In this document: piece by piece, positions 1 through 64,000 of the stretch
Position numbering within the stretch: position 1 is the stretch's first letter
Layout: every line of letters begins with the position of its first letter
NCBI GenBank assembly: GCA_030704845.1
Contig: JAUYKZ010000023.1
Coordinates: 14,262 to 78,261 of the forward strand
Direction: 5' to 3'
Length of the DNA stretch: 64,000 nucleotides
From: an archaeon
GTDB taxonomy: Archaea; Nanobdellota; Nanobdellia; Woesearchaeales; GW2011-AR9
Program-made: the position numbers and the translations under genes
The notes under the pieces: generated by a model
Database searches by the model: none
What the model saw: the letters and a program-made list of their open reading frames with translations, nothing else
Told to the model about the DNA's origin: nothing

Positions 1-13
1 AAGAATTTGGAAG

Positions 14-946
14 TCATATTAATCCGTTCTCGTTTAATTCTTCAAGTGCTCCAATCATTGCTAATGGAAACATCACGGTAACATCTCCGATAACTGTAGC
101 AACATCAGATTCATCTTTAACTTTACCCCATGATTTAGCCTCTTCCGTAGTTGCTCCAGACATACTTCCCGAAGTTTTATGAGCTGTAGTGATGTAAACT
201 GCATAATTTGCTCCGCCGTTAAGTAAAGTACAAAGGATGGCATGATGTTTACTGATAGATCCACCTAAGGCGATTACTCCTTTTTTCTCATCTTGAGATG
301 TGGTGAATAAGATGTTCCCAAAATCTTTGACTACATCAATAATAAAATCTGAATGGGTTTGCTGGAATAAGTAAAGGTGAAATCCGAATGCTCCATCGGT
401 GATAGCCGGACAAAAAATTGGAACATTATTTTTAGCTGCTTGATAAAGTATGGAATTTTCATCATCTAGCAATAATCCAATTTCTCTAAGAAGTTCTGAT
501 ACAGCCCATCTTTTCTGTTTTTGGTATAATTTATCTAAAACAGGTCTCACCCAATCCTCAAAATTCATATAACTCTCGTTTTTAATAAGAATATTTCCAA
601 CTCGGTTGATGCCTTTTTCATGTAATTCTACATCGTCTGCAGAAAATGTTCCGAGGGAGAATTTTTCTCCGGTAGATTTCATGATATCTTCTTCAATTCC
701 ACCAACAGTTGTCACGATAACATCGGCCATTTTTAATTTAATTAACTGAGCGAAAAATCCTCTTAATCCAGAAGTAACCATATTAGATGTAAAAGTAAGA
801 TAAATCTTGGCAGAATTCTTTTTCATTTTTACGATGACTTCAGAAGCTTTTTGTAATTCTACGCTTTGGTAGCCAATATTACCATATGATTTAACTAAAT
901 CTTTAACCGTAATTCCTTTTGTCCATTGAAAATCTGTAACATTCAT
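14..946 (-). CDS. dys: deoxyhypusine synthase
   Basis: Whole-length resemblance to DHS. It has the GGSISKHH motif and a C-terminal SWGKV lysine motif that lines up with the catalytic-lysine region of eukaryotic/archaeal DHS. The stop codon is TGA. Confidence 0.8.
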   Translation of the reverse strand: MNVTDFQWTKGITVKDLVKSYGNIGYQSVELQKASEVIVKMKKNSAKIYLTFTSNMVTSGLRGFFAQLIKLKMADVIVTTVGGIEEDIMKSTGEKFSLGTFSADDVELHEKGINRVGNILIKNESYMNFEDWVRPVLDKLYQKQKRWAVSELLREIGLLLDDENSILYQAAKNNVPIFCPAITDGAFGFHLYLFQQTHSDFIIDVVKDFGNILFTTSQDEKKGVIALGGSISKHHAILCTLLNGGANYAVYITTAHKTSGSMSGATTEEAKSWGKVKDESDVATVIGDVTVMFPLAMIGALEELNENGLI

Positions 947-1074
947 GATATTTACCTTTAATTATTTTTTAACACTTCAAAACAACCTACTAATAACTAT
1001 TAAGAAAAAGAATTTGTCCTAACTTCCAGATTTTCTAACTGAATCCATTTTATCTGTAAATATGCGTTTTATTA

Positions 1075-1791
1075 TTAAATGTATCGTCTGATTTTTATAA
1101 ATGCTTTTGCTTCAAGCTGTCTGATTCTTTCCCTACTCACGTTGTATTGATTTCCAAGTTCTTCTAAGGTAACTCCTTCTTCACCATCTAAACCAAGGCG
1201 CCTTATAACGATATCTCTGCTACGTTCATTTAAATCAATTTCTGCCATAACCCTAATCAAGCGAATCTTATACCGCTCAGAATCATCCACGCCTTCTGTG
1301 AGAAGTGTGTAAGGGTCAGTATTATTGGATGATATTTTTTCATATCTTTCTGTTCTTCCACTCTCGCCAACTAGTTGATCTAAAGATAACTGAATTTGTT
1401 CAGCTAGGATTATTTCCAATACTTCATCTAAGGGAATATCTAATCTTTCAGATATTTCATTAGGTGTTGCGTCGGTTCCAACTCTTGAACGTCGACTATG
1501 AAATTTTCTTCTAGATCTTGTATCTCCGGAAAGCCCACCTATCTTTCTTAATCCATTATAAATTCCTTTTAAGATATATGGTTTTGCATAAGTGACAAAT
1601 TTTGCAATTGTAGGATCATATTTTTTTGCAGCTTCAACTAATTCAAGAATAGCTTCAGCTTTAACATCTTCGAATGCAGAATGATCTGGTAGAATAAATT
1701 TTTTGACGTACGATGTAGCAAAACCTAGGTGATCTGCAGGATTAGATGAGTAGTCTCTGTCTTCAGTAGATTTTTTAACACTTTTAGTCAT
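1075..1791 (-). CDS. sigma-70 family RNA polymerase sigma factor (bacterial type)
   Basis: Region 2 is present (EAILELVEAAKKYDPTIAKFVTYAKPYILKGIYNGL, which matches the EGNxGLMKAVEKFDPxxGxKFSTYATWWIRQ pattern). Region 4 HTH is present (VTLEELGNQYNVSRERIRQLEAKAFIKIRRY). At 238 aa it is the size of a group 3 or FliA-like sigma. Confidence 0.7.
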   Translation of the reverse strand: MTKSVKKSTEDRDYSSNPADHLGFATSYVKKFILPDHSAFEDVKAEAILELVEAAKKYDPTIAKFVTYAKPYILKGIYNGLRKIGGLSGDTRSRRKFHSRRSRVGTDATPNEISERLDIPLDEVLEIILAEQIQLSLDQLVGESGRTERYEKISSNNTDPYTLLTEGVDDSERYKIRLIRVMAEIDLNERSRDIVIRRLGLDGEEGVTLEELGNQYNVSRERIRQLEAKAFIKIRRYI

Positions 1792-1850
1792 TTTAACCGC
1801 AGGGCGGTGCCTACTTTTAAATGTTTTCTCTGTTTTTAGAAATATTCATT

Positions 1851-2228
1851 TTAATACTTACAACCGGAAAACTGGGATAGTTCTTCTATAGTTTGATATC
1901 CTTCATAAAAAGTTTCATCAATTTCCCAGGTAGGGAAATATTTTATATCTTTATCATCGCAAAGTTGTTCTTCTACTTCGGTTCCGTCGCAATCAACATA
2001 TTTATGTTTAAGATAATTCCAACCTTCTCCAAGAGTTTTTTTCTGTTCTTTACAAGGCATGCACCAACTCGCCCCATACATTACCGCTTTTTCAGCTAGA
2101 CATTGACCGAATTGAATTTCTCTTTCTGATTTTGAGAGTGGTTTTTCTTGAGTTGCCCCACATCCTAAGGTTAGAAGAAATGCTAAACCAACTCTTTTTA
2201 TTGTATCCATCAAATTATATATACTCAA
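1851..2228 (-). CDS. secreted thioredoxin-fold protein (CxxC, lipoprotein-like signal)
   Basis: N-terminal hydrophobic signal ending in LGCG. It has a WCMPC redox motif. The true start is possibly the internal Met at MDTIKR. Confidence 0.5.
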   Translation of the reverse strand: MSIYNLMDTIKRVGLAFLLTLGCGATQEKPLSKSEREIQFGQCLAEKAVMYGASWCMPCKEQKKTLGEGWNYLKHKYVDCDGTEVEEQLCDDKDIKYFPTWEIDETFYEGYQTIEELSQFSGCKY

Positions 2229-2316
2229 CGCTAAATGAAATTTGGAACTTAATTCATTTAGCGTTTGTATATACCAACGAAAAGTTCACAAAAATACTTT
2301 TCGTTCAGTATATATT
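2217..2316. repeat. Copy A of a perfect ~97-bp inverted repeat; partner at 28751-28847
   Basis: Read directly: atatactcaacgctaaatgaaatttggaacttaattcatttagcgtttgtatataccaacgaaaagttcacaaaaatacttttcgttcagtatatat. Its reverse complement appears at 28751-28847. Each copy contains two internal hairpins flanked by TATATA. Confidence 0.8.
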
Positions 2317-2422
2317 AAAGACTGCATTTAAGAGTTTTGTTAATAGGGTATATTCTAAAAGACCATTAGATGTTTCAGATGTTTCCAAAATCTTTATATC
2401 TATGCCATTTATTCTTTAAGAA

Positions 2423-3223
2423 ATGAATCTTGTCGATATACATTGCCACTTGAATCATGCAGCTTACAAAGATGATTTAGATGAAGTTCTTGAAAGAGCA
2501 AAAAAAGCAGGCATGAAAGCATTAGTTGTATCTGGAGTTAATCCAGTTTCTAACAAGGAAGTTTTGGCTTTGGCAAAAAAATATCCAATTATTAAAGCGT
2601 CTTTAGGAGTTTATCCTATTGACGCATTAGGTTTAGCTGAGGAAGAAATTGGTTTACCTCGCCAGACAGTTCCAATAAATTTAGATGAAGAATTTACATT
2701 CATTGAAGAAAATATTGATCAGGTTATTTCTATTGGTGAAATTGGGATGGATTTTCATTGGGCTACTAAGGAAGATACTTACGAAAAACAAGCAGAAAAT
2801 TTTAGGAAAATTATTCAATTTGCAATTAAAATTAAGAAACCAATCGTAATTCATTCGAGAAAAGCTGAAAGAGAATGTTTAGAAATTCTTGAACAAGAAG
2901 TTCACGGAGAAATTCCAATCGTGAATCATTGTTTTTCTGGAAAGAAAAATTTGATTAAAAGATCAGCTGAACTTGGTCATTATTTTTCAATTCCACCGAA
3001 TGTTCTTCGTTCGCAGAGTTTCCAGACGTTAGTTAAGATGGTTGATCTTAAACAACTTCTTACAGAAACGGATTCACCATATTTAAGTCCTTTCCCAGAT
3101 CAAAGAAATGAGCCAGTAAATGTAATTGAATCGATTAAAAAAATAGCAGAGATTAAAGAGATTTCTGTCGAAGAAGCTGCAGAAGCTGTCTGGGAAAATT
3201 ATGTAAAGGTTTTTGGCGAATAA
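2423..3223 (+). CDS. tatD: TatD family hydrolase/deoxyribonuclease
   Basis: MNLVDIHCHLNH start and metal-binding His/Asp pattern typical of TatD (ETDSPYL near the C-terminus). TAA stop. Confidence 0.8.
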   Translation: MNLVDIHCHLNHAAYKDDLDEVLERAKKAGMKALVVSGVNPVSNKEVLALAKKYPIIKASLGVYPIDALGLAEEEIGLPRQTVPINLDEEFTFIEENIDQVISIGEIGMDFHWATKEDTYEKQAENFRKIIQFAIKIKKPIVIHSRKAERECLEILEQEVHGEIPIVNHCFSGKKNLIKRSAELGHYFSIPPNVLRSQSFQTLVKMVDLKQLLTETDSPYLSPFPDQRNEPVNVIESIKKIAEIKEISVEEAAEAVWENYVKVFGE

Positions 3224-3257
3224 AATGTTTGATAATTAATTATAATTAATTTTAATT

Positions 3258-4526
3258 CTACCTGGGCAATCTTCCATTTTCAGTTAAATCATTCACTAGA
3301 AATCTTCCAATGACATAATCCGGAACATATAATAAATGGGCAATAACTTCTTTGAGCCCATAAGAATCTTTATAATTTACGATGGCTTGAATTTGTTCAT
3401 CATTGAACGAAAAATCAGCGAAAAATCTTTTTGCATATTCATATTCTTCTTTTTTTCTCTTTTCAAAATCATGCCACTTATGATGAAGACGTAAATTATA
3501 TTTTCTGACGATTCCGTCAAAAATATTCATCAGATGTTTCTCTTTAGGATTTCTATTAGTTACTTGCCAAACAGCTTCTTTTTCCATTGCATATTTCTTA
3601 AATGCTAATTGAATCATGGTTTTTGTATCTTCAATACCTTTAGATAAACATCGATCAGAAATAATCAAATGAGCCTCATAAGTTGCTTTAGCACATCTCT
3701 TAAACAGCAATTCGGTCGGATTTAATGATCGTGAATGAACCATGTGTTTCCCATATTTATGTAGAATATATTGTTTGGTATTATTAAGAATGAATAGACT
3801 TTTGAAACAAGAATAAATTCTTTTTTCATTGTCGTGTTTTTCTAAAGTTAAAATATTATGCATTCTATCAGCCAATTTTACTCTAATAGCTATCTCTTTG
3901 ATATCATCATCTGTAGACCTAAATATTTGACCAATGGAGCGGAGATAAAAATCTCTTTTATGTCTAGTCAGAAGTTTTGTTACAGAGATAATTATTTTAA
4001 CAGCTTCTTTAAGATTTGTTTCATTTCGGACAAAATCAAACAATTCTTCTTCTAACTCTTCAAATAACTCTTCTTCGTATCTATCTAAATTTTTAATTTT
4101 ATTTATTTTCTTACCTTTTTTATACAAATCAACTTTTTCTTCTACTAAATCATGGATTATGCCGATACATAAAGTAATTTCATCAGTTATCCCGGCTTGT
4201 TTTAAAGCAAGAACTGTATTTATTGGGTGAAGAAAAGAAGGTTCACCATTTTTACGTAACGGAAGTTGGGCGTATGTTTCTCTGGTTATTTGGTAAAGGT
4301 ATGAAAAAAGGGGAAAGAAAGGAGATTTTTTTTGAATTAGTTCTTCCGGCAGAAGAATTTTAGGATTAGCTTTCCATAGCTTTAAGTGATGATACTCTTT
4401 ATATTCAGCTGATAGTTTACGTGCAAAAGCCATTCTTTGCCTTGGATTAATCGAATGATTTAAAAGTTTCGCCAGATTTTTCTCAAAATGCGTTTTAAGG
4501 CAAAAAAGAAGTATGGGGAATATCAA
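3258..4526 (-). CDS. HD-domain protein resembling the SpoT/Mesh1 (p)ppGpp hydrolase domain, with insertion and C-terminal extension
   Basis: Contains LHPINTVLAL...IGIIHDLVEE and RVKLADRMHNILTL. This matches the RelA/SpoT HD hydrolase signature (HP...HD...KLADRLHNMRT). Confidence 0.55.
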   Translation of the reverse strand: MIFPILLFCLKTHFEKNLAKLLNHSINPRQRMAFARKLSAEYKEYHHLKLWKANPKILLPEELIQKKSPFFPLFSYLYQITRETYAQLPLRKNGEPSFLHPINTVLALKQAGITDEITLCIGIIHDLVEEKVDLYKKGKKINKIKNLDRYEEELFEELEEELFDFVRNETNLKEAVKIIISVTKLLTRHKRDFYLRSIGQIFRSTDDDIKEIAIRVKLADRMHNILTLEKHDNEKRIYSCFKSLFILNNTKQYILHKYGKHMVHSRSLNPTELLFKRCAKATYEAHLIISDRCLSKGIEDTKTMIQLAFKKYAMEKEAVWQVTNRNPKEKHLMNIFDGIVRKYNLRLHHKWHDFEKRKKEEYEYAKRFFADFSFNDEQIQAIVNYKDSYGLKEVIAHLLYVPDYVIGRFLVNDLTENGRLPR

Positions 4527-4868
4527 ACTAGAAGATGCCCATTTTGTGAACGTTTAGCGACCCATGAAAACTCTCAGGGGGTAGGTGTATGTCACCAACA
4601 TTCTGAACAAAAACTGGATGAAATTAAATGTACTTGTGGCAGTTGGTTGGAGACTAAATCCGGTAAATTTGGGCCTTATTTTAATTGTCTTCGTTGTGGG
4701 AATATTTCTTACCAGAAAGGAATGGAGATGAAATCTATAACTATGAAAGATGTTCCAAAGAAGGTTGTTATTGAAGTGAAGAAGCCTTCCTTAACTACAA
4801 GAACATTTACAACTAAATCAGAACCAAAGGAAATCACGATAAGTACTAATGACGTGGAATACTTTTGA
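4488..4868 (+). CDS. zinc-ribbon protein (C4, topoisomerase-type zinc finger-like)
   Basis: CPFCE...CHQH and CTCGS...CLRCG cysteine pairs. Confidence 0.35.
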   Translation: MRFKAKKKYGEYQTRRCPFCERLATHENSQGVGVCHQHSEQKLDEIKCTCGSWLETKSGKFGPYFNCLRCGNISYQKGMEMKSITMKDVPKKVVIEVKKPSLTTRTFTTKSEPKEITISTNDVEYF

Positions 4869-5012
4869 GTGTTTAAAGATTCATCAATACCCCATTACCA
4901 CAACATTTATATCTTTCTTCAATAAGTGATTATCATTATACTAAAAAATTTCGATAGGAATTTTTAAGGCGTACAATACCCCGACCATTTAGGTCGAAAT
5001 TTTTGGTATCAC

Positions 5013-5089
5013 AAAAATCTGCTGTAAGGGAAAGTGTTTGTTCATATTCCATCCTTTAGGGTGGAGTAGAACACTTTCAGCAGATTTTT
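5013..5089. repeat. long imperfect intergenic palindrome (nested stems; inner arms GAAAGTGTT / AACACTTTC)
   Basis: aaaaatctgctg...cagcagattttt outer arms with nested gaaagtgtt...aacactttc. Lies between the zinc-ribbon and NYN genes. Confidence 0.5.
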
Positions 5090-5112
5090 TATGATTCAAA
5101 GAGGTAATTATT

Positions 5113-5634
5113 ATGACTACATTAGTAAATCAATCAGTTGCAATTCTTTGTGATGGAAACAATATCGAAAGAAGTATCCATGAACAAGCCGGAAATAATC
5201 GAACCATGATTAATTTTGACAAACTTATCCCCCGCTTATTGAATAACCGCGGTTTAAATCGGCTAATTTATTTCAGGGAAGGATTACAAATCTCTGAAAA
5301 ATTAGCTGGAAGGTTATACGACAAATATTACGGTTCAGTTTTGCCATGTCATAAATCTGCAGACATTCCATTAACAATTAAAGCAACTCAATTATCATCA
5401 AAAGTTGATACGATTATTATTCTATCTGGAGATTCAGATTACGTTGAACTCGTTCGCCATTTAAGGGGTGAAGGTGTTCGGGTAGAAATTGCTGCAGTCG
5501 AAAAGACAACGGCTAAAATTCTTATCGACGAAGCAGATCATTTTCATCCAATTACTCGGGAAGATTGGTTTGTTTATGCACCTACCCGAAAATCGTTGTC
5601 GGATAAATCACCTACAAAACCTGATCGGAAATAG
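5113..5634 (+). CDS. NYN/LabA-like nuclease domain protein
   Basis: VAILCDGNNI ... ILSGDSDYVELVRHL pattern of NYN (LabA) domains. TAG stop. Confidence 0.55.
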   Translation: MTTLVNQSVAILCDGNNIERSIHEQAGNNRTMINFDKLIPRLLNNRGLNRLIYFREGLQISEKLAGRLYDKYYGSVLPCHKSADIPLTIKATQLSSKVDTIIILSGDSDYVELVRHLRGEGVRVEIAAVEKTTAKILIDEADHFHPITREDWFVYAPTRKSLSDKSPTKPDRK

Positions 5635-5675
5635 TTATTGATCCTTTGATCATTCGATGGTAATATAATTTAGAA

Positions 5676-6440
5676 TCATGAAGATGGTAACATAATCTCT
5701 TCTTCATCTTCCCATTTTTCTACATATTCTTCTTCAAATTGTTCGTGATTAAAATAATGTAAGAATTGCCACCAACGTTGGTGGAATTGAGTTTTATTAA
5801 ACCTCTCGCTGGTTTTTAGTCTATTGATTAGTTCCTTCGCTTTTTTATGTGGGTCTTTACTGTAATTCACAAATCTAAATGTTCTTTCAGCAAGAGAAAT
5901 CGCCATTACTTCTTGCATGGTTGAATCATAATCCATTATATTTTTATCTTCATGAACATATGGGAAGGTAATGTAATGTAATGCATGTCCAGTTTCATGT
6001 ATTACAACTCGATATAATTCTCTCCAAGGAGATTTGTCATTTATTTTAATGTATGACCCATTACCATATTCATGTTTACCAACTATAGTTAATCCTAATT
6101 TGGTATTAATATCTTTACTCTTTTCATCAAATAATTTACCATCTTGAAAATTGATGTTTTTTAGAGATTCTTCAATTGTTCTTTCTACTAATGTCTTATC
6201 TTTATGAACATATTCTTCAAAAAATGGCCTATACAGTTTACTCAGAAAAGATATAGTTGGTTCAATGGCAAGACAAATTTTATCTGATGGTCCAACATCA
6301 TATCTTGGTATATAAACTAAACCATGTCTTGTCTTGGGATCTCTATGAAGACTAAGGATAAGATCGGTAACTTCTGCATATTCTTCGGAATTTGGATCTT
6401 TTTCAAAACGAGAATATGTTACTTTTCCTACTTCTTCCAT
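5676..6440 (-). CDS. putative zinc metallopeptidase (HExxH)
   Basis: VVIHETGHALHY motif. No other family assignment is possible by eye. Confidence 0.4.
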   Translation of the reverse strand: MEEVGKVTYSRFEKDPNSEEYAEVTDLILSLHRDPKTRHGLVYIPRYDVGPSDKICLAIEPTISFLSKLYRPFFEEYVHKDKTLVERTIEESLKNINFQDGKLFDEKSKDINTKLGLTIVGKHEYGNGSYIKINDKSPWRELYRVVIHETGHALHYITFPYVHEDKNIMDYDSTMQEVMAISLAERTFRFVNYSKDPHKKAKELINRLKTSERFNKTQFHQRWWQFLHYFNHEQFEEEYVEKWEDEEEIMLPSS

Positions 6441-6505
6441 ATCTATGGGGTATAGTCGCTTCTTTTATATAGGTAGGGTATTAAAGGTATATTCATGGTA
6501 TATTC

Positions 6506-7018
6506 ATGGAAATATTAGAAGAAATGCTTAGAACTTTTCTTATAGGAAAAGGTGATTTAGCAGGATATTTGCCATTATCTTATATTGAAGAAGAAAACAA
6601 TTCACTGTTTAGAGAATTGGAAGAAAATCCGGGATTTAATAATTGGGCTTTGGAAGAAGTTAAAGCAGTATACAATTTAATAATTCCTTTTGTTAAAAAA
6701 GAAGAAGAAGTGTTTATAAAAATTCATTCTCTTGCTATGAAATCTGGAATTGAAATAGCTTTGACTGATGAAGCATACTGCGCTGCTGTACGTGAAACAT
6801 TTCTAACAAGAGAAGAATTCGTTAATCATAGAATTGGCATGCTTGATTTATCAAATAATCTTATAACTGAACTTTATGAGGCATGTAGAAATGCTGGTCC
6901 TTTCGGTGATGTTTTAGCGGAGATTTATCATTCAATTATTGAACAAAGCCCCGGTGTTAATATTGATGAACATCTTCCTAAAATAGACAGTATTGCAGAC
7001 AGAATCTATGGTAAGTAG
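6506..7018 (+). CDS. hypothetical protein
   Basis: Long ORF with coding-like composition. No recognisable motif. Confidence 0.3.
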   Translation: MEILEEMLRTFLIGKGDLAGYLPLSYIEEENNSLFRELEENPGFNNWALEEVKAVYNLIIPFVKKEEEVFIKIHSLAMKSGIEIALTDEAYCAAVRETFLTREEFVNHRIGMLDLSNNLITELYEACRNAGPFGDVLAEIYHSIIEQSPGVNIDEHLPKIDSIADRIYGK

Positions 7019-7089
7019 AATTAATAATTGTTCTGAGTAACTAGGTGTAACTAATCTTTATATAATCTGTTTTATATTTTAGATTTAAC

Positions 7090-8091
7090 ATGGTTAAAGC
7101 AGGAATTATCGGGAGAGGTTTAATCGGTTCTGAGTTATATAAACGATTGATTAAAAAAAAATGGGATGTTGTTGGGGTTGCTAACAGAAGTGGTTTTTCC
7201 AAGAATTCATCCGCAACTGGAGCTGTAATTCCTATAGCCGTAAGATATGATACCCCCTCCGAGGTAATGGATGCTTTCTTTAAAGAAGATGTTGATGTAA
7301 TGTTTTTAGCTATTCCAACTCTTGACGATGGCCAAATTGCACAGGAATACATTAAAGATAGTATCTCTGCGGGTATTCCGATTGTAACTTGTGAAAAGGG
7401 AGCATTGGGAAATTATTTTAATGAAGTGTTTAATCCAGAAATGCTAGGATATAGTGCTGCTGTCGGTGGTGGAACCAGACTTCTTAGATATGCCAGAACA
7501 CAATGTGGCGGGCAGGTTGAGGAGATCCATGCCGTTGTTAACGGAACATTAAATTATATTTTTGAAGGTCTAAGTAATGGTCGAAGTTTGGGGGAAGTTG
7601 TTGACGAGACAATCGGGTTAGGTTATGCTGAACCGGGTACAGAAAACCCGTTAGATGTATTAAATAAAGAAGCGGTTGGAGATGTACCGATGAAGGCGGC
7701 TATCTTGTACAATGTTTGTGGATTAACTGAAAATAAAATTAGGGCTAAAGACGTCGAAAGAAAAGAGTTATCTGATAAAGATTTATCTAGTTTAGTAAGG
7801 GAAGCAAAAAAACGTAGATATATAGTTTCTTTTACAAGAGATGGCCGAGTGGAGGATGTAATTGGTGGATTTAAATGTCAAATTGGTGAATGGAGAATAT
7901 CTGCCGGATTTAAAAATATAGACGAGAATCCTTTATATCATTCTTTAATGCCGGAAGGTGTTAACAATGCTTTGTTAATTTCTGAGGGTAGATATGGAAA
8001 AGATGGACATTACAAAGTTTCTGGTCCTGGAGCAGGAGCAGCTCCAACGGCATCAGCGATGATTAAAGATGCAGTTGATTTGTTGAAGTAG
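7090..8091 (+). CDS. homoserine dehydrogenase family protein
   Basis: N-terminal Rossmann GIIGRGLIGS. It has the VVNGTLNYIF and GLGYAEPGTENPLDV segments characteristic of homoserine dehydrogenase. Confidence 0.6.
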   Translation: MVKAGIIGRGLIGSELYKRLIKKKWDVVGVANRSGFSKNSSATGAVIPIAVRYDTPSEVMDAFFKEDVDVMFLAIPTLDDGQIAQEYIKDSISAGIPIVTCEKGALGNYFNEVFNPEMLGYSAAVGGGTRLLRYARTQCGGQVEEIHAVVNGTLNYIFEGLSNGRSLGEVVDETIGLGYAEPGTENPLDVLNKEAVGDVPMKAAILYNVCGLTENKIRAKDVERKELSDKDLSSLVREAKKRRYIVSFTRDGRVEDVIGGFKCQIGEWRISAGFKNIDENPLYHSLMPEGVNNALLISEGRYGKDGHYKVSGPGAGAAPTASAMIKDAVDLLK

Positions 8092-8095
8092 AATC

Positions 8096-8233
8096 TGCTC
8101 TTTCCACTGGTGTGTTCACCAGTGGTTTATATCAAGTTGAACATTGGTAGGAAAGAGCATGGTCACAAATTCGACCAGAGCGAAGCGAACATGCCACCGG
8201 TCTATTGACCGGTGGTGGTCGAATTTGTTTGAC
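8096..8233. repeat. two adjacent intergenic stem-loops (tgctctttcc...ggaaagagca with inner ccactggtg/caccagtgg; gtcacaaattcgacc...ggtcgaatttgtttgac with inner ccaccggtc/accggtgg)
   Basis: Read directly. Sits between the homoserine dehydrogenase and IMPase genes. The spurious minus-strand ORF 8116-8319 overlaps it. Confidence 0.5.
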
Positions 8234-8294
8234 AATTTTTTTGAACTGATTTTATTCAGAAAACCTTTTATACTCACTTCCTTCCAGAATTTAA

Positions 8295-9083
8295 ATGGTT
8301 GAAAGATTAGATGTGGCAAGAAACGCAGCTATTCTTGCGGGAGAATTAATTCTGAAGAGATATTCTGAGAATGATTTCACAGTTAAACTTAAATCTGGAA
8401 AAGAAGATTTTGTTACGGAAGTTGATTTTCTTTCAGAAAAAATGATTATTGAAGAAATTAAACGTTATTTTCCTGACGATGGAATCATTGCAGAAGAAAG
8501 TGCAAAATGCGAAATTTTGGATAAAGAGTTCGTTTGGTTGATTGATCCATTAGATGGTACTCGTGGTTTTATTCGAGGTAATGGTCATTTTGCGATACAT
8601 ATCGGACTTCTTCATAAAAATAAACCAATTATGGGGGTAGTTTATGCACTAATAAGTAAAAAGTTATATTATGCAGAAAAAGGTAAGGGAGCATTTTGTA
8701 ACGATGAATCAATTTTAGTTTCACAACATAGAGGAGATAAACTACGTTTAGTTTCTAGTGGCAGAATTGTTAAAAATAAAAAATTACAAGATATCTATAA
8801 TAAAATTCCTCATTCTGCAATTATTTTTCAGGGGGGTTCCGGATTAAAAATATGTGGTATTGCTGAAGGAAAATATGACGTAGTTATTACTGAAGCTAAT
8901 AGTTATAATGAATGGGATTTATGTGCCCCTTCAATAATCTTGGAAGAAGCTGGCGGAATCATGACCACGTTAGATGGAAAACAGATAAAATATAATCGTG
9001 GGTCGATGGATTATAATCAAATGATTATCATTTCTAACGGGGAAGTACATCAAGAAATTTTACGATTGTTAAGGGAATCTTAA
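8295..9083 (+). CDS. inositol monophosphatase family protein (IMPase/FBPase/CysQ-like)
   Basis: WLIDPLDGTRGFIRG metal-binding motif and a C-terminal WDxxA-like segment. Confidence 0.7.
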   Translation: MVERLDVARNAAILAGELILKRYSENDFTVKLKSGKEDFVTEVDFLSEKMIIEEIKRYFPDDGIIAEESAKCEILDKEFVWLIDPLDGTRGFIRGNGHFAIHIGLLHKNKPIMGVVYALISKKLYYAEKGKGAFCNDESILVSQHRGDKLRLVSSGRIVKNKKLQDIYNKIPHSAIIFQGGSGLKICGIAEGKYDVVITEANSYNEWDLCAPSIILEEAGGIMTTLDGKQIKYNRGSMDYNQMIIISNGEVHQEILRLLRES

Positions 9084-9122
9084 CCAAACCTTTTTAAAGA
9101 GAACGTCTTCTTAAGATGTCAT

Positions 9123-9200
9123 AGCGGGGTGGGGCAGTAAGGAGTGCCCGCCGGGCTCATAACCCGGAGGTCGGAGGTTCAAATCCTTCCCCCGCTACCA
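9123..9200 (+). tRNA. initiator tRNA-Met (CAU), archaeal type, CCA encoded
   Basis: agcggggtggggcagtaaggagtgcccgccgggctcataacccggaggtcggaggttcaaatccttcccccgctacca. A1:U72 pair, three G:C pairs closing the anticodon stem, anticodon CAT, T-loop ttcaaat. A possible TATA-like ttttaaag lies about 28 nt upstream. Confidence 0.8.
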
Positions 9201-9388
9201 TTTTCTAACTGTTTGGACAACTACCACAACGGGAACCACCTTGCCATCTTCCGCAACAGGATATTTTTCTTTTAGGTCTAGAATATGTGTTATTTGAAGA
9301 ATAATGGGTGGAGGGGGTACTATTCCCAGCGTAGTATGATGCCATAGAAGATTCATAAATCATAATTAAGTAGATGAAGGATTACTAT

Positions 9389-9934
9389 TTAAAGTTTCTT
9401 TAACAATTTTCCTAAAATTTTGAAATCTTGTTCCATTTCCTGCTTTATAGTAGGAAACCTCATCGCTGCAGAAGGGTGATAAGTTACAAAATATTTTTTA
9501 GAAATAGTTTTTCCATGTATCTCGGTTATTTTACCTTTACCTATCATGGAAAATAATGCGCTTTTTCCAAGAAGAATAATTAATTTAGGTTTGATTACTT
9601 CAATTTGCTTATCTAACCATAATTCTCGGCATGTTTTTAATTCTTTATTTGATGGGTTTCTATTTTTTGGCGGATGACATTTGACAGCTCCGGTGATGAA
9701 AGTATCTTTTCTAGAAATCCCAGCTAGGTTTATCATTTCATCCAGAACTGTTCCAGATTTTCCAAAAAAAGGAAGACCTTGCCGATCTTCTTCAACTCCC
9801 GGAGCTTCACCGATTAACATTATTTTAGAAGTATTCATTCCTTCACCGGGAACAGTTAAAGTTCTTCCTTTCCATAATGGGCAGGAAGTACATTTCCTGA
9901 TACCTTCCGCTAATGAGAAAATTGTTTGAGTCAT
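9389..9934 (-). CDS. udg: uracil-DNA glycosylase, family 4
   Basis: GEAPGVEEDRQGLPFFGKSG motif and an N-terminal CTSCPLW Fe-S cysteine cluster. Confidence 0.75.
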   Translation of the reverse strand: MTQTIFSLAEGIRKCTSCPLWKGRTLTVPGEGMNTSKIMLIGEAPGVEEDRQGLPFFGKSGTVLDEMINLAGISRKDTFITGAVKCHPPKNRNPSNKELKTCRELWLDKQIEVIKPKLIILLGKSALFSMIGKGKITEIHGKTISKKYFVTYHPSAAMRFPTIKQEMEQDFKILGKLLKKL

Positions 9935-9943
9935 GTTTAAGGA

Positions 9944-10372
9944 TTAAATATCAATCAGAACTTTTGCTCTCCATCCACCCCTAATTTTTTTAACTTCAAA
10001 CATATGCATGGTAATAGCTTTAACATCAACTTTCGGGCCATGTTTTTTATGATCAAGTATATCTCCTTTAGCTTTACATTCAAGTTCATATCCGTCCGTT
10101 ATTTCAGTAATCTTAATCTTGAACTTATTAAAAATCAGAAGATCGGCATCTTTATGAAAAACTAAATCATCAAGGAAATCAAATAGCAATTTATCGATGG
10201 TTTTATTTTTTCCAGTAATTGTAATCTCTTGGTTACCTTTTATCGAAGAGATATCAACTTGGGTTTCTTCAAGAGCTAGAGCACATTGTTCAAATAATCC
10301 TTCTAAAGTTGGTGCTTCCGCTTCAAAAAGGACGTCGGCGGTATGATCAATGAATGTGTAATGTGCTTTCAT
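9944..10372 (-). CDS. archease (tRNA-splicing ligase activator)
   Basis: MKAHYTFIDHTADVLFEAEAPTLEGLFEQCALAL matches the conserved archease N-terminus. About 140 aa. Confidence 0.7.
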   Translation of the reverse strand: MKAHYTFIDHTADVLFEAEAPTLEGLFEQCALALEETQVDISSIKGNQEITITGKNKTIDKLLFDFLDDLVFHKDADLLIFNKFKIKITEITDGYELECKAKGDILDHKKHGPKVDVKAITMHMFEVKKIRGGWRAKVLIDI

Positions 10373-10490
10373 GGTTGTTTAATTTGGTTTTTTTAATTTC
10401 TTAATTTGATTAGTTTGTATTTCAGTTAAGATTTAAAATATTTCTTTATTTATTACTATTTAAATTTTTATTTAACTCTTTCGTTTTTAT

Positions 10491-11558
10491 TTAAGCATGA
10501 TAATTCTTATCTTTTAATAATTCCTGTTGCCATGGACGCATAACATCTAATGATTCTTTAACAACACTTTGTAGAATCTGATCACTGCTAACGAGAAGGT
10601 GTCTTTTAATTCCTAATCCGTTGGCGATAGCATTTCTTTGTTCAGTTAATTTATCAATTCTTTCAGCTTGTTCCAAGGTTAACCGTTTTCTAGGTTTTTT
10701 TGGATATTCCTCTTCTAACTGCTTAGCTTTTTCAACAGCCATTTTCAATTCTGTATCATTTTGGCGAACAATAGGATGAACACCATGTAATGATTTCCAA
10801 GAGTAAGGGGAATTTTTTGCGAAAGAAATTAATTGCTCGTTACGCATAATCATGAATACGGGTTTATCTACTTGTTGAGCCATCCTTTTTCTGATATCAA
10901 ATAAGGTATGTAAAACTGATCTTTGTTGAGGGGTGAGACTTCTTGCACCAGCAAGATCTAAATAATTTTGTTCATTGTATGAAAATTCAACATTTTCGAT
11001 ATGCTGGCATTCTTCTTGTACCCAATGTAACCTTCCTTTTTCTTCCAGCTCTATCTCTAATTTATCTTTTAATTCTAACAAGTTAGCTGTATCACCAATA
11101 GCATATTCAAGCATTTCTTTAGATAACGGTCTTCTTGTCCAATCAACTCTCTGAAACTTTTTTTCGGTAGATATACTAAAATATTCTTCCAATAATGAAC
11201 CCAATCCTACTTTTTCTTTACCAAGGAATAATGCTGCTAATTGGGTATCATAAACATTCTTTGGTCGACAATTAAATTGAGAATTAATTATCCTAAAATC
11301 AAAACTCACATCATGGAATACTTTTTGGACAGACTGATTTTCAAACAATTCCAGTAGCGGTTTAATAGATGAAATAGCTATAACATCAACAACCCAATTC
11401 GTAGTATAAGTAGAAATTTGAATTAAAGAGATATACATGCCGTAATGATGGAGGTTATTCTCACATTCTATATCGATGGCTAGAATCTTCTCTTTGTTCC
11501 AGATTTCAATTGCTTCCTGGAGCTGTTTTTCTGTTGTAATATAGGTACATAAAACCAT
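10491..11558 (-). CDS. RNase D-like 3'-5' exonuclease (DEDDy) with HRDC-like C-terminus
   Basis: ILAIDIECENNLHHYGMYISLIQIS exo motif I, a later YAIGDTANLL motif, and a C-terminal helical HRDC-like region. Confidence 0.6.
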   Translation of the reverse strand: MVLCTYITTEKQLQEAIEIWNKEKILAIDIECENNLHHYGMYISLIQISTYTTNWVVDVIAISSIKPLLELFENQSVQKVFHDVSFDFRIINSQFNCRPKNVYDTQLAALFLGKEKVGLGSLLEEYFSISTEKKFQRVDWTRRPLSKEMLEYAIGDTANLLELKDKLEIELEEKGRLHWVQEECQHIENVEFSYNEQNYLDLAGARSLTPQQRSVLHTLFDIRKRMAQQVDKPVFMIMRNEQLISFAKNSPYSWKSLHGVHPIVRQNDTELKMAVEKAKQLEEEYPKKPRKRLTLEQAERIDKLTEQRNAIANGLGIKRHLLVSSDQILQSVVKESLDVMRPWQQELLKDKNYHA

Positions 11559-11642
11559 TATAGATAAAGAACAGGTATTCCTTTATAATATTTTATGCTC
11601 TAGAGCTGATTTTCAAAAATTTAAAGATTTAATGAAATCGGT

Positions 11643-12440
11643 CTAACTTTTTTTGATAACGTAAAATATCTCATTTGTAAACTCTATAATCTGATGAACA
11701 TACCCTTTTCTTTCACATAACCATTCGACCCAGTTCCTTCTTGGGGCAGTCATTTTTTTCCCGCTCATGGTTCTGGTAGCAAAACTCATTATCATATATT
11801 TAGCTGGAATTTTTTCTAGAAGATTCTCAGTAATTTTATGTCCTTTACCCCTATCAAGCACATCAGTCATTTTTAATAAGAAACAAACATCGACCTTAGG
11901 CAGAATATCATTAACAATATCTTTAACTTCAGCTCTACCTTTGAAAGAACTATTTTTCTTTTCAAGGATCTTAAAATATTTTTGAATAAATTCGATTTCT
12001 TCAGAACTAATATCATAAGCATGATATTCTAGTTCTTTAAGTTTCATGAATAGGTATGAAAACGGATTTAATCCACATCCCAGATCAAGAATGGTTTTCG
12101 GTTTACCAGTTATCGTAAAGATTTTCTGATATAAATCTTCATAAATTAATAATCGTTCTTTAGTTGATGAATGAGTGGTAAGAATTTCTTTTATTCTACC
12201 TTCACTTAGAAGCTGTTCCCGTTCTTTTTTGTTTTCATCACGGAACAATCCATAAACTCTTCTTAAGATAGTTCTAATGTCTTTGATAATAATTCTATAA
12301 TCTTTAGATTTGACATTTAATTTGGTAAGGTCAATTCTTGGATGCTGTTTAAGATATTTTTCTAACTCTGTTTTAACGAACTGATCGCTGATTGATGAGA
12401 GTTCTTTCTTTTTCTTAATTTCTTGGATGAATTCTTCCAT
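11643..12440 (-). CDS. class I SAM-dependent methyltransferase (tentatively 16S rRNA m7G1405 Rmt/ArmA-like family)
   Basis: ILDLGCGLNPFSY SAM-binding motif. The preceding HSSTKERL...LYQKIF segment recalls the FmrO/Rmt family. That assignment is a guess. Confidence 0.45.
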   Translation of the reverse strand: MEEFIQEIKKKKELSSISDQFVKTELEKYLKQHPRIDLTKLNVKSKDYRIIIKDIRTILRRVYGLFRDENKKEREQLLSEGRIKEILTTHSSTKERLLIYEDLYQKIFTITGKPKTILDLGCGLNPFSYLFMKLKELEYHAYDISSEEIEFIQKYFKILEKKNSSFKGRAEVKDIVNDILPKVDVCFLLKMTDVLDRGKGHKITENLLEKIPAKYMIMSFATRTMSGKKMTAPRRNWVEWLCERKGYVHQIIEFTNEIFYVIKKS

Positions 12441-12477
12441 ACATCTAAAGAAAGAAGAATCTGCTTAAAAATCTGTT

Positions 12478-12618
12478 GGGTCTCTTGGCTAATATGAAAC
12501 CCTCTTTATCTTTTGTATTAGCGCCCTGTCGGAGACGAGGCGGGTACTCGTAAGAGTACGATATCCGCCGTGCTCTAATACAAAGATTATTGAGGGTTTC
12601 ATATTAGCCGGGTCTCTT
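12478..12618. mobile_element. MITE-like element: 18-bp perfect terminal inverted repeats, 9-bp flanking direct repeats, GC-rich hairpin core
   Basis: The flanks both read gggtctctt (12478-12486 and 12610-12618). The TIRs are ggctaatatgaaaccctc (12487-12504) and gagggtttcatattagcc (12592-12609). The interior forms nested stems, including gtactc-gtaa-gagtac with a GNRA-type loop. Confidence 0.5.
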
Positions 12619-12996
12619 ATTCATTGATAAAGCAATTAAATAAATTAAGCAAAGCTTCTCTTCAACGAATCTCTAGCACATTGGAAAGCCGAGGTTAAAT
12701 ATCCGAAATCAGATGTTCGTTACACAAAAGCAGGATTTGAACCATTAACAGAGACCATAATCAGAAATGATAAAATCGGCATTATCATTTGGAGTGATAA
12801 ACCTCTTGGTATTATCATCCACCAAAAAGAAGCTGCTGAATCTTATGATCAATTTTTTAAAATAATGTGGAGTACTGCAATTCCTTAGATTATTCAAGTA
12901 ATATTGTTAAACTTTGTTTAGGATATATTAAACAATTCGTTTCTACTAAATTCAATTTCCGCTACTTTTTTAAACAATAACATAATCTAAGTATTT

Positions 12997-13635
12997 ATGG
13001 GTTGGTTTCATAAATTATCACATTTTCTTTGGAAGGATACTTCTATTTGGAGTTGGATTGCCAATATCTTAATTGCTTTCCTTGTAATTCGTTTTTTATT
13101 CTACCCAGTTCTAGGAGTTCTCCTTGGTACTAGTTTCCCTGTTGTAGCAGTAGTTAGTGAAAGTATGGAACACGGATTACATAACGATGTTCTTTGTGGA
13201 CAATCATTTGATACGTTTCATGAATCATTTGATAATTATTGGGGTATTTGCGGTTCATGGTATGAACAGATTGGAATAACAATGGAACAGTTTAAACAAT
13301 TTCCATTTAAGAATGGGTTCAATAAAGGCGATGTAATAGTTTTATGGAGAGCAAATAGAAATAATCTTGAGGTCGGCGATATTTTAGTTTTCCAAGCAAA
13401 TAAAAATCAACCGATTATCCACCGGATGGTTGCTGTTACTGAAAAAGATGGAAATCTCTTTTATCAGACGAAAGGCGATCATAACGCTAGAAGTATTGAA
13501 TCTGGGTTAGATGAGACGCATATTAGTGAAGATCGTGTTTATGGGCAAGCTTTATTTAGGATACCTTATCTTGGATGGGTTAAAATTTTAGTTGTAGAAC
13601 TTCTTAAACCGTTTGGGATAGTTATTGAGCGGTGA
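12997..13635 (+). CDS. signal peptidase I, archaeal/ER Sec11 type
   Basis: N-terminal TM segment, the SESMEH catalytic-serine box and a GDHN box. Confidence 0.65.
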   Translation: MGWFHKLSHFLWKDTSIWSWIANILIAFLVIRFLFYPVLGVLLGTSFPVVAVVSESMEHGLHNDVLCGQSFDTFHESFDNYWGICGSWYEQIGITMEQFKQFPFKNGFNKGDVIVLWRANRNNLEVGDILVFQANKNQPIIHRMVAVTEKDGNLFYQTKGDHNARSIESGLDETHISEDRVYGQALFRIPYLGWVKILVVELLKPFGIVIER

Positions 13636-13646
13636 TTTTGTTTCAT

Positions 13647-14000
13647 TTATTTCTGTTTCTCAAATGGTATTAATTTAGCTGAATATTTTTTTAAAAAGTA
13701 TTCTGCCCAAACTTCTCTATCAATGCCGATTTGATCTGCATGAATCCAATATCCATTTACATCTTCGGTAAACTGAGGATGTTGCGTGAGAGTGATAACC
13801 ACGGACCAGATTATTTTATCTTTATCATCTGGATTGAAAATACTTAATTGGTCTCCATCTACCAGAATATGTAGTCTTTCATACGACCATCTATCCTTAA
13901 AAAAAATATATTGAGAATCTTGAAAAGCCCAATATCCGCCTTCAGTACCGGTTTCAGAATGTAAATGCAATTTCCCTTCTAAAGAATTATCGTTGGTCAT
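13647..14000 (-). CDS. hypothetical protein
   Basis: ORF only. Confidence 0.3.
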   Translation of the reverse strand: MTNDNSLEGKLHLHSETGTEGGYWAFQDSQYIFFKDRWSYERLHILVDGDQLSIFNPDDKDKIIWSVVITLTQHPQFTEDVNGYWIHADQIGIDREVWAEYFLKKYSAKLIPFEKQK

Positions 14001-14031
14001 ACCTTATTTTAAATCTGTTAAAACATATACT

Positions 14032-14111
14032 AAAGTGCCAAAGCTTTCGAACTTATTTTTGGCACTTTATATATATAAAATGCGTTAATATATTAGAAAT
14101 CTAACGCATTT
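14032..14111. repeat. two intergenic hairpins (aaagtgcca...tggcacttt; aaaatgcgttaa...taacgcatttt)
   Basis: Read directly. The second shares its arms with the palindrome at 25380-25455. Confidence 0.5.
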
Positions 14112-14161
14112 TAGTATATAAATGTTGTGTTAACGAGATATACCCAAAAGCGTTATCGTCA

Positions 14162-14809
14162 TTACATGAAATGTTCTAATACCCTGGTTAATAATGATTT
14201 TGGTCTTTCACCATTTAATATTCTTACAGTTTCTATCGAAAAATTAGGAAGTTGTATGTATCCTTTATTTTTGTATTCATCAATTTGTTTTAAAGAAATT
14301 TCTATATCCTCGTGTGGAACTTTACTAAAATATATAGTTTCTACATCGAATCCTATCTGTTGTATCTGATAAGCATGCAAAGCCCCTACGATGGCATGAG
14401 TACTTTCATTATTCCTGGCTGCATTATACATAGAAAGACTTCTAAGAAAACTAAGAGCACAGAAATAATCTTTTATTTGTTTATAATGGACGCTTTCGGG
14501 GTTTAGATCTCCCATATTTAAACGATTACTGGCTAGATTCTGTAACTCGTAGATTTCATTATTTTCTATAGGGGCCATTTCTATACCTTTTTTATCTAAA
14601 TGTTTAGCTATCGACCAAAAGAAACGAAGGCAATGTGATTGTTCAAAATCCAATATATCTGGGGGAATTGTTAATAAACCCTCGATTGAAAATCTAGTTT
14701 CTAAAGATACTTTGGATTCGAGTGGTATCTTTTTTACGTAATCTATAACTTTCGGGTAATTCTTATCTCTATCGCTATGACATACTCCCACCACTGTTAA
14801 TTTTGTCAT
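14162..14809 (-). CDS. hypothetical protein
   Basis: ORF only. Confidence 0.3.
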   Translation of the reverse strand: MTKLTVVGVCHSDRDKNYPKVIDYVKKIPLESKVSLETRFSIEGLLTIPPDILDFEQSHCLRFFWSIAKHLDKKGIEMAPIENNEIYELQNLASNRLNMGDLNPESVHYKQIKDYFCALSFLRSLSMYNAARNNESTHAIVGALHAYQIQQIGFDVETIYFSKVPHEDIEISLKQIDEYKNKGYIQLPNFSIETVRILNGERPKSLLTRVLEHFM

Positions 14810-14994
14810 CTTAATTTTCTAAAGAAGTCTTTTTTATTAAAACTTTTTCTGTGATGAGCACTATAAATTCATTAGATTAACAGTTGGGATAGAATATTGC
14901 ATGCCTAGTTAATAAATTATGTAACAATAGACCCTATTTCAATTAACTTTATAAAGCCGATTAGAGTTCCCCTCTTAATCGGAGGTGAACTTTT

Positions 14995-15306
14995 ATGTTC
15001 TGTCCTGAATGTGGTTCTATTCTAAGGCCAAAAGAAAAAGCAGGTAAAAGGATTCTTTTTTGTAGCTGTGGTTATACTAAAAATTCCGAAGGAGAAGCTG
15101 TATCGATAACAGAAAAGAGTAATGAAGGAAAAAAGATTGAGATTATTGAAAAATTAAACGCAAATCCGAAAATTAAAATGAAGTGTGAGAAATGTGGTCA
15201 CGGAGTAGCAACGTATTGGACCCAGCAAACACGAGGAGCAGATGAACCAGAGACAAGATTCTTCCGTTGTGAAGATTGTGGTCATACTTGGAGGGAATAT
15301 GCGTGA
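14995..15306 (+). CDS. tfs: RNA polymerase subunit M / transcription factor S (RpoM/TFS)
   Basis: N-terminal CPECGS...CSCG zinc ribbon. C-terminal TFIIS-type ribbon CEKCGH...YWTQQTRGADEPETRFFRCEDCGHTW. A GGAGGTGA Shine-Dalgarno sits 7 nt upstream and a TATA-like ctttataaag further up. Confidence 0.8.
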   Translation: MFCPECGSILRPKEKAGKRILFCSCGYTKNSEGEAVSITEKSNEGKKIEIIEKLNANPKIKMKCEKCGHGVATYWTQQTRGADEPETRFFRCEDCGHTWREYA

Positions 15307-15803
15307 AATCTTCCCAAGAAGCACTTGCTTCAGTTCTTCAATCGTCTGAATATTCTTCGTGGAAGGAAGAACATCCTGGTTCTTACCTTTCACATTTTTT
15401 TTGTGCTCTTTCTTCTGCAATGGAACAGAAAAGTCCTTGGGAAATAGGTTTCTATGATCCTAATGATGGAAAAATAACTATTTTTATTGCTGAGAATGAA
15501 ATCCTGGTTAAACCAGAAGACCAAATTTTTCAAAAAGAAAAACAAGATGTTGAAGAATTACCATTTGATAAAGTGTCAATCTCATTAGATAAAGCAGAGG
15601 ATTTGTTTAAAGAAAATGCGGGTAATTTATTTCCCGAAGAAAGTTGGGGCGACGGATTTATTGTCCTTCAAACCTTACAAGGAAAAAATCTTTGGAATTT
15701 TACATTTATAACAAAATCACTTAAATTCATAAATGCAAAAATAGATGCTTCATCTGGAGAAATAGTTAGCCATGATTTGGTAGAAGTTGTTCAAAGGAAG
15801 TAA
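15276..15803 (+). CDS. hypothetical protein (true start probably the internal Met near 15420)
   Basis: The ORF overlaps the tfs 3' end. Coding-like. Confidence 0.3.
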   Translation: MWSYLEGICVKSSQEALASVLQSSEYSSWKEEHPGSYLSHFFCALSSAMEQKSPWEIGFYDPNDGKITIFIAENEILVKPEDQIFQKEKQDVEELPFDKVSISLDKAEDLFKENAGNLFPEESWGDGFIVLQTLQGKNLWNFTFITKSLKFINAKIDASSGEIVSHDLVEVVQRK

Positions 15804-16110
15804 ATCTGCGATTAATTCTTGATAGTTTTAATCTTAGGTTAATTAATTTGTGTGTAGTGTAAAATAACAACAACAATGGGTAGTAACCCGTTATGTTTTT
15901 TCAATAGTGGTATCGGGTTTGAGAATATAGTTTCAACTCTAGTAGTCTTTATTAAGGTGGTAGCTTCTCTATTAAAACGATAGATGTTAGGAAAAAGGGG
16001 TGGTCGATGTCACATGGCAGCAATATCTTATAAAGCAATGATGGGTAGTAAAAAACTTGATTCTTTTTTTAGTCGAGAACAGAAAGAAGAAGAGGAATGA
16101 ATTTCATTCC

Positions 16111-16860
16111 TTATTTTTTCTTCAAATTAATTCTATAAAATTCTCTTGCTTGTTCTTTAGATGATTCTAAACTTTTTCCTGCATTTAAATAGGTGACATT
16201 AACTCCCGCATTCTCAAATATTTTTCTGAATTCTTCACTTTCATAATGAGCTTTAATTCTTAATTGAAATTCTAAATTTTCAAATATACAATTGTCATCT
16301 TTTTCTCGTTCAGAAACTCTTCTTATAGCTTCTTCTGCATCTTTAATTGTTGGAACAATTAAAAAGTCCATTGGATGTTTCATGCAAAAAGTATTTCCTG
16401 GAATTGCTAAAATTTCTTCAACGCTAAATTCTTCTCCTCTATCTAAAGCACTTTGTCGTTGATAAACTATTGTTGTTGAAAGTGATCTGCTTTGAAAAAT
16501 GTTAATTCCATTTTCTAATGCCGGAAGAATTACTCCTTCATATAATATTCTTCTATCAAGGGCATATGCGTCTGCAACTGCTTGAGGGCTGTAATCTCTT
16601 CCATTTCTAGAAATTAATTCTTCTCTAATATATCTTCCAACCCCACTAAAAGTTGGCTCAGAAGTGATTACGATATCAAAATTACCAATAATCTCTTTAT
16701 GGTCTGGATGATGATTATTCTTCTCCCAGAATTCATGGACGTCAAATACTCTTTTTCCTTCCTTTTTTGCTTCTTGAATAAATTCGTTAAGAAAAACACC
16801 TTTGCCAACGCCATCTAATCCATCAATAACTACAAACTTGCCTCTTTCCATTCTATCCAC
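16111..16860 (-). CDS. tmk: thymidylate kinase-like dNMP kinase
   Basis: GKFVVIDGLDGVGKG P-loop in the dTMP kinase arrangement and a DRR segment. Sits next to folA and thyA. Confidence 0.5.
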   Translation of the reverse strand: MDRMERGKFVVIDGLDGVGKGVFLNEFIQEAKKEGKRVFDVHEFWEKNNHHPDHKEIIGNFDIVITSEPTFSGVGRYIREELISRNGRDYSPQAVADAYALDRRILYEGVILPALENGINIFQSRSLSTTIVYQRQSALDRGEEFSVEEILAIPGNTFCMKHPMDFLIVPTIKDAEEAIRRVSEREKDDNCIFENLEFQLRIKAHYESEEFRKIFENAGVNVTYLNAGKSLESSKEQAREFYRINLKKK

Positions 16861-16870
16861 CCTTTTTTTA

Positions 16871-17410
16871 TTATCTTCTAGTTTTAGTATAAGTCACAAA
16901 TGAATACTCTTTCTCGATAGGAATCCCATCTTTATTAAATTCTGTTTCTCCATAATCTACTGGTACCCCTTGCCATTCATGGTGATTAATCGGTGGGAAG
17001 AAAGCATCACCATCAGTTACAACTCTTTTAACATGAGTAATCTCTAATTTTGTTGCTAACGGCATTGTATCTCTATAAACAGTTTCTCCTCCAATGATGT
17101 ATACTAATGGCGGATTTTCTCCGATTAAAGGTGCTTTATCGGCTTCTGCAAGAGCTTCTTCAAGACTATGCGCGATGTAAATGCCATTATCTCTAAAATC
17201 TGGATTGCTTGTCATAACAATATTATGTCGGCCTTGTAATGGTCGAAATTTATTTGGAATTGATTCATAGGTATTTCGTCCCATGATTACTGGATGTCCT
17301 AAAGTTAATTCTTTAAATCGAGTTAAATCTTCAGGAATTCTCCACGGCATTTGACCATTTATTCCAATTACATTATTAATTGACACTGCTGCAATTAGTA
17401 CTAAGTCCAT
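16871..17410 (-). CDS. folA: dihydrofolate reductase
   Basis: MDLVLIAAVSINNVIGINGQMPWRIPEDLTRFKELTLGHPVIMGRNTYESIP aligns closely with the canonical DHFR N-terminus. Confidence 0.8.
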   Translation of the reverse strand: MDLVLIAAVSINNVIGINGQMPWRIPEDLTRFKELTLGHPVIMGRNTYESIPNKFRPLQGRHNIVMTSNPDFRDNGIYIAHSLEEALAEADKAPLIGENPPLVYIIGGETVYRDTMPLATKLEITHVKRVVTDGDAFFPPINHHEWQGVPVDYGETEFNKDGIPIEKEYSFVTYTKTRR

Positions 17411-17425
17411 TTTATTCCTCTAAAT

Positions 17426-18292
17426 CTATACCGCTATTTTAAAATCTATCTTTAGTTGTGGATTGTAACCAACAAGTTTTGAATCAGTAAATTCCCAATT
17501 AAATATTGAACTAAAACTTTCAGTATCTATCCTTGGTAGTTCCCCGGGTTTTCTACTTAATTGTTCCTTAGCACCTTCAAAATGATTTTCATAAATATGA
17601 ACATCAGCTAAGAATCCAGTTAAAATTCCTTCTTCTAATCCGGATTCCTTTGCTAAGAGATGAAGTAGTAATCCATAACTTGCAATATTGAATGGTAAGC
17701 CAAGCATTGTATCAACAGATCGTTGATTCCATAGAAGATTTACTTTACCTTCCGAGGTCGTAACTTGAAATCCATAATGACACGGGGGTAAGGCCATCTG
17801 AGATAATTGTGCTGGATTCCAGGAATTAACAATCATTCTCCTATCATTTGGATTATTTTTAAGTGTTTCAACTAAAGTTGCAAGTTGATCTATTCCTTGT
17901 CCAGAATAATCTGCATCTGGTCCTTTATATTCTGCACCAAAATGGCGCCATTGAAATCCATATATCGGTCCAAGATCATTCTCTTGCATCATTCTATTTT
18001 TTGATTCCTCGTCATGAGCATAAGGAACTTTTTTAGGATTACACCATTCATCCCAAATCTTATTTTTTCTCTCTTGTAACCATCTTTTATCGGTAAGACC
18101 TTTTATAAAAAATTCTAATTCGGATTTAACAAGTTGAAATGGAACTCTTTTTGTTGTAAGAATTGGAAAACCTTTCTTCATATCATGTTTAAAGATTCTA
18201 CCGGAAACTAAATAAGTGTCAATGCCCGTTCTATTTTCTTTTCTTTCACCAGTTTTTAGAATGTCTTTTACCAGATTTAAGTATTGTTCCAT
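17426..18292 (-). CDS. thyA: thymidylate synthase (ThyA type)
   Basis: MEQYLNLVKDIL start, an ALPPCHYGFQV active-site cysteine motif, and ThyA-like similarity throughout. The ORF in the track extends 16 codons further upstream. Confidence 0.8.
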   Translation of the reverse strand: MEQYLNLVKDILKTGERKENRTGIDTYLVSGRIFKHDMKKGFPILTTKRVPFQLVKSELEFFIKGLTDKRWLQERKNKIWDEWCNPKKVPYAHDEESKNRMMQENDLGPIYGFQWRHFGAEYKGPDADYSGQGIDQLATLVETLKNNPNDRRMIVNSWNPAQLSQMALPPCHYGFQVTTSEGKVNLLWNQRSVDTMLGLPFNIASYGLLLHLLAKESGLEEGILTGFLADVHIYENHFEGAKEQLSRKPGELPRIDTESFSSIFNWEFTDSKLVGYNPQLKIDFKIAV

Positions 18293-18377
18293 AAAATCCC
18301 CCCTTCTACAAAACGATAATATTCCATTCTTTAAATACATTTATCATCTCAATACTCACCTTTGAAAGACAATAATC

Positions 18378-18388
18378 CATTTAAATAA
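18378..18388 (+). promoter_or_regulatory. putative archaeal TATA box (catttaaataa) about 26 nt upstream of the ATG at 18409
   Basis: TATA-like element at the spacing expected for a leaderless archaeal transcript. The same spacing recurs at 31760 and 54611. Confidence 0.35.
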
Positions 18389-18408
18389 CTCCTCTCGGAA
18401 GTAGAAAC

Positions 18409-19434
18409 ATGATTATTGGTGTTATAGGTAAATATGCTTCGGGGAAGGATTGTGTAGCTAAAACTTTAGAGAATCAAGGATTTATTCATTATTCTTTATC
18501 AGATGAAATTAGAGCGGAAGCTAAGCAAAGGAAACTTAAAATTACAAGAGACGTTTTAATTAATCTTGGCAATGAACTAAGAGAAAAATTCGGTCCATCT
18601 ATTCTTTCTGAAAGAATTCGTTCAAGAATTCACGGGAACAGAAATTATGTTCTTTCTTCTATCAGAAATGTTGAAGAGGTAAATGCTTTACTAGATCTTC
18701 CAGAATTTGTTTTAATTAGAGTTGAAGCAGATGCAAAGAAAAGATTCGAATGGCTTAATAAAAGAGCTAGGGAAGAAGATCCTAAGACTTTCAAAGAATT
18801 CCAAGAGAAAGAGAAATTGGAATCTAGTTCTGATCCAAACAAACAACAGTTGCACAAAGTAATGAAACTTGCAAAAATAGTTATTAAAAATGAAGGAAGT
18901 TTGGAAGATTTAAATAATAAAACTTTACGTATGTTTAATAATCTTAAACGGAAATATCATAAACGGCCCAGTTGGGACGATTATTTCATGGGAATCGTTG
19001 AAGCAGTTTCTACTAGAGCAACATGTGACCGCGGGAGAACAGCGGTTGTTTTAGTTAAAGATAAAATAATAATTGCAACTGGTTATGTTGGTTCACCAAT
19101 GGGTATGCCACATTGTGATGATGTTGGTCATCAGATGAAGAAAATAATTCATGAAGATGAAAGAATTTCTCAACATTGTGTGAGAACAAATCATGGGGAA
19201 GTTAATGCTATTTCTCTTGCTGCAAGAAATGGTGTTTCAACGGAAGGAGCAACGTTATATTGTAAACTTGAACCTTGTTACACCTGCGCTAAGATGCTTA
19301 TTAATTCGGGGATTATAAGAGTTGTCTGTCAGAAATTATATCATGCAGGACAAGATTCGCGAGAATTGTTTAAGATGGCAAAAATCCCGGTGACCGTTCT
19401 TCAAGATACTGTTGAAGGATATTCTAATCAATGA
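18409..19434 (+). CDS. bifunctional P-loop nucleotide kinase-like domain fused to dCMP deaminase
   Basis: N-terminus has GVIGKYASGKD, a Walker A in a small NMP-kinase/dephospho-CoA-kinase-like fold. C-terminus has HGEVNAI and LEPCYTCAKMLINSGI, the zinc-binding motifs of deoxycytidylate deaminase. Confidence 0.6.
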   Translation: MIIGVIGKYASGKDCVAKTLENQGFIHYSLSDEIRAEAKQRKLKITRDVLINLGNELREKFGPSILSERIRSRIHGNRNYVLSSIRNVEEVNALLDLPEFVLIRVEADAKKRFEWLNKRAREEDPKTFKEFQEKEKLESSSDPNKQQLHKVMKLAKIVIKNEGSLEDLNNKTLRMFNNLKRKYHKRPSWDDYFMGIVEAVSTRATCDRGRTAVVLVKDKIIIATGYVGSPMGMPHCDDVGHQMKKIIHEDERISQHCVRTNHGEVNAISLAARNGVSTEGATLYCKLEPCYTCAKMLINSGIIRVVCQKLYHAGQDSRELFKMAKIPVTVLQDTVEGYSNQ

Positions 19435-19663
19435 TTTTTAATATTTTATCTCTACTTTTCATTCCACTTTTGATTTCAACAGATAAACCAAATTCTTTCT
19501 TAAGAAATTTAATTAATTCCTGATTTGCTTTATTCTTATCCGGGATAGATTTTAGATATATTCTTACTTTATCACCTTCAATAACAATTTCATTCCTTCC
19601 AGAGTTTGGAATGACTCTTACTGAGAGTAAATTATTCTTAAAAAGAGAGTCTAGGTTTATCAT
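19424..19663 (-). CDS. DUF167/YggU family protein
   Basis: LSVRVIPNSGRNEI...LKSIPDKNKANQELIKFL pattern of the YggU family. Confidence 0.45.
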   Translation of the reverse strand: MINLDSLFKNNLLSVRVIPNSGRNEIVIEGDKVRIYLKSIPDKNKANQELIKFLKKEFGLSVEIKSGMKSRDKILKIID

Positions 19664-19961
19664 TTTGTAATATGAAATGGTACATTATGCAAGGTTCCCT
19701 AGATTCATTTAATCCTTCATAACGATCTCGAAGTATATATCCGAAGGGATAGTGTACATTATTTAGAATGTATCTTCTTGCTTCATCACTTAACGGTCCT
19801 TCTGACTTTCTTTCACAGATTCTTAAGCGGTAATCTTGATGGTTAACTTCTTCAGTGATATCAAGAATGCTCTGTTTAAGAGTTATAGTCTTATTTCTTA
19901 GCTGGTAAGCACCACAACCAGCAATAATCGAAGCAAGAGCTAATACTGCCACTTTATTCAT
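19638..19961 (-). CDS. hypothetical lipoprotein
   Basis: N-terminal signal with AGCG lipobox-like cysteine. Confidence 0.3.
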   Translation of the reverse strand: MNKVAVLALASIIAGCGAYQLRNKTITLKQSILDITEEVNHQDYRLRICERKSEGPLSDEARRYILNNVHYPFGYILRDRYEGLNESREPCIMYHFILQNDKPRLSF

Positions 19962-20054
19962 AGCTGTTTTTGAGCACTTCTTCTATATAAATTTATATCC
20001 TTTTTTAGAAGAGGAATCTTTAAAAAGAATGAAGGCTGGTAAGTCTCGGGGGGT

Positions 20055-20699
20055 ATGGGAGAGATAAAAATAACTCTAGAGACCTTGTACGATATTCTTA
20101 GGAATGAGAAGAAGCGTGAAGATCTTCAGGAACTGGAAACGACATTCTTTATAGATGTAATCGCATACCTTAACGAAAAGAAAAGTCTCCTTACTAGTAA
20201 ACAAGGAAGCGATGATTTATTTGCGGCTGGTGAAAGAGATAAACTAGAGTATGAATTAAGAAGCATTCAAAAAATCTTGAAAGAGATTTATGAAAAAAGG
20301 GAAAAGAAAATTATCGAGATTGCTTTGAATAGAAGTAGGACGGGGTCAGATATAATTGATACTAGTTCAATGTTGCTTGAAGAGAAAACGTTTTATGACC
20401 GGGTATTAAAAATTCTTGATCTTCATCGTCAAGGCGTGTTATTACAATTATTCAGAGGAAAATTTCCGGATATCACTGAAGAAGAACATCGAAGAGTTAG
20501 TCCTCTGTCAGAGATTGAATCTGTTTCTTCGCCATTAACATCGGACGGTTTAGCTCGGATTAGATTTCTTCGTGCTGTACCAAGTTTTGTTTGGAAGGAT
20601 ATGAAGGTTTACGGACCTTTTGAAATCGGCGAGATTACCGAGATTTTTCCAGAAGTAGCCGATTTGTTGGTAAGGAAGGGAAGAGCTCAGAAGTTGTGA
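20055..20699 (+). CDS. hypothetical protein (weak resemblance to a GINS subunit helical domain)
   Basis: LQELETTFFIDVIAYLNEK is loosely like the LQPLPxDFY...Y helix of GINS. Speculative. Confidence 0.25.
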   Translation: MGEIKITLETLYDILRNEKKREDLQELETTFFIDVIAYLNEKKSLLTSKQGSDDLFAAGERDKLEYELRSIQKILKEIYEKREKKIIEIALNRSRTGSDIIDTSSMLLEEKTFYDRVLKILDLHRQGVLLQLFRGKFPDITEEEHRRVSPLSEIESVSSPLTSDGLARIRFLRAVPSFVWKDMKVYGPFEIGEITEIFPEVADLLVRKGRAQKL

Positions 20700-20735
20700 G
20701 GAAACTACGTTAATTATTTAAAAAACGGGTCTTTT

Positions 20736-21401
20736 TTGAGTTCTATGAAAAAAATCATTACTGCAGACAATACAGAAACTTTCCTAAATGAAGAAGTTGG
20801 AGAGACATACCATTCTCATACCGGCGCAGTTGATGAAGCTCTGAAAAAGTATGCTATCCCTTGCAAGATTGCTGAGAAAGCTAAAACCGGGAAATTAAGA
20901 ATTCTGGACGCATTCTTTGGGATGGGATATAATTCTGCGATGGCTATCGATATCGCTTTAAAAGAAAATCCTGATTGCGTGATTGAAGTTTTTGGGTTAG
21001 AATTTGATCCAGAAATTATTAAGAAAATTCAGGAAGTAAACCCGCCAATTGATTTTTTTAAACATTACAAAAAACTTTCACCTACATCTCTAGAATTTAA
21101 GGAAGGTAATGTTACGGTTAAAATCTTACTTGGTGATGCTCGTGAAACGGTAAAAACTTTAACTGACGATTCTTTTGATGCCGTATTCTTTGATCCATTT
21201 TCTCCAAAGACAGCTCCGGAAATGTGGACGAAAGAATTATTTGAAGATGTTTATCGAATAATGAAAACCTCAGCTAATTTTGCTACTTATTCTTGTGCTA
21301 GAATGGCTAGAGATAATATTAGTGCAGCAGGTTTAATGTATGACGATGGCCCAATAGTTGGCAGAAGAGGACCTGGAACGATAGCTATGAAATGGATTTA
21401 G
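20736..21401 (+). CDS. MnmC-like SAM-dependent methyltransferase domain protein (DUF752)
   Basis: ILDAFFGMGYN ... FDAVFFDPFSPKTAPEMWTKELFEDVYRIMK matches the MnmC methyltransferase-domain signature (DxFSPxxNPELWT). TAG stop. Confidence 0.5.
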   Translation: MSSMKKIITADNTETFLNEEVGETYHSHTGAVDEALKKYAIPCKIAEKAKTGKLRILDAFFGMGYNSAMAIDIALKENPDCVIEVFGLEFDPEIIKKIQEVNPPIDFFKHYKKLSPTSLEFKEGNVTVKILLGDARETVKTLTDDSFDAVFFDPFSPKTAPEMWTKELFEDVYRIMKTSANFATYSCARMARDNISAAGLMYDDGPIVGRRGPGTIAMKWI

Positions 21402-21491
21402 AGAATAATAAAGTTTATTAATTGATTATTTTCTAATAGAATAAGATATTTCTTTATTGATGGATAGAAATGTCTTAAAAATGTTTTAAAA

Positions 21492-22025
21492 ATGGAGAGG
21501 TCAATTACAATGAAAAAACTACAAACATTAGCAATGATTTTAGGAATGGGTTTATCAGGATGTCAAGAAAAGGTTGATGTATCAAGTAAACCTACAGTGG
21601 AAGAATCAGATAAATCAGCTTACTCTTTATCTGAAAAAGTTGGATTTCAATATGACGTTGAAGGCGATGGAGGGGATTATTCCTTTAAGATCACTGGTTC
21701 TGGTTCCGAAATTACCTCCAGCCTTTTAATTAGCACTGGTAGAAGTGATGGATTGAGGTTATATGTATTATCTATAGATAGCAATAATGATGGTAAATTA
21801 GATTATGTTTATTATTCCGATCAGGTATTAGGATTAGATGTTTTCATACATGGACGTCTGGAAAATAATTCCAGAATCGTTAATGGCAATATGAATCCCA
21901 AGGAAGTAGAAACAATTTACCGAAGAGCATCTAAAAGGTATCTTGATTTCAAAAAGAATCATGGTATTGAAGAAAAAATATCTGCTTATAATCCTTCAGA
22001 ATTGATGAGAGTAAAAGAGTTTTAA
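21492..22025 (+). CDS. hypothetical lipoprotein
   Basis: Signal peptide with LSGC lipobox. Confidence 0.35.
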   Translation: MERSITMKKLQTLAMILGMGLSGCQEKVDVSSKPTVEESDKSAYSLSEKVGFQYDVEGDGGDYSFKITGSGSEITSSLLISTGRSDGLRLYVLSIDSNNDGKLDYVYYSDQVLGLDVFIHGRLENNSRIVNGNMNPKEVETIYRRASKRYLDFKKNHGIEEKISAYNPSELMRVKEF

Positions 22026-22036
22026 TTTTTTTACTT

Positions 22037-22630
22037 TTATTTTTTTTTGTTTCTTCCTCTCATCCTAACTTCTTCCAATCTATCTAGAATTTCTTTTCCG
22101 TTAGGATTATTTTCAGAATATCCTTGCAGAACATTTTCAAATAAGCCGGGAAGTTCGTAATGAGTACTTTCCAATGTTCTTTCAAGTAAAAACAAATCAA
22201 CAGCTTTATCTTCAGTTTTTTCTGAGAAAAATGATAAACCAAAATCAATAAAATGAAGAGCTCTATTTTCCTTATGAACAATCATGTTTGAAGTTGTTAA
22301 ATCGCCATGGATAATTCCGTTGGTATGTAACTCAGCTACTCTTAGACCAATCTCGCGAGAAAATGTATGGTCCATTACATCTTTCAGTTTTTCACCAGGT
22401 ATGAAATCCATCACGATGGACATTCTTTCATCGGAAAAATTCTTTAAATGTGGGGCTGGAAAATTAGTTTCTGCAAGTCTTCCAAGAACCTTAGCTTCTC
22501 TTCTGGTTCTAAATTTACGAAGAGATTCATCTAAATGGGGATAACGATATTTTTTACTGAACCTTTCTTTTATAACATCATTATGATCTTTGTATAGTAC
22601 AGCTTCCGCACCTTGAGCAATTTTAAGCAT
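22037..22630 (-). CDS. bud32: Bud32/PRPK kinase (KEOPS complex)
   Basis: Minimal RIO-like kinase of about 200 aa with an IIHGDLTTSNMIV catalytic loop. Confidence 0.7.
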   Translation of the reverse strand: MLKIAQGAEAVLYKDHNDVIKERFSKKYRYPHLDESLRKFRTRREAKVLGRLAETNFPAPHLKNFSDERMSIVMDFIPGEKLKDVMDHTFSREIGLRVAELHTNGIIHGDLTTSNMIVHKENRALHFIDFGLSFFSEKTEDKAVDLFLLERTLESTHYELPGLFENVLQGYSENNPNGKEILDRLEEVRMRGRNKKK

Positions 22631-22784
22631 AGAAGGAAAGAATAGACTTATTCTTTATAAATTATACTCAAAAACAAAAAAACTCTTAATTTATGTATGA
22701 AAATAAGTGGGTAGAAGTTTTCCTAGTTTTTGGTATCCCAAAGTGCGGTCATAAAAAAGAACTTTCCACACTTTGTTGATATTG

Positions 22785-23174
22785 TTAATCCGTTAGTGCA
22801 AAATAAAGAATTGTTCTGGTATCATCAGGTACAAACCCAACGAATGAATAAAGAAATTTACGGTCATTTTCAGATGGTTCCTTACCGGGAAAACAGGTTT
22901 CTTCTAAAAGTTTAACTCCGCCGCCAATTATGCCAATCACAATATCGCCCTTTTCATTTTCAGGGAATACTTTTCCACGAATAAGGTCGGTAGCATCGGT
23001 CTTTTCTACACTTATGGGGAGATATCTTTCCATAAAATATTCTAATGGGATTGCTGTAGCACATCCATACTCTCGATGAACATCTGCAGTAAAACTGGAA
23101 ACTCTTTCAATCACATCAGAGGAATATCCAGAAAAACCAACAATCCCTGATGCTAAAATGATTTGAGTTAACAT
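22785..23174 (-). CDS. hypothetical protein (possible KEOPS partner such as Cgi121, by adjacency only)
   Basis: ORF. No motif recognised. Confidence 0.25.
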   Translation of the reverse strand: MLTQIILASGIVGFSGYSSDVIERVSSFTADVHREYGCATAIPLEYFMERYLPISVEKTDATDLIRGKVFPENEKGDIVIGIIGGGVKLLEETCFPGKEPSENDRKFLYSFVGFVPDDTRTILYFALTD

Positions 23175-23220
23175 ATTTACTTAGTTTAGTCTCCTTTTTA
23201 AAAAGGTTATGATAAATATG

Positions 23221-23547
23221 TTATAATTTGCTTAAAACAGTATCTATCTTCTGTTTTAACATTGGTTTTGGAGAAAATCCTACAATTCTATCTGTTTCCT
23301 CGCCTTTATTGAAAATTATAAGGCAAGGTATTCCAGTAACCATCATGTTACCTGCAACTTGCGGATATTCTTCAGTTGAAATCTTTGCGAATTTTAATTT
23401 TCCTTCGTATTCTTTACTTACCTCTTCAAAGATTGGAGTAAGCATTTTACATGGACCACACCATGATGCCCAGAAATCTACGATAACTGGCAAATTTGAT
23501 TCAAGAACCTCTTTTTGAAAACTTTCCTCAGTTAATTCCATGACCAT
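23221..23547 (-). CDS. trxA: thioredoxin
   Basis: [17 protein letters not shown] active-site motif. 108 aa. Confidence 0.8.
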
Positions 23548-23667
23548 TTTAATTACCTCAATAGCTTGGAAACTTGCTTCCTTTTAATTGTTTTTCTATT
23601 GGGAATATCTTGTTGAGGGACCATCATCGCCGTAATCTTTATAAACAAATCTTTCCTAGTAAATGAC

Positions 23668-24801
23668 GTGATGGATGTGAAAATAAAGTATCTTGTACTT
23701 TTGGTCTTATTTTTATCACTTTTATCAACCTCTGCTTTGGCAGTTGAAAATGATTGTTTATACTACTTTTATGGAAAAAATTGTGTGGAATGTAATGATG
23801 CGGAAAAATATATCGATTCTTTAATAGTTAAATATCCTTCTTTAAATTTACAGAAATATGAAGTGTATCATAGCCCAAGTAATGAAAAATTACTTGATGA
23901 TTATTTCGAACATTTTTCTGTTGAGAAAAACTCTCGGGGAGTTCCCGTAGTTTTCATGCATGGAAGTTATCTAATTGGTAATGATTCAATCAGACAATAT
24001 TTGGATGGTTCCATCAGAGAAAACAATAATGTAGCTTGTCCTTCTTTAACAGACTCATTTGCTATTGGTTTAGTTGGATCAAAACAACCTTATCATGTTC
24101 TTGACACAATCTCATTTACTTTAATTGCCGGGTCTGCAATTCAAGATAGTACTTCAATGGCAATTCTTGCTGTTCTACTTATTTTCCTTCTTTTACTAAG
24201 CGTAGTTAAAGATAAACAGAAAAGTATTCAGTTGGGAGTTTTATTTGTAATGATGATTGTTGGATTAAATTTATTATTTGGGTTAGGTTTATTTAGAGAA
24301 TTTGCTTCTTCATCAATCTCAAGATATTTTGCTAAATTAATTGGTTTAATTGCCGTTTCTTTAGGTGCGGGCGGAATTTACGCTTTCTTCCAGCATAAAC
24401 CATCATTCATTAGCGAAGAATCTCGAGAACGGTTATTGAATAAATTAAGATTTTTTAGAACTCCCGGCGGAGTTGTTATCCTCGGATTTGTTACAGGTTT
24501 ATTTTCGTTAGGTTTGAGAAGTGAAGGTTTCATGACTTTGCAAAGTATTTCTATTAACAATGCAGCTGCATTAGCAGCTTTGCCCATGTTAATATTTTAT
24601 GCGATAATCTTTTCTGTTCCTTTTATTTTATTAATAGTTGCGATGTATAACATAAAAAAACATCTTGAACATAGAGCTAAGATTAAAGGAAAAGATTATG
24701 TAGATAAAGTTTTAATTTGGAACGAGCATCATCATCAAGTTCTTAATTTTGTTGTTAACGCAATCGTATTTGTGGTTGGTGTTGGATTATTAGTTGTTTA
24801 A
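23668..24801 (+). CDS. polytopic membrane protein with N-terminal thioredoxin-like CxxC domain (possible thiol-disulfide oxidoreductase)
   Basis: Signal peptide, then YFYGKNCVEC, followed by multiple hydrophobic helices. Confidence 0.35.
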   Translation: MMDVKIKYLVLLVLFLSLLSTSALAVENDCLYYFYGKNCVECNDAEKYIDSLIVKYPSLNLQKYEVYHSPSNEKLLDDYFEHFSVEKNSRGVPVVFMHGSYLIGNDSIRQYLDGSIRENNNVACPSLTDSFAIGLVGSKQPYHVLDTISFTLIAGSAIQDSTSMAILAVLLIFLLLLSVVKDKQKSIQLGVLFVMMIVGLNLLFGLGLFREFASSSISRYFAKLIGLIAVSLGAGGIYAFFQHKPSFISEESRERLLNKLRFFRTPGGVVILGFVTGLFSLGLRSEGFMTLQSISINNAAALAALPMLIFYAIIFSVPFILLIVAMYNIKKHLEHRAKIKGKDYVDKVLIWNEHHHQVLNFVVNAIVFVVGVGLLVV

Positions 24802-24802
24802 A

Positions 24803-25285
24803 TCAATTTAAATAATGGTCTTGTGAGTGTAAATCGGGTTTATTTTTTTCAGATATTGTTATGTTTACTTTTACTTTTGTTCCAGGTATTCTAGATCTTC
24901 TTAATGATAATACTTTTGTTTTAAACCTATATATTCCATCAACTTTCTCACCTTGATTTAATTCTAGAAATCCGCCATCAGAACATGCTGGTCGATTATC
25001 ATTACCAACTGAACAAAGGGAGTAAGATACAGATAAATCATCTGTTAGGTAAGAATCAGGGATTGTAAGATTAATTTTTCCTGCCACTTTGTAAACATCT
25101 CCATTTAAACGGCACATTTCTACATCTGAAGAGATATTTTCTAACCCTTCTTTATCTCCTTTAGTGGTTGTAATATCTTCGATACATTCGGTAGTTACAG
25201 CTACGGCTGGTTTAACGTCATCTGCGTTTGCATGGCAGGTATAAGTAGCTAGTAGGATTCCAATGGCAAGTTTTTTTGATATCAT
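24803..25285 (-). CDS. hypothetical secreted protein
   Basis: Signal peptide. Cys-containing. Confidence 0.3.
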   Translation of the reverse strand: MISKKLAIGILLATYTCHANADDVKPAVAVTTECIEDITTTKGDKEGLENISSDVEMCRLNGDVYKVAGKINLTIPDSYLTDDLSVSYSLCSVGNDNRPACSDGGFLELNQGEKVDGIYRFKTKVLSLRRSRIPGTKVKVNITISEKNKPDLHSQDHYLN

Positions 25286-25379
25286 TTTTCTTTCAATTCT
25301 CCATTATGCAAAAATTGCCAGAAAACCATTGACTTTAGTCAATGATGGTTGGCACATTTTTCTAGCTATTTTGCATCCT

Positions 25380-25455
25380 AAAAATGCGTAATTTAAATAC
25401 CGTCTTTTTCAAACCTTACCTTCAAGGCAAGGTAAGACGGTTTAACGCATTTTTA
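25380..25455. repeat. intergenic nested palindrome with arms taaaaatgcgtaa / ttaacgcattttta
   Basis: Read directly. Inner stems are taccgtctt/aagacggt and ccttacc/ggtaagg. Confidence 0.5.
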
Positions 25456-25492
25456 TGATTTTTTTAAATTCTTCTGTGATTTTTGTTCAATT

Positions 25493-26911
25493 CTAATCTT
25501 TATCGCAGATGCCTTCATACTCATTAAACATCCTGGTTACATCTTCTCTAGTAAATTTTCTGGGGTCAGGATTTATTTGATATCTAAAACTATTAACTAT
25601 GTTATCTACACAATTTCTATCAAAATATCCCAGATTTAAAGATCTCATCATAATTTCAAATTGTTTTTGCATACCTTCTTTAGATTGGTATTGATCAATG
25701 GTTTCTAAATATTTTTCCATTTCAGAAAAGGTTGTAATTCCACGTACTGCAAAATTTTTTACAATCTGATAGGGGTTTGGATAATTACTAATCCTATCAA
25801 TAAATGCTATTGGAAGTTCAATCCCAATGTTTAAAAGATCATTCATTCCTTTTAAATTTGATTTCCCAGATTTCTCTAAAAACTCTTTAAGGCATTCTTT
25901 CTCATTATTACATTGAGCAACATAGGTGCAATCACTTGATTCTAAGTGTCTTGATATTGAATATAATTTTAACGATTCTGGATTGATATTTCCATCTTCT
26001 TTCTTTTCAAAATCAAAATCTAACAATTTTCTATCACAAGAATAAACTTTTCTCCCGGGAAGGGAATAAGCAGCAACATTTGCTAAGTTTAATTCTCTGT
26101 CTCGACCTTCTCCGGCATTACAACTTGCAAATAAAACTATGGCGTCTTTATCAAATAATTTCTCGTAAGGTGAAAGAATTCTTATTAATTGATCCCAATG
26201 GATTATGATTTCATCTTCTCTTGTTTTTCCTTCAAAAGTTATTTCTTGTATATCTGTTATCAAAGAATATCTGCTACCGTGAGCTCCAAAAACAAGTCCA
26301 GCAACTTTTCCTTTCATTTTTCCTTTAACTATTGCTTCTCCATTTCTAAACAGTTCATTTATCGAAAATTCTATCATGGCTTTTCTTAATTCTTCTTTAC
26401 CACTAACCTCGTAAAGTACAACTCTATATCTATCTAAAAGGTCTTTAATTTTATCGGTTTTTTCTTCTAAAGGATGAATCCTAAATGGTAGACTGTGGTC
26501 ATATTTGCCCATGATAAACAATATCGTTGGTTTCTCAAGATCTTCTAATGGTCGTTTATTTAATGCTTCTAACACCTTCATAGAATATCTTTGGGGGTTA
26601 ATTATGAAATGGTTTGAATATAGGTTGCTTGTTAGTTTATCATATGCTCTAAACTCTTCCAAGTCCATGTTTTCGATAATTTCTTCTAGTTCTTCTCTTA
26701 CTTCTGAACTATATTCTTTGTCATAATTAGCTTGTTCTTCGATTTTTGTTTGGTAAAAGTTTAATAAATCATTTTTTGACAATTCAAGAACTCGAGTTTC
26801 ATATCTTTCTGCACTATTAAGATGTTGCACTGGAGCAGCGCATCCACTAAGAACTGTTGCGGCAGAAAGTACTAGGTTGCAGAGAGTTTGTTTAAGATTC
26901 ATTTTAATCAT
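25493..26911 (-). CDS. hypothetical lipoprotein (472 aa)
   Basis: Signal with LSGC lipobox. No domain recognised. Confidence 0.35.
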   Translation of the reverse strand: MIKMNLKQTLCNLVLSAATVLSGCAAPVQHLNSAERYETRVLELSKNDLLNFYQTKIEEQANYDKEYSSEVREELEEIIENMDLEEFRAYDKLTSNLYSNHFIINPQRYSMKVLEALNKRPLEDLEKPTILFIMGKYDHSLPFRIHPLEEKTDKIKDLLDRYRVVLYEVSGKEELRKAMIEFSINELFRNGEAIVKGKMKGKVAGLVFGAHGSRYSLITDIQEITFEGKTREDEIIIHWDQLIRILSPYEKLFDKDAIVLFASCNAGEGRDRELNLANVAAYSLPGRKVYSCDRKLLDFDFEKKEDGNINPESLKLYSISRHLESSDCTYVAQCNNEKECLKEFLEKSGKSNLKGMNDLLNIGIELPIAFIDRISNYPNPYQIVKNFAVRGITTFSEMEKYLETIDQYQSKEGMQKQFEIMMRSLNLGYFDRNCVDNIVNSFRYQINPDPRKFTREDVTRMFNEYEGICDKD

Positions 26912-27992
26912 CTACCTCATATTCTCGGCCATTTATTTCTTCAATTAATCTTACCGCTCTTTCAACATTGTTTTTCCGATCTGCATCTTTATATCCCCTA
27001 AATGAATCAACAAAGTTCTTTAGAGAGACTTCAGCTTGAAGATCAAAGTATAAACTTCTCTTATTGTTCTTTTCAATAAAATCAAAAAATTCTTGAGCCA
27101 TCTCTGGGTTCTCTACTCCAGTTCTAGCTAAATATCTAATGGTGTGTATTCCCTCATTATCAAATTCACGGATAATTTCGTAGGTCTCAGAATCATTCTT
27201 GGAAGAACTTAATCCTTCCATAATCATTTCAAAATTCTCTTTCAGATCTGAGTGAGAATCAGTTTCCATTAAATCTTTTAGTTCATCAAGAGCATCTCTT
27301 GCTAAAGCTACCTCTTTTTTAAGATCATCGTCGGTCTTAAGATATTCATGAATTGTTTTAGAGATTTCATAGGCAAAGAATTTGCTGGTTTTTTCTATAC
27401 ATTCCTCAGCTCTTCTCCAGTTTCCTGAATTAAGACCAATTGCTTCCATGTAATTTGGATCAGAGGATTTTTTTCTTGATTCCCCTACTACTTTTAGAAA
27501 ATCATATAATTTCTGTTTTCTGCGTGGATTACAAATGGATTCGTGAATAAAGCTGTTATTATATCCACTAGATTCAAAGAATTTATCAATTCCATCTTGC
27601 GTGGCTATTGGCGTTTCTTCATTATCGATATCAATTATGATTGGTAGTTGTTCTTTTCCAAACAAACCATATCTGTTCAAACAAACAATTTTAAAATCAG
27701 GCAATTCATCCAGACAAGCTTCTACTTCATCCTCAAGATCTTCGAAGGTTTTTGGTTTTTCTTCTTCCAGCTCTGGAATAATTCCTAATGGGTATAACTT
27801 TCTGGCTTTCTCCATGTTCCTTCGCAGATTCTCATTAATAAAAGGTTTTTTTGGGGTGGTACTACTTTCATAAACAATTTCTGGAGCAGGTTCATAGTTA
27901 TTAGCTGGTCTTGTTGGTGGTCTGTAAAGTCCTAAGGCTAAGAAAGCTGCTGCGCCTAGTCCAAGGATTCCAGTAGCTGTACGTTTATTCAT
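26904..27992 (-). CDS. hypothetical membrane-anchored/secreted protein
   Basis: N-terminal hydrophobic segment. Overlaps the downstream lipoprotein gene by 8 nt, suggesting an operon. Confidence 0.35.
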   Translation of the reverse strand: MNKRTATGILGLGAAAFLALGLYRPPTRPANNYEPAPEIVYESSTTPKKPFINENLRRNMEKARKLYPLGIIPELEEEKPKTFEDLEDEVEACLDELPDFKIVCLNRYGLFGKEQLPIIIDIDNEETPIATQDGIDKFFESSGYNNSFIHESICNPRRKQKLYDFLKVVGESRKKSSDPNYMEAIGLNSGNWRRAEECIEKTSKFFAYEISKTIHEYLKTDDDLKKEVALARDALDELKDLMETDSHSDLKENFEMIMEGLSSSKNDSETYEIIREFDNEGIHTIRYLARTGVENPEMAQEFFDFIEKNNKRSLYFDLQAEVSLKNFVDSFRGYKDADRKNNVERAVRLIEEINGREYEVDD

Positions 27993-28310
27993 CTTTAATC
28001 TCCAATTTTAGAATAGACTTCTTATCTACAAGCAGAATTCCTTTTCCCATAGCTGTAGCAACTTCTAAACACCTAACTTTGGTATTCTCATCCCAGTCTA
28101 GATTGCGAACTATATCGATAGGTAAAGAAAGCTTGTACTGGTGCTTGTTTTTAGTAATTTTACGTTCCATGAGTAATTATTGAGTAATCAAAGTGCCTAT
28201 TTTATAAGTGTTTCCATGTAGATTTACTAAAATCCAAAATATCAAAAAATCAAGATGATTAACGAAAGTCTTATATATCTTGATATATATTCGATATCAA
28301 TTGATACAAA

Positions 28311-28622
28311 ATGTCTACTCAAATATTACAATTCAAAGATACTGAAGTTCTAAAAAAGGATGATGACCAGATTAAAAGATATCCCAACTTAAATACTGTT
28401 TTAATGGTAGAAGATTTTCTTAAAGAGCATAGAGATATGCCTATGAAAATCTCTGAAATCAGAAAAAATCTTCCTAAACAAGTTATGAATCAAACACTGC
28501 AAGTAATTCTAGAGTATCTCTGGAGAAGCGGAAAAATTATATATGGTCCGAAGGGTGTCCAGTGGATTTATTCAGAACCTCAACATCTAAAGAAGATGTT
28601 TGATGATACTTTGGAGATTTAG
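28311..28622 (+). CDS. hypothetical protein (possible winged-helix fold)
   Basis: ORF only. Confidence 0.25.
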   Translation: MSTQILQFKDTEVLKKDDDQIKRYPNLNTVLMVEDFLKEHRDMPMKISEIRKNLPKQVMNQTLQVILEYLWRSGKIIYGPKGVQWIYSEPQHLKKMFDDTLEI

Positions 28623-28750
28623 TAAAATGTTTGTTGGCAAGGAAGTAAGGGTTCTTTTGAAAGGTCAAGCTAAAGAAAGTTTTCTTGAATTAAAAAAAAG
28701 AGATGATAAAGAATCCCAAACTCTTCTAAACTCTATTAATAGAATTAGAG

Positions 28751-28847
28751 ATATACTGAACGAAAAGTATTTTTGTGAACTTTTCGTTGGTATATACAAA
28801 CGCTAAATGAATTAAGTTCCAAATTTCATTTAGCGTTGAGTATATAT
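28751..28847. repeat. Copy B (reverse complement) of the 97-bp repeat at 2217-2316
   Basis: atatactgaacgaaaagtatttttgtgaacttttcgttggtatatacaaacgctaaatgaattaagttccaaatttcatttagcgttgagtatatat. This is an exact reverse complement of copy A as far as I can read. Confidence 0.8.
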
Positions 28848-29015
28848 TAAAAGATAACCCTCAGTTTGGTGATCCGATTACTAAAAAATTAATCCCATTA
28901 AAGCTTAAACAGCAGGGGATACAAAATCTTTATCGTGTTGAATTATCTAACTATTGGAGATTACTTTACACTCTTGAGGGAACCAAGGTTGAGATATTTG
29001 CTTTTGTCTTGAGTA

Positions 29016-29723
29016 TTGTTGATCACAAAGAATATGATAAATTATTTGGTTACAAGAAATATTAAAATGCCAACATCTCCAGAAATTAAGACAGTATTCA
29101 CTCTTTTAGAGAAAACACATCCCAAAACAATGCTAGAGCAAATGGCCGGAAGTAGTCCATTTCAAATGTTAGTGGCCACTTTACTTAGTGCCAGAACTAA
29201 AGATCTAACTGTAATTCCTATCGTTAAAGATCTATTTAAAAAGTATCCTACGCCTAAGAATTTTCTTAAAATTTCAGTAACTGAACTTGAAAAAAAATTC
29301 TATAAAATTGGTTTTTTCAGAGTTAAAGCAAAGAACGTAAAAAAGCTAGCTGAAACTTTAGTTGAAAAATACGATAGCAAAGTCCCAGATACTCTGGAGG
29401 AATTAATTTCATTACCAGGGATAGGAAGAAAAACCGCGAATTGTATGTTGAATTATGCTTTTAATAAACCGGCAATTGCGGTAGATATTCACGTTCATAG
29501 AATTTCTAACAGACTCGGTTGGATTAATACTAAAACCCCGGAGAAGTCTGAAGAAGCATTAGAGGAGGTTATTCCAAAAGATGAATGGATTAACGTAAAT
29601 AAACTTCTTGTAGGTCATGGACAAACTATATGTACGCCGATTAATCCGAAGTGTAATGTTTGTCAGGTTAAGAAATATTGTAAATATGGAAAAAATAAAT
29701 TTGAAGAATCTAAAACTATTTAG
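29016..29723 (+). CDS. nth: endonuclease III (HhH-GPD DNA glycosylase, Fe-S)
   Basis: LPGIGRKTANCML helix-hairpin-helix and a C-terminal CTPINPKCNVCQVKKYC Fe-S cluster loop. The start may be the Met at about 29067. Confidence 0.75.
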   Translation: MLITKNMINYLVTRNIKMPTSPEIKTVFTLLEKTHPKTMLEQMAGSSPFQMLVATLLSARTKDLTVIPIVKDLFKKYPTPKNFLKISVTELEKKFYKIGFFRVKAKNVKKLAETLVEKYDSKVPDTLEELISLPGIGRKTANCMLNYAFNKPAIAVDIHVHRISNRLGWINTKTPEKSEEALEEVIPKDEWINVNKLLVGHGQTICTPINPKCNVCQVKKYCKYGKNKFEESKTI

Positions 29724-30330
29724 GGTTGTTGATATATATCTCGCTGGCTCCACCGCGGATATCCTTCAAGCTGATTCTCATTCGTTCGATTCTGTTTTCA
29801 ATAGTTTCTAATGACGATTTAAGGTGACATTTTCTTGCAATATCTCGATGATATAATGCTTTATAATTACTCATCTCTTTTGAACATTTGAACCAATATT
29901 TTGTCGCTTCACCGAGAGAATTTTGTAATTCTCTTATTCTCCGATCATGGATTGTTCCTTTCCTAGAAACAATTTCTAATAATTTACTTGCGTACGGTTC
30001 TTCACCAAAATGAGGAACAGTAATTGTAGCTAAAGTATCTAATAAAACGAGAAGTCTTTCAACTTCTGCTTCACGTTGTCTTGTATCTGGACGGCTTATT
30101 GCATATCCTACTTTATTATTAAGAAACTGCCTAAGTTCTGAGGCATCTTTGGGACTGTTTATAGCAATTCCTGGAATCGTGTAATCTAATATGGCTCTTT
30201 CACAGACACCATACCAATCTTCGGGGATGTAATATTTTCTCTCTTTTTCAAAATGTCTTGCTTCAACGAAAATTTCGTCTTCTATAATTTCTTCTACAGA
30301 ATTTCCAGGTATAACCATTGGCGGCATCAT
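29716..30330 (-). CDS. hypothetical protein
   Basis: ORF only. Confidence 0.3.
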   Translation of the reverse strand: MMPPMVIPGNSVEEIIEDEIFVEARHFEKERKYYIPEDWYGVCERAILDYTIPGIAINSPKDASELRQFLNNKVGYAISRPDTRQREAEVERLLVLLDTLATITVPHFGEEPYASKLLEIVSRKGTIHDRRIRELQNSLGEATKYWFKCSKEMSNYKALYHRDIARKCHLKSSLETIENRIERMRISLKDIRGGASEIYINNPK

Positions 30331-30358
30331 TATTCAGGCTATAAATTAAGATCTATTT

Positions 30359-30601
30359 TTAAGATTTCTGGATAATTTGTACAATTCTTACTATTGCTGC
30401 AATTGTCCAAATACCATTAAGAATGAAAAACGGCCAGGATACGAGAATATACGCATAATATGACAGAAGAAATGCACCGACAACATTTATTAAATTATAA
30501 CTTAGTGTATCCTTATCAATCTTTGTAAATTCACTAATTATGAAGCCAACCAAAATAAAAACAATACCGCTAATACCAATTAATAAAGTATAATCTATCA
30601 T
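30359..30601 (-). CDS. small membrane protein
   Basis: Two hydrophobic helices. Confidence 0.3.
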   Translation of the reverse strand: MIDYTLLIGISGIVFILVGFIISEFTKIDKDTLSYNLINVVGAFLLSYYAYILVSWPFFILNGIWTIAAIVRIVQIIQKS

Positions 30602-31188
30602 CTTTTCACCTTTTTTTGAGTTTTAACTAATTTAATAAATTCTTGTCCTAGTGCATGAACCAATCTTCTTTGTTTTTCGGAAGTTTCAAGAAGAGTAGTT
30701 AGATGTTTCTTATGGGAGAGTTCCATAAACTGCAATGAATTTTCTAAGGATAATTCTTTTTCAAGAAGACCATTTACTACTTCATATTTTTTGAATAACA
30801 TCCTCATGCCAGTTTGAGATATTTTTACTTCATTGATAATATTTTTCATACTTAATACATCGTCATTGAGTAAACGATTAGTTATTTGTTTTGATTTGCT
30901 AGCGTCATCTCTGAAAATAGTTAATTTTAAATCTACTAAATATCTTGAATAATAATGAAGTTTCTCGTTAATAATCTGAGACGCATGGATTGAAGGAATA
31001 ATATCTTGAAGATCTTTCAGATGATTATTTATTTCAGTTTTAGTTTTATCTGATAAATTCTGTAAAAAAGGAAGATGTTTGTTTGTATTAGCTCGAATTG
31101 GTTTAATCCAACTATTTTGGAATTCTTTAAGATTTTCTTGAACATTTTGAAGAGATCTAATCTCTTGCTTTGCATCTCTTAAATTCAT
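30598..31188 (-). CDS. hypothetical protein (helical)
   Basis: ORF. Overlaps the downstream gene by 4 nt. Confidence 0.3.
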   Translation of the reverse strand: MNLRDAKQEIRSLQNVQENLKEFQNSWIKPIRANTNKHLPFLQNLSDKTKTEINNHLKDLQDIIPSIHASQIINEKLHYYSRYLVDLKLTIFRDDASKSKQITNRLLNDDVLSMKNIINEVKISQTGMRMLFKKYEVVNGLLEKELSLENSLQFMELSHKKHLTTLLETSEKQRRLVHALGQEFIKLVKTQKKVKR

Positions 31189-31301
31189 GACTGGAACAAC
31201 GGGAAATTCGTTTATAAAGGTTTGTGTTGTTTATAATTAAGCAAACTTTATATATCATCACTTCTCCCAGCTTATAAAACGAACTAAAAGGTGGTTAACT
31301 C

Positions 31302-31709
31302 ATGGCAATCGTTAAAATAAATTTACATAGAGTCTTAGCTGAAAGAAATCTTGATGCTAAAGGTGGACAAGTAAACGTAAATAATAATGTTTCTATTAAA
31401 GATATTGAAGATATTGACTTCTCAGTACCCGGAAAAAAAGGCCTAAAATTCAATTTTGCATTCCATTGCAATTATAAACCTGATCTTGGAAAAATAGAAG
31501 TTGAAGGGCAAGTTCTTTATGTTGGGGAAGAAAGTAAAATTGATGAAGTTAAGAAAGGATGGGATACAAATAAACAAATTCCTCGTGATGTAACTGAAGA
31601 AATAATCAATGCAGCTCTTCATAAAGGAAACGTACAGGCAATTAAAGTTAGTGAAGAAGTAAATTTGCCTAGCCCATTACCGTTGCCTAAAGTTAGACAA
31701 GGTGAATAA
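31302..31709 (+). CDS. hypothetical protein
   Basis: ORF only. Confidence 0.3.
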   Translation: MAIVKINLHRVLAERNLDAKGGQVNVNNNVSIKDIEDIDFSVPGKKGLKFNFAFHCNYKPDLGKIEVEGQVLYVGEESKIDEVKKGWDTNKQIPRDVTEEIINAALHKGNVQAIKVSEEVNLPSPLPLPKVRQGE

Positions 31710-31759
31710 ATTTTTCCTTTTTTTAAAACCTTTTTTTTAATGTTTCTTATACCATAATC

Positions 31760-31769
31760 TTTATATAAA
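31760..31769 (+). promoter_or_regulatory. putative TATA box (tttatataaa) about 26 nt upstream of the CDC48 ATG
   Basis: Read directly. An A-rich BRE-like tract lies upstream. Confidence 0.35.
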
Positions 31770-31789
31770 TGCTCATCTAAAAAATCCTT

Positions 31790-34717
31790 ATGATTCCGGC
31801 CGAAATAAGACTAAAAGTCATGGAAGCTGTACAAGACGATGTTAACAAAGGAATCGTTAAAATGGATTCTAATTATATGCGCCAGATTGAAGTTAATCCG
31901 GGCGATATTGTAGAAGTTGAAGGAGAACGTAAAACGGCTGCAATCGTTGACAGGGCTTATCCGGGAGATATTGGTCTTAACATTCTAAGGATGGATGGAA
32001 ATATCCGTAAAAACGCTAGAACCTCTATTGGAGAGCTAGTTAAAGTAAGGAAAGCTAAAGTTAAACCGGCACAAAAAGTTTCTATTGCTCCAATGAATAA
32101 AGGGGTTGTCATAAAAGCGTCTCCTCACATCTTTAAACATGGTCTACTTGGGAAAGCTGTAGTGAAAGGAGATATTGTATCCTTAGGTGGTGTAAGAAAA
32201 AGAGATTCATTCCAACACGGGGATATGAATAATATTCTTTCAATCATGGAAAACCAATTTGCTAGTTTCGGATTTGGCGATTTAAAATTTATTGTAACTG
32301 ATTCTAATCCTAAAAAGGAAATTGTAATTATTACTCAAGATACAGAAGTAGAATTTAATCCGCATCCAGTTGAGGTAAATGAAGATGAAGGATTAAAATT
32401 AGGTATTAATTATGAAGATATCGGTGGTTTAAGCGATGAAATAAAAAAAGTAAGAGAGATGGTTGAATTACCATTAAATCATCCCGAAGTCTTTGAACGT
32501 CTTGGAATCGAACCGCCAAAAGGAGTTCTTCTTCATGGCCCACCCGGTACTGGTAAAACCTTACTTGCAAAAGCGGTAGCATCAGAAACAAATTCTCATT
32601 TCATACTTATCAATGGTCCAGAAATTATGAGTAAGTTCTATGGAGAAAGTGAGCAAAATTTAAGGAAGAAATTTGAAGAGGCCGAACAAAATGCTCCTTC
32701 AATAATTTTCTTTGATGAAATTGATGCGATAGCTACAAAACGTGAAGAAACTAAAGGTGATGTTGAAAAAAGAGTTGTAGCTCAGCTTCTCGGATTAATG
32801 GATGGTCTAAAAAATAGAGGGAAGGTTATCGTAATTGCTGCAACAAATATTCCTAATCAACTTGATCCGGCTCTTCGTCGTCCGGGAAGATTTGATCGAG
32901 AGATAGAGATTGGTGTTCCTGATAAAAATGGAAGATTAGAAATTTTAAAGATTCACACGAGGAATATGCCGTTGTTGGGTTCTCTTTATGGAGATATATT
33001 AATCAAAGAGATTCCTAATAGTCTGAAGAGAAAAAAGATTAATTTAGATAATCAACTTAATGATAATCAGATAAAAGTAACAGCAGCCATGGAGAAAATT
33101 GAAAAAATTAAAATTAAAAAAAGAAGTAAAGAAGAAGAACTTAAAAATTCAGAAAATGAGCTTAAAAATTTAAAATGTGAATTTGAAGATTTAAATAACA
33201 AAAAAGATAAAGCTGATGAGAATCTAATGTATAAAATTCTAGAGAAAATAAACGGACTAAATAGAAATATCCAAGAAAAAATAACAAAAATAAGCCAAGT
33301 AATTGAAGAAATAGAAATAATACATCTAGAATTAACTAAATATTCAGAAGAGATTGTTAATTTAAATTTATTAATTGAAGAATTTGAAAAAGAAAAAGAG
33401 AATATTAAATATATTCAGAAGGAATTAGGTAGTTCTATTGTAACATTACATAATCTTGCGGAAGAATTAAAAATTATTGATGATGCTAAACATCAACATT
33501 CTATCAAGGATCCCGCATATCACATTTTTGATAACAGGGCGAGTTCTTATTATACACAATTAGATAAACTTGATTTAGTTAAAGATATAATTGAGAAAGC
33601 AAGAAGAGCAGGTATACCCAGAGATCAGTTTGAAATAGCCAAAATTACTCATGGGTTTGTCGGTGCAGACTTAAGTGCTTTAGCTAAAGAAGCAGCGATG
33701 ATTGTCTTACGAAGAATTCTTCCAGAGTTAAAAGTTGAAGGTATCGGCGAAGATGTTCCAATTCCGAAAGAAATTCTTGAAAAGATTATAATTACTCAAA
33801 AAGATTTCCTTGAATCATTAAAAATGGTTCGTCCAAGTGCAATGAGGGAAGTTTTTGTTGAAACTCCTGATGTTTCGTGGAATGATATCGGCGGTCTTGA
33901 TGATGTTAAAGAAAAATTAAAAGAAGCAGTTGAATGGCCGTTAAAAAAACCAGAAGTCTTTAAACGGATGGGTATCCGTCCTCCGCGTGGAATTTTGTTA
34001 TATGGTCCACCTGGAACGGGTAAAACATTACTCGCGAAAGCTGTCGCCAAGGAAAGCGAAGCAAATTTCATTCTAATCAATGGTCCAAGTTTACTAAGTA
34101 AATGGGTTGGCGAATCTGAGAAAGCTGTCAGAAAAATTTTTCAGAAAGCTCGACAAACAGCTCCGACCATTCTATTCTTTGACGAAATTGATGCGTTGGT
34201 TCCTAGAAGGGGCCCAAGTAGTGATTCTAGAGCGAATGAGAAGGTTGTTAATCAAATGTTAACTGAGATGGACGGTCTAGAAACATTGAATGATGTTGTT
34301 GTAATTGCTGCAACAAATAGACCGGATATCGTTGATCCAGCTTTGTTACGACAAGGAAGATTTGATCGAATAATTTATACTCATGCTCCTAATGAAGAAA
34401 CAAGGAAACAAATTTTTGAGATATACGTTGGAAAAATGCCAATTAGCGAAGATGTTGATGTGGCTGTACTTGCAGCAAGAACTGAAGGATATGTTGGAGC
34501 TGATATCGAAGGTGTTTGCAGAGAAGCAGCAATGATTGCTTTACGTAGAAGTATGTCTGCAAAAAAAGTCTCCATGGACGATTTTGAAGAAGCATTAGAT
34601 GTTGTTCACGCGTCTGTTGATGATGAAACTATTAAGACGTATGAAGATATGGATAAGTATTTCTCAACTGCAAGATCTAGAGAAATTAAAGAAGAAAAAG
34701 CAAGTTATGTTGGGTAG
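31790..34717 (+). CDS. cdc48: CDC48/VCP-like AAA+ ATPase with a coiled-coil insertion of about 220 aa in D1
   Basis: N-domain, then two Walker A boxes ([15 protein letters not shown] twice) with DEID Walker B motifs and arginine fingers. Between [12 protein letters not shown] and [10 protein letters not shown] (about 32975-33643) lies a K/E/N/I-rich coiled-coil segment that typical CDC48 proteins lack. TAG stop. Confidence 0.8.
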
Positions 34718-34755
34718 AAGATTAAATATATTGACCTTTTTTAAATCGTTATAAT

Positions 34756-35283
34756 TTAACCCATATGTTCAATAGATTTATTGTTAAATTTGATCTTTTT
34801 ACCATAAAGAGCTATTCCATGGTTAAAATATTTCTTACCTTGAATATCAACATCATGCCAACGTTCAGCTAATTCTTTATATGTTAAATAAGCCAATTTA
34901 AATGATGAGGGGTCATCAAAATAGATTTTATTTTTATCATATCCGACTGCTACGGCGTAATGCCCATCTGCCCAATCATTTTTCCAATCAACTCGGTTTT
35001 TATTCGTCCAAGCTTGTAGTAATAAGATAATTGGGATTTTTTTATCGAGATATTTTTTAATTTCTAGAATATCCATACTTCTCGAGACCGATTTTAAACC
35101 ATATTTCTTAGCTGTTTTAAGAATTCCAGGAATTGGCGTTCCTTTTTTTGTAGTCCCAACGCTTTTCATAAGAATGTCTTCCCTAACTTCAATTCCATAA
35201 TAAACAAGGACTGATTCGAGAGCGATTGCACCACAATCAAAATTAAAGGTTTGCCGTAATCCTGGCAATTCAAGTAGCTTCAT
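34756..35283 (-). CDS. C39-like papain-fold cysteine peptidase domain protein
   Basis: QTFNFDCGAIALESVLVYYG catalytic-Cys motif and a downstream GHYAVAVGYD His motif. Confidence 0.45.
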   Translation of the reverse strand: MKLLELPGLRQTFNFDCGAIALESVLVYYGIEVREDILMKSVGTTKKGTPIPGILKTAKKYGLKSVSRSMDILEIKKYLDKKIPIILLLQAWTNKNRVDWKNDWADGHYAVAVGYDKNKIYFDDPSSFKLAYLTYKELAERWHDVDIQGKKYFNHGIALYGKKIKFNNKSIEHMG

Positions 35284-35327
35284 ATAGTAAGGGAAATAAA
35301 AAACGGATATAAATCTTTCGAAGAGGC

Positions 35328-36569
35328 TTATACAAAAATATGTTTCAAATGATGTTTTCGTTTAATTTTTATCTCGGGAGTATACTTTTCTAGAACCAAT
35401 TGTTTACTTCTGATACCTTTCTTCTTGAAAATGAATTCTTGTACGCGCATATTATCGAATAAATAGTACTTATAATGGGTATTACTTAAATCTTCAACGA
35501 AATGTATGCCTCCTTTTACTTTATCAAAGAGAATTGTAAAAATGGCAGCAAATATCCCGATGGCCACTTGAGTATAAGTTGCATTTGTTCCAATGATCCC
35601 AATATTAGGAATAGTATTGAAATAGTAAATTCTTCTATTTGAATATTCTAAATAAACTCCGATACTATCTGATCCTTCCAGAATTTCTTGTCTATTATCA
35701 CTGAGAACTAAATCTTTTAGACCTATTTTCTGTTTGTTTTCATATAAATTAATCAAACGATTCATGGTTTTAATATTTACTGCATAGATAAACTGTGAAG
35801 GGATGTTATATTTTTGGGCGAGAGTTACATTCTCTTCATGAAGAACAGTAAATCCTTCAGGGTATTTCTCTAATTTAAGGAACGGTTTAAGAAACGATTC
35901 CATGTTGACTCTATTCTCTAAAGCATTTGGATATAATGGTTTAACTTGATCTCGTCCAAGCATTTTACCGGATGGATCACGAACACATTCAACGAGATAT
36001 TCTTGCCTTGACCAAGTCATCATAGGTTTCCAACCACTACAAATCACTGATGTATCATATTCAAAATGAACAATCTCTTTTGGCACGCCAAACTTTTCAA
36101 TTCCATGTTGAACCCACATATTGACAACCCCCGGATTCATTCCAGTACAAAGAATGTGTGGAGCTTTATTTAATTTATTTTTACGTTTAAGAACATTAAA
36201 TATCAACTCGGTAACGTTCATCTTGGTATCGTTCATTGCCGTATTAATGTAAGAAACTCTTGCTTTGTTTGTAGCTTCAATGATTGGTATTGTATTCATA
36301 TCGGTAATATCTAAAACTATGCTGATTTTGTATTTTTTAAGAAGATTAAGATATTCTTTTTCTTTCTCTGGCAGTTTGATCTCTTTTTTAACGAAAGTAT
36401 ATCTTAATTCTTTATGGTTAATGTATTGATCCGATAGAACTTGTTTATTTTTATCAACTAGAATTAATTTATTGAATAAATCTCTGTGATGAACTAATGA
36501 ATGTAAAAATGCATTAGCAACTCCCCCAGATGCACCAATAACTAATAAATTTGGTTTTGTCATACTCAA
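35328..36569 (-). CDS. saccharopine dehydrogenase-fold NAD(P) enzyme, homospermidine synthase-like
   Basis: LLVIGASGGVANAF Rossmann start. ILCTGMNPGVVNMWV resembles the CGANPGxVS motif of bacterial homospermidine synthase and carboxynorspermidine dehydrogenase. Confidence 0.4.
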   Translation of the reverse strand: MSMTKPNLLVIGASGGVANAFLHSLVHHRDLFNKLILVDKNKQVLSDQYINHKELRYTFVKKEIKLPEKEKEYLNLLKKYKISIVLDITDMNTIPIIEATNKARVSYINTAMNDTKMNVTELIFNVLKRKNKLNKAPHILCTGMNPGVVNMWVQHGIEKFGVPKEIVHFEYDTSVICSGWKPMMTWSRQEYLVECVRDPSGKMLGRDQVKPLYPNALENRVNMESFLKPFLKLEKYPEGFTVLHEENVTLAQKYNIPSQFIYAVNIKTMNRLINLYENKQKIGLKDLVLSDNRQEILEGSDSIGVYLEYSNRRIYYFNTIPNIGIIGTNATYTQVAIGIFAAIFTILFDKVKGGIHFVEDLSNTHYKYYLFDNMRVQEFIFKKKGIRSKQLVLEKYTPEIKIKRKHHLKHIFV

Positions 36570-36621
36570 CTCTTTTTTTAATTATTGATAAAGAATAAAT
36601 TCAATTATTTAAAGGTTATTA

Positions 36622-39258
36622 TTAAACGGTATCCGGAATTTCTTTCTTCAACCATCTTTCTATCAGTAAATAAACAATATATAATATCGCACAAGCAAGA
36701 AGCATTATTCCCCAATCAATTAAAGCAAGAGCTTCTGTTTTGAATATTTTACTTAATGGAGTATAAATAACACTTAATTGTAATAATAAAGATCCAACTA
36801 CAGCCGCTATCAACCATTTATTACTAAAAATACTTAAGCCATAATCTTTTCTAATTGTGTGAATTCTAACCATTTCAAATAAAACCAAAGTAGTGAAAGC
36901 AATCGTTTGAGCTTTAGCTGGAGTAGACCCTTGGTATAACCAGAAGAGAATGATAACTCCTACACCCATCAGTAAACCGTATGCAATGATGTCCCAACGA
37001 AGTTCTCTTGATAAGATGCTTTCTCTCGGTGGACGAGGTTTTCTCATCATGATTCCTTTTGAATGCGGATCTAGACCAAGAGCCGTAGCAGGAAGACCAT
37101 CGGTAACTAAATTAACCCACAGAATCTGAATTGCTGTTAGAGGTAAAGGTAATCCGATTAAAGATGCAAATAAAATCACAGCAATTTCTCCAAGATTACT
37201 TGAAAGAAGATAATTTACAAATTTACGAATGTTATCAAAGATTCCTCTTCCTTCTTCGATTGCATTAACGATTGAAGTGAAATTATCATCAGTAAGAATC
37301 ATGTCTGAAGCTTCCTTGGCAACATCTGTTCCAGTTATACCCATAGAAACACCAATATCAGCTTTCTTTAACGCAGGTGCATCATTAACGCCGTCACCGG
37401 TCATGGCAACTATATGTCCATTTTTCTGTAATGCATCAACGATATCTAATTTATGTTCGGGATTTACTCTGGCAAAAATATTGATATCTTTGATATCTTT
37501 CTCTAAATTTAATTTTTCAATGTCGACTCCCGAAACAGCTCTTCCGAAAATTCCCAATTCTTTAGCGATAGCTTGAGCGGTGATAAGATGATCACCAGTA
37601 ATCATGATTACTCTGATTCCTGCATCTTGACATCTTTTTATTGAATCTTTAACTTCTTCCCGAGGCGGATCAATCATCGCTTGTAATCCTACAAAAATCA
37701 TTCCTTTTTCTGCATCTTCCGTTTTTTTGAATCCTTCGTTATATGCAAACCCTAACACTCTAAGAGCTTTTTTTGCAAACATTTCATTCTGGGCAAGAAT
37801 TTCTTTTTTCTTACCTCGATCTAAACGCACAACTTTTCCACTAATCAATATTTGATCACAAAGATCAATTACAATATCTGGTGCTCCTTTAGTGTAAGAT
37901 AATTTTTTCTTTCCTTGATGAATTGTAGTCATCATTTTTCTTTCAGAAGTGAAAGCTATTTCATCAATTCTTTTTTCTTGACCTAAAAGATCTTTTTGGA
38001 TAAATCCAGCTTTCTCTGCCGAAACTATCAGAGCTGCTTCGGTAGGATCTCCAATAACTTCTCTTTCACCTTTTCCAGCCGATTGAAATTTAGCGTCATT
38101 ACATAATGAACCTATTTTTAACAGTAAATGTAACGGATTAGGATTAGCGAGTTTATTGTTAACCAGAAATTTACCTTCTGGTGAATATCCCGATCCGGTT
38201 ACTTTATAGATATTATTATCTGCCCAAATCTCTTGAACAGTCATTTGATCGTGAGTTAAAGTGCCGGTTTTATCAGTACAAATTACATTCACGCTACCTA
38301 ATGTTTCAACTGAAGGAAGTTTTCTAACTAGAGAATTCTTTTTTGCCATTCTCTGGACACCGATAGATAAAGCAATAGTTATTACAGCCGGTAATCCTTC
38401 TGGAATAGCGGCTACAGCTAAAGCAATTGCAGTAAGTAATGTTTCAGAGAAACTATCTCCGGCAAGAAGTCTTACAATAAATACCACAACAGCAACAGCA
38501 ACTACGGCAATTGTAAGATATTTACCTAAATCACGTAACTTTTGTTGTAACGGTGTTAATTGCTGCTGACTTTGGGTTATTAATGTAGCAATTTTTCCAA
38601 TTTCACTTTGCATACCTGTTCCGGTAACAACGGCTGTTGCTCTACCTTGGGTAACTATCGTTGATGAAAAGACCATACTTTTACGGTCTCCTAACGCTGT
38701 TTTTTTTGCAGACAATTCTAAGTTTTTACGTACCGGTTGAGATTCGCCAGTTAAGGAACCTTCTTGAGTTTGCAAATTATGGATTTCAATAAGTCTTGCA
38801 TCAGCTGGAACTCTATCTCCGGTTTCTAAGAAAACGATGTCTCCCGGAACAAGGTATCTACTTTCAATTTTAATTTCTCTTCCATCTCTCAGAACTTTTG
38901 CTTTCTGGGAAGTCATTCTTTGAAGGGCTTCAATGGCTTTCTCGGCTCGATATTCTTGTGAGAATCCCAGAATTGCATTGACAATGATTATAACGCCAAT
39001 AACTGATGCATCGATATATTCACTTAAAGCAATTGATATACCTAAGGCTACTATTAAAATCCAAACTAATGGACTTGAGAATTGACTAAATAGAATTTTT
39101 AACGGACCGATACCTTCTTCACGTTTAATCTCATTTAAGCCATATTTATGAAGTCTTTCTTCAGCTTCATGGCCGGATAAACCTTTTGTTGAAGTCTTTA
39201 ATTGTTTTAGAATATCATCTGCAGAAAGCGTATATAATAGTGAATCCTCTTTTGTCAT
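36622..39258 (-). CDS. P-type cation-transporting ATPase (type II, Ca2+-ATPase-like)
   Basis: CTDKTGTLT phosphorylation motif, TGDHLITA, GDGVNDAPALKKADIGV hinge, and about 10 TM helices. Confidence 0.85.
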   Translation of the reverse strand: MTKEDSLLYTLSADDILKQLKTSTKGLSGHEAEERLHKYGLNEIKREEGIGPLKILFSQFSSPLVWILIVALGISIALSEYIDASVIGVIIIVNAILGFSQEYRAEKAIEALQRMTSQKAKVLRDGREIKIESRYLVPGDIVFLETGDRVPADARLIEIHNLQTQEGSLTGESQPVRKNLELSAKKTALGDRKSMVFSSTIVTQGRATAVVTGTGMQSEIGKIATLITQSQQQLTPLQQKLRDLGKYLTIAVVAVAVVVFIVRLLAGDSFSETLLTAIALAVAAIPEGLPAVITIALSIGVQRMAKKNSLVRKLPSVETLGSVNVICTDKTGTLTHDQMTVQEIWADNNIYKVTGSGYSPEGKFLVNNKLANPNPLHLLLKIGSLCNDAKFQSAGKGEREVIGDPTEAALIVSAEKAGFIQKDLLGQEKRIDEIAFTSERKMMTTIHQGKKKLSYTKGAPDIVIDLCDQILISGKVVRLDRGKKKEILAQNEMFAKKALRVLGFAYNEGFKKTEDAEKGMIFVGLQAMIDPPREEVKDSIKRCQDAGIRVIMITGDHLITAQAIAKELGIFGRAVSGVDIEKLNLEKDIKDINIFARVNPEHKLDIVDALQKNGHIVAMTGDGVNDAPALKKADIGVSMGITGTDVAKEASDMILTDDNFTSIVNAIEEGRGIFDNIRKFVNYLLSSNLGEIAVILFASLIGLPLPLTAIQILWVNLVTDGLPATALGLDPHSKGIMMRKPRPPRESILSRELRWDIIAYGLLMGVGVIILFWLYQGSTPAKAQTIAFTTLVLFEMVRIHTIRKDYGLSIFSNKWLIAAVVGSLLLQLSVIYTPLSKIFKTEALALIDWGIMLLACAILYIVYLLIERWLKKEIPDTV

Positions 39259-39344
39259 GTACTTCTCTCTATTTGGGAAGGGGCGGGATTATAAAAAGGT
39301 TTGGTTGGATAAGGTTTTTATAGAATACCCTATTTCTAAATAAT

Positions 39345-39608
39345 ATGGACTTATACCAAAAAGTGGAAGAGTATTTTGTAAGTAGAGCTGAAGAAGCTCC
39401 TGACCAAGGAAGTCCAGAATATTTTAGAGCAGCGTTCAATGTTGCTTTAGAAGCTGGAATATCTATTGATGAATTGGCTATTAAAGTTGATGTAGCAAGA
39501 CCTACAATAGAAAGATGGCGCGATGGTAAAACATATCCTCAAGGGTTATTTCGACCTTCGATTCTAGAACAATTAGCTATTCATCCAAGATTATCTAGAA
39601 TGGAATGA
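39345..39608 (+). CDS. small helix-turn-helix protein
   Basis: RPTIERWRDGKTYP HTH-like segment. Confidence 0.25.
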   Translation: MDLYQKVEEYFVSRAEEAPDQGSPEYFRAAFNVALEAGISIDELAIKVDVARPTIERWRDGKTYPQGLFRPSILEQLAIHPRLSRME

Positions 39609-40546
39609 GCATCGGCGGTTCTTAGATATTCACTAATTTCTTTATTTTCTTTATTTAACAAGAATTTCATCATAAGAGATTTTTTTTCTTGATTACTTAC
39701 TCTAGCTATTCTATCAACTAGAATTAAACCGTAAGGGTATCCCAAGAATAAAGCATCATTACTATTGTTTATCAGTGAGGGAAGAATTTCTTCGTTACCT
39801 TCAAACCTAAATACATGTTTGGCTTGCGAATGTAATTTAACGAAAGACGTTTTATCATTTATCTTATACTTCCAGCAATTTTCTGGACCTAATTTGTTTA
39901 ACAGAACTACTGGAGAATTTCCAGAAGTTGTGAACAGTGAGGATGATTTAGCTAAAGCCCCGGCTAAATTTGTTAATTGTGCTAGATATTTTTCTTCATT
40001 CTTGTATGTTGATTCAAGAATTCCATCTAGAAGAACAGTGGAATATTTAGATGCCAATTTTATTTCAGCAAACCTTCTGGCCATTGAAGCTATCTTAGTT
40101 ATTGAAGCTCTTTCATTGCCGGTTTTAATAGAATTATCATTGGATGAAATGTAAAGATCTTCCTCATCGACCAATTTTTCAGTTAAAGGAAATATTTTTG
40201 AAGAGTAATATAAATCATCATTTTTCCATTCGGCTTTCGTGAATAGATAGAACTCATGTTTTTCGATACTTTTTTCAGGGAATGTAACTGCGGCAATTCT
40301 GATAAAAGATAGACAAAAGTTTCCTGAGGAAAGAATTTCTGCGTTTCCACCATCAATGAAAGTTATTTTCTGGTTACTGGGTAGAATTTGTAGAAAGTTA
40401 TTCTCTTTGATGGGGTATGTTGAATTGTTAAGGATAAGTGCATCTTCTTTAGTAAAATTAGAGAGAACTTTCTTTATTTCTGAAGAAATTTCTTGAATCA
40501 TTACTTTGGGAGGTAATGATTTTATTAATAATGATTTAGGTTGCAT
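39581..40546 (-). CDS. hypothetical protein (possible RNase-H-like/NurA-like fold)
   Basis: ITFIDGGNAEIL and VLLDGIL segments are reminiscent of NurA. Speculative. Confidence 0.25.
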   Translation of the reverse strand: MQPKSLLIKSLPPKVMIQEISSEIKKVLSNFTKEDALILNNSTYPIKENNFLQILPSNQKITFIDGGNAEILSSGNFCLSFIRIAAVTFPEKSIEKHEFYLFTKAEWKNDDLYYSSKIFPLTEKLVDEEDLYISSNDNSIKTGNERASITKIASMARRFAEIKLASKYSTVLLDGILESTYKNEEKYLAQLTNLAGALAKSSSLFTTSGNSPVVLLNKLGPENCWKYKINDKTSFVKLHSQAKHVFRFEGNEEILPSLINNSNDALFLGYPYGLILVDRIARVSNQEKKSLMMKFLLNKENKEISEYLRTADAHSILDNLG

Positions 40547-40549
40547 AGT

Positions 40550-41212
40550 TTAATCATTATTTACTGGAATCGGGATTGGTTGTGGTGTTGGTTGCGGTAG
40601 AAGTGACAACACTTTTTCTTTAATTCTTTGGTAGATTGGTTTTCTGTCTTTAATTGGTGGTTTGCCAATTGTGCTTTCTAGATAATTTCTTGCAGTATCA
40701 AAAATATAATACAAATATACGAAAGTTCCTGCAAGTTTTCCTGCAGTTTGTACTTCTTCTGGATAAGTAATTCCATCTGGAGTAATTATTGGGATCTCTT
40801 GTCCTGAGATAAGGCAGTAAGATTCATAAGCTAGCCCTGAAATTCCAATTGATAGAAACAAAACTCTTGACGCTTTGGAATCTTTTTGAGAAACCGCACA
40901 ACCATTTTCCATCAGTTTCAGTTCCAGGTTTCTTTTATCTTCAATCTTTTTAAGATAAGGTTTATATGTTGCAATTGCAATAGCTGCAATAAGTGCACCA
41001 GCACCCATCGTTGTTCCATTGTCGGTATAATATCCTAGAATCATATCATATATACCAACTCCAAGGAAAGAAATGCTAGAAGTTTTAGAACATAATGTTG
41101 CAAGATCCCATTTATCATATCCCTGTTTATATGCCTTATCAACTACTTTCTGGGTTCCATCAAGAACTATTTCATCTAGATTTCTTAGAGCTTGAACTGG
41201 ATTTAGTTTCAT
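40550..41212 (-). CDS. hypothetical membrane protein with Pro-rich tail
   Basis: Hydrophobic segments. C-terminal PQPTPQPIPIP. Confidence 0.3.
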   Translation of the reverse strand: MKLNPVQALRNLDEIVLDGTQKVVDKAYKQGYDKWDLATLCSKTSSISFLGVGIYDMILGYYTDNGTTMGAGALIAAIAIATYKPYLKKIEDKRNLELKLMENGCAVSQKDSKASRVLFLSIGISGLAYESYCLISGQEIPIITPDGITYPEEVQTAGKLAGTFVYLYYIFDTARNYLESTIGKPPIKDRKPIYQRIKEKVLSLLPQPTPQPIPIPVNND

Positions 41213-41266
41213 AACTTAAAATTAAGATAATCACTTTATAAAAGTTTCTTAGATGTTTTAGAAAAA

Positions 41267-41337
41267 GCCCTCGGCGAGAATTGAACTCGCGACCTTGTCC
41301 TTACCAAGGACACGCTCTACCACTGAGCCACGAGGGC
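41267..41337 (-). tRNA. tRNA-Thr (GGU)
   Basis: Minus strand reads gccctcgtggctcagtggtagagcgtgtccttggtaaggacaaggtcgcgagttcaattctcgccgagggc. Cloverleaf with anticodon loop ttGGTaa. No encoded CCA. Confidence 0.8.
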
Positions 41338-41390
41338 ATGCATTGGCAGAGAAAGGTTTCTTATTTAAAGATTACTGTTTTTATATCATA

Positions 41391-41462
41391 AAAATTCTGG
41401 AAAGTGTCACACCCACCATAAATAGTGTGGTTTGATTTGACACTTTCTAAACCCAGAATTTT
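41391..41462. repeat. intergenic nested palindrome (aaaattctgg/ccagaatttt outer; gaaagtgtca/tgacactttc inner)
   Basis: Read directly. Lies between the two tRNA genes. Confidence 0.5.
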
Positions 41463-41534
41463 TAGGATGCCAAAAATGTCTTCCTAAATGGTTGTATTTT
41501 AAACACAGCGACATTTTTGTGCATAAAAAAGAGT

Positions 41535-41668
41535 GTCGGGGAAGGGATTCGAACCCTCGAACCCACTAAGAGACAGGATATCTTCCAAGGAAGCCAATTA
41601 TCAATAATTGGTGCCTCATCCATGTGGACTTAAGTCCTGCGCATTTGACCGGACTTTGCTACCCCGAC
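41535..41668 (-). tRNA. tRNA-Leu (UAA) with intron of about 49 nt at position 37/38
   Basis: Minus strand reads gtcggggtagcaaag...gcaggacttaag[intron tccacatggatgaggcaccaattattgataattggcttccttggaagat]atcctg-long variable arm-gagggttcgaatcccttccccgac. The acceptor and T arm are canonical. After intron removal the anticodon stem is cagga/tcctg with loop cTTAAga. The intron carries its own ccaattat/ataattgg hairpin. Confidence 0.55.
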
Positions 41669-41712
41669 AACAAGTATATGCTCAGATTAATAACTCATTT
41701 ATAAATTCTTTC

Positions 41713-42693
41713 CTATAGCTTAAGCAAATTTGAGAAATAGTGACAATCTTGGTAAGTAAGTCTACCTAAATTATGATTAAAACTAATCAATCTTCTCATC
41801 CTGGAGATCATTGAACCATAATCATCAATCTTCTTATTTTTTTGTAATAAATCGTCTAACATTCCATTTAATTCTGCCTTTCTATCTGATAATTGTAAAG
41901 CGGTTTCTATATTGTTGCTATGGAAGGCTTTTATTGTATCTAAGTAATAGGATTGTAATTTATGAATAGTTTCTTTAGTTTCCTTTTTGGTATTTTCATC
42001 ACATTTTAACATGGTTGCAATTTGGCATATCCGTTTAATCTCTTCCGATAATCCTTCTAGATAAAATCCTGCCAAAAGATAGTTATGAAGTTCAATTGAG
42101 TTCATTTGTAAATTTTTAAGGGAACTTAAAGGGTTATCTAAATTAAAAAGGACTCCGCGGTATAATAAAAGATATAATCGATCAACATAATGATCTCTTT
42201 CAATAATATTATCGTGGATTTCAGGGGTAAAACTTTCCTGAACTTCCTTAAACATGGCTCTAAGAACAACATCCATCTTTTGTAAGGTTTCCTTTACAGA
42301 AACCTTATCCATGCTTAGAAAATCTTTTGCAATTAAAGAATCTGGAGTTTGATCCATTACTTCGAGGGCTATTAGATTATTAAATACGGTTTGTAGATTT
42401 TTAATATTAGTTCTTACTTCTTCTCCTTTCAAAGTGATTTTTCTACAATTAAGAACATAAGCAGAATTAACTTCCCGTTGAACTCTCTTTAATGGTTTCT
42501 TATCAACCATGATAACTGTTTCTTTTTCAACTTTATCTGCTTGGTTACCTTTTCTACTTAAAATGAGGTTAGGGCCACTTTCTTCTATGTGGACTAAATC
42601 ACCCTTTTCTAACTTATTTTGTTTAATCCACGGTTTAGGTAGAGAAACAACATAACTATTTTTCCCGAAAGCAATTAGTTTTCTATATTCCAT
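41713..42693 (-). CDS. PhoU-domain regulator with N-terminal AbrB/SpoVT-type DNA-binding domain
   Basis: N-terminal YVVSLPKPWIKQNKLEKGDLV swapped-hairpin motif, followed by two PhoU-like helical repeats. Confidence 0.5.
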   Translation of the reverse strand: MEYRKLIAFGKNSYVVSLPKPWIKQNKLEKGDLVHIEESGPNLILSRKGNQADKVEKETVIMVDKKPLKRVQREVNSAYVLNCRKITLKGEEVRTNIKNLQTVFNNLIALEVMDQTPDSLIAKDFLSMDKVSVKETLQKMDVVLRAMFKEVQESFTPEIHDNIIERDHYVDRLYLLLYRGVLFNLDNPLSSLKNLQMNSIELHNYLLAGFYLEGLSEEIKRICQIATMLKCDENTKKETKETIHKLQSYYLDTIKAFHSNNIETALQLSDRKAELNGMLDDLLQKNKKIDDYGSMISRMRRLISFNHNLGRLTYQDCHYFSNLLKL

Positions 42694-42818
42694 CTGAATT
42701 CATTTTCCACAACATATGCACGGTTGCAGATACATATGTTTAATAGAGTGGGTGATATATAAATCTTATGTTGATAATGTGAAAAGTATTAAATACCATT
42801 AAAAATACATTCCGAGAT

Positions 42819-43637
42819 ATGGGTATACAAAAGGGGTTTCAACATGCCTGGAAAGCTGTACGTAAACATAAAATTCTATTCATATCTCTCTTTATTCTTC
42901 AAATCATTTATTTCATCGTAGCAGCAAGTGTTCTTTTACATTATCAGGTAAAAATTCTAGAAAATGTTGAAGGAGTTACAACGCCGTTAGGTCAAGCAAA
43001 TTACGATGAAAATGCCTTACAAGAAGGAAATCCTTTCCTTGCAGATAGTGGACAGGTTTATTCACAATATCTTTCACTTAAAACAAATATTACTTGGCTT
43101 GGTTGGTCTGAATTTTTATTATTTATCATCTTTAATGGATTATTATGGATTGGCAGCCATCACCTACTAAAGAAACAAACAATTAAAGATTCAATTAATC
43201 AGTGTGGAAGGTTTGCTTTAAGTTCCGGATTATTTGTTGTTTTCTTTGCCTTGATTTCAACTTTCTTAATTAAAACATTTTATTGGGTTGAGGTTTCTCA
43301 AGGGTCTTTCAGTCAAAGTGGAGATGCTTTAGGAATTCTGTTTTTTGTATTATATTTCTTTTTATCTTGTTCCTTTGCAGTTCTTCCTGGAAGTTGGAAA
43401 GGTTTCTCAAAAAGATTTTTTAATGCTTCATTTGGAAATTTTTTTAGAAATGTAGGTGTATTTGTTTTGTTTACAGCAATTTACATTTCTCTTCTGATTG
43501 CAATATTCTACCTTACGGAAGATTCAGCCATGTTTAGTTATGCCTTGCTGATTGTCCTATTAATTATGCTCCTAATGACTTTCTTACGTTTAGTATGGAT
43601 ATCTATTGTTCAACACTATGAAAAAGATCATAATTGA
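42819..43637 (+). CDS. polytopic membrane protein, unknown function
   Basis: Multiple TM helices. Confidence 0.35.
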   Translation: MGIQKGFQHAWKAVRKHKILFISLFILQIIYFIVAASVLLHYQVKILENVEGVTTPLGQANYDENALQEGNPFLADSGQVYSQYLSLKTNITWLGWSEFLLFIIFNGLLWIGSHHLLKKQTIKDSINQCGRFALSSGLFVVFFALISTFLIKTFYWVEVSQGSFSQSGDALGILFFVLYFFLSCSFAVLPGSWKGFSKRFFNASFGNFFRNVGVFVLFTAIYISLLIAIFYLTEDSAMFSYALLIVLLIMLLMTFLRLVWISIVQHYEKDHN

Positions 43638-43989
43638 TACTAATGCTTTGATGGCAATAAGCGAACTTTCGTTAGACATATTTACGGCTATCAATGATTT
43701 TTGTGACTTTACATATTCTCTTCATATTTTGGAAGGAACAATAAAAGAACTTGAAAAGATAAAAGAAGAACAACGTGGGAAATTTAAAATGGCGGCTTCA
43801 TTAGCTTTACAATTACTGAAGGCTAAGAATGTTAAAGTTATTCCAAGCATGGGGCACGTTGATGACATTCTCGTAGAATATTCTAAGAAAAGTTATTTAG
43901 TTCTAACTCAGGATGTTGGATTGAAGAAGAGGTTACATAAGCCTTACTTAACGATTAGACAAAAAAAGAAAGTTGTGATGGTAGATTAA
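43606..43989 (+). CDS. PIN-domain protein (Fcf1/NOB1-like small nuclease)
   Basis: KIIIDTNALM N-terminal acidic motif and a downstream VLTQD. Confidence 0.45.
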   Translation: MFNTMKKIIIDTNALMAISELSLDIFTAINDFCDFTYSLHILEGTIKELEKIKEEQRGKFKMAASLALQLLKAKNVKVIPSMGHVDDILVEYSKKSYLVLTQDVGLKKRLHKPYLTIRQKKKVVMVD

Positions 43990-43991
43990 TC

Positions 43992-44552
43992 TTAATCTTT
44001 AGAATTATAATACTTATATATCGGTTGTTGTTCTTTCACATTAACTTCTTTATTGGCATCTCTAGCTAGCACATACAACAAATCACTTAACCGATTGATA
44101 TATTTTAACAATTCTGGATTAAATGAAATCACGGAAGAAACTTTAACTAAAGATCTCTCTGCTCTACGTGTGATAACTCTGCATAGATGTAAGAAAGCAC
44201 TTTGTTTTGTTCCGCCAGGAATAACAAATTTTGTTGGCATCCCAAGTTTTTCATGTAACACATCAATTGTTTGTTCTAATTCTTCAACATGTTCCTTTGA
44301 TATTCTTGGAACAGTTTCATCTTCCAATAAACTTCCGCCAAGATCGGCACCAACTTGGAACAAATCATTCTGAATTTTTGTTAATGTTTCCCTTAATTTT
44401 TCTTCTTCAATGTAGCATAAAGTTAAACCAATGACAGAATTTAATTCATCTAAGGCCCCGAATGCTTCAATTCTTGGATCATCTTTAGGGATTAGTCCGC
44501 AACCAAAAAACATCGTAAGTCCACCATCCCCAGTTTTGGTATATATGCTCAT
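43992..44552 (-). CDS. ATP:cob(I)alamin adenosyltransferase, PduO type
   Basis: MSIYTKTGDGGLTMFFG...KDDPRIEAFGALDELNSVIGL matches the PduO/MMAB N-terminal consensus. Confidence 0.7.
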   Translation of the reverse strand: MSIYTKTGDGGLTMFFGCGLIPKDDPRIEAFGALDELNSVIGLTLCYIEEEKLRETLTKIQNDLFQVGADLGGSLLEDETVPRISKEHVEELEQTIDVLHEKLGMPTKFVIPGGTKQSAFLHLCRVITRRAERSLVKVSSVISFNPELLKYINRLSDLLYVLARDANKEVNVKEQQPIYKYYNSKD

Positions 44553-44553
44553 C

Positions 44554-46617
44554 CTACATCCCGTCGCCGATTGTAATCACTTGGTCTTCATAACTTCCAT
44601 CCCGGTAAATGGTTAACCCTTTACATTTCATCTTCCAGGCTAGCATGTAAGCATCTTCGACATCTTTAATTGCAGCCGTTCTAGGAAAATTAACCGTCTT
44701 TGAAATTGAATTGTCAACATGTTTCTGTAATGTTGCTTGCATTTTGATGTGCCATTCAGGTTTTATATCTTGAGCTGTGACAAAAACATCTCTTACATCT
44801 TTAGGAACTTCTTTGATATGTTGTACTCCACCCATTAAAGACAATTTTCTCATTAGTTCTGGGGAATAAAATCCTCTATCTTTTGCAACTTTTTCAAAGA
44901 CTGAATTGACTGTAATTAATTCATTACTGCTTAGCACAGTTCTTTGAAATGCTAAAGCAAATGCAGGTTCACAACCAGAAGTTGTATTTGCAAGAATACT
45001 TCTGGTACCTGTTGGCGATAAAGATATGCAACTCATATTTCTCATTTTTCTTCCTGCTTTTTCGTGATCTGAACCTTCCCAAGCTGGGCAAACACCTCTT
45101 TCTTCAGCAAGTTGAGAAGATTTCTCATAAACAGCATCTTTAAAGAACGACATCAATTTTTCAGCGATTGCTAATCCTTCTTCTGAATCATATTTAATAC
45201 CTAGCATGAATAACATGTCGGCAAATCCCATGATTCCAAGTCCAAACTTACGCGTTTTTTTGGTTTGTTCTTCAATTTTAGCTTTCGGATAACTATTCAT
45301 GTCAATCACATTGTCAAGAAAATGAACTGATATCTGGATAACTTCTCTTAATTTTTCCCAATCTAAATCTTTCCCAATAACAAATTTTGCAACGTCAATA
45401 CTACCCAAAGCACATCCTTCATTAGGTAATAATGGTGCTTCGCCACATTGATTTGTTGTTTCAATTTCTCCGAGATGTCTAGCAGGATGTTTTCGGTTAA
45501 TTTCATCGATAAAAATTAATCCTGGATCACCAGTTTTCCAAGCATTTTGAGTAATAACCGCGAAAACGTCTTTCGCTCTTAACTTCCCAACATATTTACT
45601 AGTGCGTGGATTTTTTAAGAAATATTCTCGATCTTCTTCAACTGATTTCATAAATCGGTCAGTTACAGCAACTGAAATGTTAAAATTCTTTAATGACCTT
45701 TTATCTCTTTTTGAATCAATGAATCTTAATATGTCTGGATGGTCAACTCTTAGCACAGCCATGTTTGCTCCAGGTCTTACTCCTCCTTGTTTGATAACGT
45801 CAAGAGCCGCATCATAAACTTTCAAAAATGCTAACGGACCGGAGGCAACCCCTAGATGGTGTTGTACCGGATCACCTTTAGATCTTAATCTAGAAAAAGC
45901 AAATCCAGTTCCGCTTCCTCGTTGATGAATGATTGCCGCATCACGAAGAGTTCCAAAAATTGAACGCATGTTATCTTCAATTGGAAGAACGAAACATGCA
46001 CTTAACTGCTGACTGTTTGTTCCAGCATTCATTAATGTTGGCGAGTTAGGTAAAAAATAAAGTTTGGAAAGAATCATATAAAATTGTTGTGATATTTCTG
46101 CAATCTGTTCTGAATTTTTCCGGTAATACTTATCCGCTTTTGCAATATTATTAGCAACTCTTTGGAGCATGCCTTCTGGATTTTCTTTAAGATTTCCAAG
46201 TTGATCTTTCATTAAATATCTTCTATCTAATATTTTTAATGCTTCATTGGTAAATGAATGATCTTCTTCACCGACATGTTGTTCGCCTAGAATTAATGCT
46301 CTTCTTGCTCTGGTTTCACTTCTGGTATGCCGATGTAGAATGTATGCTTTTGCAGTCTTAGCATGTCCCCTATCAATTAATGTTTTTTCAACTAGGTCTT
46401 GTACGTTCTCAACAGTCGGTTTAGAAAGTTGAAATTTTTCACCAATAATCCTTTCGATATCCCTCGCTAAAGCAAGGGCCAATACTTTATCATCACCACC
46501 TACTGCTTGAGCTGCTTTGAAGATTGCATCAGCAATTTTGTTTACGTTAAACGAGACAATTCTTCCATCACGTTTAGTTATTTCTTTTATTTGGAAACTT
46601 TTGTTATCTTCTGTCAT
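44554..46617 (-). CDS. ribonucleotide reductase catalytic subunit (class II-like) with N-terminal ATP-cone
   Basis: ATP-cone (IKEITKRDGRIVSFNVNKIADAI). It has LPNSPTLMNAGT, SACFVLPIEDN radical-Cys and NQCGEAPL motifs. No beta subunit gene is nearby, and an adenosyltransferase sits adjacent. Confidence 0.75.
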   Translation of the reverse strand: MTEDNKSFQIKEITKRDGRIVSFNVNKIADAIFKAAQAVGGDDKVLALALARDIERIIGEKFQLSKPTVENVQDLVEKTLIDRGHAKTAKAYILHRHTRSETRARRALILGEQHVGEEDHSFTNEALKILDRRYLMKDQLGNLKENPEGMLQRVANNIAKADKYYRKNSEQIAEISQQFYMILSKLYFLPNSPTLMNAGTNSQQLSACFVLPIEDNMRSIFGTLRDAAIIHQRGSGTGFAFSRLRSKGDPVQHHLGVASGPLAFLKVYDAALDVIKQGGVRPGANMAVLRVDHPDILRFIDSKRDKRSLKNFNISVAVTDRFMKSVEEDREYFLKNPRTSKYVGKLRAKDVFAVITQNAWKTGDPGLIFIDEINRKHPARHLGEIETTNQCGEAPLLPNEGCALGSIDVAKFVIGKDLDWEKLREVIQISVHFLDNVIDMNSYPKAKIEEQTKKTRKFGLGIMGFADMLFMLGIKYDSEEGLAIAEKLMSFFKDAVYEKSSQLAEERGVCPAWEGSDHEKAGRKMRNMSCISLSPTGTRSILANTTSGCEPAFALAFQRTVLSSNELITVNSVFEKVAKDRGFYSPELMRKLSLMGGVQHIKEVPKDVRDVFVTAQDIKPEWHIKMQATLQKHVDNSISKTVNFPRTAAIKDVEDAYMLAWKMKCKGLTIYRDGSYEDQVITIGDGM

Positions 46618-46622
46618 CAGAT

Positions 46623-49600
46623 TTAACTACACCCAGTTGTTTCTCCGCAAACTTCACATAACATGCATGTGCCATTTTGTCTTAATTGAGTTGCTCCGCA
46701 ACCACTACATTTCATGGTTGTATTTTTTGTTGAAACTATTCTGCTTGAGATTTCTTTTTTTACAGGTTCATTCGTTGATTTGATCTTAATACCCATGTCT
46801 TCAAAGTCACAAAGGAACTCTTGAAGTTCTGAGATTACAGGATGTCCCGGTACATTTAAACTTTCCCTTGCAATCTTAACTGGATCGGCTCCTTCTCTTA
46901 GACTGAAATTAACTCCATTAACAATGGTTTGCATCATTACTTGTTGTATTGGTGAGACCCAATCCATTGAGATTTCAATTCCCCCAATTATATTATTTTT
47001 AACTTCAGCAGTAAATATACATTTTTTACCAGCAAGTTTTACAACTTTTTTGTAATATGTTATTGGCGAAACTTCCAAAGGAGTTACAGTTTCTTCCGTT
47101 GATTTAGAGGTAAGTATATTCTTAAGCTGAGAGTTTTCTCCTAAAATCGAATTTAATGGTTGGCTTAATTTGCTTCCATCTCGGTAAAGAGCAACAGCTT
47201 TAATCATCAATTTCCAGGAATCATAGTATGCTTTTTTTATCTGTTCAACGGTCCATTCTTGAGGCATGTTAATTGTCTTAGAGATTGCACCAGAAACAAA
47301 TGGTTGAGTTGCCGCAAGCATATTTAGATGTCCATAAGGGTGGATATATCTTTTTCCGCCTTTACCACATTTATTAGCACAATCAAAGACTGGTAGATGT
47401 TCTTCTTTAAGATGCGGAGCACCTTCTAACATCATTGTTCCACAGATGTGTTTATTTGCTGCATCAATTTCTGTTTCTGTAAATCCAAGGGCAGTAAGGA
47501 AATTTCCTTGTTTTCCATTCATGATTCTATTATAGAAATCTTCTCCTAATGTCCATTGATTAAAGACATAACTAATATCCATGGAGTTTCCTAATTCTTT
47601 CTCTACTTTCATGATTTGCTGTTCACTAAATCCCTTAGCAGTTAAAGAATCAAGGTTAATGTAAGGGCTTCCATCAAGACTACCATTGCCAAGACAATAT
47701 TGAATAATATCTCTTGTTTGTCCTTCAGTATATCCTAATTTACGTAACGATTTTGGAACTGATTGATTAACAATCTTGAAATATCCACCACCAGCTAGTT
47801 TCTTGAATTTAACTAATGCATAATCCGGTTCAACACCGGTAGTATCACAATCCATAACTAAACCAATTGTTCCAGTTGGGGCGAGAACGGTTGTTTGTGC
47901 ATTTCTATATCCGTGATTTTCTCCTAACCGTAGAGCCTTATCCCAAGCGTTATGAGCGGCTTCTAGCAGTTCTTTAGGACAGAGAATTTGATCAAGCGCT
48001 AGTGGTTTGATTGTTAGATCTTCATAATCTTCTTCGGAGGCATTATAAGAAGCTCTTCGATGATTTCTGATTACCTTTAACATGTGTTCTTTGTTATCTT
48101 CATATCTCTCAAATGGTGCAAGGGCCGATGCTAACTCTGCTGAAGTAGCATAAGCATCACCAGTCATGATTGCTGTTAAGGCACCAGAAATTGTTCTTCC
48201 TTTATCACTATCATATGGAATTCCTTGTAACATTAACAATGAACCAACGTTAGCAAATCCTAACCCTAAAGTTCTGTATTCAAAACTTCTCATTGCAATT
48301 TGTTCAGATGGGAAATGGGCCATTAATACAGATAACTCTAATGCGATAGTCCATAATCTGATTGCATGTCGATATCCTTTAATATCAAAAATTCCAGTTT
48401 TATCTTCATAGAACTTTACTAAATTAATTGATGCAAGATTACAAGCAGTATCATCTAAAAAATTATATTCTGCGCAAGGATTACTTCCGTTAATTCTTCC
48501 TCCTTCAGGGCAAGTATGCCATTCATTGATGGTTGAATCATATTGTATTCCTGGATCGGCACTAGCCCATGCACAATAACCAATTTGATCCCACAATTCA
48601 TGTGCGGGGATAGTTTTCATTACACTCCCGTCAGTTCTTGCTTTTAATTCCCATGCTTCTCCATTTTCTAATGCTTCAAAGAATGAATTTGGAATTCTTA
48701 CAGAATTATTACTGTTCTGTCCAGATACTGTAACGTAAGCTTCAGATTCATAATGGGTATCGAATTCTTGAAGTGGTAAAGAATATCCTTGTTTTGCTAA
48801 TTCTAAAGCTCTAATAACATAATTTACCGGAATTTCGTCGTGTGAAGCAGCTTTGATTGCATTCTGTACTCCTAAATCATTTAATGGGTTTTCTTTACCT
48901 TGAGAAAGTTCGATAAGTTTGCCTAATCGTTTTTTTAGAATTTTACTTCCTGCAACCAAATCTGCAACTTTTTCTTCTTCTTTAACTTTCCACCAGATTA
49001 AACTTTCAATTTCGGGATGATCTAAATCTAATGAAATCATTTTGGCAGCTCTTCTAGTAGTTCCGCCAGACTTTATACTTCCGGCAGCGACATCAAATAT
49101 TTTAAGGAAACTCATTAACCCGCTACTTGTTCCTCCACCCGAAAGACGTTCACCTTTTCCACGTAATGCTGAGAAGTTACTTCCGGTCCCGCTACCATAT
49201 TTGAATATTCTTGCTTCTCTGATAAGTAAACTTAGAATTCCGCCATCACGAACTAAATCGTCATTTAATGCTTGAATAAAACAATTGTGTACAACAACCC
49301 CATTCCCCAAAAATTTTCCACTTTCTGTTTGAATGTCATATACATTCTTAATACCAATGCTTTCTATTGACATGATTTGTTCTTCTCTGATAAGTGGAAG
49401 ACATTTTGAACGTTGGACTAGTTTGTTGAGTAGTAGCAATTTATCATGTTTCTCCTCACTAATGAAACCAATTTGTTCGGAATATTGTTCACGAGCACTT
49501 CCATAAGCAATAATCACTTGATTTGTTCCTGCACGATTTTCTCGGCTATCAATATTCTTAGATATTCTTGCATAAATCCCAACAGAATTAAGCAATTGTA

Positions 49601-50987
49601 GCACGCCAAATGATAAATCATCTGAACTGGTCGTTAAGCAGATATCTCCCGAGTGTCTACTTTCATCTACTCTTATTCTAACACACCCATCGGCTTGGAA
49701 AAGGGTTTTAAGGAACTCTCGTTTTTCTTGAGGCGAGGAGTATACTATTTTCTTTGGAACTCGAGCTGTTCTACTTCTACTTTCTAGCAGTTCATATTCC
49801 TCAACAAAAGGATGTATCTTTTTCCCAGCTAGATGAACTCTTTTTCCATTTATATTATCACTTTTGGTATCAAATGTTGTAATCCAATAACTCACATCAT
49901 TACCAAAAACTTCCTTAATATCTTCTATTACTGATTCATGTTCGGAATCATTAATGGTTATTATCTCCATTCTCATTACGTTAGAATAAATTCCAACTGA
50001 GCCATCTCCGACAACCCATCCAGCTAATCTTGCTTTAGCTAAATCTCTACTGAAAACATTTTTTTCTTTAACATCAAGCATTAATGGTTGCTGAAGCCTA
50101 TGTCTTACTTTAACATCCTTAAGTTCCTTCCAAGTGTATTCACCATGCCATTTCTCTGCTGAGAGTACTACATGATCATTAGTTAAATCAATATAATTGC
50201 CATTTTTAAGAAGGACTCTAAATACTTCTTTTCTACCATTATCCTTAGTCGCTAGAATTTTTACAAAATCTTCTCCATCAAATACTTTAATTCCAGCTAA
50301 ATTATTTTCAACAATATCTCCAATATACATTGTGCCTTTTTCAGTATACAATTGTGTGTAATATTCTGCACACGCATGCGGTTGTGATCTAGAATATGCA
50401 TCTTTTGAGAATTCTAATCTCTTTGTGATTGGATCAACATAACTATGTCCTTGAGCAGGTCCAGTAATTCCATATGCCCAATGAAGACCAGTTGTAAACC
50501 ATTGCGGGCTGTTAGGAGCAGCAGATTGATTAATTATCATGTAAATCATTTCATCATAGAATGTTTGTGCATCATCTTCTGTTGCAAAATAATTAAATTT
50601 CTTCCCCCAATTCATCCAACATCCAGCAATTCTGTGAGCAACTTGTTTAATGCTGGTTTCACTGCCAGAAATAACTTTTCCATTTTCATCAAGAAGTAAT
50701 TCTCCATTCTCGTCACGTAAAGGCACTCCCGCTTTCCGGAAATATTTCTGAGCGAGAATATCGGTAGCTACTTGTGACCAGAAATCAGGGACTTCTACGT
50801 CATTCATTTCAAAAACAGTACTTCCATCTGGATTTTTAATAATAGAGGTTCTTCGTTCATAATTGAACATTTCTGCTGGTGGTGTATCTTCTTTAGTATA
50901 ATATCTTGGAATCTTTAATCCTTCTTGTTCAAGCATAATTTCCTCTTCTTCTTCACCCAGATTTGTTTTATTTTTCATTATAGCCAC
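46623..50987 (-). CDS. ribonucleotide reductase (class II-like, about 1085 aa extein) containing one LAGLIDADG intein; C-terminal zinc ribbon
   Basis: Extein motifs are CFIQALNDD radical-Cys, NPCAEYNFL...CNLASINL, and a terminal CSGCG...[13 protein letters not shown]. The intein spans residues 206-568 (about 363 aa). It begins CAEYY, ends VVHN followed by C, and has [11 protein letters not shown] and LFQADGCV endonuclease blocks. Confidence 0.8.
49284..50372 (-). other. intein with LAGLIDADG homing endonuclease inside the RNR gene
   Basis: The Cys1 ... His-Asn/Cys+1 splice junctions sit exactly at the RNR active-site cysteine codon (host context SQPHA|CFIQ). Coordinates were derived by residue counting. 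Confidence 0.7.
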
Positions 50988-51266
50988 CTCTTATGATTAG
51001 TTTGATTTTTTCTTGGAGTTGTTTAAGTCTATCAATTTGTTTATGTATACTTGCTTGTCATAAAATTGATATTCATTAGTTCATCATGTGAACAGAATGG
51101 ATAGTACATTAAAATCCCCCTTTTAACGTTAATATGACGAAAAATCCTGTTTAAATAGTTTTTAGTAATCTAATATGTGGTTTAAAGAAGTAGTTTCTGA
51201 TATCTTAGAGATGATAAGAAGTTATTAGAATTAGAGACATCTTTTTAGATGTTAAGATTTAATCAG

Positions 51267-51413
51267 AACTATTCGGCGCTGTCCAGAAAGTCATAAAAAT
51301 GTATACTGGGGCACGGCGCTCATTACGAGCTTCACTTCGTTTGCTCGTGCGCCTCGACTACGTCAGGGCGCCAGTATACAAAAAAGAGACTTTCTGGACA
51401 GCGCCAACTATTC
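51267..51413. mobile_element. second MITE-like element: 18-bp perfect TIRs, 8-bp flanking direct repeats, GC-rich core
   Basis: The flanks both read aactattc (51267-51274 and 51406-51413). The TIRs are ggcgctgtccagaaagtc (51275-51292) and gactttctggacagcgcc (51388-51405). The interior is GC-rich with nested stems. Confidence 0.5.
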
Positions 51414-51449
51414 GTTAACCTTTTAAATCATTTAATCTTTCTTACCATA

Positions 51450-51965
51450 ATGGTTACTTCAATCATCATTAAAAGCCTTTATTTTTTCTTACCGGTATAT
51501 TTTGCTAATATGGCTCCGGTATTATTCAAATGGTTACCTTTTAAGAAACCAATAAGTAAAAAAATGTTTGGTAAAAACAAAACGTGGAGAGGATTGATTG
51601 TGGCTATATTAGTTGGTGGAATTGTTTTCTGGGCACAGAAACTTCTTTTTAATGCTGGTTTTGTTTCCCTAGCTTTCATTGATTATCATGATTTCCCCAT
51701 ATACTATGGTTTTCTGTTAGGAATTGGAGCAATTTTAGGTGATCTTGTCAAGAGTTACTATAAACGTAAAGTAGGAATAAAACCGGGCGATTCTTGGTTA
51801 TTTTTTGATCAAGAAGATTTCGTGATTGGAGCATTTTTATTCTCATTATTTTATTATGTTCCGCCTATAGAAATTGTTTTTACATTATTCCTGGTAAGTC
51901 CATTTTTACATATGGCAGCAAATTATACCGGTCATCTTCTTGGAATTCGTGAAAAACCGTTATAA
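51450..51965 (+). CDS. carS: CDP-archaeol synthase (CarS, DUF46 family)
   Basis: About 170 aa and multi-TM. The GDLVKSYYKRKVGIKPGDSWLFFDQED region resembles the CarS cytoplasmic loop motif. Confidence 0.55.
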   Translation: MVTSIIIKSLYFFLPVYFANMAPVLFKWLPFKKPISKKMFGKNKTWRGLIVAILVGGIVFWAQKLLFNAGFVSLAFIDYHDFPIYYGFLLGIGAILGDLVKSYYKRKVGIKPGDSWLFFDQEDFVIGAFLFSLFYYVPPIEIVFTLFLVSPFLHMAANYTGHLLGIREKPL

Positions 51966-51998
51966 AAGTTTATAATAAATAGTTCATTCTAGGTTAAT

Positions 51999-52364
51999 AT
52001 GACTAAAAGTTTGACTGATATTATTAAAGATGCACCAGCAATTGCGGTGCCATTTGTAGCTCTTGGTGCAGGAGCATTATTTTATGCTTTTGATAATATT
52101 CTGGGAAATGATTCAACAGGGCTAGATTATTGCGTTGCGGCATCTTCGGGATTAATTGGAGCATTTCTCCCACGTAAATCACAGAAAATTGCTTCTTTAG
52201 TTACTATTGCAACAACACTTTCTCCAGAATTAATAGGTTTCTATACTAGCCAAGAACCAACGGGAGGAGAAGCTATAATTGCTGCTAAAGGTTTTCTTTT
52301 TGGGATGAGTTATGCTCTTACTAAAGTTTATCTTGGCATTATGGCCGTTTCTTCAAGGAAGTAG
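51999..52364 (+). CDS. small membrane protein
   Basis: Hydrophobic, Gly/Ala-rich helices. Confidence 0.3.
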   Translation: MTKSLTDIIKDAPAIAVPFVALGAGALFYAFDNILGNDSTGLDYCVAASSGLIGAFLPRKSQKIASLVTIATTLSPELIGFYTSQEPTGGEAIIAAKGFLFGMSYALTKVYLGIMAVSSRK

Positions 52365-52905
52365 ATCGTTTCTTTTTTCTAAACCATTTATATTGTTTAT
52401 AGAGTCCATATAAATTCATTACACCTGCGAAAGAAGCAGCTATCAAAGGAAGTTTAATTACAAGAATAATTAACACCCACGTTCTCGTGAAATAAGCTGG
52501 TGCTTCGAATTTGGTATAAAAATAAATCCCCTGAGATAATATAAAGAATAATACCGCAAGACTTGCAATGGAACTTTCTGAATAAGATGCTATTTTCAAC
52601 AACATCCCTAAATTAACCAATCTATCAACTAATAAATCAAATGATTTGCCTTCCGCTGTTGCGCCTTTAATTCTTGCTACGACTCCGTCTAAAGCATCAA
52701 GGAATAGATGAATTAAGACGAAAAGAAAGAATAACAGATGATTTTGAAATAGAAAATAAACCGCGAGTATACCAGCAAAAAGAGATGCGAAAGTCACCAT
52801 ATTTGCGGTAACACCTTTCTTAACAAGGTAGTGAGCTACTTTTTTCATCGGCTTCTCTTTTTTACGACGGAACCATGCCATAACTCTAGAGTTTAAATTA
52901 GCCAT
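52339..52905 (-). CDS. CDP-alcohol phosphatidyltransferase (archaetidylserine/inositol-phosphate synthase-like)
   Basis: DALDGVVARIKGATAEGKSFDLLVDR matches the D-G-x2-A-R-x8-G-x3-D-x3-D signature. Multi-TM. Confidence 0.7.
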   Translation of the reverse strand: MANLNSRVMAWFRRKKEKPMKKVAHYLVKKGVTANMVTFASLFAGILAVYFLFQNHLLFFLFVLIHLFLDALDGVVARIKGATAEGKSFDLLVDRLVNLGMLLKIASYSESSIASLAVLFFILSQGIYFYTKFEAPAYFTRTWVLIILVIKLPLIAASFAGVMNLYGLYKQYKWFRKKKRSTSLKKRP

Positions 52906-52944
52906 GGTAATATATATAAAGTATCACTATAAAAACGTTTCCAT

Positions 52945-53217
52945 ATGATGTTATATGATGCAGAAGTTCAGAAAGTATTGGATAAAATAAAAGAATCTAA
53001 TGCAAAAACCGTTTGCATTCAGCTACCGGATGGTATGAAACCTTATGCAAAAGAAATTGAAGAAAAGATTAGGGAAGAAACTGGAGCAAGAGTTTTAATC
53101 TGGCTTGGAAGTAATTTTGGTGCTTGTGATATTCCTTTAGGTTTAAATAAAATGGGAGTCGATCTTCTCGTCTCTTGGGGACATAACATTTTCCATAAAA
53201 AAATGGAGGGATGGTAG
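52945..53217 (+). CDS. dph2: Dph2 N-terminal segment (2-(3-amino-3-carboxypropyl)histidine synthase), ends at in-frame TAG
   Basis: VCIQLPDGM...VLIWLGSNFGACD...SWGHNIF aligns with the archaeal Dph2 N-terminus. Confidence 0.6.
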   Translation: MMLYDAEVQKVLDKIKESNAKTVCIQLPDGMKPYAKEIEEKIREETGARVLIWLGSNFGACDIPLGLNKMGVDLLVSWGHNIFHKKMEGW

Positions 53218-53220
53218 AAG

Positions 53221-53970
53221 ATGGAAACATTATTCTTAGAAGCGACTTATTCAGGAACCGTAGAATTATGTCCAGAGACTATTTCTTACCTAACGAAGAA
53301 AGGGTATACCAAGATTGGATTATATGCTTCCGTGCAGTTTGTTGGAAAACTGGAGACGGTAGAATCACAACTTAATGAACTAGGGGTCACTTCGGTTACA
53401 TCACGACCAGATAGAACTCACGTTAAAGGACAATTGTTAGGTTGCGACAATTATCATAATTCTTTAAATTTAGATAAAGATATTCAAGTTTACCTATATG
53501 TCGGCGATGGACGTTTTCATCCTCTAGCTTTAGTTTATGCTCAGAAGGATTCTAATGAGATGAAAGAAATTATTTGTAATGATCCCATTAATAAGAGGAT
53601 GGTTTTAATGGGAATAGAAGACATTTGTACTATTCTTAAAAAATATCGTGGGTCGTTGGTTAAATTCTTCACAGCTAAGATGGTGGGTGTTCTTATTACG
53701 ATTAAACCTGGGCAAGAACAATTTAAACCGGCTCTATTATTAGAGAAGAAATACCTCGATAAAAGGTTCTATTACTTTATTGACAATGTTATATCTTTTG
53801 ACCAGCTCGAAAATTTCAATTTTATCGACGTATGGGTCAATACTGCTTGTCCGAGGGTAGGATTTGACGACCAAGAGAAGTTTGTTAGAGGAGTAATTAA
53901 TCTAAATGATGCTCTCTCGGTCGAGGAGATCCTTGGAAAAGAGAGTGTATTTAATAAAAAAATCCAATAA
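53221..53970 (+). CDS. dph2: Dph2 remaining segment, same frame, ATG one codon after the TAG
   Basis: QLLGCDNYHN, VGDGRFHPLAL and VNTACPRVGFDD align with the Dph2 domain 2/3 cysteine motifs. Confidence 0.6.
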   Translation: METLFLEATYSGTVELCPETISYLTKKGYTKIGLYASVQFVGKLETVESQLNELGVTSVTSRPDRTHVKGQLLGCDNYHNSLNLDKDIQVYLYVGDGRFHPLALVYAQKDSNEMKEIICNDPINKRMVLMGIEDICTILKKYRGSLVKFFTAKMVGVLITIKPGQEQFKPALLLEKKYLDKRFYYFIDNVISFDQLENFNFIDVWVNTACPRVGFDDQEKFVRGVINLNDALSVEEILGKESVFNKKIQ

Positions 53971-54186
53971 TCTCTACTGAGGACAATTCTATATGGATTT
54001 TTAGTGTTCCCTATAATGGATTAAGATTCTAAACTCTGCACTCATATGAAACAATCATTGCTAAAAAGTTCTCGTCAGAGAGTCGTATTCTATCGACGAT
54101 AGGAGAAAGCTTTATATACAATGGTTGTTTAATTCACGTCGAAAGCTAGTCTTTCAAAATAAAAAAACAGAGAGGTGGGATGAAAT

Positions 54187-54570
54187 ATGGCTGAACTTGT
54201 AGCAAAAGTTGGACTTAAAAAAGAGCCTGGATTTCTCTATTTCCTAGACAAAGGCGGAAACGTTGCTCGAGCTCGTATGAGTCGAGTTAAAATGCGAGGA
54301 AAATCCAAGATCGAAGTAGTAGCAAAAGTAGGAGTTAAAAAAGTATCCGGATACCTTTACTTTATTGATAAGAAAGGTAATGTTTCAAGAGCAAAAATGG
54401 CTCGTGGAAGAAAATCTGGAAGCGGTAAGAAAAAAGTTGCTAAAAAGAAAGTAGCAAAACGTAAAGCTGCTCCAAAAAGAAAAGCTGCTAAAAAGAAATC
54501 GGTTAAGAGAAAAGCTGCTCCAAAAAGAAAAGTTGCTAAGAAAAAAGTAGCTAAGAAAAGAAAAAGATAA
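54187..54570 (+). CDS. lysine-rich small protein with a duplicated module of about 31 aa and a histone-H1-like KRKAAPKRK tail
   Basis: ELVAKVGLKKEPGFLYFLDKGGNVARARMSR is repeated as EVVAKVGVKKVSGYLYFIDKKGNVSRAKMAR. Tandem DNA repeats of agaaaagctgctccaaaaagaaaag encode the tail. Confidence 0.5.
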   Translation: MAELVAKVGLKKEPGFLYFLDKGGNVARARMSRVKMRGKSKIEVVAKVGVKKVSGYLYFIDKKGNVSRAKMARGRKSGSGKKKVAKKKVAKRKAAPKRKAAKKKSVKRKAAPKRKVAKKKVAKKRKR

Positions 54571-54610
54571 TTTTTTTTTCTTATTTTTTTTTAATTTTTT
54601 TAATAGTGAA

Positions 54611-54620
54611 TTTTATAAAA
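54611..54620 (+). promoter_or_regulatory. putative TATA box (ttttataaaa) about 26 nt upstream of the dus ATG
   Basis: Read directly. Confidence 0.35.
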
Positions 54621-54640
54621 AGATACATTAATTCTAGGTT

Positions 54641-55573
54641 ATGTTACCAAAATTTAGCAGTAAAGCTTTCCTTGCCCCTATGGCAGGTGTATCTGACCCA
54701 GCTTTGCGTCTAATCTGTAAAGAGCTTGGAGCAGGGTTAGTTGTCACAGAATTTACAAGTATTCATGCTATTACTGCTAAAAGGGATGATATCACTAAAT
54801 TTATTGAATTCTCTCCAAAAGAAAAGCCAATTTCGGTACAATTGTTTGGTTCAGATTTAGAAAAATTGAAACAAGCAGTTAAGATCGTTGAGCCACATTT
54901 TGATATTATTGATTATAACCTGGGTTGTCCAGCCCCCCATCTTACTCAACAGATGGCTTGTTCTGCTCTATTACAAGAACCAGAGTTAACAAGGAAAATC
55001 TTCAGAACAATGGTTAAAGCGACAAAAAAACCAATAACGATTAAGATAAGGTCGGGAGTTTCTTTGCCTGATAAGTGGAAAGAAATAGCTTTAATCGCAG
55101 AAGAGGAAGGTATAGCTATGATCACTTTCCATCCAAGAACTGTTAAACAAGGGTACTCTGGACAGGCCGATTGGTCTTTGATAACAGAATTGAAAGAATT
55201 GGTAAGTATTCCTGTCGTTGGTAATGGAGACGTGCAGACGCCCGAAGATGCTAAAAGAATGTTTGAAGAAACAGGATGCGATTATGTTATGATTGGAAGA
55301 GCTGCAGGTAAAAATCCGTTTATTTTTACTCAAATAAATGATTTTTTATCCACTGGATCTTATAAAGAAGTTGATCTAAAAGAAAGGATTATGGTATTCT
55401 TTAGATATCTTGAATATTCAAAAATGTATCCCACAATTAAATTTGTAAATATCCGCATGCAAGCTATGAATTTCACTAAAGGAGTCAAAGGTGGAAAAGG
55501 ATTACGGGAAAAGTTAATGAAGGCAAAGGATATTGAAGAGTTAAAAAGCATTTTGGAAGGTGCAATATTATAA
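54641..55573 (+). CDS. dus: tRNA-dihydrouridine synthase
   Basis: FLAPMAGVSDPALRLICKELGAGLVVTEF N-terminus of Dus TIM-barrel enzymes. A catalytic Cys lies in NLGCPAP. Confidence 0.75.
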   Translation: MLPKFSSKAFLAPMAGVSDPALRLICKELGAGLVVTEFTSIHAITAKRDDITKFIEFSPKEKPISVQLFGSDLEKLKQAVKIVEPHFDIIDYNLGCPAPHLTQQMACSALLQEPELTRKIFRTMVKATKKPITIKIRSGVSLPDKWKEIALIAEEEGIAMITFHPRTVKQGYSGQADWSLITELKELVSIPVVGNGDVQTPEDAKRMFEETGCDYVMIGRAAGKNPFIFTQINDFLSTGSYKEVDLKERIMVFFRYLEYSKMYPTIKFVNIRMQAMNFTKGVKGGKGLREKLMKAKDIEELKSILEGAIL

Positions 55574-56298
55574 TGAAAAAAGGACATCAACAGTACATTT
55601 TGGAAAAGGAATCGGTTAAACATCGAGTTCAAAAACTGTTAAGTAACCATGGTTATTGTTCACGAAGGAAAGCTGAAGATTTGATTAAAGATGGTCGAGT
55701 TACGGTAAATGGAAAGAAAATAACCATCGGCGATCAGGCAACCGAGAAAGATACGATAGCTGTTGATGGAAAAGTTGTTGGTAGGGAAAGGAAGGTATAT
55801 TTAATCTTTAACAAGCCAGTTGGATGTGTAACTGCGTTACGTGATCCTCAATATAAAACTGTAATGAGTTATATCTCCGTGAAGGAAAGAGTTTTTCCGG
55901 TCGGTAGATTAGATTATAACACTTCAGGATTATTATTATTGACAAATGATGGAGATTTTGCTAACAAAATTATGCATCCAAGTCATGAAATTAAAAAGAA
56001 ATATTTGGTAACCCTAGATGGTCCAATCGATAAAAAAGCTATCGATAATCTTCAGCACGGAGTACAGTTAGATGACGGTAAAACAAGACCTGTTAAAACT
56101 CATGTAGTTGAACCACATGTAATTGAGATAAGTATCCATGAAGGTAAAAATAGGATTGTTCGAAGAATGTTTACTGCTCTTGGTTACCGAGTAAAAGCTC
56201 TTAGTCGGGTAGCTGTGGGTAAATTATCTTTAGGAGATTTAAAAGTAGGTACGTATCGTAACCTTACCAAGAAGGATATTGATCGGATATTTATTTGA
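55573..56298 (+). CDS. pseudouridine synthase, RsuA/RluB family (S4 domain plus catalytic domain)
   Basis: N-terminal S4-like RVQKLLSNHGYCSRRKAEDLIKDGRVTVNG and the catalytic VGRLDYNTSGLLLLTNDGD aspartate motif. Confidence 0.7.
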   Translation: MKKGHQQYILEKESVKHRVQKLLSNHGYCSRRKAEDLIKDGRVTVNGKKITIGDQATEKDTIAVDGKVVGRERKVYLIFNKPVGCVTALRDPQYKTVMSYISVKERVFPVGRLDYNTSGLLLLTNDGDFANKIMHPSHEIKKKYLVTLDGPIDKKAIDNLQHGVQLDDGKTRPVKTHVVEPHVIEISIHEGKNRIVRRMFTALGYRVKALSRVAVGKLSLGDLKVGTYRNLTKKDIDRIFI

Positions 56299-56340
56299 GA
56301 TTTGGTAAAGTTTAAATAACCAATAACTTATTTTCAAAAT

Positions 56341-57042
56341 ATGAAAAAAATAATCATTCCTTGCGTGTTTTTACTCTTAGTTTTTATTGTGTCTTCTTGC
56401 TCAACTCAATTTGTTTGTTCAGATGGAAGTGTTACAGACTCTCCAGATAACTGTCAAGGAGCCGATGTACAGGATAATAGTGATGTTGTTCAAGCAGATG
56501 AAGTTGTAGGATTTCCTGGCGGATTAATGGAACTAATCCAGAAAGGTCAGAATGTTCAAAGTTTTACTTATGATTATAAAGAAATTAGTAAACCAAAAGA
56601 ACCAACTTATCCGTATAAAATTTATGGTTCTACTGTTAAAAGATATCTTCCAGTTAAAACTGGAATTCTTAACCAGAATGAACTGGATGTAATTATTTCT
56701 GACAGATTATCGAAAACATCTCTGGGATACTGTGAAAGTTTGAAATATTGTATTAAACAAGGCGAGATTGGTTCAGTTGATTTTAGTGAATACTATGTAG
56801 ATACCCCATTTGATTGGTTAGATAGAATTCAACGTGCAGAGATAGAAACTAAGAATGAAGAATTATTTGGACGTGGAGTTTGGAAAGTTATCGCAAATAA
56901 CGGCGAATTTACGATTTGGATTGAGAATTATTATGGTGTTCCATTGAAAGTATCTACAGTTTCTGAAACTTACGAATTTAGAAATCCCAAATTTAACACC
57001 ATTAAGAGTAATGATGTTGAGTTTGAGGAAATTTCTTCTTAA
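56341..57042 (+). CDS. hypothetical lipoprotein
   Basis: Signal peptide with SSCS lipobox. Confidence 0.35.
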   Translation: MKKIIIPCVFLLLVFIVSSCSTQFVCSDGSVTDSPDNCQGADVQDNSDVVQADEVVGFPGGLMELIQKGQNVQSFTYDYKEISKPKEPTYPYKIYGSTVKRYLPVKTGILNQNELDVIISDRLSKTSLGYCESLKYCIKQGEIGSVDFSEYYVDTPFDWLDRIQRAEIETKNEELFGRGVWKVIANNGEFTIWIENYYGVPLKVSTVSETYEFRNPKFNTIKSNDVEFEEISS

Positions 57043-57338
57043 TAATTTCTTTTATTCAATTGAATAAGTGGTTTCAGGCGATATCAACACTTCTTTGTTT
57101 TCATACCCGAGAAGATTATTTAATTGTTCCAGTGTTCCTTCATATCCAACAAGAACCATTTTTTTAGATTGGTCGGTTATTCTTACATCTGGAAGATTGA
57201 CCAATTTTTCAAGAAGAGTTTCTAGAGATAAATCTTTAGATTTAATTCTTAGAATGTAATTTTCCATAATCTGGTTTAGCTGTGATTTTATTTAAAGGTT
57301 CTTAAAATTTATAAACTACGCTAGATTCTCACCTTAAA

Positions 57339-57980
57339 ATGGATGATTATATTGAAATTTTTATCGATTCTCAGGATTTAATAACAAGTAGTCCTAACAT
57401 TCCATTTCAAAATAAATTGGATGAATTGATCCAGCGTATCGAGAAAGAAAATGCTTGTTCTATTCCAGCCTTAGGGTTAGAAGAAAACCTTCAAGGTTCG
57501 GTAACACTGGGAGTTAATGCTTGGATGCACCAATCTGTATTTGATGGAATGAGAACAGAATTGGAAGATACTTACGGTAATGTTCAAGTTAAAATAGCTA
57601 ACGTTCTTTTTGAGGTTAGATCTCGTGATTATGGTTTAACTAGAGATTTGGTTGGAAAGTTAAGAAAACGTAATATTGTAGTTGAAGGTTACTGGCTTAT
57701 TGATCTTAATAAAGCTAGATTTATTGACTGTTTATCAGATAGAACTTATAAAGATATTAAACAGATGGCTAATGAAAAAGAAAGATTCTGGTATCTTAGT
57801 TGTAGAGCTGAAAAGAGTTCATATTTTGAAGATTTGTTTGAAACTGAACTTGTTCCTTACAAGAATGGCGATGTGTTTTCTCCGCATGTGAATTTTGGTA
57901 TGATTAAAGGTTTTGTAATACCCGATGATCTTAAGAGGTATATTTCTGAAATTAATCTTTATAATGCCCATGGAATTTGA
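57339..57980 (+). CDS. hypothetical protein
   Basis: ORF only. Confidence 0.3.
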   Translation: MDDYIEIFIDSQDLITSSPNIPFQNKLDELIQRIEKENACSIPALGLEENLQGSVTLGVNAWMHQSVFDGMRTELEDTYGNVQVKIANVLFEVRSRDYGLTRDLVGKLRKRNIVVEGYWLIDLNKARFIDCLSDRTYKDIKQMANEKERFWYLSCRAEKSSYFEDLFETELVPYKNGDVFSPHVNFGMIKGFVIPDDLKRYISEINLYNAHGI

Positions 57981-58162
57981 GTTAAGAAAAAATTGAATGT
58001 CTTATTCTCCTAAAACTTCTAATACTTTTTTCTCTAGTCGTGTAAGTTTGACTTTTTCTAAATGGATGTTGGTACTATGATGTTCTGTTTCATTCGCCAG
58101 GTGTATTTTAAGTGGGCTAATATTGATAAACAAATAACTATTAAATTTAATCCCACGTTATA

Positions 58163-58203
58163 GGGGTGTCTACAAAAGCGAAAGATTTAAATATGTAGAC
58201 ACC
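58163..58203. repeat. hairpin ggggtgtctac-N21-gtagacacc, 12 nt upstream of the fic ATG
   Basis: Read directly. It has the same 9-bp stem as the hairpin starting at the fic stop codon (59107-59138). Confidence 0.5.
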
Positions 58204-58214
58204 TTTAAAATATT

Positions 58215-59108
58215 ATGTTTATAGAAATTAGAAAAAGAGGAAAGAGTAAAAAGTATTATCTTGTTCATTCATATAGAGAAAGTGGTAAAATCAAGAGAAT
58301 TTCTCGTTATCTTGGTTCTAATCTTAACGAGAATAAACTACTAGAATTAGAGAAAAGGGCAGAACAGCATATCTTGGAAGGAATAAAAGAAAGAAGTATT
58401 CTTGAGTTTGAGTTAACTAAAAAAGAGATTGAAGAGTATAAAAAGTATGAGACAGATATTGAAATAAAACATTTACAAACATTAAATTGGAAACGATTTA
58501 CTGAAACTTTTACTTATAACACAAATGCTATAGAGGGTTCAACTGTTGCCCTCTCTGAAGTTAAGGAATTGTTGAGTGGAGAAGAAGAACCTCAAGGTGC
58601 GGACGATATTGAAACTCTTAATGTAGCAAAAGCCGTTGAATATATTCAAAAATCTAAAGAAAAGATAACTTTGAATTTTATTAAGCATCTCCATTTAATT
58701 TGTTTTAAAGGAACTAAGGGGTTTGCGGGTAAGTTGAGAGAAGTAAATGTTGTAATTAGGGATAGTCAAGGAAATGTTGTTCATGAAGGAGCACCAATAA
58801 ATAAAGTAAGGAGTTTGGTTGAAGAGCTTTGTAATTGGTATATTAAACATAAAAATAAATATCCTCCGTTACTTCTTGCTGCCGTCATGCATAATCAGTT
58901 TGAGAAGATACATCCATTTCAAGATGGTAATGGAAGAGTCGGAAGATTATTATTAAATTATGTTTTGTTACAGCACAAATATCCTCCAATTAACGTTCGT
59001 TTACGAGATCGAATTAGGTATTACAAGTGTTTACAAGAATATGATCAAAAGAATGATATCAAGTCTACTTTGAAATTTTTGATTAGTGAATATAAAAAAC
59101 AGTTTTAG
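58215..59108 (+). CDS. fic: Fic/Doc family protein (putative AMPylase)
   Basis: HPFQDGNGRVGRLLLNYVL matches HPFx[DE]GNGRxxR. TAG stop. Confidence 0.75.
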   Translation: MFIEIRKRGKSKKYYLVHSYRESGKIKRISRYLGSNLNENKLLELEKRAEQHILEGIKERSILEFELTKKEIEEYKKYETDIEIKHLQTLNWKRFTETFTYNTNAIEGSTVALSEVKELLSGEEEPQGADDIETLNVAKAVEYIQKSKEKITLNFIKHLHLICFKGTKGFAGKLREVNVVIRDSQGNVVHEGAPINKVRSLVEELCNWYIKHKNKYPPLLLAAVMHNQFEKIHPFQDGNGRVGRLLLNYVLLQHKYPPINVRLRDRIRYYKCLQEYDQKNDIKSTLKFLISEYKKQF

Positions 59109-59138
59109 GTGTCTACGTTTGGATTATGTAGTCACCCT
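59107..59138. repeat. hairpin aggtgtctac-N12-gtagtcaccc followed by a T-run, starting at the fic stop codon
   Basis: Read directly. One mismatch relative to the upstream stem. Followed by cttttttagggg. Confidence 0.5.
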
Positions 59139-59278
59139 TTTTTAGGGGTGGGATTTCATAATAAGAAGGGTATGCCCCCGCCGTACAAAGGCGTCTTATT
59201 CTAAATCTCGATTAGAATGTGATGGTTGTAATTACAATTAAATTGTTGATGTATTTATATATTTCTATTCTGTCGAGG

Positions 59279-59569
59279 CTATTTCTTCATTTGTGTCTCA
59301 TCTGGTACAAATGTCGGGTTGTTAAATGGGTTTAGTATTTGTATTAATGTACCAAAATAACCTTTCTTTTTATCTAAATCTCCTCTGAATAATATAATCA
59401 AAGCGATAGCATTTGGAACAAGAAATTCGGAAAAATCCATGATATTATCAGCTAGAGAAATATCTGGATAAATTAGGGAAATAATGAATGAAGAAATAAA
59501 TGACCCTGTTGCAACTCTAAAAAAAATAATTCCCCACCTGAACCCCTTAAAGATCTGTTCTTCATTCAT
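59279..59569 (-). CDS. small membrane protein
   Basis: Hydrophobic ORF. Confidence 0.25.
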   Translation of the reverse strand: MNEEQIFKGFRWGIIFFRVATGSFISSFIISLIYPDISLADNIMDFSEFLVPNAIALIILFRGDLDKKKGYFGTLIQILNPFNNPTFVPDETQMKK

Positions 59570-60355
59570 TTATTCTTTGGAATTCTGCTTATATTAAAAA
59601 TTGTGTTTACACTTTCCAAAAACCGTTTTACAAACCACTTAAACAACCCCCTCTACTAACCCTGCATGGTAAAATACAAATTTACAACCCATGCGCGAGA
59701 ACTTCGTTATTGTGAAATCTGCGATTAACAACTTAGCTTCCATGAAACTATTCTATGTAAAATTTGCCTAAAAGAAGCTGTCTCAATAATGAAACGAGGT
59801 GATAATCGTGGATAAGATCATGGTGATCTCTCTCTTTATTGGAGCTTTAAGCATTCTTGGGAGTTATATTTTCCTGATTATATCTTTCTTAAGGAAGAAT
59901 TATTTTTCTAGTTCTAAATTTGGAGGATATAGGGTCTGAGACTGCAAAGAATAAAGGAATCGAGGTTCAAAAGCCGTTCCTACTTAATGTTTCAAACATT
60001 GAAGCTTTGAGCATACACACGGAGGTACACGACAATGGAAACGACAAATGAATTTAAGGAAAACATACACAGAAGCAGAGCTTCTGGTACATCCGAAAAT
60101 GAGTTTCGGAATGAACCAATAGTAGAAACACAGATTAGTAAGAGTAAGGATGGGAAGTACGTCTTGCATAAGACAATAATCACAGATATTAAACCGGTGG
60201 GGTATTATCAGAAGGTTATTGGGGGGGAGTAATTCCTCCTTTTAACCAACGAAAAGTTTATAAATAATGTCAACATTTAATGTTTACGATAAAACAGAGG
60301 CAGGTGAATAAGATGGCGAAAAGAGAGAAGAATAATGGTCTGAGGATAGATATAA

Positions 60356-60754
60356 ATGTTAAAAAAAAAGAATATAAAGTATTTGAAACTATTAACTTCA
60401 GAAGATATATTGGATATAACTATTCTGATAGAAACCAATGAAATCAAGAGATTTGCTATCAACTACAGAGCAAATATTCATGATGGATGGCGTGAGATTT
60501 ATCGGGTAGATAACTATCACGGCTATCTACATGAGATGAAATTTTGGCGAAATCAAGAACAAATAATTATCAAAGATAAAAATGGTTGGTCTTCAAAAGA
60601 TATTTTCAATTATTATATCGATGAGGTTACGGAAAACTTTCAAAGATATAGGATATATTTTGATAGAGCATTAAGACAAAATAGAACAGAAAGAAAAAAA
60701 AATGATAAAAATGAAACACGAATTAGAGAAGAAGGAACTAAAAAGAAAGGCTGA
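60356..60754 (+). CDS. hypothetical protein (first gene of a small overlapping operon; possibly starts at 60313 via an A9 tract)
   Basis: An upstream 43-codon ORF beginning at 60313 is in another frame. It overlaps this ORF at a run of nine A residues (60358-60366). Confidence 0.3.
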   Translation: MLKKKNIKYLKLLTSEDILDITILIETNEIKRFAINYRANIHDGWREIYRVDNYHGYLHEMKFWRNQEQIIIKDKNGWSSKDIFNYYIDEVTENFQRYRIYFDRALRQNRTERKKNDKNETRIREEGTKKKG

Positions 60755-61148
60755 ATCAATTAAAGGATTAGTTGATGATATACTTAGTGAAAAAATTGAT
60801 GTGCCAGATAACGCGTTAATTATAGATTTTGATGCAACTCAAAATATCTTTACTAAAAAAAGGATAGAGTTATTAGATACTATTAATTCTTACCAGCCGG
60901 CTTCTGTTCAAGAATTATCAGATCTTGTTAAGAGGAAAAAACAAGCGGTTGATAGAGATTTGAAGATGTTAGAAGAGTTTGATGTGATCACACTTGAAAA
61001 ACGAGGTAAGTTTACTGTACCAACTGTAAAAAGAGAGATTATAATACTCAGCATCAAGAAACCAAAACCACAAACAGAAATCATAATCAGTGCTGAGGTC
61101 TATGTTGATAGTATTAATATTAACAAAATAATGGAGATACCACAATGA
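60702..61148 (+). CDS. winged helix-turn-helix protein (MarR/ArsR-like)
   Basis: SVQELSDLVKRKKQAVDRDLKMLEEFDVITLEKRGK wHTH-like segment. Overlaps its neighbours. Confidence 0.35.
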   Translation: MIKMKHELEKKELKRKAESIKGLVDDILSEKIDVPDNALIIDFDATQNIFTKKRIELLDTINSYQPASVQELSDLVKRKKQAVDRDLKMLEEFDVITLEKRGKFTVPTVKREIIILSIKKPKPQTEIIISAEVYVDSININKIMEIPQ

Positions 61149-61402
61149 CTATTAAAAGAAAAGTAAAACGTGTTGTCGATGGAGATACTTTTGAAGTATT
61201 TAAAGCCGTTAGAGACAGCCATTTTATTCGGTTAGCTGGTGTTAACGCCCCTGAGAAATATCAGAAAGGGGGAATAGAGGCAACAAATAAACTAAGGCGT
61301 TTAATTGAGGGTAAGACTGTTACTTTAGTCCCCACAGGGAGGAGTTATGGTAGGTTGGTAAGTGATGTAAAAAGCAGTGGGAAAAAAGTAAATAAACTAT
61401 AG
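61145..61402 (+). CDS. truncated staphylococcal-nuclease-like (SNase/OB-fold) protein
   Basis: VVDGDTFEV...IRLAGVNAPEK corresponds to the DGDT...RLxGxDxPE core of thermonuclease. At 85 aa it lacks the C-terminal catalytic Arg/Tyr region. ATGA start/stop overlap with the upstream gene. Confidence 0.4.
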   Translation: MTIKRKVKRVVDGDTFEVFKAVRDSHFIRLAGVNAPEKYQKGGIEATNKLRRLIEGKTVTLVPTGRSYGRLVSDVKSSGKKVNKL

Positions 61403-61546
61403 GGTTTATGGGGGATGTACCAGAAGATGAGGGCGGCTGAGGAGAAGACGAGCAAGTGATAATGCAAGTTATGTTACTGGACAGACTTTATTTTTTGTAT
61501 ACTTGAGAGAATGTGGGTTGTGCGTCGAGATTTATAAAGCGCGTTG

Positions 61547-62425
61547 TTAGTACCGTCCCTTATCTTTGATGATGCCAGGGAGGTATGGTAGTTTCCGGTT
61601 AGAGTAAGTCATGTACGGTGATCTATATCCATCATCCCATGTATCTACCTTCGACTCATTATCTTTTGGCATACCAACAGCTACTCCGCGAGATGCTCTG
61701 CCGTTTATACCATAGTAACCATCAAAACTGAACCTGCTAATGGAGCCACGAGCAACAGGCCAGATCTTTTTATTTGGTGGCGGCAATAAAATCAGTGCTC
61801 TTTCATTACCTTCACGGATTTCTGGTGGCAGCTGTGCAAATGGTCTCGTGTACAAAAATTCAACAAGATCATCATTAAATCTATTCAATTCAACATATTC
61901 ATTAAGCGGAATTCCTGAAATTGAAAAATCTCGTCTATCGCTGAAGTTAAAAATTTTTTTATATCTATCCTTAGAATCATTCCACACTAAACCTTCCGGA
62001 TCAATATAAACAGTAAGTATGTCATCACTTCGTTTAACTGCTATGCTCATCCATTCACCATAATAATCTTCTTTTTCCATATCTTCGGCAACTATTTCCT
62101 GTTCTGCTGTTAATTTTTTTTCTAGATTTGCAATTAAAAAACCAAAGACTTCAGAAGGACGAGGATGACGCTCATAACCTTTATCGGTAAGACGAGCTAG
62201 GCTGGCATTGTAGGTAAAGACTTCTTTGAAATCTACATTACGACTATTACGAACTGCTTTCGGTTCAAAAGTTACACCATTGTAGAATGATTCAGTTTCA
62301 GCTGGTCCAGGTGATACCGAATGTAAAGGATCTTCACCCGTAACTATTGTATCTTCGAGAGATACATCTTTAGAAACTCGAAATTCTTTTCCATCCAATT
62401 CATCCAATAAATGTTTCAGTGCCAT
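61547..62425 (-). CDS. hypothetical protein
   Basis: ORF. Composition is somewhat more GC-rich than the backbone. Confidence 0.3.
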   Translation of the reverse strand: MALKHLLDELDGKEFRVSKDVSLEDTIVTGEDPLHSVSPGPAETESFYNGVTFEPKAVRNSRNVDFKEVFTYNASLARLTDKGYERHPRPSEVFGFLIANLEKKLTAEQEIVAEDMEKEDYYGEWMSIAVKRSDDILTVYIDPEGLVWNDSKDRYKKIFNFSDRRDFSISGIPLNEYVELNRFNDDLVEFLYTRPFAQLPPEIREGNERALILLPPPNKKIWPVARGSISRFSFDGYYGINGRASRGVAVGMPKDNESKVDTWDDGYRSPYMTYSNRKLPYLPGIIKDKGRY

Positions 62426-62547
62426 AACTTCTCTAAAAGAATATCTTGTTTTTAAACATATTGAAAGAATGTTCAGTTGTAAGCTAGTTTCAAAATATAG
62501 TATCCACTACATAAAACATTTTAAACAAGTACTTACGAATACCCATA

Positions 62548-63135
62548 ATGAAACTCACAACCCCCTTATTATATACTGCATTGACTTTATCTCCAGCGTG
62601 TACTGAGACAACATCGTACCAGAAAACTACAGTAGATGCTACTGCTGTAACAAAACCAGAAGTTCCTAAAGAGCGAACTATAGACGATCTCGTGAATATG
62701 AGAAAACAAGAAGCGAGAGATAAGAAAATTGGTGAGAAAGCCACAGTTATTTTACATCTACTGGGAGAAATTCGAGTTCCCCCTGAGTTTTATGCATTTG
62801 AAGCTGGCTCGTTAAGAATGGAGTGTGAGAGTAGTGCTTTTTATGCTGGTGGGTTGCGTGACCACGGTCATGAAATAAAATATAACGGAGAATTAGTTTT
62901 CTCTGATAAAGTCCTGATGAGCTATGATGGGGTTCTTCCTCAAGAGACTTCCGTTCAGATATATAATCCAAAACCTGGTGACTGGGAAAAAAGATTAGAA
63001 GAAATATATCAGAGTATTGAAGTAACTCCAGAGAAAATCGAAGAATCACTACAAAAAGGAAAGAGAAAACTAGAAAATGATAAACAAAGAGAGTTGATTA
63101 AGCTGTATGGATTAGAAGAATATTTTTCTGATTAG
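62548..63135 (+). CDS. hypothetical secreted protein
   Basis: Signal-like N-terminus. Confidence 0.3.
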   Translation: MKLTTPLLYTALTLSPACTETTSYQKTTVDATAVTKPEVPKERTIDDLVNMRKQEARDKKIGEKATVILHLLGEIRVPPEFYAFEAGSLRMECESSAFYAGGLRDHGHEIKYNGELVFSDKVLMSYDGVLPQETSVQIYNPKPGDWEKRLEEIYQSIEVTPEKIEESLQKGKRKLENDKQRELIKLYGLEEYFSD

Positions 63136-63298
63136 ATTACGGTGATCGATGATTGGTTTTAGTCAGTGTTGGTAGAGTGACAAAGAAATAGTGATTATGT
63201 ACAGTTTGTATCATATAATTCTAACTACAACTTAACCAGTTCACGGCCGATGATCTTCTTCGAGTACTTCGCAACCACGTTGAGCATGGTGCTGTACT

Positions 63299-63943
63299 TC
63301 ATGACGAAGAGTGGCGTGTCCTGCTCGTAACGACCGGGATGTTGAGAAAGCCACTCACGCAGGTACTTCGCGGCTCGGTAGCACGAGGTTCGAGGTACAT
63401 ACCCTGGCCATTACTGAACTCTCCGTACCACCCCGTGTCGTCGTCGAAGAGGTCGGAGAGCATCGAGCTGCCGCAGAGGTAGCGCCTCACCAGCACTTGG
63501 TTCAGGACGTTGGGTGCATCGCCACACACGCAATTGACCCCGCAGTGGCAGTCGGCAGGGCAGGACGCGCATGTTTCTCCGCCTCCGCACGCGCCATCGC
63601 CACAGCGGGGTCGCGGGATGCACGAATTGCCGACGCAGTCTTCGTTGGCGGCACACGTGTTAGGACAGCTTCCTCCGCAGCCGTCTGTCCCGCACTCCTT
63701 GTTAGCGCAGCTCCGGACGCAGCCTACACAGGTTCCGTTCAGGCAGCCATTGACACAGTCCTCGACAACGCGGACGTTCTGGCCACAGACATCGAATTCC
63801 CAGAGGTCACCCACGCCGCAGCGTCGACCCGCAATGTTCGGTGCGCAGTAGCCCGGTTGCCCTGGAGATCCGGTACAGGTGTGATCCTGATGACATTGGT
63901 AGTCCCATTCGCAGGGCGGAGTGCAGCGGCCACCCTGGCACAC
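63299..63943 (-). CDS. cysteine-rich repeat protein (CGDG/CxxC repeats), probably N-terminally incomplete at the window edge; GC-rich gene
   Basis: Repeated C-x-x-C-G-D-G-like units (RCGDGACGGGETCASC, CGTDGCGGSC). GC-rich codon usage unlike the rest of the window. The minus-strand frame is chosen over overlapping plus-strand ORFs because of the regular Cys spacing. Confidence 0.35.
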   Translation of the reverse strand: MCQGGRCTPPCEWDYQCHQDHTCTGSPGQPGYCAPNIAGRRCGVGDLWEFDVCGQNVRVVEDCVNGCLNGTCVGCVRSCANKECGTDGCGGSCPNTCAANEDCVGNSCIPRPRCGDGACGGGETCASCPADCHCGVNCVCGDAPNVLNQVLVRRYLCGSSMLSDLFDDDTGWYGEFSNGQGMYLEPRATEPRSTCVSGFLNIPVVTSRTRHSSS

Positions 63944-64000
63944 CCAACCTGGCCGGCATTCGTTATCGACGTTGCAGAGGGAGCACCAGTCGCCGAGTGG

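Follow-up and report, generated by a model that had tools for sequence, protein, structure and literature searches.

A Fic gene of DPANN archaea bounded by two conserved palindromes: a candidate self-regulating module

A Fic gene and the palindromes at its ends

The window analysed here is a 64-kb stretch of archaeal DNA, and at 58215–59108 on its plus strand lies a gene for a class II Fic protein of 297 aa (Pfam PF02661, E = 7e-20). The catalytic motif HPFQDGNGR (58911–58937, plus strand) follows the class II pattern HPFx[D/E]GN[G/K]R, and the inhibitory motif TNAIEG (aa 103–108; 58521–58538, plus strand) has the form (S/T)xxxE(G/N), N-terminal to the core and in the same chain. Both motifs are invariant, with T103, E107 and G108 unchanged among the relatives, and TNAIEG aligns to the inhibitory helix region of FICD. 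The Fic core spans approximately aa 92–296, and about 35 residues, which form two helices, are C-terminal of the core. An identical protein in the database is annotated as 'Fic family protein [archaeon]', and the close relatives all come from DPANN MAGs with Woesearchaeota or Nanoarchaeota labels, some of which are mislabelled. The family as a whole has several thousand members in metagenomes of DPANN archaea. The G+C content of the window is about 33%, and a tRNA gene with a long insert is found at 41534–41668.

The N terminus of the protein forms a separate β3-α module (aa 1–64; 58215–58406, plus strand), predicted with a pLDDT of 91 to consist of three antiparallel strands and a long helix. 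The module is strongly basic, and the linkers that join it are of low prediction confidence. Profile searches of the window's Fic returned no match to a helix-turn-helix (HTH) domain. An exhaustive profile search placed the N-terminal module in only 130 cluster representatives, almost always at the extreme N terminus. It is carried by Fic proteins and broken Fic fragments, by some few small proteins and, in a handful of unrelated fusions, by a membrane or surface protein, a protein with a PEP-utilizer domain and an aaRS-like core of class II.

Upstream of the gene, the palindrome IR-up has the layout GGTGTCTAC-N21-GTAGACACC. Its outer (5′) arm GGTGTCTAC (58165–58173, plus strand) is identical in 19 of 20 independent units, each unit being a Fic gene with its palindromes, and its inner (3′) arm GTAGACACC (58195–58203, plus strand) is invariant in all 20. 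The ATG (58215) follows the stem after 11 nt, which bears out the preliminary description of a 9-bp stem at this position. Between the arms, the 21-nt spacer AAAAGCGAAAGATTTAAATAT (58174–58194, plus strand) contains a BRE-like purine stretch, GCGAAAG (58178–58184, plus strand), followed by the TATA box TTTAAATA (58186–58193, plus strand), which begins 29 nt before the ATG. The TTTAWATA part of this spacer is 90–99% conserved across 18 units.

The position of the box matches the local pattern of gene starts. In the 100 nt upstream of 60 long ORFs in the window, TTTAWATA-like boxes (24 matches, with exact boxes counted as well) are about sixfold enriched 26–35 nt before the ATG relative to the remaining positions, a peak that is the signature of leaderless mRNAs in the window. 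Because no Shine–Dalgarno sequence is present between IR-up and the Fic ATG, we infer that the Fic mRNA is leaderless and starts near the ATG. The loop of IR-up very probably holds the core promoter of the Fic gene, of archaeal BRE/TATA type, since the conserved TTTAAATA lies at a distance typical of the window's leaderless genes. Relative to this start, the outer arm would occupy positions of about −50 to −42 and the inner arm, between TATA box and start, about −20 to −12. With the TATA box in the loop, the outer arm would thus lie upstream of the start and outside the Fic mRNA.

The second palindrome, IR-down, begins on the stop codon itself: the first G of its inner (5′) arm GGTGTCTAC (59108–59116, plus strand) is the last base of the TAG (59106–59108), an overlap of one base. 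An 11-nt spacer of unconserved sequence (59117–59127, plus strand; column identity 30–60% in 18 units) separates this arm from the outer (3′) arm GTAGTCACC (59128–59136, plus strand), which has one uncompensated mismatch at 59132. After a single C follows a run of six T (59138–59143, plus strand), unconserved in relatives, which is possibly an archaeal termination signal in this genome only. The hairpin at the TAG with one mismatch and a T-run, as first described from the sequence, is thus present as reported. Beyond the two palindromes, an outer 8-bp inverted repeat has its left half AATCCCAC at 58149–58156 and its right half GTGGGATT at 59148–59155, with a shuffle p of 0.03 in the window. 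A comparable repeat occurs in only 3 of 20 units and is not a general feature, and its membership in the Fic unit is uncertain.

Conservation and distribution of the palindromes

We compared 20 distinct units drawn from GTDB genomes, from contigs carrying selected homologues and from a metagenome scan for the palindrome. Their proteins are 60–90% identical to the window's Fic, and all of them have both palindromes. Across the four arms, only 6 mismatches occur in 720 nt, while both outer flanks and the downstream loop are at random level in the same comparison. The few deviations in the arms are unpaired or wobble and break the pairs in which they fall, and compensatory changes are absent from 17 downstream palindromes (0 of 9 pairs with double changes). 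The spacing between arms is less strict. The upstream spacer varies from 21 to 23 nt, and the downstream spacer, 11 nt in most units, measures 14 and 24 nt in two relatives with 60–62% protein identity. In most relatives the inner arm of IR-down overlaps or directly follows the stop codon, and in one subclade (L002, L164, L171 and L173) IR-down is found about 57–62 nt after it.

Judged from these alignments, the constraint on the arms is one of half-site sequence and inverted arrangement, with no fixed hairpin and no strict helical phase. Invariant half-sites with variable spacers and without covariation point to sequence-specific recognition by a protein at four sites (→ ← gene → ←), and we consider it probable that the arms are protein sites rather than RNA structure.

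The conserved block also has sharp limits. In 228 unit pairs, homology ends at a median of 1 bp to the left of the outer arm of IR-up and, at the 75th–90th percentile, at most 1 bp to the right of the outer arm of IR-down. The Fic gene together with both palindromes is a discrete, self-contained block conserved in many related archaea. The earlier suggestion of a cassette-like unit therefore holds as far as the discrete block and its ends at the outer arms are concerned; the analogy with attC sites and integrons that came with it does not.

Beyond the Fic sites, the exact 9-mer GGTGTCTAC is absent from the 64-kb window. By chance the paired pattern would be expected there 0.00 times, as it never appeared in 100 dinucleotide-preserving shuffles, and no extra palindrome copies were found in the flanks of the Fic gene at the related loci scanned. 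A metagenome scan for the N11 form of the palindrome gave 31 matches, 15 of which adjoin a full or contig-truncated Fic gene and four of which adjoin decayed 3′ remnants of one. Nine more, a number at chance level, come from contigs of 42% G+C or higher, and three are on low-G+C contigs without any trace of Fic. Viral sequences contributed a further 19 matches, which are high-GC phage operators without relation to the Fic palindrome and about as many as chance would give. Rfam yielded no match for the Fic region or the related loci. The palindrome is thus exclusive to this Fic gene or its decayed remnants, to which almost all low-GC metagenome matches belong.

These searches bear on two points of the preliminary description. 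It had proposed looking for the same hairpins around other accessory genes; none flank other genes in the window or in the related-locus flanks, and almost all low-GC metagenome matches adjoin Fic or one of its remnants. It had also held that a motif occurring only here and conserved with the gene in all relatives would refute the cassette reading and point to an ordinary promoter/terminator pair, and this is the distribution found. The downstream palindromes that remain intact beside decayed Fic remnants (L149, L158, L161 and L167) imply either that the decay is recent or that the palindrome does something that does not require the gene in cis.

A proposed autoregulatory circuit and competing explanations

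On balance, we favour by a small measure a self-regulating module in which four Fic-specific half-sites make up an operator at the promoter and a second site at the 3′ end. Among the possibilities raised in the preliminary description, a shared operator appears to fit the sequence best. The two palindromes would be two pairs of inverted 9–10-bp protein-binding sites on double-stranded DNA. The upstream pair would clamp the core promoter, with the outer arm 5′ of the BRE and the inner arm separating the TATA box from the start, such that a protein bound to IR-up would exclude TBP, TFB or RNA polymerase and repress the Fic gene. The binder would be a Fic dimer, contacting DNA through the basic N-terminal module of a three-stranded sheet and helix on a flexible linker, so that a potentially toxic AMPylase would be under negative autoregulation. 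The same protein would also bind the pair at the stop codon, which could serve either as a co-operator that closes a loop of about 0.94 kb for repression or as a roadblock shielding the gene against transcription into or out of its neighbourhood; which of these roles, co-operator or insulator, the 3′ site would have is a matter of conjecture.

A distant homologue from Micrarchaeota, with 24% identity, shares the N-terminal module and is accompanied by four copies of a different half-site, TTAGGTAGAT, in two inverted pairs with 16-nt spacers. There, GGTTAGGCAGAT-N16-ATCTACCTAACC encloses a TATA box 5 nt before the ATG, and a second copy is located nearby. The design thus seems to recur with the palindrome changed together with the protein, in what is a single data point from one distant homologue. 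For Fic itself as the protein that binds the half-sites, we put the chances at about even. The fusions of the N-terminal module to unrelated proteins would be atypical of an autoregulatory DNA-binding domain. The spacers of 11, 14, 21 and 24 nt likewise argue against the model as far as a rigid dimer is concerned, as such a dimer would be unable to bind all of them. The intact downstream palindromes beside Fic remnants also count against it.

The same half-sites could instead be recognized by a host transcription factor or nucleoid protein that silences or insulates the accessory Fic gene. The invariance of the arms down to 60% Fic identity also fits a conserved host factor, intact downstream palindromes remain beside Fic remnants, and the N-terminal module of Fic is only a putative DNA-binding module. 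A host regulator would, however, be expected to have further sites, and none occur in the 64 kb or in the related-locus flanks; the different palindrome that the distant homologue has of its own is also explained more simply if the binder is encoded alongside the gene. We regard a host factor as unlikely. Less likely again, and in our view highly improbable, are stem-loops acting in the RNA, with one hairpin at the 5′ end controlling translation or stability and another at the 3′ end, together with a U-run, bringing about termination or protecting the 3′ end. Both elements can be folded, IR-up well (−18.2 kcal/mol, z = −4.8), and the T6 run follows IR-down in the window. IR-down, however, folds poorly (z = −2.1), and its full stem is not used in the minimum-energy fold. 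The TATA box in the loop of IR-up would leave the 5′ arm outside the mRNA, single changes break stem pairs with no compensatory substitutions, and the arms do not vary in sequence, whereas RNA folding would be served by any complementary stem. The T-run, moreover, is missing in most relatives. Archaeal termination does not need hairpins. The shared terminator also mentioned in the preliminary description is accordingly a weak candidate, given an unconserved T-run and an archaeal organism. An intrinsic terminator with a GC-rich stem, a short loop and a conserved U-run was rejected, the loop being 11 nt long, IR-down not being called in a terminator scan and the T-run being unconserved. A structured RNA element was likewise rejected in view of the missing covariation, the lack of an Rfam match and the promoter in the loop.

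The remaining alternative concerns movement of the block rather than its expression. In our view, the block is a discrete module that has come to lie in different places over evolutionary time. The palindromes could be the ends of a gene-sized mobile unit, with Fic as passenger or selfish cargo, which would be moved by a recombinase or transposase in trans through IS200/IS605-PATE-like or REP-like hairpin recognition, or by way of recombination-prone cruciforms. Several observations are in line with this. Fic is essentially the sole gene common to more than 11 neighbourhoods, with one further ORF common to two loci, and homology breaks off about 1 bp beyond the outer arms. A pair of loci with 95% identity has 822 bp in common downstream, diverges 2 bp outside IR-up and realigns 3–4 kb beyond that point. 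The immediate upstream neighbour of the Fic gene in the window (213 aa) is an orphan for which no homologue was found, and decayed Fic copies exist. Many family members are on contigs of about 1.1–1.2 kb that end 11–157 bp outside the palindromes, an observation that is ambiguous as evidence of graph branching. In addition, an outer motif, GGGGGACTTAAGAG / CTCTTAAGTCCCCC, lies directly against either end, oriented as inversion or insertion in both directions would predict.

Other observations weigh against mobility. The unit contains no recombinase or transposase, and none is consistently nearby. No direct repeat beyond the shuffle expectation, as a target-site duplication would leave, was found in 20 units, and no conserved target is apparent, as the two bases to the left of IR-up are GG, TA, AA, TG, CG, CT or GA. 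Each locus or window has one copy. For each of two proteins, the 24 contigs examined that encode an identical copy have it at the same position in a single context, which makes the position fixed within populations, and IMG/VR viral contigs contain no close relative of this Fic. In the one genome pair open to comparison, the divergence of Fic (77%) equals that of the housekeeping gene Dus (78%); at that distance, synteny around Dus is itself kept only in part. As regards an empty site, the closest genome by Dus (87%) has only 4.4-kb contigs, which end before the Fic position, and the next relatives by Dus (77–78%) are not syntenic downstream of Dus. The sharp homology borders, finally, are equally expected from purifying selection on an operator–gene–operator block with neutral flanks that have been randomized.

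We therefore think a mobile unit with the palindromes as its ends improbable, and hold equally modest expectations that the palindromes contribute to relocation of the Fic unit. A more specific version, to which we give still less credence, would make the 0.97-kb block a selfish one-gene element in which the N-terminal module of Fic both silences the gene and marks the ends for cutting, inversion or recombination. Host enzymes would then process the cruciform or hairpin for excision, inversion or recombination. Such an element would account for the stop of homology at the outer arms and the exchange of neighbours at the palindrome edge, and, if real, it would represent a minimal mobile unit of a new type, one that lacks a dedicated recombinase.

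As modifiers of cellular proteins, Fic enzymes are potent, and their restraint is only partly understood. To our knowledge, the only well-studied self-repressing Fic protein is CccR, which is bacterial and has an HTH domain. If the autoregulatory model is correct, Fic self-repression would extend to archaea by way of a different, uncharacterized N-terminal module, and the combination of a promoter inside an operator with an operator-like 3′ cap would make for a compact, plug-and-play, self-insulated gene. Were the palindromes also to mediate relocation, the block would constitute a new minimal mobile unit. DPANN archaea have tiny genomes, in which genes with accessory or defence roles deserve particular attention, and the invariant 9-mer offers a readily testable candidate protein–DNA pair.

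Comparison with known systems

The protein resembles SoFic, its best-scoring defence model in PADLOC (E = 1e-33), in being a class II Fic encoded by one gene alone within a variable region. Against the NCBIfam SoFic equivalog it scores 56 bits, the cut-off being 550. SoFic is a single-gene anti-phage defence with a C-terminal winged-helix domain and without the N-terminal module described here. We know of no defence phenotype for the family of the window's Fic. Type II toxin–antitoxin systems share with the Fic unit a toxic or potentially toxic enzyme, an accessory region, a palindromic operator over the promoter and, as proposed here, autorepression. In contrast to these systems, the unit has no antitoxin gene: the class II helix would provide the inhibition, and the enzyme itself carries the presumed DNA-binding module as a fusion. 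The Fic unit has, moreover, an additional operator-like site at its 3′ end.

Hairpin palindromes at both ends, together with the absence of classical terminal inverted repeats and of target duplication, recall IS200/IS605 elements, PATEs and REP/RAYT systems. IS200/IS605, PATE and REP elements are multi-copy, need TnpA or RAYT and insert by a conserved 4–5-nt target; their hairpins, with short loops, are tolerant of compensatory change. The Fic unit contains neither TnpA (HUH) nor TnpB, Fic being its only gene, and is present in one copy per window or locus. We know of no IS200/IS605, PATE or REP element that carries the promoter of its cargo in a hairpin loop.

Archaeal integrons are real and have been reported in Nanoarchaeota (PMC9668308). 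The Fic unit is like an integron cassette in that a single accessory gene lies between imperfect palindromes, in the variable, accessory-gene-rich regions of DPANN genomes. In integrons, attC sites carry R″/R′ cores (RYYYAAC/GTTRRRY) and extrahelical bases, differ between cassettes and are confined to the 3′ end of the cassette, which is mostly without a promoter; the cassettes stand in arrays beside intI/attI. The palindromes at the Fic gene, which the preliminary description had called attC-like, lack the RYYYAAC/GTTRRRY cores, have the same arms at both ends and include a promoter in the upstream copy. They are part of no array, and no integrase is encoded among the neighbours of the Fic gene.

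The closest parallel is CccR of Yersinia pseudotuberculosis, a class II Fic toxin and autorepressor with a DNA-binding domain that forms a back-to-back dimer (PMC9755527). CccR represses itself by binding AGATAATCAT-N26-ATGATAATCT, which straddles the −35 and −10 boxes of its own promoter, and mutation of this palindrome leads to derepression (PMC9755527). Both proteins combine a class II inhibitory (S/T)xxxE(G/N) helix with an extra module, nucleic-acid-binding in CccR and putatively so here. Both genes have inverted half-sites of about 10 bp with a long spacer (N26 in CccR, N21 here) around their own promoter, and the outcome proposed for the archaeal Fic, a dimer with widely separated DNA-binding modules and negative autoregulation, is of the CccR type. 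The two systems differ in their parts. The DNA-binding module of CccR is a C-terminal HTH, whereas the window's Fic has no HTH and carries an unrelated N-terminal β3-α module; the CccR promoter is a bacterial −35/−10 promoter, whereas the Fic promoter here would be an archaeal BRE/TATA promoter that gives rise to a leaderless mRNA. CccR is without the second palindrome that the archaeal unit has at its stop codon, and binding has been demonstrated for CccR and is inferred for the window's Fic. The Fic element described here is not a strict member of the CccR family, but it probably works like CccR.

Genes and repeats in the window

The Fic unit, comprising the Fic gene (58215-59108) and its two flanking palindromes, IR-up at the promoter (58165-58203) and IR-down at the stop codon (59108-59136), lies directly downstream of a gene for a 213-aa protein (57339-57980), whose sole match in a search of 5.8 billion proteins was itself. 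On the other side, 1.2 kb 3′ of Fic, a group of small, mutually overlapping genes (60356-61402) encodes a DUF7718 protein of 132 aa, an HVO_A0114-type winged-helix protein of 148 aa with weak Csa3/CasR-like matches in PADLOC, and a short SNase-like ORF. This group looks like a toxin–antitoxin or defence module, which argues that the Fic unit sits in an accessory region.

Other repeats occur in the same stretch. A MITE-like palindromic repeat of ~110 bp (TGTCCGGA...GTATACTGGCGCC...GGCGCCGTGCCCCAGTATAC...TCCGGACA), common to different genomes, lies at 51272-51383 in the window and at 2096-2220 and 9793-9917 in the related locus L004, where one copy is 33 bp to the left of the Fic unit. The window also carries a perfect inverted repeat of 97 bp, with copies at 2217-2313 and 28751-28847 separated by 26 kb. 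A tRNA-like gene of 135 nt (41534-41668) is detected by Rfam and missed by ARAGORN, and presumably therefore contains an intron; the palindrome GTGGACTTAAGTCC is located inside its insert. At the end of the window (63240-64000), the G+C content jumps sharply from ~33% to ~60%. This segment has no Rfam match and bears a Cys-rich minus-strand ORF that extends past the window end; its origin lies either in foreign DNA or in a chimeric join of the assembly.

Sequences bordering the Fic unit

Many relatives have a motif that adjoins the Fic unit, either as GGGGGACTTAAGAG on the left-hand side of IR-up or in reverse complement, as CTCTTAAGTCCCCC, on the right-hand side of IR-down (L003 9934 and 11185; L005 3580 and 4914; L008 2982; L002 5556; L006 10925; L022 6927; L012 ~5120). 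Joined together, the two halves would form a perfect palindrome, GGGGGACTTAAGTCCCCC, and they are similar to the arms of the structured element described below. Both halves occur in L003 and L005, enclosing Fic and one additional small ORF, an arrangement that suggests either insertion into a palindromic site or inversion beside one. In the window, an 8-bp inverted repeat, AATCCCAC (58149-58156) and GTGGGATT (59148-59155), lies immediately outside IR-up and IR-down (shuffle p = 0.03); a comparable outer repeat is found in only 3 of 20 independent Fic units whose proteins are 60–90% identical to that of the window.

The 9-mer that forms the arms of IR-up and IR-down also clusters on high-GC phage contigs (L121, L131, L133, L136, L128 and L137), for example as GTAGACACC in three or four repeats, or as TTGACA-GGTGTCTACACC inside a sigma-70-like promoter. 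The clusters resemble unrelated phage operators.

Fic remnants and a structured intergenic element

Decayed Fic genes retain only their last 4–96 codons and an intact downstream palindrome (L149 8702-8834; L158 250-568; L161 1426-1540; L167 ~1700-1800). The L167 remnant consists of AAGCAGTTTTA, the palindrome and ~45 nt, with a 30-bp direct repeat, ATAT(T/C)CAACAGTATGGTAAGATAAGATAAA, on both sides. In one subclade (L002 5464-5524, L164, L171 and L173), an insert of ~57–62 bp, containing its own small hairpin (CTGAAAACTAA...TTAGTTTTCAG) and bounded on either side by a duplicated AGGTG, separates the Fic stop codon from the downstream palindrome.

A structured intergenic element of ~75 nt recurs in the relatives' loci (L005 ~669, 2050, 3443, 5028, 5668 and 6586; L008 3978 and 7269; L022 671, 2211 and 5901; L142 and L163, minus strand), with zero copies in the window. 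It runs from ATTnnnCTTAACGATGTTAAGT through a GC stem of 7 bp, capped by a TTTAY loop, and then CAAG and a third hairpin to GAGTT, and has no Rfam match. All 7 of 7 pairs in its middle stem show compensatory double changes. Copies are spaced at approximately one per 1 kb, and small accessory genes (AbrB/PIN, RHH/PIN, RelE-like and NUDIX) lie downstream of them. Cassette-specific inverted repeats adjoin a copy on its 3′ side and the following copy on its 5′ side. The element may be either a structured element of a new kind or a system of cassette arrays in DPANN accessory islands.

Follow-up and report, generated by a model that had tools for sequence, protein, structure and literature searches.

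Integrative elements that target tRNA genes have been catalogued for Thaumarchaeota, where the tyrosine integrase stays intact after integration (PMC6563490). These elements carry the tyrosine recombinase at one end and a variable cargo, their composition is unlike that of the host, and they insert at the 3' end of tRNA genes, where short direct att repeats are formed (PMC6563490). Another kind is represented by the SSV-type 'suicidal' integrases, which recombine at a site within their own ORF and whose gene is therefore cut in two when the element integrates (PMC7253208). A further term of comparison is given by the Cys-rich secreted proteins of Myxococcota, which are built of CxGKxCGxDGCGGSCGxC and CGDGxCxxGExCxxCPxDCGxC modules.

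The window, i.e. the whole stretch of 64,000 nucleotides analysed here, belongs to an archaeal MAG contig and switches from AT-rich to GC-rich DNA shortly before its end. In our opinion, the junction at 63,237 is probably a real but rearranged edge of a GC-rich mobile island carrying a tyrosine integrase, or of the remnant of such an island. The related islands are similar to the archaeal tRNA-targeting elements in their terminal tyrosine recombinase, their variable cargo and their host-unlike composition and, as observed in the relative L014, in their integration at a tRNA 3' end with short direct att repeats. They differ from these elements by a GC content 15 to 30 points above that of their hosts, by the non-canonical introns of their target tRNA genes, by an integrase less than 30% identical to any of those of sequenced plasmids and phages and, in the window, by a visible end that is an integrase fragment and not an att repeat. 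Mobile elements are usually AT-richer than their hosts or similar to them.

Composition of the window

The change point of a maximum-likelihood two-segment fit was located at 63,236 and the GC content jumps from 0.33 to 0.61 at 63,236/63,237, in agreement with the abrupt switch at about 63,237 described in an earlier note on this DNA. The 63,237-64,000 segment has a GC content of 0.614, which corresponds to z = 11.8 when compared with 764-nt windows across the remaining part of the window (mean 0.333, sd 0.024, maximum 0.412). In the 1-kb profile, values range from 0.29 to 0.39 over the first 63 kb and reach 0.54 in the last kilobase, and the 100-nt profile rises from 0.35 to more than 0.6 between 63,150 and 63,400. 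The GC content at third codon positions (GC3) is 0.70 in the minus-strand ORF of the tail and 0.21-0.26 in six host genes, so that the step is not an amino-acid effect. The same note had described every frame of the tail as open, which was overstated: the six frames contain 6, 8, 3, 1, 6 and 5 stops in 254 codons, fewer than the 7-21 stops per frame of AT-rich control DNA. The tail is composite and contains, in different frames, a fragment of an integrase gene (fragment R) and a Cys-rich repeat gene (Table 1).

Table 1. Features of the window and of related loci, with their coordinates in each sequence.
Feature	Sequence	Coordinates	Strand	Remarks
AT-rich accessory flank	Window	57339..62425		Fic, DUF7718, HVO_A0114-type HTH, small SNase-like ORF and hypotheticals (Pfam)
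Last AT-rich gene, hypothetical protein of 195 aa	Window	62548..63135	+	MDP3990628.1, Q8Q01_05500; GC 0.37, GC3 0.27
AT-rich spacer	Window	63136..63242		Up to the change point, plus 6 nt (ccagtt) before R
Fragment R	Window	63243..63380	-	46 codons of a tyrosine integrase; GC 0.55; match to P0001 and family HMM
Cys-rich repeat gene, 3' part	Window	63299..64000	-	Translation; start beyond the window
tRNA-Ser(CGA) gene, repeat	L014	9739-9842, 13920-13934		
tRNA-Glu(UUC)-like and tRNA-Ser-like genes	L093; L004; L002	~820-1085; 5061-5243; 8174-8332		Read by eye

The AT-rich side is archaeal, with CDC48, two ribonucleotide reductases and an intron-containing tRNA. The latter is a 135-nt tRNA gene (41534-41668, minus strand; 45.7 bits with Rfam), presumably interrupted by an intron, which was not called by ARAGORN and adjoins tRNA-Thr(GGU) at 41266-41337. 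The ribonucleotide reductase genes are adjacent (46623-50987 and 44554-46617, both on the minus strand) and the 1454-aa class II enzyme contains an intein with a LAGLIDADG homing-endonuclease domain. In the same part of the window, three 48-nt tandem repeats (54427-54570) form the Lys/Ala-rich tail at the end of ORF 54187-54570. Apart from tRNA genes, the AT-rich part reaches 50% GC or more in a single patch, at 51264-51423, which carries a 23-nt inverted repeat (51270-51292 / 51388-51410; 91% complementary) without Rfam match at E <= 1 and is possibly an unannotated structured RNA.

Closer to the junction, the genes of the flank are accessory and of plasmid type, and the local GC content is 0.43-0.46 at 61,200-61,850. 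The accessory cluster at 58215-61402 includes Fic, DUF7718 and HVO_A0114-type HTH genes, the last two as overlapping ORFs, and an 85-aa SNase-like ORF. This flank is possibly an older mobile or variable region beside the junction, in which case the place may be an insertion hot spot. The last AT-rich gene has a host-like codon composition and its product matches no Pfam family.

An integrase fragment at the junction

The protein encoded by R is identical (46/46) to residues Y226-R271 of P0001, an integrase encoded outside the window and described below. Among 5.8 billion proteins, P0001 was the top match for the minus-strand translation (91% identity, 20% of the query). When an HMM of the integrase family, built from 86 members, was run on the six frames of 63,101-64,000, R was the sole hit (model positions 219-266 of 392, E ~4e-12), and no second integrase fragment was found with this model in the whole window. 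Integrase homology past the 46 codons in another frame, as expected for a frameshifted gene, was not found in the six-frame search. An insertion of the AT-rich flank into an integrase gene was also considered and rejected, given that no other integrase piece or GC-rich patch occurs in the 63 kb. The catalytic or invariant residues R190, K217, R279/H280, W302 and Y312 all lie outside R, and the fragment is therefore non-functional by itself.

On its C-terminal side, R ends at the host junction (...KKIIGR|ELVKL*), at codon 271/272; at the other, N-terminal end it adjoins the Cys-rich ORF, which is in a different frame. Two mid-gene breakpoints, host|R and R|Cys-rich gene, are thus present 138 nt apart. 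Neither a tRNA gene (ARAGORN) nor a known RNA (Rfam, even at E <= 1) was detected in the spacer and junction.

The Cys-rich gene

The Cys-rich frame is open over 233 codons up to base 64,000 and exits the window without a start codon. Its translation contains 31 cysteines in 206 residues (15%), arranged in CGDGxC...ETCxSCPxDC and ECGxDGCGGSC modules, of which CANKECGTDGCGGSCPNTC and PRCGDGACGGGETCASCPADC are found in the ORF. As the earlier note claimed, a CxxC/CGDG repeat gene is thus present on the minus strand and extends past the window. The note had assigned the whole GC-rich DNA to this gene, and here a correction is needed, since the 63,243-63,380 segment is the integrase fragment. The genuine Cys-rich coding part covers about 63,382-64,000 (GC 0.63). 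Below about 63,381, the frame runs out of frame through R, and the stop codon at 63,299-63,301 is reached by chance read-through of the fragment. Judging from this arrangement, the gene looks truncated and is probably a pseudogene.

When 185,579 reference genomes were searched by tblastn, the only relatives were three Myxococcota MAG proteins (28-51% identity), which are huge secreted proteins made of the same two Cys modules. The high-GC bacterial type of the repeats, already proposed in the note, is in agreement with this result. Relatives were also recovered in the protein search (P0002-P0004), and the modules were compared with those of P0002-P0004 and of the L090 and L092 proteins. Both module types of the Myxococcota proteins are present in the window ORF, which differs from these proteins by its location on an archaeal contig beside an integrase fragment and by its C-terminus, replaced by out-of-frame integrase sequence. 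Its GC3 of 0.70 is below the usual GC3 of Myxococcales. The Cys-rich fragment gave no Pfam match at E <= 0.1, no NCBIfam match at E <= 1 and no sequence match in the PDB. The sequence has no protein in a collection of 15 billion proteins, although neighbouring proteins of the same MAG are present there, which is consistent with a gene that was not annotated as a CDS. The gene is foreign and probably broken. That an archaeal island should carry cargo of bacterial type agrees with a foreign origin, and it is also the main argument for a chimera, as discussed below.

The intact integrase P0001 and its family

A tyrosine recombinase with its catalytic residues is present on the same contig, outside the window. 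This protein, P0001 (MDP3990636.1), is a 391-aa 'site-specific integrase [archaeon]' with a PF00589 domain. It is encoded by the same 114,882-bp archaeal MAG contig as MDP3990628.1, an exact match to the product of the last AT-rich gene of the window, and should lie about eight genes past the window end according to the order of the accessions. P0001 matches the NCBIfam XerA, XerC and XerD models below their cut-offs. In an alignment of 25 sequences (A1), R190, K217, R279, H280, W302 and Y312 are invariant or nearly so.

The family comprises 86 members at E <= 1e-3, from archaea and from bacteria (Desulfosarcina, Nitrospinota and Armatimonadota). Close relatives of P0001 share 43-65% identity with it. 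No relative was found in the GTDB representative genomes and nothing was found in IMG/VR, and sequenced plasmids and phages gave only distant integrases of archaeal viruses or plasmids, all less than 30% identical.

The closest relative, P0010 (L093, 1164-2342), is 52% identical to P0001 over residues 4-274 and 94% identical over residues 275-389, a part that includes the otherwise variable coiled-coil tail. Such a sharp mosaic implies a recombination breakpoint at codons 272-275. This position is within four codons of the point where R meets host DNA (271/272), a coincidence that may reflect a site prone to recombination within the integrase gene.

Other particularities were noted in the family. 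L037 (471-1484) and L058 (544-1695) each contain one in-frame stop, at integrase model positions 228-230, with good homology on both sides; these could be pseudogenes, sequencing errors or the sign of an alternative genetic code in those hosts. The 496-kb contig of L017 bears two integrases of the family in tandem (9869-12321), which overlap by about 90 nt. In several further loci, another tyrosine recombinase, more distantly related, is found within 10 kb.

Related islands

In all the loci of close relatives that include flanking host DNA, the integrase is located at a step from AT-rich to GC-rich DNA. For P0014, found in four assemblies of different sources (L004-L007), the GC content passes from 37-45% to 55-65% and the step coincides exactly with the integrase start. 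The corresponding values are 28-41% and 52-56% for P0011 (L002), 31-40% and 51-57% for P0010 (L093, from another sample), and about 40% and 52-59% for L011 and L012. L014 (110,821-bp contig) and L015 (146,358-bp contig) contain a 4-kb island of 51-56% GC with host DNA of 33-43% GC on both sides. These loci come from different samples and different assemblers (JGI, ENA, Logan). The more distant family members have the GC content of their hosts. The related elements have no cargo gene in common and share the integrase alone.

On its left, the L014 island begins at the 3' end of a tRNA-Ser(CGA) gene, whose last bases, GAGCACTGGCG, recur at the right edge, 4.1 kb away, as a direct repeat of 14/15 nt. 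The two copies form a classical attL/attR pair. This tRNA gene was called by ARAGORN only after in-silico removal of 16-20 nt in the T-loop region. L002, L004 and L093 also have intron-rich tRNA-like genes immediately upstream of the integrase, as judged by visual inspection (Table 1). The target tRNA genes have non-canonical introns in the D-loop, the anticodon loop or the T-loop, and these intron-bearing genes were missed by ARAGORN and by Rfam at the gathering threshold. L003 is GC-rich throughout, carries ArdC-N and DUF87 ATPase genes and shows, upstream of int, a sequence resembling a tRNA 3' end; it may represent a free, plasmid-like form.

The junction in an independent assembly

The Logan contig L001 (run SRR13727534) is identical, without any mismatch, to the window from 54,530 to 63,272. 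It encodes the 195-aa protein of the last AT-rich gene and crosses the junction by 36 nt. Its stop at 63,272 lies exactly 30 nt past the first base of R (63,243), i.e. k-1, Logan assemblies being made with k = 31; such a stop is expected if R occurs a second time in these reads. The Logan gene set lacks the intact integrase, which fits this repeat explanation. No sign of an alternative host continuation at the junction was found in Logan. The left end of L001, at 54,530, falls inside a low-complexity tandem repeat with no exact repeat within the window and carries little information. The second junction, between R and the Cys-rich gene (about 63,381), stems from the MAG assembly alone.

Discussion

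Integrated elements that lie at a step in composition are already known, and the window offers a further case with an unusually strong contrast. The size and direction of this contrast, the recurrence across many samples, the intron-bearing tRNA targets and the scar made of an integrase fragment are less ordinary. In the limited literature searched, nothing specific was found about these elements, about GC-rich islands in DPANN archaea or about the run accession.

The likeness to the SSV-type integrases (PMC7253208) is that a piece of integrase abuts host DNA, at codon 271/272 and near the P0001/P0010 breakpoint. The locus differs from them in several respects: the contig also encodes an intact 391-aa integrase, the piece is truncated on both sides so that codons 226-271 alone are left, the relatives keep an intact integrase next to the tRNA, and no tRNA-like core is present at the window junction. 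The split integrase that defines the SSV type was found neither here nor in the relatives, which argues against this reading.

The arrangement that we propose is as follows. Elements of the P0001 clade would consist of GC-rich DNA, as those of the relatives do, and, as in the relatives, site-specific recombination would insert them at the 3' end of a tRNA gene of the host, giving the order tRNA-int-cargo-att. The intact integrase lies beyond the window, which would show the far (distal) end of the island. At this end, a Myxococcota-type gene for a Cys-rich secreted protein would have lost its 3' end, so that the order would be host DNA, a 138-nt integrase duplicate (codons 226-271), the truncated Cys-rich gene, further genes and the intact integrase. 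The island would end at a tRNA gene beside P0001, followed again by host DNA. The visible end would be a scar left by a secondary recombination or deletion, for example a second integration followed by decay, and not a clean att site. A distinct composition with a sharp boundary is observed in the window itself. The L014 island is bounded at each end by an att repeat, one of which belongs to a tRNA gene, and host DNA is observed on both sides in L014 and L015; the window includes the left flank and its visible end carries no tRNA fragment. The acquisition would be evolutionarily recent, since its composition has not drifted to that of the host (GC3 of 0.70 compared with 0.21-0.26).

Several observations count against an island edge at 63,237. 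The two breakpoints, host|R and R|Cys-rich gene, are so close to each other that they form an odd structure, and none of the relatives has an integrase fragment at its distal end. No att-like repeat involving the junction was found within 50,000-64,000. The cargo is Myxococcota-like and the host archaeal. Finally, the Logan and MAG assemblies probably derive from the same reads.

A first alternative, which we regard as rather unlikely, is that the AT/GC junction is real and that the assembly followed a wrong path through the 138-nt repeat R. The host-R sequence would then continue into the N-terminal part of the integrase or into something else, and the Cys-rich gene would adjoin the other copy of R, either in the same island, as an inversion or deletion isomer, or in another genome of the sample. 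The k-1 stop of L001 together with the intact P0001 indicates that the reads contain two or more copies of R, and an exact repeat of 138 nt, close to the length of short reads, is poorly resolved by assemblers. Moreover, the R|Cys-rich junction has no independent support and the point at which the Cys-rich ORF is interrupted, within the gene, coincides exactly with the edge of R. However, both copies of R are found in a single MAG contig, which normally needs support from pairs or reads, and any pairing of the four edges of R needs both host|R and Cys-rich|R in the reads. The length of R, 138-139 nt as reasoned from the codons, is also not k-1 of a usual final k (55, 127 or 141); an origin of R as a k-mer artefact was rejected for this reason, and no obvious assembler artefact accounts for it.

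A chimera of two organisms, in which the AT-rich archaeal contig would have been joined to high-GC bacterial DNA (for example from a Myxococcota with its own integrase) through chimeric reads, contig merging or processing at the binning stage, appears unlikely. The difference of 28 GC points established within a few bases would fit such a join, as would the restriction of the Cys-rich relatives to Myxococcota among the 185,579 reference genomes, the presence of the integrase family in bacteria such as Desulfosarcina, Nitrospinota and Armatimonadota, and the failure to find a Logan protein from the GC-rich side. Nevertheless, a second assembler gives the same junction k-mers without alternative host continuation. 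K-mers that do not occur in the reads cannot arise in a de Bruijn assembly, which makes a chimera at 63,237 unlikely, and a false k-mer join would need a 20-30-mer shared across the AT/GC switch. The switch is located at an integrase fragment and not at a random place, the same integrase clade stands at an AT-to-GC step in every close-relative locus with a host flank, in different samples and from different assemblers, and one relative possesses both host flanks and att repeats. The earlier note had left the choice between an assembly chimera and a very recent foreign insertion, and had asked that the junction be scrutinised. The insertion is supported by the integrase fragment together with its intact counterpart on this contig, by the independent assembly and by the steps of the relatives, and the chimera at 63,237 is not supported.

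As for a native gene with a GC richness purely due to its amino acids (Cys, Gly, Pro, Ala and Arg), the Cys-rich protein does contain 15% Cys and 15% Gly, but the third-position composition (GC3 of 0.70 against 0.21-0.26 in host genes) refutes this explanation and R, whose amino-acid make-up is ordinary, still has a GC3 of 0.76, so that its probability is practically nil.

The GC-rich tail should neither be discarded as contamination without a check of the reads nor be taken as native archaeal coding capacity. In the quality control of MAGs, genuine islands of this kind would be lost through filters that trim contigs where the composition changes.

A broader idea, which is quite unlikely as a whole, is that the P0001 clade represents a lineage of GC-rich (52-65% GC) integrative plasmids that pass repeatedly from GC-rich donors to small, probably symbiotic AT-rich archaea (28-45% GC), via intron-bearing tRNA genes, with bacterial-type cargo (in the window, the Myxococcota-like secreted Cys-rich protein) and with a recombination switch internal to the integrase. 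If this were true, GC-rich plasmids would be a vector for gene flow across lineages and possibly across domains, and R, which ends near the P0001/P0010 breakpoint (codons 271-275), could as a recombination partner of the intact gene switch the integrase on or off by excision or inversion.

This integrase clade marks strongly GC-rich islands in AT-rich archaea of many environments. Elements that are much GC-richer than their hosts are unusual and indicate that DNA was recently received from donors of another composition, a matter relevant to the acquisition of genes by genome-reduced archaea.
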